From assembly GCF_000179635.2 (NCBI RefSeq), contig NC_014833.1, forward strand, positions 840,001 to 872,000: 32,000 nucleotides of DNA. The letters run 5' to 3'. Shown here one piece after another: positions 1 through 32,000 of the stretch (positions within the stretch are counted from its first letter, which is position 1; every line of letters starts with the position of its first letter). A program made the translations under genes and the position numbers. The notes under the pieces were generated by a model. The model ran no database searches. It was not told the DNA's origin and saw only the letters and a list, made by a program, of their open reading frames with translations. Source of the DNA: Ruminococcus albus 7 = DSM 20455 (GTDB taxonomy: Bacteria; Bacillota; Clostridia; Oscillospirales; Ruminococcaceae).

Positions 1-855
1 TATAGTAATAGTAACAGCGTTTTTAATAGCGTTAGCAATGTCCCACTTGCCGTTGACTTTAACTGCAACAGCCAATTGATATGTCCTGCCGGGTGTAAGA
101 TTCTTGGGAGATGTGAAGACAGTAACATCAGCAGGGATATCAGAAGTCCACACTCTCCACTTGCCTGCTAAATATACAGCTATACCATACTTTTCAGCAT
201 TCACAACAGGATTCCAATTTAAACGTATCTGGTGATACTCTTCGCTTACTGCAGCTTTAACGAACATTTTCTTCGGATGAGGACAATTGGGTTCATCGAT
301 CAGCTTATACTTCAAGCCGTTTGCTTTTGCATATTTTTCAGCATATGAACCGCCGTAGCAGTTGATAGTTAAGTTCTTTAATGGCTTATATTCTCTTGCT
401 TTGTTATCATAGTATGTAAATGCGTTTTTTCCTATGCTTGTTACACTTTCAGGTATTGTTATAATTTCAAGACCCTCACATAATACAAATGCACTATTAT
501 CAATAGTTTTCACACTATCGGGAATAACAACATTTTTCATACTTCTACAACCTGCAAAAGCGAACGCTCCTATATACTCTAAGTTTCCAGAAAATGAAAT
601 ACTTTCAATACCAGCACAACCTGAAAACGTTCCTCTTTCAATACGCTCTACACCATCAGGTATAACAACACTCTTAATGTTTGCGCAACTCGAAAAAGCA
701 TTATCACCTATATTCTTCAAGCCCTTAGATAATGTAATACTTTTAAGGCTATCGCACCCCCAAAACGCCATTTCATTAATAAATTCAACGTCATCAGGTA
801 TAACGATATTTTTTATTTTACTACAACCTCCAAACGCATGCTCATCAATATATTT

Positions 856-1878
856 CATGGTTATCCCTTTAACACACCACAGATAATTTACAATGCTGTC
901 CAAATAAACAGACCTCAAAAACCGGAAAATATAGTATAATAGTGACAGGAAACGAAAGGAGCTGTCGCTATGTCAAAAAGATTTCCGAAACCTGAGATCA
1001 CACTTGATGGGATATACTCAAAGTTCGCAGATGAAAGCTTTTGCAAGGATTTTCTGCTTGATATCCGCTTTGAAAAGGGTTTTGCCTGCCCGTTTTGCGG
1101 TGGCTCTGAGTACCGCAGGATAAGGTCACGCCATCTGCTGCGCTGCAAGTTCTGTAAAGCAGATATATCCGCCACAAACGGAACTTTTATGCACAGAACA
1201 CATATTCCGCTCAGACTGTGGATAGTCACCGCATTCCTCATTATGAGCAACAAATGCAGCGTTTCTGCTGTTACGCTGATGAGGTCTTTGGGGGTGACCT
1301 ACAAGACTGCATGGTACATCCTTCACCGCATCAGAAAAGCTATGAAATGCCGTGAAGAACGTTATTTGCTGGACGGAATCGTTGAACTTGATGACACGTA
1401 TCTCGGTGCTCCGACTCACGGTAAAAAGCGTGGCAGAGGAACTGAAAAAGTCAAGATGATAGTAGCTTTGTCAAAGAACGCAGCAGGAAATCCCGAGTAC
1501 GTTAAAATGAGCGATGTGCCGAATTTAAAGGGCATAACTGTGGGTAGATTTGCCAGGGATAATATCCGCGCAGGCTCGAAGATCGAGAGTGATAATGCTC
1601 GAAGTTACAAGAAACCGCTGGCACAGAAATACTTCCATGTTTTTGAGACATATGATCCGACAAGCGGTCAGCTGAATTGGATGCATAAAGTTATATCAAA
1701 CTTCAAAGCAATGATCATGGGAACTTACCACGGAAACGAAAAGATCCACACAGCGTTATATGCTGCCGAATACTGTTACAAATTCAACCGCCGAAAGCTC
1801 GGGAATAGTGCTTATTTACGGCTTTTAGCTGCTTTGGTGCAGTGATCTTACTTGTGGTGTGTTAAGGGGATAACCATT
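856..1878 (+). mobile_element. IS1595-family insertion sequence, copy 1 (1023 bp)
   Basis: Terminal inverted repeats CATGGTTATCCCTTTAACACACCACA (left) and TGTGGTGTGTTAAGGGGATAACCATT (right). An 8-bp direct target duplication ATATATTT sits at 848-855 and 1879-1886. There is a single transposase ORF. A near-identical copy lies at 9271-10293. Confidence 0.85.
970..1845 (+). CDS. IS1595-family (ISXO2-like) DDE transposase with N-terminal zinc ribbon
   Basis: 291-aa ORF. Zinc ribbon CPFCGGSEY...CKFC followed by TNGTFMHRTHIPLRLW, then VELDDTYLG and IESDNARSY acidic motifs typical of ISXO2-like DDE transposases. RBS AAAGGAG lies upstream of the ATG. Confidence 0.9.
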   Translation: MSKRFPKPEITLDGIYSKFADESFCKDFLLDIRFEKGFACPFCGGSEYRRIRSRHLLRCKFCKADISATNGTFMHRTHIPLRLWIVTAFLIMSNKCSVSAVTLMRSLGVTYKTAWYILHRIRKAMKCREERYLLDGIVELDDTYLGAPTHGKKRGRGTEKVKMIVALSKNAAGNPEYVKMSDVPNLKGITVGRFARDNIRAGSKIESDNARSYKKPLAQKYFHVFETYDPTSGQLNWMHKVISNFKAMIMGTYHGNEKIHTALYAAEYCYKFNRRKLGNSAYLRLLAALVQ

Positions 1879-2324
1879 ATATATTTTAATTTTTCCGGTA
1901 ACGTAATTATTTCAATGCTATCACTATCAGAAAATGCATTGGCACATATAGCAGTAACATTGATCTCGGTACCATCATAACATTTTATCTGACTAGGAAC
2001 CTCGACCTCTGTTTCAGAACCATAGTACTTTATAATGCCGATAGTACCGTCTTCCAGCATAGTATACTCATAATCGCCAAAAGTAAGTACTTCCGCACTT
2101 GACGAAATAACTGCATTGTCCACCACTACGTTAGGCAAAATTGCACCGCCGAATACTAATGTCAGCGACAGCAGACCTGCTACTATCTTCTTTTTGTTCA
2201 TTATGTCCTCCTAAATATTGTTATAAAATCAAACGACACCCATCTTTCAACCTATACGACTAAATGTGTCGTTTGATGGCAATTGTCTGTCCTTTCGACA
2301 TTATGTCAATTGACAGTTTTCACC

Positions 2325-3617
2325 TTATCTGGCAGTAAGGACAAATGATCTTCTGTCGATATCATAGGTATCCCATTTACCGTTGATTTTGGCACATATA
2401 ACTATCTCATACTTATGACCGCGATACAGACTTGGCGACATATACTCATTAGAATCGGTATAAGCCTGAACTTTCCACTTGCCTGCGATCTTTACAGCAA
2501 CGCCGTACTCTTCAGCATCAGAAACTCTTGTCCAGAACATACGGAATCGGCGTGAATTCAGATCATACTCCATTGATAACAGACTTGGATAATAGCCCCT
2601 TCCCTGGGCATCAGTGACCCTGAATTTAATGCCGTTATCCAGAGCATAATTCATCGCCTCAGATTTTTTGTGAACAGTAATTTTAAGTTTCGGCAACGGC
2701 TTATAGCAATCATTCTCGTAATCGTATTTATCAAATACATGGCTTCCTATTTCAACTACACTTGAAGGTATAACTGCACCTTGAAGTGCTGTACAGTTTC
2801 CAAACACACCATTACCCAATTCAGTTACTTTATCCGGTATAGTTATATCTTTAAGACTTGTGCATCCGCAAAAGATATTGCTTTCGATAGACTTTAAATT
2901 TTCTGATAAAACAACACTCTTTAATTCTGTACAATATTCAAATGCCGATGATTTCAAAGAAGTAACTTTGTCAGGTATAACTATCGATTTCAATGACGAG
3001 CAAAATCCGAATACTCTTTCATCGACAGTCTTTAGTTTTTTTGATAAAGTTATGCTTTCAAGAGATGAACAACCCAGAAAAGCTGCTTTTCCAATAGAAA
3101 CAACTCTGTCAGGTATAACGATCTCTTTCAAAGCTTCACAATCGATGAATGCACCCTCACCGATAGTTTTCAAGTTATTCGATAAAGTTATATTTTCAAG
3201 ATTATCGCAGTCAAAAAAGGCATAAACACCAATGGATGTCACGCTGTCAGGCAGATCGATATCTACAAGACCATTGCAATCAGCAAATGCTTGTTCTCCT
3301 ATGATCTCCACACCATCGGGTATAATTATTTTTTCGATTTTTCTGCCATGAAATGCATCATCACAAATGGCAGTAACATATTCATCATTTATCTCCTCCG
3401 GTATCTCGACCACAGTATCACGACCCATGTATCCTGTTATACCGATAGTACCATCTTCAAGCACAGTGTAATAAAAATCACCGTATCTGAATTCCTCAGT
3501 TCTTTCCGCACTTGCAGATATAACTGTACTGCTGTTAACTGCCATATCAGGTACAGCTGCACCGCCAAATACGAATGTCAGCGCCAGCAGACCCGCCGTG
3601 ATTTTCTTGTTATTCAT
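2325..3617 (-). CDS. BspA-type leucine-rich-repeat secreted surface protein with diverged C-terminal conserved module
   Basis: The likely start is ATG at 3617 (MNNKKITAGLLALTFVFGGAAVP signal peptide) behind RBS AGGAGGT. About 10 repeats of IxIPDxVxxIGxxAFxxCxxLxxI. The C-terminus RFRMFWTRVSDAEEYGVAVKIAGKWKVQ...INGKWDT is a diverged copy of the shared module. Confidence 0.85.
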   Translation of the reverse strand: MNNKKITAGLLALTFVFGGAAVPDMAVNSSTVISASAERTEEFRYGDFYYTVLEDGTIGITGYMGRDTVVEIPEEINDEYVTAICDDAFHGRKIEKIIIPDGVEIIGEQAFADCNGLVDIDLPDSVTSIGVYAFFDCDNLENITLSNNLKTIGEGAFIDCEALKEIVIPDRVVSIGKAAFLGCSSLESITLSKKLKTVDERVFGFCSSLKSIVIPDKVTSLKSSAFEYCTELKSVVLSENLKSIESNIFCGCTSLKDITIPDKVTELGNGVFGNCTALQGAVIPSSVVEIGSHVFDKYDYENDCYKPLPKLKITVHKKSEAMNYALDNGIKFRVTDAQGRGYYPSLLSMEYDLNSRRFRMFWTRVSDAEEYGVAVKIAGKWKVQAYTDSNEYMSPSLYRGHKYEIVICAKINGKWDTYDIDRRSFVLTAR

Positions 3618-3803
3618 TCCATTACCTCCTGATTTTCTAAACAGATAAAACAAACGACATAAGATATCCGCTTATCCATGAGCATATATGTGCTATCATC
3701 CGGATAAGTATGAAAAATTATGTCGTTCGATAATTATTATATATCTTTTTAAATTGTATGTCAACAGGTTGTTACAAATTACTTTACAGTAACCTGTTAC
3801 ATA

Positions 3804-4076
3804 TTACTTAACAGTAACAGTCACAGCGTTCTTGATAGCGTTTGCAGTATCCCACTTGCCGTTTACTCTGGCTGCAATTGCAACTTTGTAAGTCTTGCCG
3901 GGAGTCAAACTCTTTGGAGTAGTATATGAAGTGCCAGTAATGTTCTTATCCTGAACCTTCCACTTGCCTGCCAGATAAACAGCTACGCCGTATCTATCAG
4001 CACCTTCGACCTTGTCCCATGTGAATCTTACCTGATGGTATTTTTTTCTTGCTATATTATTTTTAATTGAAAACAA
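3804..4076 (-). pseudogene. Orphan copy of the ~85-aa C-terminal module (no signal peptide or catalytic/LRR part; only a TTG start)
   Basis: YHQVRFTWDKVEGADRYGVAVYLAGKWKVQ...KVAIAARVNGKWDTANAIKNAVTVTVK is highly similar to the C-termini of the GH9 (20219-20480) and GH11 (23460-23730) enzymes. The frame closes immediately upstream and no ATG is present. Confidence 0.6.
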
Positions 4077-4853
4077 TAATTGCCAAAGTTTCTTTTATGT
4101 TCATAGTTAATTGAAAGGATATGTGGTAATAAACAGTGGGGGAGGGGAGTCAATCTTCTTTTTCAGCATCTGTTCCTAAGAAGACAGAACATAAGCTCAG
4201 CATAGGCTTCTTTCTGTATTTCTGTATAGCACTTCTGATAGAAACGAGCCGCCAATTATCTATATTATAATCTTCCGGAAGGGGAGTGGGGTCATCAAAC
4301 TCATCCAGCATAGCTTCTTTATTAGGTTTGGTAGGTTCTTTCGGGATCGAAACCAGAACTTCGATTTCGTGAGGAAGATTTGTTTCATTTTAACCCAAGA
4401 GTCTGTCACATTAGCCAATGTGGTGGGCTCTTATTTTTTAGGAAACTCAAAGCAATTTTCTTTACCTGATGCAAACACTGCTTGATATATATTGCATGAA
4501 ATCTGGATTTAGTTTTGTGCAAGTATCCAAAGCTCACTATAATGGTGGTAAAGTGCTTGATGCGTCACCAAGATGGTGGTATAATGTAATCAAGAAGAAG
4601 ATGATGAAACCTATACGAATAAGGATGGATATAAAACGGAACTGCCGAGCAGCTATTATAATCCCGACCAGATTTTCAATAATAAGGAATATGCTACGTA
4701 CTATTGGGAAGCTATTAAGATTCGTTTTGAAATAGTTTAAATTTTCGTCCGAAGTACTAACCTGGAATAAAGCTTAAAATAGAATAAATTCAGTAATTGT
4801 AAATGCAGAATATGAGAACGTCGTGACGATACATAAGGTGAAATAAACTTACT

Positions 4854-5141
4854 ATGAGTGATATGAAAAACGTATATACCGGAGCCTTTGGCAAAGTGAA
4901 TTCTCCCAAGGAACAGTATCAGATAATGAATGAAAACTACAGCAAAATATGCCTGGAATTTGCTGGAATATGCCGTAGATACCGACTTATGCTAGATGAA
5001 AAGTTCAAGGAGATAGTTAGGCTTAGAGATGAAGTGATAAAGCATCAAAATACTATCTCTGCGCAAAATCGGCAGATAAGAAATCTGCAAAAGGAAAATT
5101 CTAAGTTAAAGAAAGCATTGCAAAAACAAAAAAAGAAATAA
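4854..5141 (+). CDS. Hypothetical small coiled-coil protein
   Basis: 95-aa ORF. The C-terminal half is heptad-like and K/E/Q-rich (RLRDEVIKHQNTISAQNRQIRNLQKENSKLKKALQKQKKK). No recognisable family. Confidence 0.4.
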   Translation: MSDMKNVYTGAFGKVNSPKEQYQIMNENYSKICLEFAGICRRYRLMLDEKFKEIVRLRDEVIKHQNTISAQNRQIRNLQKENSKLKKALQKQKKK

Positions 5142-5220
5142 ACGGAAAATCATAAAAAAATCTAAGATACAAAAACGTACCAGCTTATATTGGGCACCTT
5201 TTCTTCCTAGTGCGGATGAA

Positions 5221-5502
5221 ATGTATCCGCTTTACAACTGGGCACTGGAAAATCCTCAGTGGTGGATAACCGGATTTGATCCAAACTGGAAAAATAAGGT
5301 TGACTGTATTAACGGAATGGATTGGCCACTAATGAAAGAAAATCTGATTATGATTGGTTCTGTTGATTTGAGTCAGTTTTCTGATGAAGCAATTGATGAG
5401 ATAATGGAAAAAGTTAATGATTCAAATCAGGATGTGATTGTAGATAAAAATAATAAAACTATATGGATAGTATTCGGAAATATGATTGGGAGTAGGGTAT
5501 GA
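5221..5502 (+). CDS. Hypothetical small protein, translationally coupled to the downstream lipoprotein
   Basis: 93-aa ORF. Its stop overlaps the next start (ATGA at 5499-5502). It shares a VDLSQ(F/V)..E.I.D motif with the 6734-6982 product. Confidence 0.45.
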   Translation: MYPLYNWALENPQWWITGFDPNWKNKVDCINGMDWPLMKENLIMIGSVDLSQFSDEAIDEIMEKVNDSNQDVIVDKNNKTIWIVFGNMIGSRV

Positions 5503-6119
5503 AGATCAAAATAGCGTTAAGTATTTTGACTATAATAATACTTTGTTTTTCATCATGTGGTAATGTGTATGAGAATTTACATTCTGATATCGAAAATCAG
5601 AGCATTGAGTCCAATGAAGAAAGCAACTATACTGAAGATAATAATATCGGTAATGATCTTAAAACTCGAAAGATAACACATGGCTATAAACGTGTGATCG
5701 ATGAATATGCTGAAAAAGCAATGGCGTGTTTTGTTAGTAAAGATACAGAAGGTTTATTATCGTTGTTTTCAGATATGTCCAATGAAAACTATTCTCTTGG
5801 TGATGAAATAGATAGAGCCTATGATTTTCTGGGTGGAGATATAATTTCTTTTGGTGAAATAGAATCGCATACGGGAGGATCGACTTTTGGCGGCGGACAT
5901 ACGAGCCGACAGACAGGTACATCATATATATACGAAGTGAAAACGGATAAAGATGAATTTGAGATTTTTATTGGTTGTGTAATAATCAATGACGATGACA
6001 TATCTCAGGTTGGTATCCAGAATATAAAAATCAAGAATTCAAGCTTTGATATTAATGATCCTGATAAAGAAGAAAATATGGTATCGATTGGCGAATTTTT
6101 AGGCAGTTGGTATGGTTAA
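5499..6119 (+). CDS. Putative lipoprotein (paralog A)
   Basis: Signal peptide with lipobox-like LCFSSC|GN. Paralogous to 6141-6734 (GEIESHTGGSTFGGGHTSRQTG...IGCVIINDDDISQVGIQNIKI versus GEINHTFGGKTFGGGNVSRLTG...INCVMKYDDDNSEIGIQNINI). Confidence 0.7.
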   Translation: MKIKIALSILTIIILCFSSCGNVYENLHSDIENQSIESNEESNYTEDNNIGNDLKTRKITHGYKRVIDEYAEKAMACFVSKDTEGLLSLFSDMSNENYSLGDEIDRAYDFLGGDIISFGEIESHTGGSTFGGGHTSRQTGTSYIYEVKTDKDEFEIFIGCVIINDDDISQVGIQNIKIKNSSFDINDPDKEENMVSIGEFLGSWYG

Positions 6120-6140
6120 GCTTATTGGAGGATATCTATA

Positions 6141-6734
6141 ATGTACAAAATAAAACTTATGATAGTGCTTGTTTTATCATGTACGTTTCTTTATTCTTGT
6201 ACATCTGATATTAGCAGTATCCATGATGAGTCAGAAGAACTTAAAATCGCAGAAAGTTCTTTGGCTGAAAGATTCAACCCTCTTACCGATTATAAAAAAT
6301 ATGGAAAACAGATGGATGATTTTGCAGAAGATGTTGCGAATGGCTTTATAAACAAAGACTACGAAATGATAAAACAGAATTTCTGTCAGAGATCCCTTGA
6401 TACTTACGATCTGGATACGGATATAAATAATGTTTTTGAAAAGATCGGTTCTGATATATTATCATATGGAGAAATTAATCATACATTTGGAGGGAAAACA
6501 TTCGGCGGTGGAAATGTCAGCAGATTGACGGGTTCGGTTGAGATCGATGATGTTAAAACTGAAGATAATTCATATGTGATACATATAAACTGTGTAATGA
6601 AGTACGATGATGACAATTCAGAGATTGGTATACAAAATATCAACATAACTCCAAGTGATTGGAAGGCTCGTGAAGATCCGGAGCATGAGTATTTTTGGGA
6701 TATCGGCGAGGTATATGACAGTTGGAATTGGTGA
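6141..6734 (+). CDS. Putative lipoprotein (paralog B)
   Basis: Signal peptide with lipobox-like FLYSC|TS. RBS GGAGGA upstream. Paralog of 5499-6119. Confidence 0.7.
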   Translation: MYKIKLMIVLVLSCTFLYSCTSDISSIHDESEELKIAESSLAERFNPLTDYKKYGKQMDDFAEDVANGFINKDYEMIKQNFCQRSLDTYDLDTDINNVFEKIGSDILSYGEINHTFGGKTFGGGNVSRLTGSVEIDDVKTEDNSYVIHINCVMKYDDDNSEIGIQNINITPSDWKAREDPEHEYFWDIGEVYDSWNW

Positions 6735-6982
6735 TGCTTGATGTTTATAAATGGAGTGAAGGCTTATCAGAAGGAGATTTATTTAATCTGAATTATTATG
6801 GCCTTGCAAGAATATTTAAAGATTATGGTTGCTATGAAACTACCATAACATGGAAAAAGGGATCTAGATACCCCAATTTAAGTGGCTATGGTGTAGTTGA
6901 TTTATCTCAAGTGGATTTTGAAGGCATTTCCGATCCGATTGTGAATAGCACAACTATTTTACTTAATTCCCTAGTGGTCTAG
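6734..6982 (+). CDS. Hypothetical small protein
   Basis: The ATG at 6734 overlaps the TGA of the upstream lipoprotein gene (TGATG). Weakly related to the 5221-5502 product. Confidence 0.45.
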   Translation: MLDVYKWSEGLSEGDLFNLNYYGLARIFKDYGCYETTITWKKGSRYPNLSGYGVVDLSQVDFEGISDPIVNSTTILLNSLVV

Positions 6983-7374
6983 TTGTACTCGTTAACACGC
7001 AGCAGAGTTATGTACTCAAATCATTCACGTTTAATAACAATAGCTGAACGAAGCATAGCTCTTTTTGAGAAACCAGATCTGACGACTTTGATAGTTGATT
7101 CGGGCAACTCAGAAAGATCTGAGCTTTGAAAAAGTAGATCATAAAACCTCGCCTTTTCGATACAGAAGAAACGGTAAAATTACCTTGCATAATTTTGATA
7201 ACAGCAACTCCATTAGGTGTTTTTTCTTGCAATGATATAATTCAAGAATAATTGGCTGTTTTCTATAATTATATAGTGACTCATTGAAAATTATTAGTTC
7301 TGAAACTACGTGATTATATTGGATTTTAAAGCTTTGCTTGGAGCTATACAGATAGCTAGTGGAGGTGTTTATCA

Positions 7375-7914
7375 TTGAAAATCAATAAATTTTTGAATGC
7401 TTCAATATTTATTCTTTTAGGACTTGTTGTTTTTATTGCGTTGTTAAGCAAATATTTTGAACTATGCAGCAATAAAATCACTATGCTTTCTTTATGTGGG
7501 TATATATTATGTTTAGATTTGGTGCTATTAATTGCAAAATATATTATCTTAAGAAAAAAAAGATTTGCTATACTATCAGCTATTGGATGCTTGTTTTTGA
7601 TCTGCTGTGTTTTCATTGTCAATAATGATATAATAAATATTAAAGCAAGTTACAACGTTTATTCAACGGATAAATACTCGGTAATAGTAAGGTTAAATGA
7701 ATCTTTTATTTCTGGAAGATGTGATATATATATAAAAGAAAACAATATCATTATGAAAAAGGTTGGATATCCTTTAGGTGTTCCCCAAAAGTATGATCCT
7801 ATTGCAACAGAAAATTACAAGATAGATGATAATAAGTCTTCGATAATTCTTAAAATAAAATGTGATCCCAACAGAGATGAGTATGAACTTATTGAAATAC
7901 AAAGAGATAATTGA
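7375..7914 (+). CDS. Hypothetical membrane protein (3 predicted N-terminal TM helices)
   Basis: TTG start 7 nt after RBS GGAGGTG. Hydrophobic stretches FILLGLVVFIALL, LCGYILCLDLVLLIA and ILSAIGCLFLICCVFIV. Followed by a strong terminator. Confidence 0.55.
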   Translation: MKINKFLNASIFILLGLVVFIALLSKYFELCSNKITMLSLCGYILCLDLVLLIAKYIILRKKRFAILSAIGCLFLICCVFIVNNDIINIKASYNVYSTDKYSVIVRLNESFISGRCDIYIKENNIIMKKVGYPLGVPQKYDPIATENYKIDDNKSSIILKIKCDPNRDEYELIEIQRDN

Positions 7915-7932
7915 GTGAATAAAAATGAACTG

Positions 7933-7980
7933 AAATAACACTTATTCAAGAAATATTCTTGAATGAGTGTTATTTTGTTT
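7933..7980 (+). terminator. Rho-independent terminator of 7375-7914
   Basis: An ~18-bp stem AAATAACACTTATTCAAG / CTTGAATGAGTGTTATTT (one G-U pair) followed by TTTTGTTTT. Confidence 0.7.
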
Positions 7981-8079
7981 TCCACACCAATGCAGATGTT
8001 TTCCTATGTTTTCTCGTAAGCGTATAACCCCCCGCATCATAAAAGCAAACAGCCGGGCAGATAACACCCGGCTGTAACA

Positions 8080-8619
8080 TCATATTCTGGCTTTGATTTC
8101 TCCATTTCTCTTTGCGTCCATGTATATTTCTTTGAAATCAGCTTTGCTGTTCGGACCGAATATGATCGGCATAACAGATACAAGGCCATCGGAAATGATC
8201 GCATTTTTAAATGGCAGAAGCGCTGCATCAAGCAAAGTTGGCATCGGTGCATTTCTCAGCATTTCCTCCCAACTGCTGACAATGCCGTTTACAAGAAAAA
8301 CAGAATTGTCATCGATCGATATAAATACCGATCCCTTTTTCAAATGTCGCTCAATGATAAATCTGCCGGTGATGCACCCTTTCCAGCTTTTAAGTATCTC
8401 CATGTGTTATTCGGGCAGATCCGATCGCTCAAGATAATCATCAATGATCCATGTCCGTTCCCATAAAAAGTGGGCAACCTCCGCAGCATCCTGTGGGTCG
8501 ATCATTCCTTGCCCGAAATAATCTTCCTCAGGAAGTATATGATATTCTCTGTTCACATAGTCAAGCAGTGGAAAAAACAGTTCATAAAACAGCTTTGCAT
8601 CTTCATTACTAAGTTTCAT
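8080..8619 (-). pseudogene. IS66 passenger ORF of unknown function, read as one ~178-codon frame interrupted by an in-frame TAA (or as two ORFs of 70 and 107 aa)
   Basis: It lies inside the IS66 inverted repeats, downstream of tnpC. Its ATG (8619) overlaps the tnpC stop by 11 nt and follows GGAGGG. 8407-8619 and 8080-8403 are in the same frame, separated only by TAA-CAC (..SDLPE*HMEILKSW..). Confidence 0.45.
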
Positions 8620-9270
8620 TTTCTTCCCTCCATGGTAATAATATCGTTCCCGCAGGCTGTGAAAACAGCTCGGTCAGGTATTTCTCAGCATCAACACCGT
8701 TCGCCTGTGCAGTTGAAATGATCGAATACAGCGTTGCACTTGATCTGGCTCCGTTTGCTGTATTTGAAAACAGCCAATTTTTTCGGCCTAACGCAAACGG
8801 TCTTATTGCGTTTTCGGCTCTGTTGTTGTCGATAGGCACGTCTCCGTTTTCAAGAAACGTGTAAAGATATTTCCGTTCATTCAACGCATATCTTACTGCA
8901 TCTGTCAGCTTGCCCTTACCACTGACCTGAACATTTTCAAGCCACGCAAAAAACTCGTCAAGCAAAGGCTTTACCTTCACAAGGCGCTGTTTATATCTGT
9001 ATTCTGTGGAGCTGTCGGCAAGCAGATTTTCTTCGTGATATATCTTGTTGAAATATTCTACTGCCTTTGCCGCAACAGAAGTGCTGTGCAGCTTTTGGTC
9101 GTTCGGAAGAGCCTGAATAAAACCACGCCTTGCATGAGTCATACAGCCGCATCGCTTAGCACCCTCGACTGCATTGTAGGCATCGTATCCGTCACAGATA
9201 AGATAGCCGATAAATCCTTTCAGGAAATTCGAGGCGTGCTCACCCTTTCGTGTCGGCTGATAATCGAAAA

Positions 9271-10293
9271 CATGGTTATCCCTTTAACACACCACAGATA
9301 ATTTACAATGCTGTCCAAATAAACAGACCTCAAAAACCGAAAAATATTGTATAATAGTGACAGAAACCGAAGGGAGCTGTCGCTATGTCAAAAAGATTTC
9401 CGAAACCTGAGATCACACTTGATGGGATATACTCAAAGTTCGCAGATGAAAGCTTTTGCAAGGATTTTCTGCTTGATATCCGCTTTGAAAAGGGCTTTGC
9501 CTGTCCGTTTTGCGGTGGCTCTGAGTACCGCAGGATAAGGTCACGCCATCAGCTGCGCTGCAAGTTCTGTAAAGCAGATATATCCGCCACAAACGGAACT
9601 TTTATGCACAGAACACATATTCCGCTCAGACTGTGGATAGTCACCGCATTCCTCATTATGAGCAACAAATGCAGTGTTTCTGCTGTTACGCTGATGAGGT
9701 CTTTGGGGGTGACCTACAAGACTGCATGGTACATCCTTCATCGCATCAGAAAAGCTATGAAATGCCGTGAAGAACGCTATTTGCTTGACGGGATCGTTGA
9801 ACTTGATGACACGTATCTCGGTGCTCCGACTCACGGTAAAAAGCGTGGTAGAGGTACTGAAAAAGTCAAAATGATCGTAGCTTTATCAAAGAACTCAGCA
9901 GGAAATCCCGAGTACGTTAAAATGAGCGATGTGCCGAATTTAAAGGGTATAACTGTTGGTAGATTTGCCAGGGATAATATCCGCGCAGGCTCGAAGATCG
10001 AGAGTGATAATGCTCGAAGTTACAAGAAACCGTTGGCACAGAAATACTTCCATGTTTTTGAAACATATGATCCGACAAGCGGTCAGCTGAACTGGATGCA
10101 TAAAGTTATATCAAACTTCAAAGCAATGATCATGGGAACTTACCACGGAAACGAAAAGATCCACACAGCGTTATATGCTGCCGAATACTGCTACAAATTC
10201 AACCGTCGTAAGCTGGGAAACAGTGCGTATTTAAGGCTTTTGGCTGCTTTGGTGCAGTAATCTTACTTGTGGTGTGTTAAGGGGATAACCATA
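9271..10293 (+). mobile_element. IS1595-family insertion sequence, copy 2 (1023 bp), nested in IS66 tnpC
   Basis: Same inverted repeats as copy 1. 8-bp target duplication ATCGAAAA at 9263-9270 and 10294-10301. Confidence 0.85.
9385..10260 (+). CDS. IS1595-family (ISXO2-like) DDE transposase
   Basis: 291 aa. It differs from the copy-1 protein at only two residues (L56Q, A171S) in the supplied translations. Confidence 0.9.
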   Translation: MSKRFPKPEITLDGIYSKFADESFCKDFLLDIRFEKGFACPFCGGSEYRRIRSRHQLRCKFCKADISATNGTFMHRTHIPLRLWIVTAFLIMSNKCSVSAVTLMRSLGVTYKTAWYILHRIRKAMKCREERYLLDGIVELDDTYLGAPTHGKKRGRGTEKVKMIVALSKNSAGNPEYVKMSDVPNLKGITVGRFARDNIRAGSKIESDNARSYKKPLAQKYFHVFETYDPTSGQLNWMHKVISNFKAMIMGTYHGNEKIHTALYAAEYCYKFNRRKLGNSAYLRLLAALVQ

Positions 10294-11243
10294 ATCGAAA
10301 ATGATGATGCTCCTGTCATTCATTTTGCCGTTGCAGTAGACCCACATTCTTGATGTCGTGGTAGGCTTTCGGCCTTCCTCGTGAAGCACCTGAACGGTCG
10401 TTTCATCGGCATGGATCATCTGCCCTGCGATAAGCGTCTCATGCATTTTCTCCACAATCGGCAAACACCATTTTTCGGCAGCAGTGCCTACCCAATTAGA
10501 CATAGTCGCTTTGAGCAGAGGTATGTTTTTGGAATTAAAGTCCTTTTCCTGACGGTGCAGAGGTACTGACTTTGCATATTTTTCGTAGATGATATGAGCC
10601 AGAAGTTCGGGAGAGCAATAGCTTCCCGGGATCATAGCGTGAGGATATGGCGCACGGATGATATGACAAGGTTCGTCCCTTTCTTCGGGCTTTTCTCCGC
10701 ACTCGGGACACTTGTACTTATGTACTATATGCCTGCGGATATGATATTTTGGCGGCGTAAATATAAGTTCATCGTAAGCCTTTTCGGGAGTCAGTTCTTC
10801 CATTTCGGCGCCGCATATTTCGCATACCGGGTTGTCAATTTTGTGATGTTCTTCTTTTACAGGCAGATTGTTCATCCATTCATCGTGAGTGCGTTTTTTC
10901 TTGCGCTTGTGTTCGGGAACAGTAATTGTTTCGGCAGATTTAGCTGCGGATTTTTCTTCATTGTTTCCGAACATGGAAAGCTGAACACCGAACTCCTTTT
11001 CCATAACAACAGATGTCTGCTCTGTTTTTCTTCCGAATATCTGCTTTCTGAACCACGCTAACTGCTGATTGGCAAGTGCTAGTTCTTCCTTGAGAACAGC
11101 GTTTTCATTACGGAGCGATACAATTTCCGATGTCATATTTGGTTCGGACATAAAGCACCCCTCCGTTCGTTATGATACTTTAATGATACCACGAAAAGAG
11201 GGGCTTTTCAAGCACATATTCTGAATATTCGGTAAGTATTGCC

Positions 11244-11600
11244 TTAATACAGCGCCCCCGGCTTTCCCTCACGGATAGCCTTCGGCTGCTCTATTTTCAA
11301 GCCTTCCAGAAGCCAGCGAATTTGCTGAGATGTGAGCATTACTGCTTCGGTCTCACTGCGCGGCCACTGGAATCTTCCGTTGTCAAGGCGCTTGTACAAC
11401 AGCAGAAAACCATCGCCCTCCCACAGCAGACCTTTGATGCGGTCACAACGTCTGCCGCAGAACAAAAACAATGCTTTCGAGAACGGGTCAAGTCGAAGCT
11501 GAGCCTGAACGATAGTCGCAAGTCCGTCTATCCCGCGTCGAAGGTCGGTGTATCCCGTAACAAGATAGACCTGTGCGTCCGCTGCCAGATCATTCAGCAT
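11244..11600 (-). CDS. tnpB: IS66 Orf2 (TnpB) accessory protein
   Basis: 118 aa. YLVTGYTDLRRGIDGLATIV...LFLFCGRRCDRIKGLLWEGDGFLLLYKRLDNGRFQWP is the hallmark IS66 Orf2 sequence. Its start overlaps the tnpA stop. Confidence 0.85.
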   Translation of the reverse strand: MLNDLAADAQVYLVTGYTDLRRGIDGLATIVQAQLRLDPFSKALFLFCGRRCDRIKGLLWEGDGFLLLYKRLDNGRFQWPRSETEAVMLTSQQIRWLLEGLKIEQPKAIREGKPGALY

Positions 11601-11911
11601 AGCTCATGCACCAAAGCGGTCAGAGTGTCCGCAGATATATCTGCCGGAAGAGATATTTGAAGTCCGTTTTTCTCAATGCGGATATTTTCGTTTGAGCAAG
11701 GAACTGATACAGGAACGATGGTCGGAGAATTTTCGATATACTTTTCACGAACTTTTCTTAGGCGGTTGTAATACGTGTTTGGCTTGATCCCTTTTTCTTT
11801 GCACCATTCCCGGATCGTCAGACCGCTTGCCTGCTGTGCTTTGATCTGCGCAGACCATTCCTGAAGCTGCATTTCTTTTTTGATTGTTGTGATGGATGTT
11901 GTTTTGTCCAT
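11594..11911 (-). CDS. tnpA: IS66 Orf1 (TnpA) HTH accessory protein
   Basis: The likely start is ATG at 11911 (MDKTTSITTIKKEMQLQEW) after RBS GGAGG. Contains the helix-turn-helix-like GLTIREWCKEKGIKPNTYYNRLRKV. Confidence 0.75.
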   Translation of the reverse strand: MDKTTSITTIKKEMQLQEWSAQIKAQQASGLTIREWCKEKGIKPNTYYNRLRKVREKYIENSPTIVPVSVPCSNENIRIEKNGLQISLPADISADTLTALVHELC

Positions 11912-12132
11912 ACCTGTTACCTCCTTGTCTAATCGTCTCCAATGAACTCCATGGATCAATTTGGATTATTCAATTTACTTCATGGTGTTCCTTGGAGTTT
12001 ATTATACTTTATTAGACTTCGGTGGGGTAGGTGCTGGGGGTTATACGCTTACGTTTTCTCTATAAAAATCTTTCGTAAGAGTAAAATATTATGCGCCTTT
12101 CCCTCTAGAGGCAAAAATGGTATAATAGAGTC

Positions 12133-12571
12133 CAACGGCAGAGTTTCCGCAGATATATCTGCCGGAAGAGATATTTGAAGTCCGTTTTTCTCAATGCGGA
12201 TATTTTCGTTTGAGCAAGGAACTGATACAGGAACGATGGTCGGAGAATTCTCGATATACTGTTCGCGGACTTTTCTTAAGCGGTTGTAATACGTGTTAGG
12301 CTTGATCCCATTTTCTGCGCACCATTCTCTGACCGTCAGTCCGCTCGCCTGCTGCGCTTCGATCTGTGCAGACCATTCCTGCAGCTGCATTTCTTTTTTG
12401 ATTGTTGTGATGGATGTTGTTTTGTCCATACCTGTTACCTTCTTGTCTAATCGACTCCAATGAACTCCATGGATCAATTTGGATTATTCGATTTACTTCA
12501 TGGTGTTCCTTGGAGTTTATTATACTTTATTAGACATTGGTGAGCTAGGTGCGGAGGGGTTTGATGCTTAC
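12133..12571 (-). mobile_element. Truncated left end of a second, related IS66-family element (inverted repeat plus 5' part of tnpA only)
   Basis: The terminal sequence GTAAGCATCAAACCCC (reverse complement ends at 12571) is related to the IS66 inverted repeat. The tnpA' frame (start about 12429) closely parallels 11594-11911, with several substitutions, up to ...ISLPADISAETL. Homology then stops near 12133. Confidence 0.7.
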
Positions 12572-12607
12572 GGAATTACTTCAAAACTATAACTCATAAT
12601 ATAAAGC

Positions 12608-12641
12608 AACAGCACTGCGCCCAAAATGACGTAGTGCTGTT
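12608..12641 (-). terminator. Hairpin downstream of the decayed HATPase_c_4 gene (probable terminator)
   Basis: A 9-bp stem AACAGCACT / AGTGCTGTT with a 16-nt loop, located just after the original stop at 12667. The T-tract is weak. Confidence 0.4.
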
Positions 12642-12666
12642 ATATTACTAGGTCTTAAATTAGCCG

Positions 12667-13593
12667 TTAATTGTGATTCTTGTCAACAATCCATTTTCCA
12701 TTTCGGGCGCTTCCGTTACGATGTATCCGATTTGCTTCTTTGAGTTGTTTGATCGCATTCTCAGTTTGCTTTTTAGATATATTCAAGAGATCTTACAGTT
12801 CTTTTACTGTGATTTCCGGATTATTAGCAATCGCTGAAAACACACGCTCTATTCTCTCAGCGATTTCATCGCCTTTTTTATCTCCTTTTTCAGAAAGGCA
12901 ATAATTCAAGCTTTTCAGGGTTAAGAAGAAACCGCCGTGTTCGGAAACAAACTCAGGCTGCAGATCATCAGAATACTTATATTGAGCCTTATATTCCTTG
13001 ATGATTTTCTTGATACCACTGCCCCTGCGCTCCATAAAATGAAGCCGTGAAAATATATCTGCTATGATAGGATTACGTCTTTGAGACGGTATCTGCATCA
13101 AATCTCTATCCTGAACATTGATGCCGTCAAACATTCCGCCGGGGGAGTAGATCTCAAGTCTGTCATCGAACATATCAATATGCACTTCACTTCCGACTAC
13201 TAGGTAGTCCCTGTGTATCAGAGCATTCACAATACCTTCCTCAACTGCTCTTTCTAGGTAGTCGGGTAGCTCTATTCTCTGGTCGGGAGCTTTGAACCAT
13301 CCATTATGCGAATTGCGTTTAACAAAAGCTTCTCCTTCTTCAAGGAGTGTTATGAGACTACCGGTATATTCAGCATCATCAAGAGTGTCCTGCAAACCTG
13401 AAGCCTTAGTCAGTCCATTCCAACGTGTACAGAACAGGCGGGACTGGTAAATCGGGCAGTAATCCGCAAGCAAAGCTCCTGCATTAGTTAGTTTATCATC
13501 GCCATCAATAAGACCGAATGAAGCGTAGTCACTGTCCTGAAAATCAAGGTGTGCTCTGCTGTAATATGTGGAGATCAGTTTGGTGAAAGACAT
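12667..13593 (-). pseudogene. Schlafen/AlbA_2-associated HATPase_c_4-type putative regulator (often annotated RecG-like), N-terminally truncated and carrying an in-frame TAA
   Basis: IVNALIHRDYLVVGSEVHIDMFDDRLEIYSPGG...QRRNPIIADIFSRLHFMERRGSGIKKI is typical of HATPase_c_4. The frame continues through TAA at 12793-12795 into a wHTH-like tail DLLNISKKQTENAIKQLKEANRIHRNGSARNGKWIV (stop at 12667). The AlbA_2-type N-terminal domain is missing, replaced at 13594 by IS1182-like sequence. Confidence 0.7.
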
Positions 13594-13703
13594 TTTTGAG
13601 AAGTCATATCCTGATGGCAGACTGTCAAAAGTCTTGCCTGAACCTTTCAGAGCAACGAAAGGATTGTATCACAAAAATGAGAAATTGTCAAGTGCGTCTT
13701 AAC

Positions 13704-14165
13704 ATGAATTATGAGATATGCATCGAAGAAAGCTCACCTGTCAAAGTATTGAGCAATGTTATAGATGAGATCTATCAAAAAGAGGAATACACGATAGTAA
13801 GCAAGTGGAATGGCGCCATACCCGAGGATATTATGATGAAGATACTCATCTACGGCTACATGAACGACTCTTTTTCAAGCCGTAAGATTGAACAGCTCTG
13901 CAAAAGAGATATCCATTTCATGTGGCTTCTCGATGGCTTTGGAGCTCCGGATCACAGCACTATCTCAAGATTTCGACAGAAAATTGGAGAACAGATCGAG
14001 CGTGTGTTTTACGCTGTTGTAAAGTATCTTTTGAATATGAAAGAGATAAGCGGTGAGAACCTGTTCATTGATGGCACCAAGATCGAAGCTAATGCAAACA
14101 GATATACATTCATCTGGAAAAAGGCGGTCTCAAAAAACGAACAGAAAACGATGGCTATATTATAA
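13704..14165 (+). pseudogene. IS1182-family transposase, N-terminal fragment only
   Basis: IPEDIMMKILIYGYMNDSFSSRKIEQLCKRDIHFMWLLDGFGAPDHSTISRFRQ...ENLFIDGTKIEANANRYTFIWKK is the N-terminal (DUF772-like) part of IS1182/IS5-type transposases. The DDE domain is absent and homology ends near 14150. Confidence 0.65.
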
Positions 14166-14504
14166 TAGTGACAAAACCTTAGGGATACTGACGCTCTGCC
14201 AATAATTATTCCAAAGCCCGAAAAGATGATGAAGATACATACGAGCAGAGTTCTGAGATTGAGAAAACACCGATGGTATCTATTTTTATGAGGGGATGGA
14301 TTTTGATAAAATAATATGGTTACCAATATACCATCAAACGAAAAAGATAGGATATGATTACAGCAAACGTACTAAAGGCTTTGCTTTTTTGGGATTGGCG
14401 GAGGAGATGGGTGAATGATTCATATGAATGATTCTATTTCCCGAAATTGAAAAACACTTGATTTTGGGAAATAGATGTGGTATAATAGGCATAGAGGAGT
14501 GTGA

Positions 14505-15704
14505 GTGCTTATGAAACTGATAGAAAGAACCGAATATCTCAATAAGGTCATCAATGTGATCGGTACACCTGATATAAAGGTTATCACCGGTGTTCGACGC
14601 AGCGGCAAGTCTAAGCTGCTTGAAGCCTTTAAGAAGCATATTCTGGATAACTATCCTGATGCCAATATCATACACATCAATTTCAATCTGCCCGAATATG
14701 AGGAATATACAGAATATCGTCCTCTTTATGATCATATCAATTCCCTATACAGAGAAGGTGTAGAAAACTTTGTCCTGATAGATGAAATACAGATGTGCAA
14801 TAATTTTGAGAAAGCAATCAACGGTCTGCACGCTTCGGAGAAGTATGACATATATATTACCGGATCTAATGCGTTTCTGTTAAGTTCTGATCTTGCCACC
14901 CTGTTCACAGGAAGGACTTTCGAGATCAAAGTGTATCCCTTCTCCTTTGCCGAGTATGTAAGGTATTTTGGATATACCGATCTTTATACTGCCTTTGACA
15001 AATATGTTAACGAGGGCGGTATGGCAGGTTCCTATGTCTATAAAGATCAGGAAGCGAAGTACGACTATATCGAGGAAGTGTTCAATACACTTATCGTCCG
15101 TGATATCCGCAAAAAGTATAAGATACGAAATACAGCCCTTATGGACAGACTTGTAGAATTCCTGATGGATAATATATCGAACCTCACATCGGCCAGAACT
15201 ATTGCCGATACCTTTAACAGCCATAAGGATAAGATCAACCATAAGACCGTCAGCTCATATATGCAGTACCTCTGCAATGCATTTGCGTTTTATAAGGTGC
15301 GCAGGTATGACATCAAAGGGAAAAAGTATCTTGCGACGACCGAAAAATACTACCTCAGCGACCACTCCTTCCGCTATGCAAAGCTCGGCACGAAGAATAT
15401 GGACTACGGCAGAGTTCTAGAAAACATCGTAGCTATTGAGTTGCTTCGCCGGGGATACGAAGTGTATGTCGGTGTCCTTTATAAGAAAGAAGTGGACTTT
15501 GTAGCTATAAAACGTGATGAAAAGCTGTATATACAGGTCTCGGATAATATCACCGATGATAAGACATTCCAGCGTGAAGTATCACCGCTGCTGTCTATCA
15601 AGGACGCATATCCGAAAATGCTCATCGCAAGGACCCGGCATGATACTTATCAGTATGAAGGCATCAAGATCGTAGATTTTTCGAACTGGCTAACAAATAT
15701 TTAA
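14505..15704 (+). CDS. AAA+ ATPase of the AAA_14/DUF4143 family
   Basis: Walker A GVRRSGKS, Walker B FVLIDEIQ, and a C-terminal region typical of DUF4143 proteins. GTG at 14505 or ATG at 14511 follows RBS GAGGAG. An extended -10 TGGTATAAT lies at about 14479-14487. Confidence 0.85.
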   Translation: MLMKLIERTEYLNKVINVIGTPDIKVITGVRRSGKSKLLEAFKKHILDNYPDANIIHINFNLPEYEEYTEYRPLYDHINSLYREGVENFVLIDEIQMCNNFEKAINGLHASEKYDIYITGSNAFLLSSDLATLFTGRTFEIKVYPFSFAEYVRYFGYTDLYTAFDKYVNEGGMAGSYVYKDQEAKYDYIEEVFNTLIVRDIRKKYKIRNTALMDRLVEFLMDNISNLTSARTIADTFNSHKDKINHKTVSSYMQYLCNAFAFYKVRRYDIKGKKYLATTEKYYLSDHSFRYAKLGTKNMDYGRVLENIVAIELLRRGYEVYVGVLYKKEVDFVAIKRDEKLYIQVSDNITDDKTFQREVSPLLSIKDAYPKMLIARTRHDTYQYEGIKIVDFSNWLTNI

Positions 15705-15716
15705 GAAGGTAGTAAT

Positions 15717-16799
15717 ATGGATGTTATAGAAGAAATCAGAGCCCTTGCAGAAGAATATGAAGCATGCGGTGGAACTGAACGTAGTGACGGCAGCAAATCC
15801 AGGCTTTTTGATCCGCCTGCCACAATAGAACAGGTACGTGAATTTGAAAAAGAGATGCGCGTCACACTTCCCGAGGTATTCGTGCTTTATCTAACTGAGC
15901 TTGGCAACGGCGGGATAGGACCGAATTACGGCATATATTCGCTGGATAAGATGCGTGAGCGTAATCCTAATGCAGCAGCACGTGCAGAACTGCCTGTAAT
16001 GATCGGCGGGAGACTTCCCGAAGAAGCTTGGAAGACTTTTGCACGTGAAGCTGAGGCAGCAGATGATGAAGAGGATTTTGATAAAATTGAAGAACTTGAG
16101 CAGAGACTGATCGCAGGCGGTATCTTCATCAGTACACCGGGCTGCACGATGTATACTCTGCTGATGTGCAGAGGTGAAGCGGCAGGCGATGTTTGTACCA
16201 TAGATTTTGATTATCTTACATGGTATGATAAGCCCATCGAAGGCGGATACTCGTTTGAAGATTGGATGATCGAGGGAATGCACGATCATATTGCACGCCG
16301 AAAATACGGGATCGATATTGAAATGGTCACGCGATATAACCAAAGAGGTCTCGGAATGGCAGGTGAAAAACTTACGGATTCGCTGATCGATCTGCGAATC
16401 GCTCAACTAACGGAAGAAGGAGATACTGATGCTGTGAATCTTTCCCATGAGCTCCGCGATTTCTATGAGCGAGCATTTGGTAACGGGACGTTTCGAATGT
16501 GGATCGCAGTTCACCGTGGAGAGGTTATAGGCACTGTCGGGCTGACAATGCTTGAAAAGCCGCCATATTCCGCAAATCCAAACGGAAAGATCGGACTGAT
16601 CTCGAGTATGTATGTCAAACCTGAATTCCGAAGACGCGGCATGGCAAAGTGTATGCTTGGATATGTTATGCGCTGGGCAAAGCGAAACGGCATGGGCATT
16701 GTACAGGCAATGGCATCGGAGCAGGGCGTGAAGCTTTACGAATCCTGCGGATTTAGGCACAGTGAACGTTTTTTGCAGTATGATCTGAAAAATATGTGA
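15717..16799 (+). CDS. SMI1/KNR4 (SUKH-1)-like domain fused to a C-terminal GNAT N-acetyltransferase
   Basis: N-terminal ATIEQVREFEKEMRVTLPEVFVLYLTELGNGG matches the SMI1/KNR4 signature. C-terminal IGTVGL...ISSMYVKPEFRRRGMAKCMLGYVMRWAKRNGM...KLYESCGF matches GNAT motif A (RRRGxA). Confidence 0.8.
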   Translation: MDVIEEIRALAEEYEACGGTERSDGSKSRLFDPPATIEQVREFEKEMRVTLPEVFVLYLTELGNGGIGPNYGIYSLDKMRERNPNAAARAELPVMIGGRLPEEAWKTFAREAEAADDEEDFDKIEELEQRLIAGGIFISTPGCTMYTLLMCRGEAAGDVCTIDFDYLTWYDKPIEGGYSFEDWMIEGMHDHIARRKYGIDIEMVTRYNQRGLGMAGEKLTDSLIDLRIAQLTEEGDTDAVNLSHELRDFYERAFGNGTFRMWIAVHRGEVIGTVGLTMLEKPPYSANPNGKIGLISSMYVKPEFRRRGMAKCMLGYVMRWAKRNGMGIVQAMASEQGVKLYESCGFRHSERFLQYDLKNM

Positions 16800-17296
16800 G
16801 TCTTATCGATGACAGCTATGCTTATCATCGCTGTACTGATTGGGTTAAAATCACTGACCGGCATTTAATTATATAGAGAACAAAATTAAATTTAATACAT
16901 ACCATATCTCAGCAAATGAAAAGATAAAAACTATGGTGAAAACAACAAAGAATAACGGATATGCAAAGCATATAATAAAATGCTATAAAGATGATCAGGC
17001 GTATCGTATCTCGAAAATAATAATACCGGAGATCACTGACTTAGAAGGACGTTCGCAACGGTATTCAGATACTTTATTGAAATACAGCAGTTTAACGGCA
17101 GGCGTGAGGTCTGGACAGAATACGAGGAAACAAAGGCATATTTCCTTGAACTAATGATGTCCACTGAAGGCGAGGATCGTGACCGAGCAGAGTGTGTATA
17201 CATTATACATCTGCGAATTGTTTTTTTATATACTGCGGAAATCTGATGCGGCAGAGGTTTTGATTAAAAAAAATTTAAATTATATTATTAAAATCA

Positions 17297-17325
17297 TTGC
17301 AATTTGAAAAGAAATGTGATATAAT
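17297..17325 (+). promoter_or_regulatory. Near-consensus sigma-A promoter for the GH9 gene
   Basis: -35 TTGCAA (17297-17302), a 17-nt spacer, and an extended -10 TGaTATAAT (17317-17325). This leaves a ~150-nt leader before the ATG at 17481. Confidence 0.6.
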
Positions 17326-17480
17326 ATCTATCGGACATAACAGCGTAATGCTTGTGATGTGAAATGTCCATCCCAATTATAATATGGCTATGACTGTTTC
17401 AGGTATATATGTCGTTTACTGTAAGTTACAGCCGTATCAGATTTAAGTTCTTTTATTTTCAGAAGGAGGGTCAAGAGATA

Positions 17481-20400
17481 ATGCACAAGAAAATGAAACG
17501 TATCGTTGCAGGGCTTGTGGCAATTACCGGTGCTTTATCGGCAACAGCCGCATCTGCACCTATGAGTGTGTTTGCAAAAAATGAACAGATAATTATTCAG
17601 TCTGACTTCAATGCAGGAATGGGTCTTCCCTGGCGCACATTCGAGAATGCACCGGCACGGCAGGACTTCGATATTTCAGACGGCACTTACAATATAACGA
17701 TACAGAATAACGATGGTCCCGAGTCAAGATGGGATCTTCAGTTCCTTTACAAAAATTTCTATATACAAAAAGGTCATACTTACAAGGTACACTGGAAGGT
17801 CAATTCTTCCAATGAGGGTGAGCTGTATACTAGGATCGGTAATTACGGCGGAACTGTTGAAGTTTGGCACAACAACTGCGGCAATGATGATTTCAATCAG
17901 ACGTGGGAATGCGTAAAGATCGCTAAAGGCGACAACACCTTCGATGCTGAGTTTACAGCTAAAGAAGATATGGATCGTGCTTGCTGGATATTTGATTACG
18001 GCGGACAGGGTCAGTATCAGCCGGTAGATTGCTTCCCCAACGGTACGGTCCTCAAATTCGACGATCTGTCTTTGATCGACACTACTTCCGGGGGCTGTAT
18101 AATCGATTTCATTCCTAACGATTGGGGCATTGTAAGACCCGAAAGCAACGTTCGTCTGAATCAGATCGGTTACTATCCTCAGCTGGAAAAGAGGGCTTCT
18201 TATGTTACCGATGCTGATATGCCACTGACTTTTGAGATACGTGACAGATCGGGCAACGTAAAGTACACAGGCAAGACGAAGGTATTCGGCAGCGATCCTG
18301 ATTCGGGTACAGGTAAGGATACAGTTGTTAATTCGGTCACAAGATACAAGGACTCGGGTGCCAACGTACATATCATTGATTTCTCTGATTTCAGAACTGT
18401 GGGCGAGTACACTATATTCGTTAAGGATACAGTCGGCGTAAGCGGCACTCAGGTGATGGGTTCTAAGAAAGTAAACGATACAAGGCTAAGCGGTGATAAG
18501 CTTTTATGGACAAATCCCGTTACTATGAAAACTTATACGATGAACGAGAGCAGTACATTCAGGATAGACAGACAGATCTATGATGATCAGCTGCTGAGGG
18601 ATTCCATGAACTACTTCTATCAGAACCGCTCAGGAGTCCCGATAAAGTCTGAGTACATCACATCAGGTGATAAGTCCGCACTGTCACACCTTAAATATGG
18701 TCATAACCCCGATATGGCTTATGTACAGAGCAAATGGGTAAAGACTTACGAAGATGACTTCTCTGATGGCGAGAAGGATAAGAAGATCGACGTTACAGGC
18801 GGATGGTACGCTGCAAGCGACCACGGTAAGTACGTTGTCGAAGGCGGTTTCTCCGTATGGACACTTCAGAACGCTTATGAGTTCTCCAAGAGGAGCGGCA
18901 ATACTCGCAAGTGGACTGACGGCACTATAGCTGTCCCCGAAAATAAGGATAATGCTCCCGATATACTGGATGAAGCAAGGGTAGAGCTGGAGTGGATGTT
19001 CAAAATGATAAATGAGGACGGCTTTGTATATCATTCAGTGCAGGACTATAAGTGGGCAGATATTCCGATCAGGTTAGGGCCCATATACTGTACGGACCCC
19101 CCAATGGAGTACACTTATCCTTACCGTATCGTCAGACCTCCTACGTATGCAGCCACATTCAACATGATCGCTTGTGCTGCACAGGCTTCACGTCTGTGGA
19201 AGGGCATAGATGATGACTTCGCAAAAGAGTGTCTGCAAAATGCACAGAACAGCTGGAAGGCTATCATGGCTAAGCAGTCCAATTGGAACGTTACAAGTGG
19301 CTATTACTATGATGATCCTTACTTTGCTCCCAGTGAATCCGGCGGAAACAACTTTTTCGGTGACACCTATGTAGTTGACGATGCTTACTGGGCAGCTTGT
19401 GAGCTTTATGCTACAACAGGGGACTCGGCTTACTATGGCTTCTTAAAAAACTATAAAAATTATAATGATCCGTCAGGTCAGGATAAGGCATTCAGCCTGA
19501 CTTCCTGCCTGAGCGGTGGTGAGAACAACGGTTCGTTCGGTTCCTTCAATTGGGGCAATACTGCGGGTCTGGGTACCCTTTCACTCTACCTGAGCGACAA
19601 GACATCTTCTGCTGACAGGAAGACTATTGTCAATTCTATCAAAAATATTGCTGACCAATATATTATTCAGATGAGTAAAGAAGGTATGGGCATACCTTAC
19701 AAGAGTGCGACTGTCGGGGGCTATATCGGTATCGGTGATGGAGATGTGTACACAGGTTATGAATACGGCTCCAACTCATTCGTTATCAACAACGCTATGG
19801 TCCTTGCATATGCTTATGATACTGATAACAGCAAATATATTTATCGGAACGGTGCTGCCGAAGCACTTGATTACCTCTTCGGACGCAACGGTCTGGGCTT
19901 CTCTTATGTATCAGGCTACGGCGATAAGGCAATGAGATCGCCACACCACAGATACTGGGCACAAAGTATTGATCCGTACTTCCCGGCGGCACCCTCAGGT
20001 GTTCTTGCAGGCGGTCCATGCTCAGATCTGTATCATGATAAATATCTTCGTGGTCTCGGCTATAAAAGAGGCACTTTAGCTGATCAGAAGTGCTATGTTG
20101 ACAGTGCAGAGGCATGGTCTGTAAATGATGTTTCCGGCAGCTGGAATGCTCCTCTGGTCTGGATGTCATCATTCATGAACGATCGTTTCGGCGGTCCGAA
20201 ACCAGTCCCCTATCCTACCAACATTAAGGTCGATTACAGTGAGGAGTATCATCAGGTAAGATTTACCTGGAACAAGGTGGAAAACGCTGACAGATACGGC
20301 ATAGCAGTTTATCTGGCAGGCAAGTGGAGAGTTCAGAAACAGGATATCACAGGCACTACCTACACTTCTCCCAAAAATCTGACTCCCGGCGTAACTTATA

Positions 20401-20483
20401 AGGTAGCGATTGCCGCAAGAGTGAACGGCACATGGGATACTGAAAATGCTATCAAACGTGCTTGTACTGTTACTATAAAGTGA
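17481..20483 (+). CDS. Multidomain glycoside hydrolase family 9 protein (signal peptide, CBM4/9-like module, Ig-like CelD_N module, GH9 domain, conserved C-terminal module)
   Basis: ATG at 17481 follows RBS AGGAGGG. Signal peptide MHKKMKRIVAGLVAITGALSATAASA. GH9 signature 1 SYVSGYGDKAMRSPHHR is intact. GGWYAASDHGKY and YVDSAEAWSVNDVSGSWNA are GH9 motifs with substitutions. C-terminus is YHQVRFTWNKVENADRYGIAVYLAGKWRVQ... Confidence 0.9.
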   Translation: MHKKMKRIVAGLVAITGALSATAASAPMSVFAKNEQIIIQSDFNAGMGLPWRTFENAPARQDFDISDGTYNITIQNNDGPESRWDLQFLYKNFYIQKGHTYKVHWKVNSSNEGELYTRIGNYGGTVEVWHNNCGNDDFNQTWECVKIAKGDNTFDAEFTAKEDMDRACWIFDYGGQGQYQPVDCFPNGTVLKFDDLSLIDTTSGGCIIDFIPNDWGIVRPESNVRLNQIGYYPQLEKRASYVTDADMPLTFEIRDRSGNVKYTGKTKVFGSDPDSGTGKDTVVNSVTRYKDSGANVHIIDFSDFRTVGEYTIFVKDTVGVSGTQVMGSKKVNDTRLSGDKLLWTNPVTMKTYTMNESSTFRIDRQIYDDQLLRDSMNYFYQNRSGVPIKSEYITSGDKSALSHLKYGHNPDMAYVQSKWVKTYEDDFSDGEKDKKIDVTGGWYAASDHGKYVVEGGFSVWTLQNAYEFSKRSGNTRKWTDGTIAVPENKDNAPDILDEARVELEWMFKMINEDGFVYHSVQDYKWADIPIRLGPIYCTDPPMEYTYPYRIVRPPTYAATFNMIACAAQASRLWKGIDDDFAKECLQNAQNSWKAIMAKQSNWNVTSGYYYDDPYFAPSESGGNNFFGDTYVVDDAYWAACELYATTGDSAYYGFLKNYKNYNDPSGQDKAFSLTSCLSGGENNGSFGSFNWGNTAGLGTLSLYLSDKTSSADRKTIVNSIKNIADQYIIQMSKEGMGIPYKSATVGGYIGIGDGDVYTGYEYGSNSFVINNAMVLAYAYDTDNSKYIYRNGAAEALDYLFGRNGLGFSYVSGYGDKAMRSPHHRYWAQSIDPYFPAAPSGVLAGGPCSDLYHDKYLRGLGYKRGTLADQKCYVDSAEAWSVNDVSGSWNAPLVWMSSFMNDRFGGPKPVPYPTNIKVDYSEEYHQVRFTWNKVENADRYGIAVYLAGKWRVQKQDITGTTYTSPKNLTPGVTYKVAIAARVNGTWDTENAIKRACTVTIK

Positions 20484-20514
20484 TAGACTTCATTGATCCA
20501 ATTTATTAAAAACA

Positions 20515-20549
20515 AAACGTGGCTGTTGCACCAAGCAACAGCCACGTTT
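20515..20549. terminator. Bidirectional rho-independent terminator between convergent genes
   Basis: A perfect 15-bp stem AAACGTGGCTGTTGC / GCAACAGCCACGTTT with a 5-nt loop. An A-tract lies on the left and TTTCTC on the right. Confidence 0.75.
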
Positions 20550-20638
20550 CTCATATTGTTTAACATATTTTCTGCACAGAACTATTCCAAGGCAGAAACT
20601 CTTCAAGTATATCGGGATCGGTGAAAAACTCCATGCTT

Positions 20639-21052
20639 TTACTGCCTATCAAACCCGTATGCGGTTATTTCCCAAAAACAATGTGCTAATATTGTTGAGT
20701 ATGAATAGTTTTTCAACGTATTAGCATCTATATTATATTGTAAAAAATCCGAGTAATCACAGGCTGCAATAGAATATACCTGATCTTCATCACCGTAATT
20801 GCCTCTGACATCATAATATAGTGATGTATCGTTTTCGTCAAAATGTTCGACATATTCGTCTTCATCTGAATCGCTGATTCTAAAAGCAGAGATATATACA
20901 GTAAATTTCTTATCTGTATGTGCTGCTGTAATAGATAACAGCTTATTATATAGTTCAGCGAATTTATCTATATCCTTATTTCCATAAAACATTTGTATCT
21001 TTTCAGATATTTCAGTAAATGGAGTTTGTCTTAAAATTTCATATATAGTCAT
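20639..21052 (-). CDS. Hypothetical acidic protein
   Basis: 137-aa ORF. Its start overlaps the upstream ORF stop by 14 nt. No family recognised with confidence. Confidence 0.5.
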   Translation of the reverse strand: MTIYEILRQTPFTEISEKIQMFYGNKDIDKFAELYNKLLSITAAHTDKKFTVYISAFRISDSDEDEYVEHFDENDTSLYYDVRGNYGDEDQVYSIAACDYSDFLQYNIDANTLKNYSYSTILAHCFWEITAYGFDRQ

Positions 21053-21281
21053 TTGTGTAGTTTTTCAAAGAATTCCCGGATAATCTTTCCATGGTTTGTT
21101 TATTTCCAAGAAGTCTATATGCAATTACAATGAAGCGCTGATAAATCGCATCAAAGATATAAGGCATCATCTCATCTCCGTCAGATATATCAAAATCGAC
21201 TTTGTAGAATAAAACCTTATTATTTTCTATCTCGGACAGCATTTCGAGCAGCTTGTAATCACGTTCTTTTGAAATAGCCAT
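21039..21281 (-). CDS. Hypothetical small protein
   Basis: 80-aa ORF coupled to 20639-21052. No recognisable family. Confidence 0.4.
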   Translation of the reverse strand: MAISKERDYKLLEMLSEIENNKVLFYKVDFDISDGDEMMPYIFDAIYQRFIVIAYRLLGNKQTMERLSGNSLKNYTNDYI

Positions 21282-21288
21282 TCAACTG

Positions 21289-21483
21289 CTAAACGGTTTT
21301 GCCTTCACGTCTTGAAAGCGCAAACGCCTGACACAGTGCAAGATGCTGTCCGAAATCCCGCAGCGGATAAACAGCATTTTCGGGGATTTCTGTTTCATCT
21401 GCAATCATTTTTAATGCAATAGCATCATAGCGCTGACCGATTGTATTTTTTAGTAATTCCGAAAGACGATTATTTTGTTCCAT
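21289..21483 (-). pseudogene. Possible N-terminal fragment of a DUF169-like protein
   Basis: The 64-aa product (..AIALKMIADETEIPENA...FGQHLALCQAFALSRREGKTV) resembles, from memory, the N-terminal ~60 residues of DUF169 proteins. It stops long before the usual ~230-aa length. Confidence 0.3.
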
Positions 21484-21941
21484 AGTAGATCTCCTTATAT
21501 TATTCCGAATGAAAGAATTAACATCGGCCGCACAGTAAATGCGCCAAGAAACTGCGGCAAGTTCTCACAATATAATAATATTTTATCTGATCCGGACGAA
21601 ATTATCAAGCCTTTTCTGTGTCAGCAACCGCCAGAAAAGAGTTAGATTATTAATATTATTGAGTCCTAAGCAAGTCTTTGGACTATTTTAGACCATTTGA
21701 AGTGGGATCGGTATACAATCGGAAATCACAACAATCACGGTTGGCATCTCAGAGTTATTATATATTTTATCTGTTTAATTATTTTTGTTTTTGCAAATTT
21801 CTTTTCTGCCGATTTTGCGCTGAAATAACACTATACCATAAATTATAAAGTCGATCATGATCGCAAAGTTATACAGATCTCACTTTTTGATTATCATGCT
21901 GTACGATATACGCATGGATCTTTCCTGATGCTATTATTAAA

Positions 21942-21971
21942 CAAGGCATTCACCAAACGATGAATACCTTG
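21942..21971 (-). terminator. Probable terminator of the dockerin-protein gene
   Basis: On the minus strand: CAAGGTATTCA-loop-TGAATGCCTTG (11-bp stem with one G-U pair) followed by TTTAAT. Confidence 0.45.
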
Positions 21972-22011
21972 TAATTTATTCGCTCGCTGAGTATGATTCC
22001 GGTCGTTTGTA

Positions 22012-23169
22012 TCATACTTCAGGAAGAGTATCTATCATTCTCAGAATATATTTTCTGACAGCCACAGCATCTGCATCGGTTATGCCATCGCCACTGCCCG
22101 AACAATCAGCGTTTATTTTTCCCTGCTCAGTCAGCTTATACTTTGAAGGTGCTGACAATGTCTGCTTGATAAGTACGAAATCAGAAATATCCACTTTTCC
22201 GTCGCAGTTTGCATCACCATAAACTGCCTTTGGATTATCCGGAATATTGCTCTCTGTTATGGGAGCCATGCTCGGTTCGGTATCACCCCACCAGTCCCAA
22301 CGGTCAGCGGTACGGTATTTCTCCATATTTCCGCCTGCCGAAGTCCAGGTAAACACATTGTCGTAAAGATGCCCTTCGTTATAATAAAACTGTGCCATCG
22401 AACAGATCTCATCAGCATAGGTCTTGTATGCACCATCGTCCTCAGCCATATAGCACCAGCCTGTATTAAAGCCCTTAAGGCTGTTCCTTATGACCTGATA
22501 GCCGTGCATTCCCTCTTCATTAATACAGATCTCAGCAAAGTGGAGTATCTTTCTGATACCCATGTGATTTGAGATTATACAATCATAGAAATTGGATTCC
22601 GTGAAAGAATACTGAAACATCTCAGGGACGTTGTCCTCGGGCATGAACTTGGGATTGCAGTCTGCAAAAGCAGTAACAGCGGTCTGAAGAGTACCATATG
22701 CATGGGCAGAGTTAACACCCCAGCCGTCTTCATAGGCTGTTTCATGGTCTGAGCCTATCTTGCCTTCACCCAGAGTAGATTCACGGGTACCAAGTCCAAG
22801 AAACAAAGCATACACCTTTTCACGTTCCGGTTGGCCAAGACGAGTGGAGATAAGATCCCAGTGCTCATCTATCTCTTTATAGAGAGCGTACTTTACCTCC
22901 TGCACTGTCATATTATGGTTGATAGCGCGTATCTCAGCCGTAGAAGCGTTTGCAGGAGTATTTCTCTCCCCAAAGCCAAGGGGATTGCCAACTCCTTCCT
23001 TCTGTATATCACGGGAAGTATCGTGCAGAGGGTCGCAGGTATTTCCGGCACAATACCATTCGTCTGCCGAAGCAACGATAGAAGTATCCATATCACCTGC
23101 CGATATCGACATTGATGATACGATCATTGCAGCCGCGGTAATGACACCGAAAAATCGTCTTTTATTCAT
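22012..23169 (-). CDS. Secreted dockerin-bearing protein with a possible lysozyme-like/lytic-transglycosylase-like domain
   Basis: The likely start is ATG at 23169 after RBS GAGGTG, with signal peptide MNKRRFFGVITAAAMIVSSMSISA. The C-terminal type I dockerin duplicate is GDANCDGKVDISDFVLIKQ ... DCSGSGDGITDADAVAVRKYIL. The central motifs TRES, AYGTLQ and GFNTGW resemble SLT motifs ES / GLMQ / AYNxG. Confidence 0.75.
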   Translation of the reverse strand: MNKRRFFGVITAAAMIVSSMSISAGDMDTSIVASADEWYCAGNTCDPLHDTSRDIQKEGVGNPLGFGERNTPANASTAEIRAINHNMTVQEVKYALYKEIDEHWDLISTRLGQPEREKVYALFLGLGTRESTLGEGKIGSDHETAYEDGWGVNSAHAYGTLQTAVTAFADCNPKFMPEDNVPEMFQYSFTESNFYDCIISNHMGIRKILHFAEICINEEGMHGYQVIRNSLKGFNTGWCYMAEDDGAYKTYADEICSMAQFYYNEGHLYDNVFTWTSAGGNMEKYRTADRWDWWGDTEPSMAPITESNIPDNPKAVYGDANCDGKVDISDFVLIKQTLSAPSKYKLTEQGKINADCSGSGDGITDADAVAVRKYILRMIDTLPEV

Positions 23170-23303
23170 AAATAACACCTCATGTTTTGAGTCGATTTAC
23201 TGACACGGACAGACCTCTGTCAAAGTGAAATTGAGGTCTGTCCAGATTACCGTTACAAATTATATCACATTTCCATGTAAATTTCAATATGATATTATAA
23301 AAA

Positions 23304-23445
23304 ATGGCTATCCCCTTAACACACTGCACGCAAAATCACTGCACCAAAGCAGTCGATAGCCTTAAATACGCACTGTTTCCAAGTTTACAGCAGTTGGATC
23401 AGTAGCAGTATTCGGCAACATATAACGCTGTGTGGATCTTTTCGC
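23304..23445 (-). mobile_element. Truncated, diverged third IS1595-family copy (right-end ~140 bp only, inverted orientation)
   Basis: ATGGCTATCCCCTTAACACACTGCACG...CACTGCACCAAAGCAG...AGCAGTATTCGGCAACATATAACGCTGTGTGGATCTTTTCG aligns by eye (mostly matching, with scattered mismatches) to the reverse complement of 10141-10293. Homology ends 11 bp before the xylanase stop codon. Confidence 0.75.
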
Positions 23446-23456
23446 CTACTCAGTTA

Positions 23457-24512
23457 TCACTCTACAGTAAAAGTCACAGCGTTTTTGATAGCATTTGCAG
23501 TATCCCATTTGCCATTAACTTTGGCTGCGATAGCTACGTTGTAGGTCTTGCCCGGGGTGAGGTTCTTGGGAGTAGTATATTCTGTATCGGTGATACTCGC
23601 CTCCTGAACTCTCCACTTGCCTGCCAGATAAACAGCTACGCCGTAACTGTCAGCACCATTTACAGCGTCCCAAGTAAATCTCATCTGCTTGTACTGGCTG
23701 TCATATTCCATCTGTATGTTCTTAACGGAATCATCTTTATGATGTCCGCAGTCACAGATGCCTCGTGGATACATATTCATAGAAACTTCAACCTGACCAT
23801 CGCTCTCCCAACCTTCAACGCTGAAAGAAATATCGTACAGGTTCCCCACCTTCATACCCAGGTCCTCCCAAGCCTTGAAGTGTTTGGAAACGCTGATAGT
23901 ACCCTTGGTTCTCGTGTTCTGACGTATGCTTATATACTGTGTGAAATACCTGTCGCCTTCGATGGTATAGGAATTTTTGTTTATAGTATATACCTTGTAC
24001 TCACTTCCGTCAATATTAACGGAACCCTTGTACTGTGCAGAAGCAGACTGCGCAGGTGACCAGTTCTTCCAGTCTTCAATGATGTAGTACTCTACCAGAG
24101 GATTCTGCGCCCAGCCGTAGATACCGATCCTGGCGTTACCGGATGAACCTGCATACCAGATGCAGTCGTAGTCACAGTAGAAATTACCATAGTCCTTGTA
24201 AGTCTTGGGATTATTCAGACCCCAGCGAAGACCACGATTAGTAATGAAGTTTCCTCTCGTGTTGTTAGGACCACACTTCCACTGTGCGCGGAAACCACCG
24301 TCATTTTCGTGCAGTGTCATTGTAGAAGAATTATTGGTATCTGCCTGCCAGATCTCGTGGTGGTAGTCGTTGTACCAGCCGACTTCCTGTGTGTGTGACG
24401 GGCTCGTAGTGAGCGTCTTTGCAGCAGATGCAGTAACTGATGTTATAATAGGTGAAACCATCAGCACACCGGCAACAAGAGCGCCTAAAACACGTTTTGA
24501 AACATTTTTCAT
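23457..24512 (-). CDS. Glycoside hydrolase family 11 endo-1,4-beta-xylanase with conserved C-terminal module
   Basis: Signal peptide MKNVSKRVLGALVAGVLMVSPIITSVTASA after RBS GAGGAG. GH11 hallmarks YGWAQNPLVEYYIIEDW (nucleophile Glu) and SVEGWESDG (acid/base Glu). C-terminus is YKQMRFTWDAVNGADSYGVAVYLAGKWRVQ... Confidence 0.92.
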   Translation of the reverse strand: MKNVSKRVLGALVAGVLMVSPIITSVTASAAKTLTTSPSHTQEVGWYNDYHHEIWQADTNNSSTMTLHENDGGFRAQWKCGPNNTRGNFITNRGLRWGLNNPKTYKDYGNFYCDYDCIWYAGSSGNARIGIYGWAQNPLVEYYIIEDWKNWSPAQSASAQYKGSVNIDGSEYKVYTINKNSYTIEGDRYFTQYISIRQNTRTKGTISVSKHFKAWEDLGMKVGNLYDISFSVEGWESDGQVEVSMNMYPRGICDCGHHKDDSVKNIQMEYDSQYKQMRFTWDAVNGADSYGVAVYLAGKWRVQEASITDTEYTTPKNLTPGKTYNVAIAAKVNGKWDTANAIKNAVTFTVE

Positions 24513-25110
24513 AAGCTATTTCTCCTCGCTATCAAAAAGATTAAAACTATATATAGATACTTAAATGATACAACGCATTGACTTTTTCGGTTCAATATTA
24601 TTTGATTATATTTTATAATTTTTTAGTAATTGGTTCTAATTATATTTTGCTTATTATCATTTTAGCAATACCATAAATTGCTATTTATTGCCTTTTAGTC
24701 ATCAACTATTTACTTTTTAAATTATAATTACCACAAATCTTTTAATCATTATAAGATAAGCATTCAACACATAAAACCCCGGAATTGCGCGGCTTCGCAG
24801 GATTGATAGCATAGAAAATGTATGTTCATAAATAAGGATCCGTCTGACATTAATACAATTTTTTTGTCATAAATTCAACATTTTTCATGCTAATATTGAT
24901 AGGCTTTAAATCGTACATCATACTCAAAGTATCAGTTAATTATCCGTTGTTTGTAATTTCACCGGTTTCTTACTCCCTATGAGTATTACAACAGCCTTTT
25001 TGACGACAGAAACAGTCTTTCCAAGACCGATACAGATGCGACATTTATGTGTATAAATGATGTTTGTATTGATAGGAATGATTTGAAATTTAAGTAGTTT
25101 AATATTACAG

Positions 25111-25154
25111 AAAATAACCGCCCCATTCCGTTTATAACAGTGGAATGGGGCGGT
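25111..25154 (-). terminator. Rho-independent terminator of the four-gene operon
   Basis: A perfect 13-bp GC-rich stem ACCGCCCCATTCC / GGAATGGGGCGGT followed on the minus strand by TATTTT. It lies 30 bp after the stop at 25185. Confidence 0.75.
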
Positions 25155-25184
25155 AGTTTATTCGTCATTTTGGTGTGGATCTGC

Positions 25185-25886
25185 TCATCTTGTGATATTA
25201 GCAATAGCGGCGGATATAACATCTTCTACGCCGCAGACTTTATCAATTTTATCCTTGTCGGGAGCATTCCTTAGTTCTGCGATACCTGCTCTCCACAAAA
25301 CCAGAGTATTTACATTCAGTGAATCTATCCGCTGTGACATGGCACTGTTGCGGGTGTACATATCAGATATCATCATAATACCTTGTGATGCTATGTTTGC
25401 CGAGATTACAAGGTCGTTTATTTTTTTATCTGCAAGGATCTGGTAGTATTTCCAGTCGGTATCTTTATCTTTGTTTTTCATATGTTCACTCAATGCGGCT
25501 GATGCTTCATTAAGCTCCTGTATGCAGCACTCCAGCACTTGTTTCATGGTGTCAAGCAGCATATTCTCTTTGTATAGTCCTATGTATATTTCCTGAAAGC
25601 TATCGGATATCCTCTGGGCTTCTTTGTCAGCTTTTTCAGCATTGTCAATGAGTCTTGCGTAGCTTATAGTTCCCACAAATCCCTTGTATTTTGCCAGACC
25701 GTTTATCTTTAGCTGGTCTGAAGCAAGGGTCAGGACATTTATAGCTTTGTCAGGCATCCTATCCTGCTGTATTCTGAATAACATATCTGATGTATCAGCT
25801 ATTCTCTTCTGAACATCTCCTGCATATGAGGGGAGAAGTTCAAAGGTCATCATATCGGGGGTATATTTCTTGGTACTATTCAGCAT
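25185..25886 (-). CDS. Short TelA-like (toxic anion resistance/YaaN-KlaB family-like) helical protein; gene 4 of the operon
   Basis: 233 aa, all-helical in character. ADKKINDLVISANIASQGIMMISDMYTRNSAMSQRIDSLNVNTLVLWRAGIAEL parallels the conserved TelA core (..DKR.HDL..S.Q...Q...I.....N.....KI.S......PLWK.Q..), recalled from memory. Its start overlaps the upstream stop (ATGCTGA). The ORF call is solid; the family call is moderate. Confidence 0.65.
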   Translation of the reverse strand: MLNSTKKYTPDMMTFELLPSYAGDVQKRIADTSDMLFRIQQDRMPDKAINVLTLASDQLKINGLAKYKGFVGTISYARLIDNAEKADKEAQRISDSFQEIYIGLYKENMLLDTMKQVLECCIQELNEASAALSEHMKNKDKDTDWKYYQILADKKINDLVISANIASQGIMMISDMYTRNSAMSQRIDSLNVNTLVLWRAGIAELRNAPDKDKIDKVCGVEDVISAAIANITR

Positions 25887-26770
25887 GACCTGTTCACCTT
25901 AGCAAGCTTGATATACTTATCAAGATCTATCTTCTTAAAAAAATTATAACTGTCACAATTTATATCCTGACCAAATATACCCATCTGAACTGGTGATGAA
26001 ATGACTATATCAGTATCGGGTATATTGAAGATATCACGGAACTGGTCTTCCGTAAGAGGCTGACCATAATAGGGATACCAGTTCTTTTCGTGGAATGACA
26101 TGGACTCCATCACCCTCAGCACGACACGTCGTAAAAACATAACCGAGCACATGGGGTAGAAGCATTTTTTCATATTAATAGGTTCCGACGGGCTTTTCAG
26201 CCTTATCTCGGAGTTGAACACCTCGTCATTGCTGTAGCATGAGCTGAACACTTTAAGGTCAACACCTATGCCGTATTCTTCAAGCAGTTTTATCAGACTG
26301 AGAGTCAGCGCGCCGCGGTTGGTGACTGCCTGCTCTAAGGTGTGAATTGAATATGCCAGATTGAACCATATAGTAACGAATTTTTTCTCTCTTGCTCTTG
26401 TGAGCCTGTACATTGTCTTCGGAGTACCTGCCACGTACGCGGGAATATTTGGGTGAGAGCCTGCCATTGCCTTTTCCTGCCTGCGTCTGTAAGTTCTTAT
26501 CGGCATAGTCTTTTCAAATTCCTTCAGCATTTCCAGTGTAATGTCATAATTACCCGTATATCCGCCGATAAGATAATCTACAGCATTATCAAAGGTATCC
26601 TCGGGAAAATCCGGACGTCTGATGATACTGTGCTGTTTGAGAAATATTTTGTCGTTTACTTTAGGTTTGCTGAGTATATACATCTGCATATCACTCAGAC
26701 TGTTGAACGCCGCATTGTATACAGTCATTTTTTTGTATTGGTATACTTTGAGGTTCATAAATTCTCTCAT
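25880..26770 (-). CDS. Unknown protein, partner immediately downstream of the AAA_5 NTPase; gene 3 of the operon
   Basis: 296 aa. ATGA start/stop overlap with the NTPase gene. No motif I can assign. The strand-helix pattern KKFVTIWFNLAYSIH...RGALTLSLIKLLEEYGIGVDLKVF could be a degenerate vWA/Rossmann-like core without a DxSxS MIDAS. Confidence 0.75.
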   Translation of the reverse strand: MREFMNLKVYQYKKMTVYNAAFNSLSDMQMYILSKPKVNDKIFLKQHSIIRRPDFPEDTFDNAVDYLIGGYTGNYDITLEMLKEFEKTMPIRTYRRRQEKAMAGSHPNIPAYVAGTPKTMYRLTRAREKKFVTIWFNLAYSIHTLEQAVTNRGALTLSLIKLLEEYGIGVDLKVFSSCYSNDEVFNSEIRLKSPSEPINMKKCFYPMCSVMFLRRVVLRVMESMSFHEKNWYPYYGQPLTEDQFRDIFNIPDTDIVISSPVQMGIFGQDINCDSYNFFKKIDLDKYIKLAKVNRSC

Positions 26771-28911
26771 CGTCTTGTTTCTCCGTTTCGTATAGCGTTA
26801 ACTATATTGCTGAACACGCTGAATATCCCGACACTTTTTCTTTCACGACCGTCGTAGAACTTTGCCATTTCTCTCTGTAGAAATGCAAGATATTCGCTGT
26901 CCTTGGTCTCAACGAATTCATATCTGACGATCGCCTCGACATCGTAACTCTGGTGATCAAGGTACTTCTTTATGCTGGTTGCATCACGGGTGGTGAATAT
27001 ACCCGGAGCTGCTGTCTGATTTTCTTTGCTCCATGCAGTGGTGGCATTGCGGAAGACCTCAGCGAATTCAAACCACTGAGGATAATTACAAAGTATGTTC
27101 TCTTCAAGTCTGTTATCGTAATCAACGTATATCGCTGTGAATCTCTGCATGAGAGATTCCTCTATCTTCTCACGGGTGCTGTAATTCCTGTCAGCGCCGT
27201 CACCTGCGGTGTTGCCTGCTGCTATGATACGGAAATTCGGGTGGCGCATTACTCGCTCGCCGTTAGGGAAGCAGTAGCTTGCATTTTTGGAATTGGACAT
27301 AAAGCTGTTGAGTTTTACTGCTGCCCTGATATTGCCATTATCAAATTCATCGCAGAAAACTATACCGCCGTATTTGTATGCTCGGTAGAATGCAGGATAG
27401 TTGTATCCGCCGTCCGCTGTCTGGAATCCCAGCAGGTCATATTCCTCGTTTATGTAGCCGATATCCAGATATTCCAGTCCCAACAGCTTGGCTATCTGCC
27501 CTACAAGAAAAGTTTTTCCGCAGCCGGATGGGCCTATCATATATGGGTTTGAATCTTCGATTACAGCGGTGATTATATCATCGAAATGCTCATGATAAAG
27601 AGTATTGTTTTCATCGATATACTTCTGCTTTTTCTCCATGAGTTTTGCGAACCTGTCTTTGAAGGGATAGGATTCATCAAAGAAGAAATTAGGTGTCATA
27701 TCAGCAGGCTCGGTGCATCTCTGGGCATTTATCTGAACTATGGTTGGGTGCACTCCTGCCGCCACCTGTATTGGTGCGGCAGCTGCTTCAGTTTTTTCGG
27801 CGTCGAAATTTTTGCTGAACTCATCAACGCGTATTATTCTGTTCACCAGATCACTGCTCTTGTTTACCTCTGATATGATATTTTTCAGTTCGCCGTTGTT
27901 AAGCATTGACGAGGCTCTGTCAATAGCTTTGTTTGCCTCCGTGTTTATGCGGAAAAGCTCTGCGGCTGTGTTGTCCTTTATGCCTGAAGCCAACAGTTTA
28001 AGCTCTCTTATCTTACTGTCCGCAGAATCTATGACATCTCTGATCAGCTTATCCTTTTCAAACACTATACTGTCATGTTCTTCGTTCAGAAAAGCATCAA
28101 AAGATTCTTTCAACTTGAATTCCGCATTCTTTGCTTCTCTTGTAAGTTTTTCCGTCTCACTAAGTGTGAGATCCTTGATAGTCTTTTCATTCTGCTCAAC
28201 AAATCTTTTGAAGCTGTCGAGGCGATCTTCTGTAAGGTCGAGAGTGTGCTTTGCGTTCTCAAGGTTTTCCTTGCTGTTTTTCAGCAACATCTCAGACCTT
28301 GCTATCCTTTCTTCACTGATATCGTATATTCCGCAAGCCATTCGCGCATAGCTGAGAAGTTTTTCACATTCGATCTCTTTGTCATGAGCACTGCATATCT
28401 TGATAGCACCGCTTATAAGCGATGAGGCAAAGCTTTTCTCATTGTTGTGGTACTGTCTGAGCTCACAGCTGAAAGTATTGATATAATAGATGTTTTTTTC
28501 TGCTGTTGGTATATCTGCAATGGTGCACATGGTATCGATGTAGATCTGCTTGTCACTGAAACATAAATACATCTCTTTAGTGAACAATCCTGAATGATAG
28601 ATGCCGTCCTTTTCAAATATTTTCAAAAATACTGCATTTGCAAACCTGAAATCTTTGGTTGCTTTTCCGAGAGGAAGTACGGTGCGGTAGATATCCTCTG
28701 CATCTTTCATTATTTCTATAGGCGATTTTTCACTTCGGGAAGTTATAATGCTGTTGACCAGCTTTGAAAGTGTTTCTTCCGAGCCGAATCTGTTTTTATC
28801 GGGCTCCCGCTTTATCTCACTGAGGTATATACTCAGCGGAACATATTTATCGTCCTTTTTTAACGCTGCCTTGACCGCCTGCAATATTGCGTCTATCCTG
28901 TTTTTTGTCAT
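26767..28911 (-). CDS. Coiled-coil-containing AAA_5 (MoxR/McrB-like) NTPase; gene 2 of the operon
   Basis: 714 aa. Walker A GPSGCGKT (27511-27534), Walker B IVFCDEFD (27340-27363), sensor region IIAAGNTAGDGAD (27190-27228) and LMQRF. The N-terminal ~190-aa domain is unassigned. A long E/K/L-rich heptad-like segment covers about aa 195-345 (27879-28329). Confidence 0.85.
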   Translation of the reverse strand: MTKNRIDAILQAVKAALKKDDKYVPLSIYLSEIKREPDKNRFGSEETLSKLVNSIITSRSEKSPIEIMKDAEDIYRTVLPLGKATKDFRFANAVFLKIFEKDGIYHSGLFTKEMYLCFSDKQIYIDTMCTIADIPTAEKNIYYINTFSCELRQYHNNEKSFASSLISGAIKICSAHDKEIECEKLLSYARMACGIYDISEERIARSEMLLKNSKENLENAKHTLDLTEDRLDSFKRFVEQNEKTIKDLTLSETEKLTREAKNAEFKLKESFDAFLNEEHDSIVFEKDKLIRDVIDSADSKIRELKLLASGIKDNTAAELFRINTEANKAIDRASSMLNNGELKNIISEVNKSSDLVNRIIRVDEFSKNFDAEKTEAAAAPIQVAAGVHPTIVQINAQRCTEPADMTPNFFFDESYPFKDRFAKLMEKKQKYIDENNTLYHEHFDDIITAVIEDSNPYMIGPSGCGKTFLVGQIAKLLGLEYLDIGYINEEYDLLGFQTADGGYNYPAFYRAYKYGGIVFCDEFDNGNIRAAVKLNSFMSNSKNASYCFPNGERVMRHPNFRIIAAGNTAGDGADRNYSTREKIEESLMQRFTAIYVDYDNRLEENILCNYPQWFEFAEVFRNATTAWSKENQTAAPGIFTTRDATSIKKYLDHQSYDVEAIVRYEFVETKDSEYLAFLQREMAKFYDGRERKSVGIFSVFSNIVNAIRNGETRR

Positions 28912-28921
28912 ATCCTTCCAC

Positions 28922-30037
28922 CTATTCGTTATCTTTATGTAAGTATCTGTCTATTATTTCAACACCGGGTATACCAAAAAGATCATCCTTGATTTTTTTG
29001 ATCTCTCCATCGTTTATATGTCGGTAATAATATCCTTCCTGTGAGCTGTCCAGGCTCTTTATGATTCTTGTGCAGCACAGTTTTGATTGTACAAGCAGCC
29101 TGGTTTTTTCTCTGAATATTTCATGAACTACCGATATCTCACTTTTTCTGCCGTTGCAGAGTTCTTCCTCATATATCTGAGTTATCATTTCGCTGTCATT
29201 GCAGTAAATTGTTTCTTTATCCGTCATGAAGATCTTTTCGCCCCAAGGCAATAAAGCTCCCTGAGCATAATTGCCGCCGATCTCGCATATCAGCTTCACT
29301 TCCTCAGACATTTCAGTTTTTTCAAGCTCGGGAGAGATCTCCTCACAGAATATCACTTGTCCGTCTTCGATGATCATACATCTGAGGCTGTTCTGTAATA
29401 GATCGTATATATATTCATGTCGAAGCTCCCTATCGGTAAAACTTTGGGTTATCACTTCGGTTTTTGAATGGGCATACCTGAGCGTGATCTGTGCTGTGTG
29501 AGTGCCATTGAATAGATTTCCCAGAGTATAAACATATTCGTTACCCTGTGAAGTTATGCTGCATGGCAGTTGTTTATTTATTCCGTTGACAGTACAGGAT
29601 ATCATATATCTGTTTCTGTTCCCTTTGATGTTTGAAAGCCTAAATGTTGCTTCTGCATCACTGTATATCTTTGAAAGAAAGTATTCGATGAAATTTTTGG
29701 AAAACATACCTGTGCCGAACGTCAGTACCTTTTCTTCATGCTTACTGCACTCAGCAATAAAGTTGAAACGCGTGGGGAAACTAAGTTTTTTACGTTTCTC
29801 AATTATCTCGGAAGTATAGTCGTCGAAACAGCTTTCGGGGTAATTGAGATACAATCGGTCTGCTGTTTTTGCCAGCATGGAGAAGTAGTCGTCATATTCA
29901 CATAGATTGATATACTTATTTCCGTTATATATCACTATCAGTGCCTGTGTGTTATCAGGCATGGTGTAATATCTTATCAGATCTGCTTTTTCTATCTGAG
30001 ATATTTCCAACTGAGTTCTGCTCATGAATGGTGTCAT
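28922..30037 (-). CDS. Unknown protein; gene 1 of the operon
   Basis: 371 aa. The ATG is 10 nt after RBS AGGAG (30048-30052). There is a 10-bp gap containing GGTGGAAGGA before the next gene. No signal peptide, TM segment or motif I recognise. Confidence 0.75.
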   Translation of the reverse strand: MTPFMSRTQLEISQIEKADLIRYYTMPDNTQALIVIYNGNKYINLCEYDDYFSMLAKTADRLYLNYPESCFDDYTSEIIEKRKKLSFPTRFNFIAECSKHEEKVLTFGTGMFSKNFIEYFLSKIYSDAEATFRLSNIKGNRNRYMISCTVNGINKQLPCSITSQGNEYVYTLGNLFNGTHTAQITLRYAHSKTEVITQSFTDRELRHEYIYDLLQNSLRCMIIEDGQVIFCEEISPELEKTEMSEEVKLICEIGGNYAQGALLPWGEKIFMTDKETIYCNDSEMITQIYEEELCNGRKSEISVVHEIFREKTRLLVQSKLCCTRIIKSLDSSQEGYYYRHINDGEIKKIKDDLFGIPGVEIIDRYLHKDNE

Positions 30038-30072
30038 AGTTTACGCACTCCTGTACGCGTTAGAATTATAAT

Positions 30073-30105
30073 ATGGTTATCTTTTAGCACACCACATGAT
30101 CTTAC
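30073..30105 (+). repeat. Solo IS1595-like terminal inverted-repeat remnant
   Basis: ATGGTTATCTTTTAGCACACCACATGATCTTAC versus the IS left end ATGGTTATCCCTTTAACACACCACAGATAATTTAC. Most positions match, with one small gap. The flanking sequence is unrelated to the IS interior. Confidence 0.4.
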
Positions 30106-30189
30106 ATTATTATAAGCGTTTATAAAGGATCTGTTATCTATCAGGTAAATTATGTGGTAACTTAGGTGCGCATGACTGATATCCATTAA

Positions 30190-30362
30190 ATATTATATCA
30201 TATGTATCAATAAAAGTAAAGCAACTGCAACGTGCTTGAATGTTAGCTTTAGTTGCGAAGCCTCACACGACTAAAGTCGCGTGCTTCCAATAGTGTCCTA
30301 TAGGACACGCCCACTTTAGGAGGGCGGACTACGTTTCTACCATACAGCCTGAACTCAGAAAA
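30190..30362 (-). ncRNA. Candidate omega-RNA (reRNA) scaffold/right end of the TnpB element (boundaries approximate)
   Basis: It lies immediately 3' of the tnpB stop. Dense hairpins on the minus strand: CGCCC-n10-GGGCG, GTGTCC-TATA-GGACAC, GAAGC[CACGCGAC-TTTA-GTCGTGTG]AGGCTTC and GCAAC-n21-GTTGC. The complementary ACTTTAGT / ACTAAAG segments suggest a pseudoknot. Confidence 0.45.
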
Positions 30363-31688
30363 TTATGCTGTTGGAGCAATAAATTCCGCATTCAGGTTAA
30401 CTAAGGTAGAGAACGTGCAGGTGCTTCTCTTACTGCATTGAGGGACTTTAGCCTCAATGAGCAACCTTGAATTCTCATCCAAGGATTTTAATATTTCACG
30501 TATGAAGTATCTTGCCCCTATATTATACGAAGCAGATAGATCACAGTTGTAGGTCTTGCCATTTTGAAATTTGCATAGCTCATAGGTATTGAAACCACCG
30601 AATTTACCACGAAGTACAAAACCACTGCCATCGTAGGCAAGGCGTGACGTATTCCATGCACAGATATGGCTTACTCTCATACCTAGTCTGTGAGCTTTAT
30701 TCGTTACAATAGACTGAACTTCCTGACTGCGCCACAGCTTGAGTTTCTGCTTTTTAGAACCGCGGACCTTACCGTTCTTGTCTAAATGCTCAAATACAAT
30801 AACATCTGCATTATAAAGAACAGCTATATCTACGATGCAGGCAGCAGTTTTAGTGGCAATGTCGTGATTGATTCCTTTGGCTTTTGCCCAAAGCCTTGGT
30901 GTTTTATAGTTACCATGCTGCTGAGCTTTTTTTATACGGTTAACACAATGCATAAGATGGTCTGTTTCTTTGGTAAGCTTATAAAAATGCCTTCCAAGAA
31001 TAGTGCCATCTGAACGCATTACGGAAATCGTAGCTGCGGTGTTTATTCCAAGATCTACAGCAACAATGGTCTGTTCATACACAGATATATCTGCAAGTTT
31101 GACCTTTTCCTCAAACGGAAAGTCCAAAAACCACTCCTTGCCTCGTTTTTGAAGTGTTGGAGCGCATTGCTTGCGAAAATTGCAATGTCTGTATATATAA
31201 TCCATATCAGACTTTTTAAAGTTTATCGTTATCCAGTCCCATGTATTACGGATGTAGACTTTGATCTGGGCAGTATAATCACCGGTCTGATTGTACATTC
31301 CTGTACGATACATTGACGGAAATGTATATCCTGCTTTTGGATACGATGGTTCTCTGCCTACAGGATCTTTTATCCAATTGGCGAGATTGCTTTTGTAAGA
31401 TGATACCTTGCCTATAGCTTCGTTAATAGCACCACGGCGCAGATAGCTTGGCATCTTATAGAATTTTGTATCAAAATCATAAATTGGATCGGGATTATCT
31501 TTTGTAGAATGGATCAGTGTTTCAATATATGTGAGTTTACTCACCCCTTTGAATGAAACAATGTTATCCCATTTATCAAGACATACTTTGATAAGGTAAT
31601 CTACAGCATGTCTGTATACGATAACGGTATCTTTAAAGATGTTGTTGTAATGCTTGATCTTAACGCTATAAGTCGTATATATCTGCAT
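30363..31688 (-). CDS. tnpB: IS200/IS605-family TnpB-like RNA-guided endonuclease (OrfB), with no TnpA nearby
   Basis: 441 aa. The RuvC triad context is IVAVDLGIN (D), DVIVFEHLD (E) and YNCDLSASYNIGARY (D, matching the hADxNAAxNI motif). RBS GGAGGGAG upstream. The usual CxxC...CxxC zinc finger between E and the last D appears degenerate. Confidence 0.85.
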   Translation of the reverse strand: MQIYTTYSVKIKHYNNIFKDTVIVYRHAVDYLIKVCLDKWDNIVSFKGVSKLTYIETLIHSTKDNPDPIYDFDTKFYKMPSYLRRGAINEAIGKVSSYKSNLANWIKDPVGREPSYPKAGYTFPSMYRTGMYNQTGDYTAQIKVYIRNTWDWITINFKKSDMDYIYRHCNFRKQCAPTLQKRGKEWFLDFPFEEKVKLADISVYEQTIVAVDLGINTAATISVMRSDGTILGRHFYKLTKETDHLMHCVNRIKKAQQHGNYKTPRLWAKAKGINHDIATKTAACIVDIAVLYNADVIVFEHLDKNGKVRGSKKQKLKLWRSQEVQSIVTNKAHRLGMRVSHICAWNTSRLAYDGSGFVLRGKFGGFNTYELCKFQNGKTYNCDLSASYNIGARYFIREILKSLDENSRLLIEAKVPQCSKRSTCTFSTLVNLNAEFIAPTA

Positions 31689-31852
31689 ACTGTAGACTCC
31701 CTCCTTCTACTTAGTTTTTTGAGAATTAATGTAATCAGTTACCTGTTTAAGACTTCTGTCGCTTACAGTTGCTACAAAATACGATGGATTCCATATATAT
31801 TTATTATAGTAGATTTTTTTAAGAATTTAAAATTTTATATACTTAAAAGTTG

Positions 31853-31886
31853 TTCTGTGTTTGTGTCACGCGTGACACAAACAGAA
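31853..31886. repeat. Long palindrome upstream of tnpB (candidate left-end subterminal hairpin)
   Basis: TTCTG(TG)TTTGTGTCACG|CGTGACACAAACAGAA forms 16 bp of pairing with a 2-nt bulge. The central 22 nt are a perfect palindrome. Confidence 0.6.
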
Positions 31887-31920
31887 TTCAATTTTTCTTT
31901 TTATGAGGTTTAATATGCAG

Positions 31921-31954
31921 AAAGACAGCTAAGCTTACACACTTAGCTGTCTTT
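31921..31954. repeat. 13-bp stem hairpin near the window end
   Basis: AAAGACAGCTAAG-CTTACACA-CTTAGCTGTCTTT. There is no adjacent T-tract on either strand, so it is not a classical terminator. Confidence 0.5.
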
Positions 31955-32000
31955 CACTTAAGAATTATAGTATCTGACATTCTTAATTGAGGCTTACAGT

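What the first reader, a model, noticed from the sequence alone, without database searches (positions are those of the whole stretch)
25880..26770. The 296-aa partner overlapping the NTPase stop codon sits where McrC or a vWA protein would, but lacks their motifs
AAA_5 NTPases normally work with the immediately downstream gene product: McrC nuclease for McrB, a vWA/MIDAS protein for MoxR or CobS. This gene occupies exactly that position (ATGA overlap). I can find neither a PD-(D/E)xK arrangement nor a DxSxS MIDAS. The best candidate core strand reads VTIWFNLAYSIH. It may be a highly diverged or novel adaptor or effector.
Basis: inference. Interest (0 to 1): 0.45.

Follow-up and report, generated by a model that had tools for sequence, protein, structure and literature searches.

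The report
MIDAS-less vWA-like partner of AAA+ ATPase
The 296-residue protein belongs to a large, unstudied family (Pfam DUF7192) that always sits beside one branch of CobS/MoxR-type ATP-driven motors in gut bacteria and many phages, and it most likely acts as the motor's adaptor: a stripped-down von Willebrand-A-like domain that has lost its metal site but kept a conserved finger that could plug the motor's pore.

Summary
A 296-aa ORF (25880-26770, minus strand) overlaps the stop codon of a 714-aa AAA_5 ATPase by ATGA. It has no DxSxS and no PD-(D/E)xK motif. The window is Ruminococcus albus 7, and the protein is not an orphan: it passes Pfam's threshold for DUF7192, a family of about 4,250 clusters at 50% identity. 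A related ATPase lies immediately upstream in 62 of 62 Clostridia species and next to the DUF7192 gene in 6 of 6 phage lineages checked, whatever the gene order. A high-confidence AlphaFold model (pLDDT 94) has only four PDB matches at E<=1e-3. All four are NorD vWA domains solved in complex with the MoxR ATPase NorQ, but TM-scores are low (about 0.25) and profile-profile sequence comparison with CobT vWA domains is not significant. The layout matches CobT_C and NorD: tandem helices, a hairpin with a helical tip directly before strand beta1, then a decayed MIDAS (N-x-A-x-S). That hairpin is the most conserved segment of the family. I conclude it is a diverged, MIDAS-less vWA-type adaptor that probably uses finger-in-pore coupling. 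It lies in a strictly conserved four-gene operon with a TelA-like protein. Its target and biological role are unknown.

The parts
30192..30220 (-). Promoter-like site (TTTACT-17-TG-TATAAT) upstream of the first operon gene; a second candidate lies at 30137-30109
   Evidence: Consensus scan. The number of sites in the region is not above the shuffled expectation, so this is only a candidate.
28922..30037 (-). Gene 1 of the operon: 371-aa acidic soluble protein with no family assignment
   Evidence: ORF. No hit in Pfam, PADLOC, NCBIfam or the PDB by sequence. A homologue is found upstream in 58 of 62 related loci, and the four exceptions are cut by contig ends.
27661..28911 (-). N-terminal extension of about 417 aa on the ATPase, helix-rich and partly coiled-coil-like; the phage ATPases have nothing comparable
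   Evidence: No family match and no detectable similarity to TelA. Detected in 58 of 62 loci. The phage ATPases are only 338-429 aa in total.
26770..27660 (-). CobS/MoxR-type AAA+ module of the 714-aa ATPase (Walker A 27511-27534, helix-2 insert region 27367-27429, Walker B 27343-27360)
   Evidence: Pfam AAA_5 and phrog_249 at 5e-32. Nearest solved relatives are CbbQ (7e-6) and NorQ (9e-4). Motifs from the alignment.
25880..26770 (-). The finding: 296-aa DUF7192 protein, predicted to be a MIDAS-less vWA-like adaptor of the ATPase
   Evidence: Pfam PF23822, 75.2 bits against a cut-off of 27; phrog_1909; AlphaFold model with pLDDT 94.4 and pTM 0.90; Foldseek matches to NorD vWA chains.
26393..26497 (-). 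Predicted finger or shaft (aa 92-126: strand 97-101, helix 109-113 with sequence PNIPAYVAG, strand 120-124), directly before core strand beta1
   Evidence: Most conserved segment of the family: G104 in 87/87 members, P117 in 83/87, M120 in 85/87. pLDDT was below 50 with the shallow alignment and high with the deep one. Same position and build as the NorD finger (residues 403-448) and the CobT shaft (Q373-R413).
26348..26383 (-). Core strand beta1 plus the decayed MIDAS position (aa 130-141, ...VTIWFN137-L-A139-Y-S141)
   Evidence: The family consensus here is [N/S/D]-x-[S/A/G]-Y-[S/P/N]. It is the only relaxed MIDAS-like match in the protein. hhalign places it on the D-x-S-G-S of CobT_C, but that alignment is not significant.
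26063..26269 (-). Region holding the conserved polar residues that may replace MIDAS: long beta2-beta3 hairpin (aa 168-192, K192), helix alpha3 (R214, R215, E222) and Y235-G236
   Evidence: K192 in 84/87, R214 in 86/87, R215 in 85/87, E222 in 86/87, Y235 in 83/87, G236 in 87/87. K192 (after beta3) and Y235-G236 (after beta4) sit at the topological positions of MIDAS residues. This is inferred from the secondary-structure order only.
25185..25886 (-). Gene 4: 233-aa TelA-like protein; its ATG overlaps the end of the DUF7192 gene by 7 nt (ATGCTGA)
   Evidence: Pfam TelA, 33.3 bits against a cut-off of 30. Junction read. A homologue lies downstream on the same strand in 61 of 62 loci, with a median gap of 36 nt.
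25107..25154 (-). Intrinsic terminator of the operon: 16-bp G+C-rich hairpin followed by TATTTTCTGT on the minus strand
   Evidence: It lies about 30 nt after the TelA-like stop codon.

Best explanation
The 296-aa protein is the dedicated adaptor subunit of the CobS/MoxR-type AAA+ ATPase encoded just upstream. Its fold is a reduced von Willebrand-A-like domain of the kind that partners such motors (NorD, CobT C-terminal domain). The order of elements is N-terminal strands, tandem helices, a beta-hairpin finger with a short hydrophobic helix at its tip, then strand beta1. The metal-ion site (MIDAS) at the end of beta1 has decayed to N-x-A-x-S. Proposed mechanism, by analogy with the NorQD and CobST cryo-EM structures: one copy docks on the concave face of the ATPase hexamer and puts the conserved finger (aa 97-124) into the central channel, where the helix-2 inserts grip it. 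ATP-driven subunit movements then rotate or pull the adaptor, which passes the force to a target held on its opposite face. There a conserved patch (K192, R214, R215, E222, Y235-G236) takes the place of the lost MIDAS. In gut Clostridia the pair is fixed in a four-gene, translationally coupled operon: an unknown 371-aa protein, the ATPase with a 417-aa N-terminal extension, DUF7192, and a TelA-like protein. In phages the minimal pair occurs alone. What is shown: family membership, strict gene linkage, co-divergence of motor and partner, loss of MIDAS, and the secondary-structure layout. What is inferred: vWA ancestry, finger-in-pore docking, and the role of the conserved patch. Speculative: the target and the biological role, for which TelA linkage hints at an envelope-stress or conflict function.
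For: Family: Pfam DUF7192 at 75 bits, and 4,253 clusters at 50% identity with E<=1e-3. Linkage: a related ATPase lies immediately upstream on the same strand in 62 of 62 Clostridia species. The full four-gene operon is present wherever the contig allows (61/62 and 58/62) and persists down to 34% identity. DUF7192 lies beside a related ATPase in 6 of 6 phage lineages, with the order reversed in one and a gene between in two. Junctions are tightly coupled. Co-divergence: DUF7192-partnered ATPases group apart from CobT/vWA-partnered ones and mostly have a shorter helix-2 insert with its own motif. Related plasmid ATPases pair with true CobT/vWA proteins. Fold: model with pLDDT 94.4. The only PDB matches at E<=1e-3 are four NorD vWA chains in NorQ complexes (4.5e-5 to 5.9e-4, probability 1.00), followed by classical vWA domains at low probability. 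In BFVD, phage vWA/CobT-like proteins follow directly after the DUF7192 hits (E 2.5e-3, probability 0.95). Anatomy: the NorD finger (residues 403-448) and the CobT shaft (Q373-R413, disordered without nucleotide, short hydrophobic helix at its end) both come directly before beta1 and MIDAS (PMC13036017; doi 10.64898/2026.07.21.739949). DUF7192 has the same element in the same place, it is the most conserved block of the family, and it was low-confidence in the shallow-alignment model. MIDAS is not needed for binding the motor: NorD MIDAS mutants still co-purify with NorQ (PMC9976466). The only relaxed MIDAS-like string in the protein lies at the end of beta1.
Against: Sequence gives no support for homology to vWA. 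No vWA, CobT_C or VWA_2 Pfam model is hit by any of 87 family members even at E<=10. hhalign against a CobT_C profile gives probability 0.2% and E 0.27, only marginally above reversed decoys. Foldseek TM-scores are low (0.24-0.28) and rmsd is 7-10 A, so the global superposition is poor. The C-terminal half has only vestigial beta4 to beta6 strands. I could not inspect model coordinates, so neither the protrusion of the finger nor the clustering of the conserved residues was checked. No complex prediction was possible. The C-terminus of DUF7192 is poorly conserved, whereas the last two residues of NorD are essential for binding NorQ, so docking may differ. Nothing here identifies a target.
Confidence: 0.6

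Rival explanations
1. DUF7192 is a genuine obligate partner of the ATPase, but it is not derived from vWA. On this view it is an unrelated three-layer alpha/beta fold that came to pair with this AAA+ clade independently. It might engage the motor differently, for example as a regulator bound to the N-terminal extension or as the substrate being remodelled.
For: Sequence profiles are not significant. TM-scores to NorD are low. Generic Rossmann-like proteins such as KRAS appear among the weak hits. The C-terminus that is critical in NorD is not conserved here.
Against: Two independent structure libraries single out vWA domains that partner AAA+ motors (NorD in the PDB, CobT-like proteins in BFVD), not random alpha/beta folds. 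The element order is co-linear with CobT_C. Vestigial N-x-[S/A]-x-S, L-K and Y-G-x-P motifs sit at the positions of the MIDAS residues. Sister ATPases pair with true CobT/vWA proteins. Phage ATPases without the N-terminal extension still keep DUF7192.
Confidence: 0.22
2. DUF7192 is the effector enzyme of the system, not a passive adaptor. The near-invariant K192, R214, R215, E222 and Y235 would form a catalytic or ligand-binding site, for example for a nucleotide or phospho-ligand, and the ATPase would regulate it.
For: These polar residues are conserved in 83-86 of 87 diverse members, more strongly than a simple docking surface would usually need. The protein is net basic (+8).
Against: There is no match to any enzyme family by sequence or fold. 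The most conserved block is the finger, not this patch. In the solved MoxR/CobS systems the vWA partner is an adaptor and its MIDAS face binds the target.
Confidence: 0.1
3. The pair is a CobS-CobT cobaltochelatase motor for vitamin B12 synthesis, as the PHROG label 'porphyrin biosynthesis' implies.
For: The ATPase matches phrog_249 'porphyrin biosynthesis' at 5e-32. Viral cobST pairs have been interpreted as hijacking host CobN (PMC8651126).
Against: DUF7192 has no MIDAS and no CobT N-terminal domain, and in CobSTN both contact CobN. The operon has no cobN or other cobalamin gene; its conserved companions are a TelA-like protein and an unknown protein. The ATPases group apart from the CobT-partnered ones.
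Confidence: 0.02
4. The protein is a McrC-like nuclease partner of a McrB-like NTPase, that is, a type IV restriction system.
For: Only the gene position downstream of an AAA_5 NTPase and the long coiled-coil-like extension on the NTPase, which recalls CoCoNuT-type McrBC relatives (PMC10542128, listed but not read in detail).
Against: There is no PD-(D/E)xK motif and no nuclease hit by sequence or fold. The ATPase's nearest solved relatives are CbbQ and NorQ. PADLOC finds no defence-system model for the partner.
Confidence: 0.01

Closest known systems
NorD vWA domain with the NorQ MoxR AAA+ ATPase (PDB 9qh6, 9qh8, 9qhd, 9qhe; PMC13036017)
   Same: It is the best fold match and the only kind at E<=1e-3. 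The partner gene lies next to a MoxR-class AAA+ ATPase. A beta-sheet-stabilised finger with a helical tip comes directly before strand beta1. NorD shows that MIDAS is dispensable for binding the motor.
   Different: DUF7192 has no MIDAS, no long N-terminal domain or disordered linker, a shorter finger (about 28 residues against 46), vestigial beta4 to beta6 strands and a non-conserved C-terminus. The TM-score is only about 0.25. There is no nitric oxide reductase context.
CobT C-terminal domain (Pfam CobT_C) with CobS, the cobaltochelatase motor and adaptor (doi 10.64898/2026.07.21.739949)
   Same: The ATPase is CobS-like by PHROG. The order of elements in CobT_C (beta0, two tandem helices, a shaft that orders only on nucleotide binding, then the vWA core) matches the DUF7192 model element by element. 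Phage CobT-like proteins are the next-best BFVD fold matches. Sister ATPases on plasmids pair with CobT or CobT_C proteins.
   Different: DUF7192 has no CobT N-terminal (M48C-like) domain, no MIDAS and no CobN effector. The profile-profile comparison is not significant. DUF7192 is about 290 aa against about 640 aa.
MoxR-vWA pairs in phages, plasmids and conflict systems (for example the MoxR-DUF3150-vWA module on Citrobacter plasmid pCAV1857-208; the phage MoxR-vWA chaperones of PMC7824862; the vWA-MoxR conflict systems of PMC7159879)
   Same: A two-gene motor-plus-adaptor unit carried on mobile elements and in variable genomic regions, with a related ATPase clade.
   Different: Those systems keep a recognisable vWA domain with MIDAS. 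Here it is replaced by DUF7192, and the bacterial version is tied to a TelA-like protein and an ATPase with a long N-terminal extension.
McrB-McrC
   Same: An AAA+ NTPase followed by a partner gene. The NorQD authors describe McrBC as a finger-in-pore assembly too.
   Different: DUF7192 has no PD-(D/E)xK nuclease domain, and the ATPase is closer to CbbQ and NorQ.

Membership tests
Pfam DUF7192 (PF23822) | Score above the curated gathering threshold of the family HMM | tested here: met
   75.2 bits against a cut-off of 27, E 6.9e-21. All 24 close homologues carry PF23822. All 87 diverse members hit it. NCBI names the protein 'DUF7192 family protein'.
DUF7192 plus AAA_5 gene pair (an operational definition from this work) | A CobS/MoxR-like AAA+ ATPase gene adjacent to the DUF7192 gene | tested here: met
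   ATGA overlap in the window. Holds in 62 of 62 Clostridia species and 6 of 6 phage lineages.
von Willebrand factor A domain (Pfam VWA, VWA_2, CobT_C) | Significant match to a vWA-family sequence model or profile | tested here: not met
   No vWA model is hit by the window protein or by any of 87 members at E<=10. hhalign against a CobT_C profile gives probability 0.2%, about the level of reversed decoys.
von Willebrand factor A domain | MIDAS motif: DxSxS after beta1, plus Thr (or Asn) and Asp further on | tested here: not met
   No D-x-[ST]-x-[ST] in the protein. The family consensus at that position is [N/S/D]-x-[S/A/G]-Y-[S/P/N], with no intact copy in 87 members.
von Willebrand factor A domain | Three-layer alpha/beta fold with a six-stranded sheet of order 3-2-1-4-5-6 | tested here: inconclusive
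   Foldseek matches NorD vWA chains at 4.5e-5 to 5.9e-4 with probability 1.00, but TM is 0.24-0.28. The secondary-structure order fits beta1, alpha1, beta2/beta3 hairpin, alpha2, alpha3, then short beta4 and beta5. Strand order could not be checked because no coordinates were available.
AAA+-partnered vWA adaptors (NorD, CobT_C, CbbO, Rea1 MIDAS domain) | A finger or shaft directly N-terminal to beta1 that inserts into the ATPase pore | tested here: inconclusive
   A conserved hairpin with a helical tip is present at the right place. Insertion into the pore was not testable: no multimer prediction and no coordinates.
CobT, the cobaltochelatase subunit | CobT N-terminal domain (PF06213) and a CobN-binding MIDAS face | tested here: not met
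   No PF06213 hit, no MIDAS, and no cobN in the operon.
McrC | PD-(D/E)xK nuclease domain and a McrB-type GTPase partner | tested here: not met
   No such motif and no nuclease match by sequence or fold. The partner is closest to CbbQ and NorQ.
Known anti-phage defence systems (PADLOC-DB v2) | Match of the protein to a defence-system model | tested here: not met
   No hit for DUF7192, gene 1 or the TelA-like protein. Only a weak mad8 hit (E 0.003) for the ATPase.

The most novel reading that the evidence does not exclude
The strictly conserved four-gene operon (unknown 371-aa protein, ATPase with a long N-terminal extension, DUF7192, TelA-like protein) would be a previously unrecognised ATP-driven remodelling system of gut and rumen Clostridia, with a minimal two-gene version used by many phages. 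In it, a vWA relic that has lost its metal site grips a new class of target through a conserved Lys/Arg/Glu/Tyr patch. The system would act in envelope-stress or phage-host conflict, not in metal-cofactor insertion. This would also mean that the 'porphyrin biosynthesis / CobS' label on hundreds of phage ATPases is wrong.
Probability: 0.3. Interest if true: 0.7.

Novelty: new variant of a known kind. Interest (0 to 1): 0.5.

Why it matters
MoxR/CobS-type AAA+ motors are thought to work through vWA adaptors whose MIDAS site binds the target. A large family of about 4,250 clusters that keeps the motor-engaging finger but has dropped MIDAS would show that motor coupling and target recognition can be separated. 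It would also define a new way for these machines to recognise targets. In practical terms it gives a testable function to a widespread DUF. It links that DUF to a phage ATPase that databases label 'porphyrin biosynthesis', a label the partner's anatomy does not support. And it flags a strictly conserved TelA-linked operon in rumen and gut Clostridia whose role is unknown.

Tried and rejected
- Sequence searches of the protein and of family profiles against the PDB found nothing.
- NCBIfam and PADLOC gave no hit for the target.
- A Pfam scan of 87 diverse members at E<=10, looking for any drift toward vWA models, found none.
- hhalign of the family profile against single vWA domains and against a 17-sequence CobT_C profile was not significant. 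Controls with reversed profiles scored only slightly lower. Two local-mode control rows (A2 vs A4 and A2core vs A4) merely repeat the preceding row, and one global-mode run gave a nonsensical result, so I disregard these runs.
- The first AlphaFold model, from a 23-sequence alignment, left residues 92-126 at pLDDT below 50 and gave only weak fold hits. The 87-sequence model replaced it.
- I tried to identify gene 1, the ATPase's N-terminal extension and the TelA-like protein through Pfam on diverged copies, BLASTP against a full-length TelA, and PDB profile searches. Nothing came of it beyond the TelA assignment itself.
- Literature searches for DUF7192 and PF23822 returned no papers. The Kayvirus and Listeria-phage transcriptome papers do not discuss these genes. 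The TelA literature gave no mechanism.
- McrC-like nuclease and true CobT readings were considered and rejected (see rivals).
- A prophage origin for the window's cassette was considered and rejected. The neighbourhood is IS-rich chromosomal DNA, and the operon occurs in different chromosomal contexts in other species.
Full report
**1. What is in the sequence**

The window comes from the Ruminococcus albus 7 chromosome. All four cassette proteins are exact matches to its records ADU21305 to ADU21308. Four genes are packed together on the minus strand:
- a 371-aa protein (28922-30037);
- a 714-aa AAA_5 ATPase (26767-28911);
- the 296-aa protein of the finding (25880-26770);
- a 233-aa protein (25185-25886).

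The junctions are a 10-nt gap, a 4-nt ATGA overlap and a 7-nt ATGCTGA overlap. Promoter-like sites lie upstream of the first gene. A 16-bp G+C-rich hairpin followed by TATTTTCTGT lies about 30 nt after the last stop codon. The four genes are therefore one operon. None of the four proteins has a hydrophobic segment long enough to span a membrane. The surrounding DNA is an IS-rich accessory region, not a prophage. It holds two IS1595 copies, an IS66 fragment, a TnpB-like gene, BspA-type LRR and SUKH/GNAT genes, and glycoside hydrolases.

**2. Check of the observation**

Every factual element of the finding holds:
- The ORF and the ATGA overlap are real.
- The upstream protein is an AAA_5 ATPase with an intact Walker A (GPSGCGKT), Walker B (CDEF), sensor-1 Asn and conserved arginines.
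- The 296-aa protein contains no D-x-[ST]-x-[ST] and no D...(D/E)-x-K arrangement.
- VTIWFNLAYSIH (aa 132-143) is the first core strand of the predicted fold.

It scores 75.2 bits against Pfam DUF7192 (cut-off 27) and 3e-23 against phrog_1909. NCBI already labels it 'DUF7192 family protein'. A full HMM search of 1.84 billion representative proteins finds 4,253 clusters at E<=1e-3. I found no paper that mentions DUF7192 or PF23822.

**3. The protein is an obligate partner of the ATPase**

Linkage is the strongest result.
- Among species-representative genomes, 62 loci from gut and rumen Clostridia (Ruminococcus, Oscillospiraceae, Lachnospiraceae, Acetatifactor, Lachnoclostridium and others) encode a relative at 35-98% identity.
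- All 62 have the AAA+ module immediately upstream on the same strand.
- With iterated profile HMMs, a TelA-like gene follows in 61 of 62 and the gene-1 family precedes in 58 of 62. Every exception is a locus cut by a contig end.
- The flanking genes differ between species, so the four genes travel as a unit.
- Of 61 ATPase/DUF7192 junctions, 17 overlap by 4 nt, 17 overlap by 1 nt and 10 have a 1-2-nt gap. The start was chosen as the candidate nearest the upstream stop, which biases toward short gaps.

Related ATPases also occur in 427 phage records. I inspected six unrelated lineages: Staphylococcus Kayvirus A3R, Clostridium phage CS266P3, Listeria LP-064, Mycobacterium MsGreen, Sinorhizobium phiM5 and Acinetobacter Mithridates. 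In all six a DUF7192 gene sits next to the ATPase or one gene away. It is upstream of the ATPase in one case, and another gene intervenes in two. Linkage that survives rearrangement points to a functional complex, not operon inertia.

The phage ATPases are 338-429 aa and have no counterpart of the 417-aa N-terminal extension of the bacterial protein. The minimal unit is therefore the AAA+ module plus DUF7192.

**4. Which motor clade it is, and what that clade normally uses as a partner**

- The ATPase's nearest solved relatives are CbbQ (7e-6) and NorQ (9e-4), both MoxR-class.
- PHROGs place it in the CobS-like family labelled 'porphyrin biosynthesis'.
- On plasmids, related ATPases pair with true vWA proteins. 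One case is MoxR, DUF3150 and a 637-aa vWA protein beside RecT and an exonuclease. Another is a 640-aa protein with CobT and CobT_C domains.
- In an alignment of twelve AAA+ modules, the nine DUF7192-partnered ATPases group together and apart from the three plasmid MoxR ATPases, two of which have identified CobT/vWA partners. Identity is 27-55% among the phage ATPases and between them and the bacterial cassettes (51-71% among the three bacterial copies), and 20-32% between the two groups.
- Seven of the nine have a 21-residue helix-2-insert region with a shared motif. The insert is 24-30 residues in the vWA-partnered set, and the ranges overlap slightly.

Motor and partner have thus diverged together.

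**5. Fold**

A model built from 23 close homologues was mediocre (pLDDT 78) and left residues 92-126 at pLDDT below 50. A model built from 87 diverse members is confident throughout (pLDDT 94.4, pTM 0.90).

Against the PDB, this model has only four matches at E<=1e-3. All four are NorD vWA-domain chains from NorQ-NorD cryo-EM complexes (4.5e-5 to 5.9e-4, probability 1.00). Classical vWA domains (TRAP, vWF-A1, factor B, collagen VI) follow at low probability. The many KRAS hits at rmsd of about 16 A are noise.

The next tier is phage 'von Willebrand factor', 'CobT-like' and 'cobalamin biosynthesis' proteins, from E 2.5e-3 with probability up to 0.95. Two independent libraries therefore point to the same kind of domain, the vWA adaptor of MoxR/CobS motors.

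The caveats are real:
- TM-scores are only 0.24-0.28 and rmsd is 7-10 A.
- No vWA sequence model is hit by any family member.
- hhalign of the family profile against a CobT_C profile gives probability 0.2%, only slightly above reversed decoys.
- I could not inspect coordinates.

Homology to vWA is therefore probable, not shown.

**6. Anatomy compared with solved adaptors**

Two recent structural studies give a template.
- In NorD, a finger (residues 403-448) protrudes from the vWA domain, carries a short helix at its tip, enters the NorQ pore and contacts the helix-2 inserts. Deleting it abolishes target remodelling but not ATPase stimulation (PMC13036017).
- In CobT, the C-terminal domain reads beta0, two tandem helices, a 'shaft' (Q373-R413) and then the vWA core. 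The shaft is invisible without nucleotide and has a short hydrophobic helix at its end. MIDAS (D422, S424, S426, N518, D546) sits at the end of beta1, on the side opposite the shaft tip, where CobN binds (doi 10.64898/2026.07.21.739949).
- In both proteins the pore-inserting element comes directly before beta1.

The DUF7192 model reads as follows:
- strands 6-12 and 15-22;
- helix 25-33;
- tandem helices 60-69 and 75-86;
- strand 97-101, helix 109-113 (PNIPAYVAG) and strand 120-124;
- beta1 at 130-137;
- alpha1 at 146-165;
- a long beta2/beta3 hairpin at 168-192;
- helices 200-208 and 210-222;
- a vestigial beta4 near 235-238;
- helix 241-248, beta5 at 255-257 and helix 270-281.

The hairpin with a helical tip occupies exactly the finger or shaft position. 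It is also the most conserved block in the family: G104 in 87/87 members, P117 in 83/87 and M120 in 85/87. Its low confidence in the shallow-alignment model may simply reflect that alignment, though it would also fit a protruding, mobile element.

At the end of beta1 the family consensus is [N/S/D]-x-[S/A/G]-Y-[S/P/N], a decayed DxSxS. N137-L-A-Y-S141 is the only relaxed MIDAS-like string in the whole protein. The other near-invariant residues are K192 (end of beta3), R214, R215 and E222 (alpha3), and Y235-G236 (beta4). K192 and Y235-G236 fall at the topological positions of the remaining MIDAS residues. The hhalign alignments, although not significant, place them on CobT_C's conserved L-K and D-G-x-P.

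**7. Most likely mechanism**

I propose that DUF7192 is a 'CobT_C-only', MIDAS-less adaptor. One copy would dock on the ATPase hexamer with its conserved finger in the pore, gripped by the helix-2 inserts. ATP-driven subunit movements would turn or pull it. Its opposite face, now a Lys/Arg/Glu/Tyr patch in place of a metal site, would hold the target.

This fits the finding that NorD MIDAS mutants still bind NorQ, so MIDAS serves target binding and not motor binding (PMC9976466).

Status of each step:
- Shown: the partnership, the co-divergence, the loss of MIDAS and the layout.
- Inferred: vWA ancestry, pore insertion and the role of the patch.
- Unknown: the target and the physiology.

The strict association with a TelA-like protein in bacteria, and the published view of TelA as part of sub-membrane stress or conflict assemblies that include vWA proteins (PMC7824862), make an envelope-stress or conflict role the best guess, at low confidence. 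PADLOC recognises no known defence system here.

The 'porphyrin biosynthesis' reading does not fit. The partner lacks both CobN-contacting elements of CobT, and the operon contains no cobalamin gene.

**8. Comparison and novelty**

The protein works like the vWA adaptors NorD, CobT_C and CbbO. But it fails two defining tests for membership of the vWA family, a sequence-model match and MIDAS, and the fold test is inconclusive. I therefore file it as a member of DUF7192, and functionally as a new variant of the MoxR/CobS-adaptor theme, not as a vWA protein. McrC is rejected.

The sequence family is already catalogued. New here, as far as the searchable literature shows, are three things: its obligate pairing with a distinct AAA+ clade, the finger-plus-decayed-MIDAS anatomy, and the conserved TelA-linked four-gene operon.

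**9. Verdict**

Interest is moderate (0.5). This is a large, unstudied partner family with a concrete, testable mechanism, but its biological role is unresolved and the fold assignment still needs a proper structural alignment and a model of the complex.

Noticed in passing
window 970-1845 and 9385-10260 (+), 10231-11151 (-), 30363-31688 (-): Two IS1595-family transposase genes with near-identical Pfam scores lie about 8.4 kb apart and could bracket a composite element. An IS66-family fragment overlaps the end of the second copy. A 441-aa TnpB/Cas12f-like ORF, with weak OrfB_IS605 and TNB-domain hits below the Pfam cut-offs, sits directly upstream of the operon.
   Followed up: partly
window 17409-20483 (+) and 23457-24512 (-): Two secreted proteins of 1024 aa and 351 aa end in a nearly identical module of about 80 residues (...FTW..V..AD.YG.AVYLAGKWRVQ...TPKNLTPG.TY.VAIAA.VNGKWDT.NAIK...). 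It looks like a shared cell-surface or carbohydrate-binding module. The 388-aa protein at 22012-23178 ends in a dockerin-like repeat (GDANCDGKVDISD).
   Followed up: no
window 15717-16799 (+): A single ORF fuses an N-terminal SUKH-1 (SMI1/KNR4) immunity-type domain to a C-terminal GNAT acetyltransferase. An AAA_14/DUF4143 ATPase gene lies next to it at 14505-15704.
   Followed up: no
L009 (Citrobacter plasmid pCAV1857-208) 226-8230: A conserved plasmid module reads SSB, RecT, lambda-type exonuclease, a hypothetical protein, a MoxR/CobS-like ATPase, DUF3150 and a 637-aa vWA protein. A motor-adaptor pair is thus embedded in a recombination cluster. The role of DUF3150 between motor and adaptor is unexplained.
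   Followed up: partly
L012 2432-9360: The most diverged cassette (34% identity) carries an extra full-length TelA (390 aa) in front of the four genes and an HD-domain protein (253 aa) after them. These may be accessory components of the system.
   Followed up: partly
L053 about 5796-6000 and L064 about 5880-6000: In two Lachnospiraceae loci the normally overlapping ATPase/DUF7192 junction is replaced by a spacer of 67-145 nt. The spacer holds tandem direct repeats (units such as CCGGAAGAACATGCCGGTAACGGAG...AGAGTGATCCG).
   Followed up: no
phage records found (for example NC_005880.2, NC_041862.1, PP101685.1): Hundreds of phage ATPases of this clade are annotated 'porphyrin biosynthesis' or 'Cob5'. 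Their partner is DUF7192, which has no MIDAS and no CobT N-terminal domain, so the label is probably wrong. One Kayvirus record (MF398190.1) annotates the ATPase as a 'structural protein'.
   Followed up: partly
L001 9734-14988: In one Ruminococcus MAG the cassette lies next to a PP2C phosphatase and two Ser/Thr kinases, one with LRR_5 repeats, on the opposite strand. This recalls the TerY-phosphatase-kinase triads of Ter systems. It was seen in only one of the neighbourhoods inspected and may be coincidence.
   Followed up: no

What the first reader, a model, noticed from the sequence alone, without database searches (positions are those of the whole stretch)
26767..28911. AAA_5 NTPase with an unassigned N-terminal domain and a ~150-residue coiled coil; sensor region resembles the McrB NTAD motif
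The C-terminal third has a complete Walker A (GPSGCGKT), Walker B (FCDEFD followed by NGN, compare DExNRAN) and LMQRF. The sensor-1 region reads IIAAGNTAGDGAD, which resembles the MNTAD(R/K)S signature of McrB-type GTPases as much as it resembles MoxR ATPases. A heptad-rich E/K/L segment (27879-28329) and a ~190-aa globular N-terminus with no motif I know lie upstream. Coiled coil fused to a McrB-like NTPase is the defining feature of the recently described coiled-coil McrBC relatives, but here no nuclease domain is visible.
Basis: partly seen in the sequence, partly recalled or inferred. Interest (0 to 1): 0.6.

Follow-up and report, generated by a model that had tools for sequence, protein, structure and literature searches.

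The report
CobS-like ATPase in TelA operon
The 714-residue protein is a MoxR/CobS-type ATP-driven remodelling motor, not a McrB-type restriction GTPase, and it sits in a conserved but undescribed four-gene operon of rumen and gut Clostridia whose two-gene core also occurs in phage K-like viruses.

Summary
The ORF is real: window 26767-28911, minus strand, 714 aa. All quoted motifs are at the stated positions.

The McrB/coiled-coil-McrBC reading fails.
- Sequence and fold searches place the ATPase with NorQ, CbbQ, CobS and Midasin. McrB never appears.
- The sensor-1 stretch is the CobS signature (NTxGxGD...Y...[DQ]R[FW]).
- The McrB NxxD aspartate position is an invariant glycine.
- The partner is not McrC. 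It is a DUF7192 protein whose predicted fold is closest to NorD/CobT vWA domains, with a degenerate metal site.

The N-terminal 192 residues form a confident all-helical domain found only in this family (112 clusters among 1.84 billion representatives). A single helix of about 129 residues follows, with 11/3 rather than heptad periodicity.

The gene belongs to a four-gene operon: a fast-evolving 371-aa protein, this ATPase, DUF7192, and a TelA-like protein. All four genes are present in the window and in 10 further loci, in two gene orders.

The ATPase+DUF7192 pair recurs in Staphylococcus Kayvirus phages.

Best reading: a MoxR-vWA-type remodelling machine linked to a TelA-like protein. Its biological role is unknown. 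It is a new variant of a known kind and of moderate interest.

The parts
30192..30220 (-). Promoter-like site upstream of the first operon gene (TTTACT, 17-nt spacer, TG-extended TATAAT).
   Evidence: (10 of 12 matches, TG before the -10 hexamer) and sequence. This is a consensus match only. The region as a whole has no more promoter-like matches than shuffled sequence.
28922..30037 (-). Operon gene 1: a 371-aa protein of unknown fold. It is the fastest-evolving component.
   Evidence: No hit in Pfam, PADLOC, PHROGs or NCBIfam and no PDB sequence match. Homologues occupy the same position in all 10 other loci. Identity is 21-26% where the ATPase is 38-52%.
26767..28911 (-). The finding: a 714-aa CobS-like MoxR-class AAA+ ATPase with an N-terminal extension.
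28336..28911 (-). N-terminal all-alpha globular domain (aa 1-192), found only in this family.
   Evidence: AlphaFold2 pLDDT 87-97. The profile finds 112 clusters among 1.84 billion representatives, always at the N-terminus. Eight of the 10 distant ones tested also carry AAA_5. No Pfam, PDB or PHROG match.
27928..28314 (-). Single long amphipathic helix (aa 200-328) with about 3.67-residue (hendecad) periodicity.
   Evidence: helix H200-328; periodicity against shuffles and across 61 members.
27670..27927 (-). Linker (aa 329-414). It is low-confidence and probably disordered up to about aa 388. Its length varies across the family.
   Evidence: pLDDT 33-44; the segment between the N-terminal domain and the AAA+ module is 206-269 residues in 61 members.
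26770..27669 (-). AAA+ module with lid (aa 415-714). It holds Walker A (27511-27534), Walker B (27340-27357), sensor-1 with the CobS-type loop (27190-27228), the QRF arginine, and TTRD (candidate sensor-2).
   Evidence: (invariant G460-T467, D521, E522, N567, R590, R642).
25880..26770 (-). DUF7192 partner (296 aa), a vWA-like adaptor with a degenerate MIDAS site. Its start overlaps the ATPase stop (ATGA).
   Evidence: Pfam PF23822, E 6.9e-21; phrog_1909. AlphaFold2 pTM 0.77. Foldseek top PDB hit is the NorD VWA domain. In BFVD, phage DUF7192 proteins come first, followed by phage vWA/CobT-like proteins. Junction sequence.
26393..26497 (-). Conserved, structurally unresolved loop of DUF7192 (aa 92-126, AGSHPNIPAYVAGTPKTMYRL). 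It is a candidate 'finger' that could enter the ATPase pore.
   Evidence: Seven invariant residues across 23 sequences reaching down to 34% identity. pLDDT below 50. The motif G..P.VP....G.P..M is retained in phage 812 Gp47. The pore-insertion role is an inference from NorD and CobT.
25185..25886 (-). TelA-like protein (233 aa, a short form). Its start overlaps the DUF7192 stop by 7 nt.
   Evidence: Pfam TelA, E 3.7e-8, 33.3 bits against a cut-off of 30. Homologues of 219-408 aa occur in every locus, mostly with confident TelA hits.
25108..25154 (-). Intrinsic terminator: a 16-bp GC-rich hairpin followed by TATTTTCT, about 30 nt after the TelA-like stop.

Best explanation
The 714-aa protein is the motor subunit of a conserved four-gene operon.

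Shown:
- Its C-terminal 300 residues are a catalytically intact MoxR-class AAA+ ATPase of the CobS-like branch.
- The next gene encodes DUF7192.
- The operon also encodes a TelA-like helical protein and a fast-evolving protein of unknown fold.

Inferred:
- The ATPase forms a hexameric ring, as NorQ, CbbQ and CobS do.
- DUF7192 is a vWA-derived adaptor that has lost its metal site. It plays the part that NorD, CbbO or CobT play for their ATPases. Its conserved, unstructured loop (aa 92-126) enters the ring pore, so ATP hydrolysis pulls or twists the adaptor and whatever it holds.
- The family-private N-terminal domain is held about 19 nm from the ring by the long amphipathic helix and a flexible linker. 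It recruits or senses the other two proteins.
- The machine most likely assembles, disassembles or activates a TelA-based cytoplasmic or sub-membrane structure during envelope stress or phage conflict.

The classification and the motor-adaptor logic are well supported. The substrate and the biological role are guesses.
For: Class of the ATPase:
- AAA_5 and phrog_249 'CobS-like', E 5.4e-32.
- PDB sequence hits: Midasin 8.6e-16, CbbQ 5.7e-6, NorQ 2.8e-4, CobS 0.029.
- Foldseek top 24 hits are NorQ, CbbQ and MoxR.
- The sensor-1 loop aligns to CobS.
- The phage relatives score best on the CobS and GvpN models.
- Walker A and B, sensor-1 Asn, R590 and R642 are invariant in 61 sequences.

Partner:
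- DUF7192 always follows the ATPase gene directly.
- The best solved structural match is the NorD VWA domain from the NorQ-NorD complex (E 6e-3, probability 1.0).
- In BFVD the tier below DUF7192 itself is phage vWA/CobT-like proteins (probability 0.91-0.95).
- The MIDAS position reads NLAYS here and NSSIS in phage 812 Gp47.

Mechanistic precedent: the NorD finger and the CobT shaft enter the ATPase pore.

Operon:
- All four genes are present in the window and in 10 other loci from Ruminococcus, other Oscillospiraceae, Lachnospiraceae, Acetatifactor and Lachnoclostridium.
- TelA comes first in two loci.
- Coding regions overlap at two junctions, there is one promoter-like site, and there is a clear terminator.
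- Homology to the R. albus locus is confined to 25176-30058, which is the cassette.
- None of the four proteins has a predicted membrane span.
Against: - The vWA assignment of DUF7192 rests on weak fold matches (TM 0.21-0.31). There is no sequence-level hit to any vWA family.
- No complex was modelled, so the pore-insertion step and every contact with TelA or gene 1 are inferred from gene linkage only.
- No effector or enzymatic output domain is recognisable.
- The flanks are mostly housekeeping genes, not defence islands.
- PADLOC finds nothing.
- TelA itself has no known mechanism.
Confidence: 0.55

Rival explanations
1. A dedicated maturation chaperone for a housekeeping target encoded elsewhere (metal or cofactor insertion, or complex assembly), as NorQD is for nitric oxide reductase and CbbQO for Rubisco. 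The TelA-like and gene-1 proteins would be accessory factors rather than substrates.
For: The closest solved relatives all do this job. Flanks are ordinary metabolic and carbohydrate-active genes.
Against: No candidate target gene is conserved next to the cassette. The flanks differ in every locus and homology stops at the cassette edges. The MIDAS site that such adaptors use is degenerate. Gene 1 and the N-terminal domain evolve fast.
Confidence: 0.2
2. A phage-derived module: a prophage remnant or domesticated phage gene pair that still serves phage replication or superinfection exclusion rather than a host function.
For: The ATPase+DUF7192 pair is adjacent in Staphylococcus Kayvirus phages (phage 812 Gp48/Gp47, phage K ORF15/ORF14). 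The ATPase also matches Listeria, Lactobacillus, Mycobacterium and Clostridium phages, and the partner also matches Lactobacillus and Enterococcus phages. The family profile scores 129-143 bits on phage proteins. DUF7192 against Gp47 gives hhalign probability 98.8%.
Against: There are no phage structural or integration genes around any of the loci. No full-length member or close DUF7192 was found in IMG/VR viral contigs. The N-terminal domain, gene 1 and TelA are absent from the phage versions.
Confidence: 0.1
3. One reading: a McrB-type GTPase fused to a coiled coil, related to the coiled-coil McrBC (CoCoNuT) restriction systems, here without a nuclease.
For: It belongs to the AAA_5 superfamily, as McrB does. 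hhalign of the family against E. coli McrB gives 39% probability over the Walker A to sensor-1 core, aligning IIAAGNTAG with IIGLMNTAD. It has a long N-terminal helix.
Against: No McrB among PDB sequence hits to E=10 or among the Foldseek top 50. The family profile scores 9 bits on McrB, from Walker A only. The NxxD aspartate position is an invariant Gly. No McrC/DUF2357 or PD-(D/E)xK partner is present. The partner looks vWA-like.
Confidence: 0.03
4. A genuine CobS/CobT cobaltochelatase motor for vitamin B12 synthesis, which is the basis of the database label 'porphyrin biosynthesis' on the phage homologues.
For: CobS-type sensor-1 signature. phrog_249 annotation. Weak TIGR01650 hits.
Against: 12 bits against a TIGR01650 cut-off of 558.55. 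No CobN or corrin-pathway gene in any locus. The partner lacks the CobT MIDAS site and is half the size of CobT-like proteins. The ATPase carries a 414-residue extension that CobS lacks.
Confidence: 0.03

Closest known systems
Phage 'CobS-like' AAA+ ATPase + DUF7192 gene pair (PHROG 249 / PHROG 1909), e.g. Staphylococcus phage 812 Gp48/Gp47 and phage K ORF15/ORF14
   Same: Same ATPase core, including the AAGNTxGxGAD...Y...R sensor-1 loop (129-143 bits). Same partner family, with the conserved loop motif (hhalign 98.8%). Same gene order and adjacency.
   Different: The phage ATPases are about 290-380 aa and lack the N-terminal domain, long helix and linker. No TelA-like or gene-1 homologue accompanies them. 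No function has been published for them: no paper in the library mentions DUF7192.
NorQ-NorD and CbbQ-CbbO (MoxR AAA+ / vWA chaperone pairs)
   Same: Best solved structural and sequence matches for the ATPase. The NorD VWA domain is the best solved match for the partner. The ATPase gene is followed by the adaptor gene.
   Different: Identity is only 16-21%. The adaptor MIDAS site is degenerate. No target enzyme is encoded nearby. The ATPase carries a large N-terminal extension.
CobS-CobT, the motor and adaptor of aerobic cobaltochelatase
   Same: Shared sensor-1 / post-sensor-1 signature. AAA+ ring plus vWA adaptor whose shaft enters the pore.
   Different: Far below the CobS family threshold. 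No CobN. The partner is much smaller and has no MIDAS site.
McrB / CoCoNuT CnuB GTPases
   Same: AAA_5 superfamily. CnuB also has a long N-terminal helical fusion.
   Different: No conserved Nx(x)D signature, no McrC-like partner, no nuclease, and not the closest class by sequence or fold.
TelA/Ter stress and phage-resistance systems (TelA with the vWA proteins TerF/TerY), and MoxR-vWA conflict systems described by Aravind and colleagues
   Same: A TelA-family protein is genetically linked to a vWA-like protein. TelA and vWA proteins have been proposed to form sub-membrane structures (PMC7824862). MoxR-vWA pairs act as signalling modules in conflict systems.
   Different: No TerB, TerC or TerD, kinase, phosphatase, beta-propeller or effector domains are present. 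A MoxR ATPase directly linked to TelA was not found in the literature searched.

Membership tests
McrB-type AAA+ GTPase (including CoCoNuT CnuB) | Conserved Nx(x)D signature motif at sensor-1 (NxxD, NxD or NxxxD), required for GTP hydrolysis (PMC11090510). | tested here: not met
   Sensor-1 Asn N567 is invariant, but N+3 is an invariant Gly (G570). N+4 is Asp in the window protein and Asn in the family consensus. N+2 is Ala or variable.
McrB-type AAA+ GTPase (including CoCoNuT CnuB) | An adjacent McrC-like partner (DUF2357, with or without a PD-(D/E)xK nuclease). | tested here: not met
   Pfam on all four operon proteins gives DUF7192, TelA and nothing else. The same set is found in 10 other loci.
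McrB-type AAA+ GTPase (including CoCoNuT CnuB) | Closest sequence and structure relatives are McrB proteins. | tested here: not met
   No McrB among PDB phmmer hits to E=10. None in the Foldseek top 50. 9 bits on E. coli McrB, from Walker A only. hhalign probability 39%, which reflects generic AAA_5 core similarity.
McrB-type AAA+ GTPase (including CoCoNuT CnuB) | GTP rather than ATP specificity. | not testable with these tools
   This needs a nucleotide hydrolysis assay.
MoxR-class AAA+ ATPase (CbbQ/NorQ/GvpN/CobS-like) | Intact Walker A, Walker B, sensor-1, arginine finger and sensor-2 in an AAA_5-type core. | tested here: met
   G460-T467, D521, E522, N567, R590 and R642 are invariant in 61 sequences. 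AAA_5 E 1.6e-9. Assigning R590 and R642 to the arginine finger and sensor-2 is by position, not by structure.
MoxR-class AAA+ ATPase (CbbQ/NorQ/GvpN/CobS-like) | Closest solved relatives are MoxR-class proteins. | tested here: met
   CbbQ 5.7e-6, NorQ 2.8e-4, CobS 0.029, Midasin 8.6e-16. Foldseek top 24 are NorQ, CbbQ and MoxR CHU_0153.
MoxR-class AAA+ ATPase (CbbQ/NorQ/GvpN/CobS-like) | Genetically paired vWA-domain adaptor. | tested here: inconclusive
   The partner is always adjacent. Its model hits the NorD VWA domain (E 6e-3, probability 1.0, 80 columns) and phage vWA/CobT-like proteins (probability 0.9), but TM scores are low (0.2-0.3) and no vWA Pfam family matches. The MIDAS motif DxSxS is replaced by NLAYS.
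MoxR-class AAA+ ATPase (CbbQ/NorQ/GvpN/CobS-like) | Hexameric ring that engages the adaptor through its pore. | not testable with these tools
   No multimer prediction was available. Inferred from NorQD and CobST.
CobS (cobaltochelatase subunit, TIGR01650) | Score above the curated family cut-off. | tested here: not met
   12.3 bits against a cut-off of 558.55. The phage relatives score 22-25 bits.
CobS (cobaltochelatase subunit, TIGR01650) | Works with a MIDAS-bearing CobT and with CobN. | tested here: not met
   No CobN or CobT in any locus. The partner has no MIDAS site.
Phage CobS-like ATPase / DUF7192 pair (PHROG 249 + PHROG 1909) | Both profiles matched, and the two genes adjacent on one strand with the ATPase first. 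| tested here: met
   phrog_249 5.4e-32 and phrog_1909 3.2e-23. The same arrangement is seen in phage 812.
TelA (PF05816), for the fourth operon gene | Score above the Pfam gathering threshold. | tested here: met
   33.3 bits against 30 for the short window form. Confident TelA hits for the 233-408 aa forms in L001, L011, L012, L014 and L024.

The most novel reading that the evidence does not exclude
The four-gene cassette (fast-evolving protein, long-helix CobS-like ATPase, MIDAS-less vWA-like DUF7192, TelA-like protein) is a previously undescribed, horizontally moving conflict or envelope-protection system of gut and rumen Clostridia. In this reading the variable gene-1 protein and the private N-terminal domain sense an invader or envelope damage. 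The ATPase-adaptor pair then drives assembly of a TelA-based structure. The stripped-down ATPase+DUF7192 pairs of phage K-like viruses would be the viral counterpart, used for takeover, counter-defence or superinfection exclusion.
Probability: 0.25. Interest if true: 0.7.

Novelty: new variant of a known kind. Interest (0 to 1): 0.45.

Why it matters
MoxR-vWA motors are common but few have a known job. TelA proteins have had a phenotype (tellurite, nisin and cell-wall antibiotic tolerance) without a mechanism for decades. This operon ties a TelA-family protein to a defined ATP-driven motor-adaptor pair, so biochemistry can be done on it.

The same motor-adaptor pair is a conserved gene pair of unknown function in Kayvirus phages (phage K and its relatives). 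The label 'porphyrin biosynthesis' on those phage genes is very probably wrong. Working out the bacterial system would also explain the phage genes.

The result also removes a false lead: this is not a nuclease-less McrBC relative.

Tried and rejected
- The full-length family profile (A1) against PDB sequences gave only Walker-A and coiled-coil noise. The family is too narrow for this to be informative.
- DUF7192, N-terminal-domain, gene-1 and TelA-like profiles against PDB sequences found nothing meaningful.
- Pfam at E up to 10 on 23 DUF7192 proteins found no vWA family.
- PADLOC on all four proteins gave nothing above noise.
- Rfam on the window gave nothing.
- I tested whether the ATPase or gene 1 correspond to E. 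coli YehL/YehM, because two Lachnospiraceae loci have YehP/YehQ/YehI-like genes directly upstream. There was no similarity by BLASTP or hhalign, and the adjacency is absent from the other loci. I treated it as a lineage-specific neighbourhood.
- hhalign of the TelA-like and gene-1 profiles against the ATPase family, to test for shared domains, found nothing.
- The viral-contig scans found no family member.
- The N-terminal domain could not be fold-searched alone.
- Two attempts to read the 2012 Ter-system paper failed because it is not held.


Full report
**1. The observation**

The ORF at window 26767-28911 (minus strand, ATG start, 714 aa) is present. A GGTGGAAGG ribosome-binding site lies 10 nt after the stop of the upstream gene.
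- GPSGCGKT, aa 460-467.
- FCDEFD followed by NGN, aa 519-527.
- IIAAGNTAGDGAD, aa 562-574.
- LMQRF, aa 587-591.

Pfam AAA_5 covers aa 458-578. The protein is a real gene product. It has 129 full-length relatives of 690-780 aa in Ruminococcus albus, other Oscillospiraceae and Lachnospiraceae. The catalytic residues are invariant in a 61-sequence alignment that reaches down to 32% identity.

**2. What kind of NTPase it is**

Four lines of evidence place it in the MoxR class, on the CobS-like side.
- phmmer of aa 415-714 against all PDB chain sequences, up to E=10, returns Midasin (8.6e-16), CbbQ (5.7e-6), NorQ (2.8e-4) and CobS (0.029). No McrB appears.
- An AlphaFold2 model was built from the 61-sequence alignment (mean pLDDT 78; AAA+ module mostly above 80). 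Foldseek of that model finds NorQ, CbbQ and the MoxR protein CHU_0153 as its 24 best PDB matches, and no McrB in the top 50.
HPNFRIIAAGNTAGDGADRNYSTREKIEESLMQRF aligns with CobS HPAFRLFATANTVGLGDTTGLYHGTQQINQAQMDRW.
- The McrB family is defined by a conserved Nx(x)D motif (PMC11090510). Here the residue three positions after the sensor-1 Asn is an invariant Gly. The Asp at +4 in the window protein is Asn in the family consensus.

A family profile of the AAA+ region scores 143 and 129 bits on Clostridium phage CS266P3 gp44 and Staphylococcus phage 812 Gp48. It scores 9 bits on E. coli McrB, from Walker A only. hhalign gives 39% probability to McrB over the core. That reflects the shared AAA_5 superfamily, not membership.

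The protein is not a true CobS either. It scores 12 bits against a TIGR01650 cut-off of 558, and no CobN or corrin-pathway gene lies nearby.

**3. The N-terminal 414 residues**

The model has three parts:
- A confident all-helical globular domain, aa 1-192, pLDDT 87-97.
- One uninterrupted helix, aa 200-328.
- A low-confidence linker reaching to about aa 388.

A profile of the globular domain was searched exhaustively against 1.84 billion representative proteins. It finds only 112 clusters, and the match is always at the N-terminus. The full-length hits are 600-780 aa, and eight of the 10 distant ones tested also carry AAA_5. The domain has no match in Pfam, PHROGs or PDB sequences. It is therefore private to this family.

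The helix is amphipathic. Its dominant periodicity is 3.65-3.7 residues (11/3, hendecad) in 55 of 61 members, and the heptad signal is secondary. 'Coiled coil' is a fair label. However, 11-residue periodicity also fits a helix that lies on a surface or packs in a straight bundle.

**4. The partner**

The next gene (25880-26770) overlaps the ATPase stop codon. It encodes a DUF7192 protein (Pfam E 6.9e-21; phrog_1909). No paper in the library mentions DUF7192.

Its model (pTM 0.77) has a beta1-alpha1-beta2-beta3-alpha2/alpha3 core. Fold searches point to a vWA-like domain:
- The best solved match is the NorD VWA domain in the NorQ-NorD complex (E 6e-3, probability 1.0, 80 columns). Further NorD chains and TRAP vWA follow at lower probability.
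- In the viral structure library, the top 12 hits are phage DUF7192 proteins (TM 0.53-0.67). The next tier is phage vWA/CobT-like proteins (probability 0.91-0.95).

Where vWA domains carry the DxSxS metal site, this family has NLAYS and the phage K-type homologue has NSSIS.

A 35-residue loop (aa 92-126) is unstructured in the model. It holds seven invariant residues, and its motif G..P.VP....G.P..M survives in the phage homologue.

I read DUF7192 as a vWA-derived adaptor without a metal site. The fold evidence is consistent in two libraries but weak, with TM scores of 0.2-0.3. No vWA sequence model matches.

**5. The operon**

Four minus-strand genes form one unit:
- Gene 1, 371 aa, no detectable homology outside the family.
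- The ATPase.
- DUF7192.
- A TelA-like protein, 233 aa, Pfam TelA 33.3 bits against a cut-off of 30.

Two junctions overlap (ATGA, and 7 nt). A TG-extended promoter-like site lies at 30220-30192. A textbook intrinsic terminator (16-bp GC-rich stem followed by TATTTTCT) follows the last stop codon.

All four genes recur in 10 other loci:
- L001, L003, L011, L012, L013 and L014.
- L006 and L007.
- L024 and L025.
- Pairwise homology was confirmed.

In L011 and L024 the TelA gene is first, and the linkage is kept. The ATPase and DUF7192 are conserved (38-52% and 42-51% identity at the distances sampled). Gene 1 and TelA-like diverge much faster (21-26%).

Against the R. albus locus, nucleotide homology (86%) runs from 25176 to 30058 and stops there. 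The cassette therefore sits as a discrete 4.9-kb block in unrelated surroundings.

Other points about the context:
- The window itself is chromosomal Ruminococcus-type DNA with cellulosome genes and several insertion sequences, and no prophage.
- No family member was found in IMG/VR viral contigs.
- None of the four proteins has a predicted membrane span.
- PADLOC recognises none of them.

**6. The phage link**

tblastn finds the ATPase core in 427 phage records and DUF7192 in 237, mostly Staphylococcus Kayvirus. In phage 812 the two genes are adjacent and in the same order: Gp48, labelled 'porphyrin biosynthesis', then Gp47, then a small membrane protein.

A cobS-cobT gene pair is known to be widespread in tailed viruses (PMC8651126). 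The pair described here is a reduced relative of it, with a smaller adaptor that lacks MIDAS.

**7. How it most likely works**

Shown:
- An intact MoxR-class ATPase.
- An obligatorily linked DUF7192.
- A conserved four-gene operon that includes TelA.

Inferred from NorQ-NorD and CobS-CobT, where a finger or shaft of the vWA adaptor enters the ring pore and ATP hydrolysis twists or pulls the adaptor:
- The ATPase forms a hexamer.
- The conserved DUF7192 loop is the pore-engaging element.
- The adaptor transmits force to a client.

Guessed from gene linkage and from evolutionary rates:
- The N-terminal domain on its long helix, together with the fast-evolving gene-1 protein, provides recognition.
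- The TelA-like protein is the client or the output.

TelA proteins are linked to tolerance of tellurite, nisin and cell-wall antibiotics. They have been proposed to form sub-membrane structures together with vWA proteins in Ter systems (PMC7824862). I therefore favour an envelope-stress or phage-conflict role, with low confidence.

**8. Comparison, novelty and verdict**

[quoted passage not shown] It is not a member of McrB/CoCoNuT: three defining features were tested and not met. It is not a member of CobS proper.

The closest described relatives are the uncharacterised phage CobS-like/DUF7192 pairs.

New here:
- The private N-terminal domain plus long helix.
- The fixed association with a TelA-family protein and a fourth fast-evolving protein.
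- The recognition of DUF7192 as a probable vWA-derived adaptor.

This is a new variant of a known kind. It is of moderate interest, mainly because it offers a tractable handle on TelA and on a conserved gene pair of unknown function in phage K-type viruses.

Noticed in passing
window 25176-30058 versus L013 7854-12751: Nucleotide homology (86%) between this window and a Ruminococcus albus contig covers exactly the four-gene cassette and stops within about 20 nt of its first start and last stop codon. The flanks are unrelated, which suggests the cassette moves or is rearranged as a block. No terminal repeats were looked for.
   Followed up: partly
L012 317-7660 and L001 1-6659, directly upstream of the cassette: In two related Lachnospiraceae genomes the cassette follows, after a 34-nt gap (L012), homologues of E. 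coli YehP (VWA_CoxE, 42% identity), YehQ and YehI (DUF4132), plus a 115-aa gene that sits in the position where a YehK-like gene might be expected but showed no BLASTP similarity to YehK. No YehL-type MoxR ATPase or YehM is visible in the stretch held. The long-helix ATPase might serve that vWA protein too. No similarity to YehL or YehM was found.
   Followed up: partly
L011 6064-13970: One distant member is followed by a compact NAD salvage and turnover cluster: isochorismatase/PncA-like, NAPRTase, NUDIX, NAD synthase, NMNAT-like, ADP-ribosylglycohydrolase, CinA, NAD kinase and an NrtR-like regulator.
   Followed up: no
window 856-1900 and 9271-10300: Two copies of an IS1595-family insertion sequence, 97% identical and in direct orientation. 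Each has a 291-aa transposase. They bracket about 7.4 kb, which makes a possible composite transposon.
   Followed up: no
window 30363-31688 (-) and 30250-30362: A 441-aa TnpB/IS605 OrfB-like protein lies immediately upstream of the operon (weak OrfB_IS605 and Cas12f-TNB hits; phrog_506 3.8e-17). The roughly 110 nt after its stop codon contain GC-rich inverted repeats and could encode its guide (omega) RNA. Rfam found nothing.
   Followed up: partly
window 11621-12438: Two 300-nt direct repeats, 94% identical and spaced 518 nt apart, next to an IS66 transposase fragment (10231-11151, minus strand).
   Followed up: no
window 17409-24512: A cluster of plant-cell-wall enzymes: a GH9 cellulase with CBM4_9 (1024 aa), Cel124 with a type I dockerin, and a GH11 xylanase with an fn3 domain. 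This marks the host as a cellulosome-bearing Ruminococcus.
   Followed up: no
L004 4989-5873 (Staphylococcus phage 812 Gp48) and its homologues in other phages: The RefSeq/PHROG label 'porphyrin biosynthesis' on the Kayvirus ATPase derives from a distant CobS similarity (25 bits against a cut-off of 558). It is unlikely to describe the protein's function.
   Followed up: partly

Follow-up and report, generated by a model that had tools for sequence, protein, structure and literature searches.

Mobile-element debris on both sides of a putative native promoter upstream of a four-gene operon in Ruminococcus albus 7

The DNA analysed here, referred to as the window, is a stretch of 32,000 nucleotides from Ruminococcus albus 7 = DSM 20455 (contig NC_014833.1, positions 840,001 to 872,000); coordinates count from its first letter, and the loci compared with it carry L numbers. 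A four-gene operon on the minus strand, with its ATG at 30037, is separated by a non-coding stretch from a tnpB gene on the same strand. An earlier note on this DNA had read the stretch as a junction of debris from two mobile elements, and both elements were found there, namely an IS1595 derivative and the right end (RE) of an IS200/IS605-type tnpB. The features of the region, together with two intact IS1595-family copies located elsewhere in the window, are as follows.

31688..30363, minus strand: tnpB, 441 aa, of a tnpA-less IS200/IS605-type element
30362..30038, minus strand: non-coding stretch of 325 nt between tnpB and the operon ATG
30255..30470, minus strand: omega-RNA-like structured 3′ region and RE, the latter at 30257-30255; 5′ limit approximate
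30237..30256, minus strand: first 20 nt of the RE flank, presumed omega-RNA guide, GCAACTAAAGCTAACATTCA; also the start of the conserved upstream block
30221..30255, minus strand: conserved inverted repeat directly upstream of the -35, CAACT (30255-30251)...CAGTTGC (30227-30221)
30192..30220, minus strand: putative native sigma-70-type promoter of the operon, TTTACT-17-TGaTATAAT, 10/12 in the scan, extended -10
30220-30215, 30200-30199 and 30197-30192, minus strand: its predicted elements, -35 TTTACT, TG and -10 TATAAT, with a 17-nt spacer
30073..30186, no strand assigned: probable IS1595-derived miniature insertion, ATGG...CCAT, 114 nt, or 116 nt if each side is extended by one base, as in the intact copies
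30142..30186, minus strand: probable decayed second terminal repeat, AATGGATATC...GCGCACC...CCACATAATTTAC, with ~10 extra nt
30109..30137, minus strand: promoter-like site inside the insertion, ATAACA-17-TATAAT, 10/12 in the scan
30073-30096, plus strand: well-kept terminal inverted repeat, ATGGTTATCTTTTAGCACACCACA, 24 nt, outer end toward the operon
30038..30072, minus strand: native proximal leader, with Shine-Dalgarno AGGAG at 30052-30048, then ATG 30037
25185..30037, minus strand: four-gene operon encoding a 371-aa protein without family, a 714-aa AAA_5 ATPase, a DUF7192 protein and a TelA-like protein
~856-1880 and 9271-10295, plus strand: two intact IS1595-family copies, 97% identical to each other

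The gene order of the operon was common to all orthologous loci. Its first protein had only ten homologues in a collection of 5.8 billion proteins, while the second gene matched the CobS-like phrog_249, the third corresponded to DUF7192/phrog_1909 and the fourth was TelA-like. No meaningful match to a defence system was obtained for the operon in a PADLOC search, and a search of a plasmid collection gave no match for the IS1595 copies or for the operon upstream region. The locus was 99.97% identical to contig JHYT01000063.1 (GCA_000621285.1), and one operon orthologue carries the NCBI name Ruminococcus albus. The neighbourhood of the four-gene cassette differed in every strain (L018, L021, L024, L026, L028 and L030). 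Genes near the operon in the window encode GH11, Cel124 and dockerin proteins. Repeated modules of ~90-240 nt, 64-79% identical and common to several carbohydrate-active enzyme genes on both strands, were also observed at 1-250, 2465-2560, 3802-4040, 20245-20485 and 23455-23695; they presumably represent a shared binding or fibronectin-type domain.

The organisation of the upstream region became apparent from its orthologues. Loci L018/L020, L021-L023 and L030-L033, with protein identities to the window of 81%, 76% and 75%, respectively, pass directly from ...TATAATAT plus 17-22 nt into GCGTACAGGAG. The upstream order in these orthologues of 75-81% identity is CAACT…CAGTTGC-TTTACT-17 nt-TGGTATAAT, followed by 17-22 variable nt and the proximal leader GCGTACAGGAGTGCGTAAACTATG, which is unvarying across all R. 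albus-group orthologues. The window keeps both blocks (30255-30188 and 30058-30037), with ~111-116 extra nucleotides between them. In the alignments this insertion was absent from all of the loci just named and present in the window, L028, L029 and L037. The protein identity of L028/L029 to the window is 99%, and L037 is 96.7% identical to it over 8.9 kb; the insertion itself showed 97.4% identity between the window and L028.

A consensus scan of the upstream region detected 10 promoter-like matches, compared with 8.3±2.7 expected by chance in such AT-rich DNA. As these matches occur at chance frequency, the argument for a promoter rests on conservation. The TTTACT-17-TGaTATAAT site at 30220-30192 has a counterpart at the matching position in orthologues of 41-99% protein identity, including those that have neither the insertion nor tnpB. 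Its -35, spacer and -10 columns were unvarying in the alignment of close orthologues, while the adjoining leader was variable. A TTTACT/TTGACA-17/18-TGnTATAAT arrangement was also found by the scan on the operon strand of L018, L024 and L026, being the only or the best operon-strand match in each, and L024 and L026 share only 41-45% protein identity with the window gene. In the window 154 nt separate the -10 from the ATG, versus 42, 58 and 75 nt in orthologues, and the insertion starts 5-6 nt past the -10 hexamer. The site at 30220-30192 on the minus strand, upstream of the insertion, is thus the best-supported candidate for the operon promoter. The earlier note had suggested a comparison with orthologous loci lacking the IS remnant or TnpB; it is in these loci, too, that the putative native promoter was found. 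Directly upstream of the -35, the arms of the inverted repeat (CAACT…N24…AGTTG) were unvarying in orthologues of 75-99% identity and enclosed a variable sequence, which makes the repeat at 30255-30221 a candidate operator.

The promoter had previously been sought next to the IS1595-like repeat. Both minus-strand TATAAT hexamers described there are present, at 30070-30065 and 30114-30109; neither is kept in the orthologues. These show TTATAT, TTTTAA or CATTAA at the position of the proximal hexamer, and they lack the distal one because it lies inside the insertion. It is very unlikely that the repeat supplies the -35 of the proximal hexamer, or that a hybrid or IS-borne promoter drives the operon. 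Outward and hybrid promoters of IS elements are a well-known phenomenon, and the geometry would be right, with a -35 falling at 30093-30088 inside the repeat; this -35, however, would read GGTGTG or TGGTGT, with only 1-2/6 consensus matches and no TG extension, and the site did not appear in the scan output. A much better promoter candidate, which is conserved, is, moreover, intact 120 nt upstream. The internal ATAACA-17-TATAAT site, with its score of 10/12, also speaks for an IS-borne promoter; it possibly represents a weak neo-promoter. The earlier suggestion that IS-derived sequence may modulate the operon is supported in part; the assignment of the promoter to the repeat-flanking hexamers is not. 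Since the IS-derived sequence lies between the putative promoter and the ribosome-binding site, it almost certainly belongs to the transcribed leader, where it could modulate expression.

The IS1595-like repeat begins 36 nt upstream of the operon ATG, in agreement with the coordinates given before. The 24-nt ATGGTTATCTTTTAGCACACCACA matches the IS1595 terminal inverted repeat ATGGTTATCCCYTTAACACACCACA in 22/25 columns with one gap, and a weaker similarity to the IS end extends for ~35 nt. Its local alignment score was 33, while the best chance score, obtained from 200 Markov-1 random sequences of 32 kb with both strands scored, was on average 21.1 (sd 2.0, maximum 27); a further local test gave p<0.0002. 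The similarity is therefore real, and the proviso that AT-rich DNA might match equally well by chance did not apply. Each of the two intact copies in the window encodes a 291-aa DDE transposase matching the IS1595 model NF033547 (E=1.3e-47 and 8.9e-48; 162-163 bits, cutoff 75). They have inverted repeats of ~27-30 nt, of which 27/30 positions are complementary, and are flanked by 8-bp target duplications, ATATATTT and ATCGAAAA, as read from the flanks. A one-ended IS1595 fragment, decayed to a similar degree as the insertion upstream of the operon, was also observed at 23297-23444, with the Cel124/dockerin gene on one side and the GH11 gene on the other; it comprises a right-end repeat with 4 substitutions and ~120 nt of interior, and is 82-87% identical to the intact copies.

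The repeat upstream of the operon had been regarded as a solo terminal repeat without any IS interior. The orthologue alignments instead place it at one end of the ~114-nt insertion, at whose other end the repeat probably recurs, inverted and decayed. This promoter-proximal end reads AATGGATATCAGTCATGCGCACCTAAGTTACCACATAATTTAC; of its first ten bases, 9 agree with the IS terminus AATGGTTATC. When the far end was aligned end-to-end, shuffles gave p=0.0043 against the other end of the insertion (36 nt) and p=0.0045 against the IS left end (35 nt), and p was ~0.005 for the inner block; all of these alignments anchor on the ATGG at 30186, which is the insertion boundary, and in inverted orientation. 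A direct local alignment of the two ends gave p=0.08-0.14. Because of this non-significant result, and because an indel of ~10 nt is needed, the assignment of the second end is probable, not proven.

The same non-significant comparison favours a one-ended remnant, in which only 30073-30096 would be IS-derived, the other ~80-90 nt being interior of an unknown IS1595 relative or deletion filler, and the far end resembling the repeat by chance. MAFFT aligned ATTTAATGGATATCA with the orthologue leader ATTCCTTGAAAATCA (10/15) and moved the left boundary inward by 15 nt, to a point following TATCA at 30172, so the boundary of the insertion is uncertain by ~15 nt. The candidates for a target duplication, TAATATTT (30195-30188) and TTATAATT (30071-30064), agree at only 6/8 positions and consist of A/T only, with a chance probability of ~14%; and the fragment at 23297-23444 is a true one-ended IS1595 remnant nearby. 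Against this stand the end-to-end alignments (p ~0.004), which meet at the same ATGG, inverted and exactly at the insertion boundary, and the terminal 10-mer. The interior, too, showed no resemblance to the resident IS past ~35 nt when the region was aligned to the whole IS with lax gap settings and scored against shuffles (46 and 55 versus 39±5, maximum 54). A one-ended remnant with a chance resemblance at its far end therefore appears unlikely, and the two-ended insertion is the preferred reading.

The insertion has no coding capacity, its sole open reading frame, of 50 aa, being interrupted in L028 and L037. This frame (30186..30034) spans the insertion, overlaps the operon start by ATGA and could be translated from a leaderless start located 6 nt past the -10; a stop at codon 10 in L028/L037 and the lack of a family match led to its rejection. 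A leader hairpin formed by the two ends of the insertion occurred in the minimum-energy fold, but was also rejected, as the fold was no better than that of shuffled sequences (z=-0.9).

Neither the window nor any of the retrieved loci contained a further copy of the insertion. Among 185,579 species genomes (one genome per species), a 21-mer taken from the repeat variant had one match, and in a 23-mer scan of JGI metagenomes the sole match was the same locus; both scans used exact matching, which diverged copies would escape. The one genome match, an exact 21-nt match to GGTTATCTTTTAGCACACCAC at 3677-3697 of L027 (Patescibacteria MAG JBMCWH010000006.1), is intergenic, with no IS1595 transposase nearby, and is probably a coincidence, since ~0.3 chance matches were expected. 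As no second copy was found, membership of a multi-copy MITE family is unsupported and this assignment was rejected. In these searches the insertion was a single orphan copy.

An IS1595-related MITE has been described in Haloquadratum walsbyi; this ISHwa6-related element has 165 bp, 25-nt inverted repeats and 8-bp direct repeats (PMC3852290, Table 4). Like MITEs and internally deleted copies derived from IS1595-family elements, the insertion is small (114-116 nt), lacks coding capacity and lies at an AT-rich site, and one of its ends, probably together with the other, is similar to the ~25-nt terminal inverted repeat found in an IS1595-family element of the same genome. Unlike them, it occurs in single copy, with no sibling in the window, the species genomes or the JGI metagenomes; its probable second end is badly decayed, and no 8-bp target duplication can be demonstrated.

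Insertions of IS elements or MITEs between a promoter and its gene can alter expression, as with the Correia elements in Neisseria and the hybrid promoters of IS ends. The insertion resembles these in that it occupies the leader, or the region close to the promoter, of a downstream operon and shares the direction of transcription. In contrast to them, no functional promoter, IHF site or RNase III target was evident in it, and the putative native promoter is intact upstream.

The second element was described earlier as a tnpB with an omega-RNA-like tail, and both the gene (30363-31688, minus strand) and a structured 3′ region are present. The 441-aa protein scored 69.8 bits (E=2.6e-19) with NCBIfam guided_TnpB, which is below the 100-bit cutoff, and its matches to Pfam OrfB_IS605 and Cas12f1-like_TNB were likewise weak and below cutoff. 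Its precomputed annotation is PF27142/PF01385. There were 7084 homologues at E<=1e-20, some fused to or located beside a Y1 TnpA, and such neighbours or fusions occur in homologues at 84-86% identity. The annotation and the Y1 TnpA context support its assignment to TnpB of IS200/IS605 type. A look-up of the exact sequence of this protein returned no record. A 442-aa ORF at 2325-3653 was considered as a second tnpB copy in the window and proved unrelated.

The RE was delimited by comparing tnpB copies from four independent contexts, namely the window, L008-L010, L034 and L035; their colinearity extends to ...GTGTGAGGCTTC(A/G)C and is lost beyond it. For the source strain, Logan unitigs start at 30286, exactly 30 nt inside the RE point, corresponding to a k-1 overlap into the repeat. 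As homology to the tnpB-free orthologues starts at 30255, the RE adjoins the native promoter block and not the IS1595 remnant. The RE had been thought to abut the repeat, with the tail beginning ~90 bp further on; the stop at 30257-30255 leaves ~160 nt to the repeat and ~68 nt to the far insertion end, and the native promoter block lies between.

The 3′ region of tnpB folds strongly (-85.6 kcal/mol, z=-4.9), and compensatory changes are visible in the stems of its alignment; both fit a putative omega-RNA, as expected. No Rfam family was matched, either at the gathering threshold over the whole window or at E<=1 in 29950-30750. It is established for TnpB that the guide lies at the RE flank, and on this basis 30237-30256 is presumed to act as the omega-RNA guide. 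The presumed guide region coincides with the putative operator repeat. The left-end boundary of the element could be placed only to ~31901, from unitig ends. A perfect 16-nt palindrome, GTGTCACGCGTGACAC, is located at this end (31863-31878) and is unvarying in all copies compared; it is probably the left-end hairpin recognised by a Y1 transposase.

The element resembles other IS200/IS605 tnpB elements with omega-RNA in that its strongly folded, conserved 3′ region overlaps the end of tnpB and has a sharp boundary, that its TnpB belongs to a huge family with some members beside Y1 TnpA, and that its flank starts where the guide would. It differs in that the copy in the window has no tnpA and no Rfam model matches, and in that its left and right flanks derive from different ancestral loci, with the breakpoint at the RE.

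With tnpB and the operon on the same strand, and with no terminator-like site detected by the scan between 30362 and 30037, the operon might be driven substantially by read-through from tnpB/omega-RNA across the RE; transcription of omega-RNAs is known to run into the flank. Processing, however, normally reduces omega-RNAs to short species. The putative native promoter is intact, operon and insertion are retained in L028/L029, where tnpB is absent, and the tnpB of L037 has a 212-nt internal deletion, so that a substantial contribution of read-through is judged to be quite unlikely.

L028 and L029, in which the insertion is present and tnpB absent, indicate that the tnpB junction is a separate event. 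Upstream of the operon they read ...ACAGAATGA|CAACT, which is homologous to the corresponding sequence of L030, L018 and L021. L037, a metagenomic strain, has both junctions, and its deletion, seen at L037 1-144 / 141 onward, removes window positions 30758-30547 from within tnpB. The left flank of the window tnpB (31902-32000) is the same locus as in L008-L015 from rumen metagenomes, whereas the right flank in those loci consists of a 142-aa ORF and ClpX and not of the operon (L008 from 2900 onward). The same left flank combined with a different right flank indicates a rearrangement in one lineage, with its breakpoint exactly at the RE. The reciprocal junction would read L028-like ...ACAGAATGA, tnpB, ...ACAGATTCGATG/ClpX. 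Comparison of the loci thus shows the putative promoter to predate the insertion, the insertion to be lineage-specific and the tnpB junction to be a separate event at another point.

The most probable arrangement, to which we assign a probability of roughly 0.78, would comprise four parts in the following order on the minus strand. The right end/omega-RNA of the tnpA-less IS200/IS605-type tnpB would end at 30257-30255 and be followed by the operon's own upstream block of ~68 nt (30255-30188), with the inverted repeat and the predicted sigma-70-type extended -10 promoter at 30220-30192. The third part would be a non-autonomous IS1595 derivative (30186-30073) whose terminal inverted repeat is well kept at one end and decayed at the other, and the fourth the native Shine-Dalgarno leader, leading to the ATG. 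Transcription would still proceed from the native promoter, with a predicted start at ~30185, i.e. in the first bases of the IS-derived sequence, and the insertion would have lengthened the 5′ leader from ~35-70 nt to ~150 nt. The insertion may have arisen as a MITE-like copy that the resident IS1595 transposase moved in trans, or from a full IS whose interior was lost in place, and would have decayed since. It may alter mRNA stability, translation or promoter escape and may add the weak promoter at 30137-30109; read-through from tnpB/omega-RNA may add transcripts.

Mechanistically, the insertion is an ordinary mobile-element scar and nothing new. A more far-reaching possibility is that the mobile-element events rewired the control of the four-gene cassette, with the 114 nt serving as a regulatory leader and TnpB-omega-RNA or read-through RNA interfering with the promoter or regulating it, much as RNA-guided repressors derived from TnpB do. 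Such regulation could be imagined because the omega-RNA guide region coincides with the operator-like repeat; we consider this rewiring highly improbable. If true, the mini-IS would part the promoter from the native initially transcribed region and add a regulatory leader.

For the annotation of the locus, the comparison suggests a correction: the operon promoter would be placed at 30220-30192 and not beside the repeat, and the leader would be described as containing a lineage-specific, IS1595-derived insertion. The strains also provide a natural allele series, with neither element (L018, L021 and L030), with the insertion only (L028 and L029) and with both (the window and L037), in which the effects of a mini-IS in the leader, or of an upstream tnpB, on expression in R. 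albus may be compared.

Follow-up and report, generated by a model that had tools for sequence, protein, structure and literature searches.

A divergent TnpB with an intact RuvC triad

The window analysed here is a 32,000-nt stretch of the Ruminococcus albus 7 genome (contig NC_014833.1, positions 840,001 to 872,000), and all coordinates below are counted from its first nucleotide. Close to its right-hand edge, the ORF call places a tnpB gene of 441 codons on the minus strand (CDS 30363..31688), which is flanked on one side by a structured RNA region and the right end of a transposable element, and on the other side by a remnant of tnpA. The element runs on past the end of the window. Relatives of the protein are labelled "RNA-guided endonuclease TnpB family protein" in RefSeq, and an exact-sequence look-up found no identical protein on record.

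The 441-aa protein matches the NCBIfam model guided_TnpB (NF040570) with 69.8 bits (E 2.6e-19) and misses the cut-off of 100 bits. It also falls below the cut-offs of the Pfam models PF01385 (OrfB_IS605; 23.6 vs 30.5) and PF07282 (TNB; 17.6 vs 26.3). The best PDB matches in a search with a profile of the clade are a Cas12f (9nzq, 2.8e-15) and a TnpB (9nzp, 2.3e-14), the PADLOC models Cas12f and Cas12u3 match the window TnpB weakly (1e-12 to 1e-13), and the top Foldseek matches of the TnpB model are AsCas12f, OsCas12f, Cas12g, and ISDra2 TnpB, with a TM of ~0.5. In alignments with solved Cas12f and TnpB chains, D212 (AVDLG), E300 (VFEHL), and D383 (NCDLSAS) take the positions of the RuvC-I, RuvC-II, and RuvC-III motifs; the corresponding codons are located at 31053-31055, 30789-30791, and 30540-30542 on the minus strand. 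Among 54 members of the clade, E300 is invariant, and D212 and D383 are each at least 90% conserved. An earlier note, made from the letters of the sequence, had described a 441-aa TnpB with intact D/E/D residues, and this description is borne out by the alignments. On this evidence, the ORF encodes a genuine, if divergent, TnpB whose RuvC triad is intact, the HMM scores below cut-off notwithstanding. The gene is under purifying selection, with dN/dS values well below 1, both versus distant copies (0.03-0.09) and versus close copies (0.26-0.28).

A conserved TNB region without a zinc finger

The TNB-domain region (residues 347-383; 30540..30650, minus strand) was compared by alignment with the CxxC...CxxC chains of 9nzp and 9nzq. 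It reads NTSRLAYDGSG...ELCKFQNGKTYNCD and contains no C4 zinc finger: at the four CxxC...CxxC positions the window TnpB has no cysteine (0/4), and LAYDGSG and KFQNG stand there instead. The nearby C372 and C382 lack conservation among the clade members, and the clade alignment reveals no conserved Cys or His in residues 344-385. The absence of the zinc-finger cysteines, suspected beforehand, therefore stands. Instead of the finger, about 70 representatives with 32-57% identity share the conserved motifs NTSxLA[FY]DGSG and GKxYNxDLNASYNIG. Within the TNB region, D353, G354, F374, and Y380 are invariant in the clade, and S355, G356, R360, G377, and K378 are nearly so. The RuvC-III motif of the clade is of the NADxN type (Pfam "Aq_aa04"), with the consensus N[CA]DLNAS.

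Over 7000 clusters at 90% identity make up the motif-bearing clade, which ranges over Lachnospiraceae, Ruminococcus, Bacillus, Enterococcus, and Aquifex plasmids. Since the replacement motif shows strong conservation throughout these clusters, the absence of the zinc finger is to be read as a trait of the lineage and not as decay of the window copy. The finger had previously been called degenerate, which is correct insofar as there is no C4 finger, but the cysteine-free motif is conserved clade-wide and does not represent degeneration. Loss of the zinc finger in some large TnpB branches has already been published, in the census of Altae-Tran et al. (2023), according to which the finger is typical, not universal, and has a role that is "unclear" and maybe lineage-specific (PMC10691335). 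A literature search for characterised TnpB proteins without a zinc finger yielded this census statement alone (PMC10691335), and it turned up no biochemical data for the clade. A presumed likeness between NTSxLAxDGSG and the "TSKIDPxTGF" stretch of Cas12a was unsupported, as the profile matches to Cas12a cover RuvC-I and RuvC-II only (profile positions 194-311), and the isolated TNB segment, used as query, retrieved no Cas12 at E<=10.

The lack of the finger throughout the clade could mean that its members have become RNA-guided DNA binders or nickases, similar to TldR or Cas12m, in spite of the triad. The TNB region is also the least confidently modelled part of TnpB (AlphaFold pLDDT <50 at residues 344-358 and 377-385), and the census view of the finger as unclear in function and possibly lineage-specific (PMC10691335) would be compatible with such a change. 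We nevertheless consider it unlikely, given that the D/E/D triad is invariant or almost so in the clade, whereas the known nuclease-dead derivatives lose these residues. Furthermore, the association with tnpA, the left and right ends, the target-adjacent motif, and the multi-copy state are all kept, as expected of a nuclease that serves transposon retention. Cas12a, moreover, is a DNA-cutting enzyme whose Nuc domain has no C4 zinc finger. There is, in our judgement, about an even chance that the cysteine-free NTSxLA[FY]DGSG...GKxYNxD module forms a distinct, zinc-independent TNB domain and that the members of the clade are fully active TTGAT-dependent RNA-guided nucleases. If this is true, the clade, which is very abundant in gut and rumen, would offer a natural way of loading the target strand with no zinc ribbon and might supply compact editors. 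A TnpB clade of such size that is free of the zinc finger and keeps the triad, as well as a TAM and a 3' RNA module of the ISDra2 type, represents a convenient natural test of the purpose of the finger in the TNB domain.

The omega-RNA scaffold

The omega-RNA scaffold has a length of at least 230 nt (30255..30484, minus strand) as delimited by a 23-locus alignment, RNAalifold, and the single-sequence MFE fold, and it shares ~120 nt with the 3' end of tnpB. Read along the minus strand, it consists of the helices H1 (30484-30477/30472-30465) and H2 (30464-30452/30443-30430), the long-range, pseudoknot-equivalent helix H3, in which GAAGC (30427-30423) pairs with GCUUC (30261-30257), the helices H4 (30415-30402/30344-30332), H5 (30396-30385/30359-30348), and H6 (about 30326-30308), a variable hairpin (30308-30293), and H7, CACGCGAC-UUUA-GUCGUGUG (30283-30264). 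RNAalifold predicts 58 pairs from the 23 loci, 27 of which show compensatory changes. The fraction of cells paired in the alignment is 96.8%, compared to 34-44% with slid partners, and the observed values were reached by 0/500 shuffles. The single-sequence MFE structure of 30255-30484 is identical to the consensus structure (z = -5.82; 0/200 shuffles), and all helices are intact in the window copy. A search of 29800-32000 against Rfam 15 at E<=10 gave chance matches only, and none to an omega-RNA or IS605-orfB family.

A structured RNA on the 3' side of tnpB had been proposed for 30190-30362. A conserved, structured omega-RNA is indeed present at the 3' end of the gene, but its placement differs: the scaffold lies at 30255-30484, partly inside the ORF, and the fold of 30190-30362 is only slightly more stable than that of shuffled sequences (z = -1.85). 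The pseudoknot suggested for that region, between ACTTTAGT and ACTAAAG, has to be abandoned. Its second arm (30247-30253) is positioned outside the element, in the flank that would provide the guide, and is conserved in no other copy, so that the pairing is attributable to chance. H3, on the other hand, is compensated in loci L022 and L039 (GAACA/UGUUC), and the alternative local pairing is disrupted in L015. The pseudoknot of ISDra2 joins positions -5..-3 to a distant strand, not to the local -30..-32, and its UUUA tetraloop is located at -20..-17 (PMC10097598). By analogy, the covarying helix between 30423-30427 and 30257-30261 is taken as the counterpart of the pseudoknot in ISDra2.

The right end and the predicted guide

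The similarity among the copies at the 23 loci ends sharply after ...GGCTTCAC, which sets the right end at 30255. This alignment of other copies, a check that the earlier note itself had proposed, thereby contradicts its placement of the end at 30190. The subterminal right-end hairpin, GGAAGCACGCGACTTTAGTCGTGTGAGGCTTCGC, is located at 30255..30288 on the minus strand, with the element boundary after 30255. The penultimate base of the right end is a G in the window, as compared to an A (TTCAC) in 22/22 other aligned copies. Locus L033, which represents the orthologous insertion in a metagenome, also has the G at position -2; the change is common to both and therefore arose after the insertion. 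Since the corresponding position in ISDra2 takes part in the pseudoknot, the substitution may weaken the omega-RNA of the window copy.

The predicted guide, AACUAAAGCUAACAUU..., corresponds to the first 16-20 nt of the flank past the right end (30235..30254, minus strand), as placed from the boundary and by analogy with ISDra2, in which a 16-nt guide is situated immediately 3' of the scaffold (PMC10097598). The guide sequence is unique within the window. A promoter-like site that has an extended -10 (30220-30192) follows ~15 nt downstream of it, and the element and the downstream four-gene operon are transcribed in the same direction. The earlier note had the guide pointing toward the promoter region of this operon, and one could imagine a domesticated TnpB and omega-RNA that control the operon from there. 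Such a regulator is highly improbable. The segment is merely the flank that every IS605 right end reads, with no regulatory targeting implied, and other copies of the derivative are found at unrelated sites. The native match to the guide is preceded by TTCGC of the right end instead of TTGAY, which means that it is no licensed target. Unlike TldR, the window TnpB has all three RuvC residues, and the orthologous tnpB in L033 carries a deletion. No defence-system match was found in the downstream operon in PADLOC and Pfam scans.

Loss of tnpA and the left end

Upstream of tnpB, translation and nucleotide alignments identify a tnpA 3' remnant of 28 codons plus a stop codon (WNPSYFVATVSDRSLKQVTDYINSQKTK; 31707..31793, minus strand), which corresponds to the C-terminal end of the 142-aa TnpA that is intact in L020 (Y1_Tnp PF01797, E 2.4e-43). 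In full-length relatives such as L020, an intact Y1 TnpA is encoded beside tnpB. The element had been described as TnpA-less, and the surviving remnant confirms this and identifies the cause as a deletion. Mid-tnpA is replaced by a non-tnpA segment (31794..32000, minus strand) that runs collinear with L001, L027, and L030, a collinearity that does not extend to the tnpA-intact relatives. These three loci contain the same derivative, with no intact tnpA between the left end and tnpB. In total, the tnpA-deleted derivative is present at at least three different sites, and it also occurs as stand-alone contigs of 1.8-1.9 kb, which is typical of a multi-copy repeat. The replacing segment contains a promoter-like site that precedes tnpB (TTTAAA-17-TATAAT; 31831-31803, minus strand), a terminator-like hairpin (31920-31955), and a perfect palindrome of 26 nt (31858-31883). 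The last of these forms the core of a 34-nt palindrome (31853-31886) that had been considered as the left-end hairpin. The palindrome exists, but it is restricted to the tnpA-deleted sub-lineage (window, L001, L027-L030), is internal to the element with tnpA remnants on either side, and bears no relation to the left-end hairpin of the family.

The left end of the family is the hairpin GCCGCCGCACRCTCGTGACTTTAGTCRTGAGTTAGGCGGC, which is preceded by TTGAY and has the core CGTGACTTTAGTCGTG in common with the right end. Collinearity with L001 places the left end of the window copy beyond the window end, ~158 nt on, together with a tnpA 5' remnant and TTGAC. Left-end hairpins with the right-end core were found in 28 distinct relatives, and TTGAT, TTGAC, or TTGAA is placed before them in 25/28. 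TTGAT or TTGAC occurs 10-12 nt (16 in L022) upstream of the same point of the hairpin in 23/28 distinct flanks, as compared to 3.2% of random 17-nt windows. We infer that TTGAY at the left ends is a TAM-like motif, matching the TAM of ISDra2. The arrangement fits the IS200/IS605 pattern of imperfect hairpins near both termini, absence of terminal inverted repeats, and insertion 3' of a short conserved target motif. An empty site that would set the left boundary to the base was sought in metagenomes, and the search retrieved only the filled orthologous site, L033.

The window copy is probably immobile, because it is without tnpA and has a private A-to-G change at position -2 of the right end, an otherwise invariant base. 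In L033, the orthologous tnpB is internally deleted and lacks residues about 310-381, and the copy at this site is therefore not under strong host-level selection. It is possible, although we are inclined to doubt it, that the insertion is an old, fixed, decaying fossil in which TnpB and the omega-RNA are without function and the ORF is intact only as a matter of time. The reduction of tnpA to 28 codons, the post-insertion change at the right end shared with L033, and the deletion in L033 are all in line with decay, as is the dN/dS against the closest copies, which exceeds the family-wide values. However, the ORF is full-length and keeps every catalytic and clade-invariant residue, the omega-RNA has lost none of its helices and still folds into the consensus, a dN/dS of 0.28 is well below 1, and tnpB has a promoter-like site ahead of it.

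Interpretation of the locus

The observed homology, triad, absence of the zinc finger, omega-RNA structure and boundary, left- and right-end hairpins, TAM-like TTGAY, tnpA remnant, and multiple insertion sites of the derivative suggest that the locus is, with good probability, the right-hand 1.75 kb of a ~1.9-kb non-autonomous IS200/IS605 element that encodes a zinc-finger-free, RuvC-only RNA-guided nuclease and its omega-RNA, with an ISDra2-like mechanism. The ancestor would have been an IS605-type unit with the order TTGAY TAM, left-end hairpin, tnpA (Y1 HUH), tnpB, omega-RNA, right-end hairpin, and flank, and in the sub-lineage most of tnpA was swapped for ~200 nt of unrelated DNA bearing the promoter-like site. 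Nuclease activity, guide length, and a role in homing are deduced by analogy with ISDra2. The tnpB transcript would be converted into an omega-RNA consisting of the scaffold (30484-30255) and a 3' guide of 16-20 nt from the flank (30254-30235). TnpB with this RNA would cut DNA in which TTGAY is followed by a match to the guide, which is the donor site as sealed after excision, and recombinational repair of the break would restore the element.

The locus as such is ordinary: an IS605-type element that is common in rumen and gut Firmicutes, in a copy whose transposase gene has been deleted. Little hinges on the window copy itself, which adds one more tnpA-deleted IS605 derivative, with exact coordinates for the omega-RNA, the right end, and the predicted guide.

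Comparison with known systems

The element resembles ISDra2 of Deinococcus radiodurans (IS200/IS605) in having a Y1 TnpA partner, here in the full-length relatives, subterminal hairpins at the left and right ends, a TAM of the 5'-TTGAT type on the left flank, and only one RuvC active site. The omega-RNA of either element extends over the 3' end of tnpB and terminates at the right end, and its 3' module consists of a stem with a UUUA tetraloop, then a pseudoknot strand, and then the guide, with distant rather than local pairing. The tetraloop is located at -21..-18 in the window element and at -20..-17 in ISDra2. In contrast, the proteins have diverged too far for sequence search, and ISDra2 is not retrieved at E<=1 when the clade profile serves as query either. 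The RuvC-III motif is DRDxN in ISDra2 and of the "derived" NADxN type here, the finger of the C331/C334/C351/C354 type is missing here, and a scaffold core of 116 nt in ISDra2 compares to a conserved scaffold of at least 230 nt here.

Cas12f and the CRISPR-proximal TnpB (9nzq OsCas12f, 8hr5 CnCas12f1, 9nzp TnpB, and 8j12 AsCas12f) provide the best profile and fold matches and have the same WED-REC-RuvC-TNB order. They differ in having a TNB domain with CxxC...CxxC and, in the case of Cas12f, an associated CRISPR array, and they are only ~14-16% identical to the window TnpB. No CRISPR repeat array was found near tnpB in the 8 kb from 24000 to 32000. RIIIr-4 and other branches that lack the zinc finger (PMC10691335) are likewise large natural lineages without a C4 finger that are presumed to be active. 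In RIIIr-4, however, the RuvC-III Asp has been replaced by His and there is an association with RHH/MazE, whereas D383 is kept here and the neighbour is a Y1 TnpA. TldR shares with the window element the TnpB fold, an omega-RNA-like guide, and the loss of the transposase. However, TldR has lost the RuvC catalytic residues and has guides directed at host genes, whereas the window element retains the triad, and its guide simply corresponds to the flank of the insertion.

The TnpB protein and its zinc-finger-free TNB region

Curated models recognise the 441-aa ORF of tnpB (30363-31688, minus strand) weakly. In Pfam, OrfB_IS605 scored 23.6 bits and Cas12f1-like TNB 17.6 bits, both below the gathering score, and the NCBIfam model guided_TnpB gave 69.8 bits (E 2.6e-19) for a cut-off of 100. 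The sole PDB match of the single sequence was the TnpB 9nzp (E 0.0033). A profile of 54 clade members matched the Cas12f 9nzq (2.8e-15), CnCas12f1 8hr5 (1.1e-14), and the TnpB 9nzp (2.3e-14), followed at lower ranks by more Cas12f and then Cas12j, Cas12g, Cas12a, Cas12k, and Cas12e chains, and neither search matched ISDra2 TnpB by sequence. The AlphaFold2 model (mean pLDDT 76, pTM 0.61) showed fold matches to AsCas12f, OsCas12f, Cas12g, and ISDra2 TnpB with a TM of approximately 0.5. The profile and fold matches therefore identify the protein as a genuine but divergent TnpB. The intact RuvC triad described in the earlier note was recovered in HMM alignments, where AVD212LG, VFE300HL, and NCD383LSASYNIG match the RuvC-I, II, and III motifs of solved proteins; conservation within the clade is complete for E300 and at least 90% for D212 and D383.

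The segment TSQxCxxCG...CxxCG...NADxNA of 9nzp and 9nzq corresponds to NTSRLAYDGSG...ELCKFQNGKTYNCD in the window TnpB, which has a cysteine at none of the four zinc-ligand positions in this alignment. The zinc finger had been called apparently degenerate. However, approximately 70 full-length representatives (32-57% identity) share the consensus NTSxLA[FY]DGSG-x-V-x-R ... F-x-x-GKxYNxDLNASYNIGARY, in which D353, G354, F374, and Y380 are invariant and S355, G356, R360, G377, and K378 nearly so, with C372 and C382 variable. Because the replacement motif recurs throughout the clade, the missing zinc finger does not reflect the decay of one copy. The AlphaFold2 model is uninformative on the fold of this region because pLDDT is below 50 at residues 344-358 and 377-385. 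At E<=1e-3, the clade comprises more than 7000 clusters at 90% identity and 1475 at 50% identity. Its Pfam label is recent (PF27142, “Aq_aa04”), and its plasmid-borne members (hosts include Butyrivibrio, Bacillus, and Enterococcus) carry the RefSeq name “RNA-guided endonuclease TnpB family protein” or “transposase”. Two related proteins have unusual domain content, P0271 (616 aa) with PF27142 plus a zinc-ribbon TNB domain (PF07282) and P0017 (523 aa) with Y1_Tnp joined to TnpB; they may be genuine variants or fusions introduced by gene calling. In RuvC-III, the motif N[CA]DLN fits the “derived, NADXN” class of Altae-Tran et al. 2023 (PMC10691335). RIIIr-4, the named zinc-finger-less clade of that study, has a D-to-H change in RuvC-III, whereas D383 is retained here. 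The interest lies mostly in this clade-wide zinc-free TNB module, and less in the window copy.

Element boundaries and loss of tnpA

To place the right end (RE), 26 related genomic loci were retrieved and their 3' regions aligned. Nucleotide conservation extends from within the ORF, past the stop codon, and up to ...GTCGTGTGAGGCTTCAC, where it ends abruptly in every locus; the boundary base in the window is 30255. The omega-RNA had been placed at 30190-30362, but 65 nt of this interval (30190-30254) are thus flank.

Upstream alignments revealed two architectures, one with tnpA and tnpB (L005, L006, L008, L011, L016, L019-L021, L025, and L034-L037; TnpA is a Y1_Tnp, E 2.4e-43) and one with tnpB only (L002, L004, L007, L010, L015, L017, L018, and L026). 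All of these loci contain the left-end (LE) hairpin GCCGCCGCACRCTCGTGACTTTAGTCRTGAGTTAGGCGGC, and the core CGTGACTTTAGTCGTG is common to the LE and RE hairpins. Of 28 distinct left flanks, 23 carry TTGAT (17) or TTGAC (6) at a distance of 10-12 nt (in L022, 16 nt) upstream of one fixed point in the LE hairpin, and two further flanks have TTGAA; among random 17-nt windows, only 3.2% contain TTGAY. The motif also precedes the LE in relatives at 52-58% protein identity. TTGAT is the target-adjacent motif (TAM) of ISDra2, and the TTGAT flanks of the relatives match it. The tnpA-containing member P0323 (64% identity) resides on ParA-bearing contigs of approximately 11.1 kb (L034-L037), apparently a small plasmid, and is listed in 510 blocks of the sequence collection, most of them with contigs of 2-20 kb. 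Downstream of the P0323 RE, at approximately 85 nt, is another LE-type hairpin with TTGAT (L034:3016-3060).

The window contains no intact tnpA, as previously described, and the element is a tnpA-deleted one that has kept a 3' remnant (31707-31793, minus strand), which translates to WNPSYFVATVSDRSLKQVTDYINSQKTK* and matches the TnpA C-terminus (cf. L020). The upstream sequence (31794-32000) is unrelated to tnpA and collinear with L001 (Ruminococcus albus AR67), L027-L029, and L030-L032. These loci have the order TTGAC, LE hairpin, decayed tnpA 5' remnant, this segment of approximately 200 nt, tnpA 3' remnant, and tnpB. By collinearity, the LE of the window copy is located approximately 158 nt beyond the window end. 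The palindrome at 31853-31886, previously suggested as a possible LE hairpin, sits within the 200-nt segment and is distinct from that hairpin. Its 26-nt perfect core TGTTTGTGTCACGCGTGACACAAACA (31858-31883) has counterparts in L001 (2814-2839), L027, and L030 that read GATTGTGTCACGCGTGACACAATC, with two symmetric substitutions that keep the palindrome perfect. A terminator-like hairpin (31920-31955) lies on one side and a promoter-like site (31831-31803) on the other, and the palindrome may be an operator or hairpin imported with the segment that replaced tnpA. Copies of the derivative are found next to at least three different flanks (window, L001, and L027) and as stand-alone contigs of 1.8-1.9 kb starting at TTGAC, a pattern typical of multi-copy repeats. 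This suggests that it spread after the loss of tnpA, presumably mobilised in trans.

State and neighbourhood of the window copy

Family-wide dN/dS values of 0.03-0.09 indicate purifying selection on tnpB; against the closest relatives of the window copy, the value is 0.26-0.28. The RE reads TTCGC in the window, with G at the penultimate base (30256), and TTCAC in 22 of 22 other aligned copies. The metagenome contig ODAI013710384.1 (L033) shares both the flank and the G (L033:430) with the window, so the A-to-G change arose at this insertion site. The tnpB of L033 lacks approximately 70 internal codons, with ...GKVR joined to CDLSAS.... The insertion is therefore old, probably immobile, and decaying in at least one lineage, but the window allele of tnpB is still intact.

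The flank contains a promoter-like site with an extended -10 (30220-30192), followed by a minus-strand cluster (25185-30186) of a 50-aa ORF and four genes, which encode a 371-aa protein with no Pfam match, an AAA_5 ATPase (714 aa), a DUF7192 protein (296 aa), and a TelA-like protein (233 aa). PADLOC gave no matches in this cluster, and no CRISPR array was found near tnpB. The guide had been suggested to point toward the operon promoter; it does adjoin it, but solely through the landing site of the element, and what lies before the guide match at this junction is the RE rather than a TAM. Genes for an fn3-containing GH11 xylanase and a dockerin-bearing Cel124-type cellulase (22012-24512) indicate a cellulosome-bearing Ruminococcus-type host, in agreement with R. 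albus AR67 as the best genomic relative. Overall, the locus is a tnpA-deleted IS605-family element with an intact TnpB of a known zinc-finger-free lineage, which partly confirms the observation of the earlier note and partly supports its interpretation, with different omega-RNA coordinates.

The omega-RNA and its relation to ISDra2

RNAalifold on 23 aligned sequences predicted 58 pairs in seven helices (H1-H7), with compensatory double changes in 27. Under this structure 96.8% of cells are paired, versus 34-44% with the 3' partners slid by 1-3 columns, and 0 of 500 shuffles reached the observed value on any of five measures. The window sequence folded alone gave the same structure (-89.8 kcal/mol, z = -5.82); the z-score of 30190-30362 is -1.85. 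A conserved structured RNA is thus present, as proposed, but its scaffold of at least 230 nt (30255-30484, minus strand) overlaps the ORF, the last 120 nt of which hold five helix arms. One hairpin (30293-30308) is variable, with an expansion of approximately 40 nt that lengthens its stem in L009, L010, L020, and L021 (alignment columns 232-290), and L022 and L039 lack both it and H6. This region looks like a tolerated, protein-distal one, comparable to the disordered stem 3b of ISDra2. In the Anaerovoracaceae copy (L024:430-560), similarity stops past H6 and there is no RE hairpin; its right end is truncated or recombined.

The pseudoknot previously proposed between ACTTTAGT and ACTAAAG would join the H7 loop to the guide, and it was rejected. 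Because no other copy has ACTAAAG at that place, the match is a site-specific coincidence. In the window copy, the guide (ACUAAAG, 30247-30253) and the H7 loop region ACUUUAGU (30270-30277) happen to be complementary, and this pairing could sequester the guide, in this copy only. Covariation points to a long-range helix, GAAGC/GCUUC (30427-30423 with 30261-30257, minus strand). Both its strands are jointly altered in L022 and L039 (GAACA/UGUUC), where the nearby alternative partner GGAAGC (30288-30283) is unaltered, and the local alternative pairing is broken and uncompensated in L015; the predicted helix is supported by two or three informative lineages only. In ISDra2, nt -5 to -3 pair with -103 to -105 “rather than with the predicted -30 to -32” (PMC10097598), a preference for the distant over the local partner that the window arrangement mirrors. 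Stem 4 of ISDra2 has a UUUA tetraloop at -20 to -17 (PMC10097598), and in the window element H7 has its UUUA loop at -21 to -18. An ISDra2-like omega-RNA in the window element is well supported.
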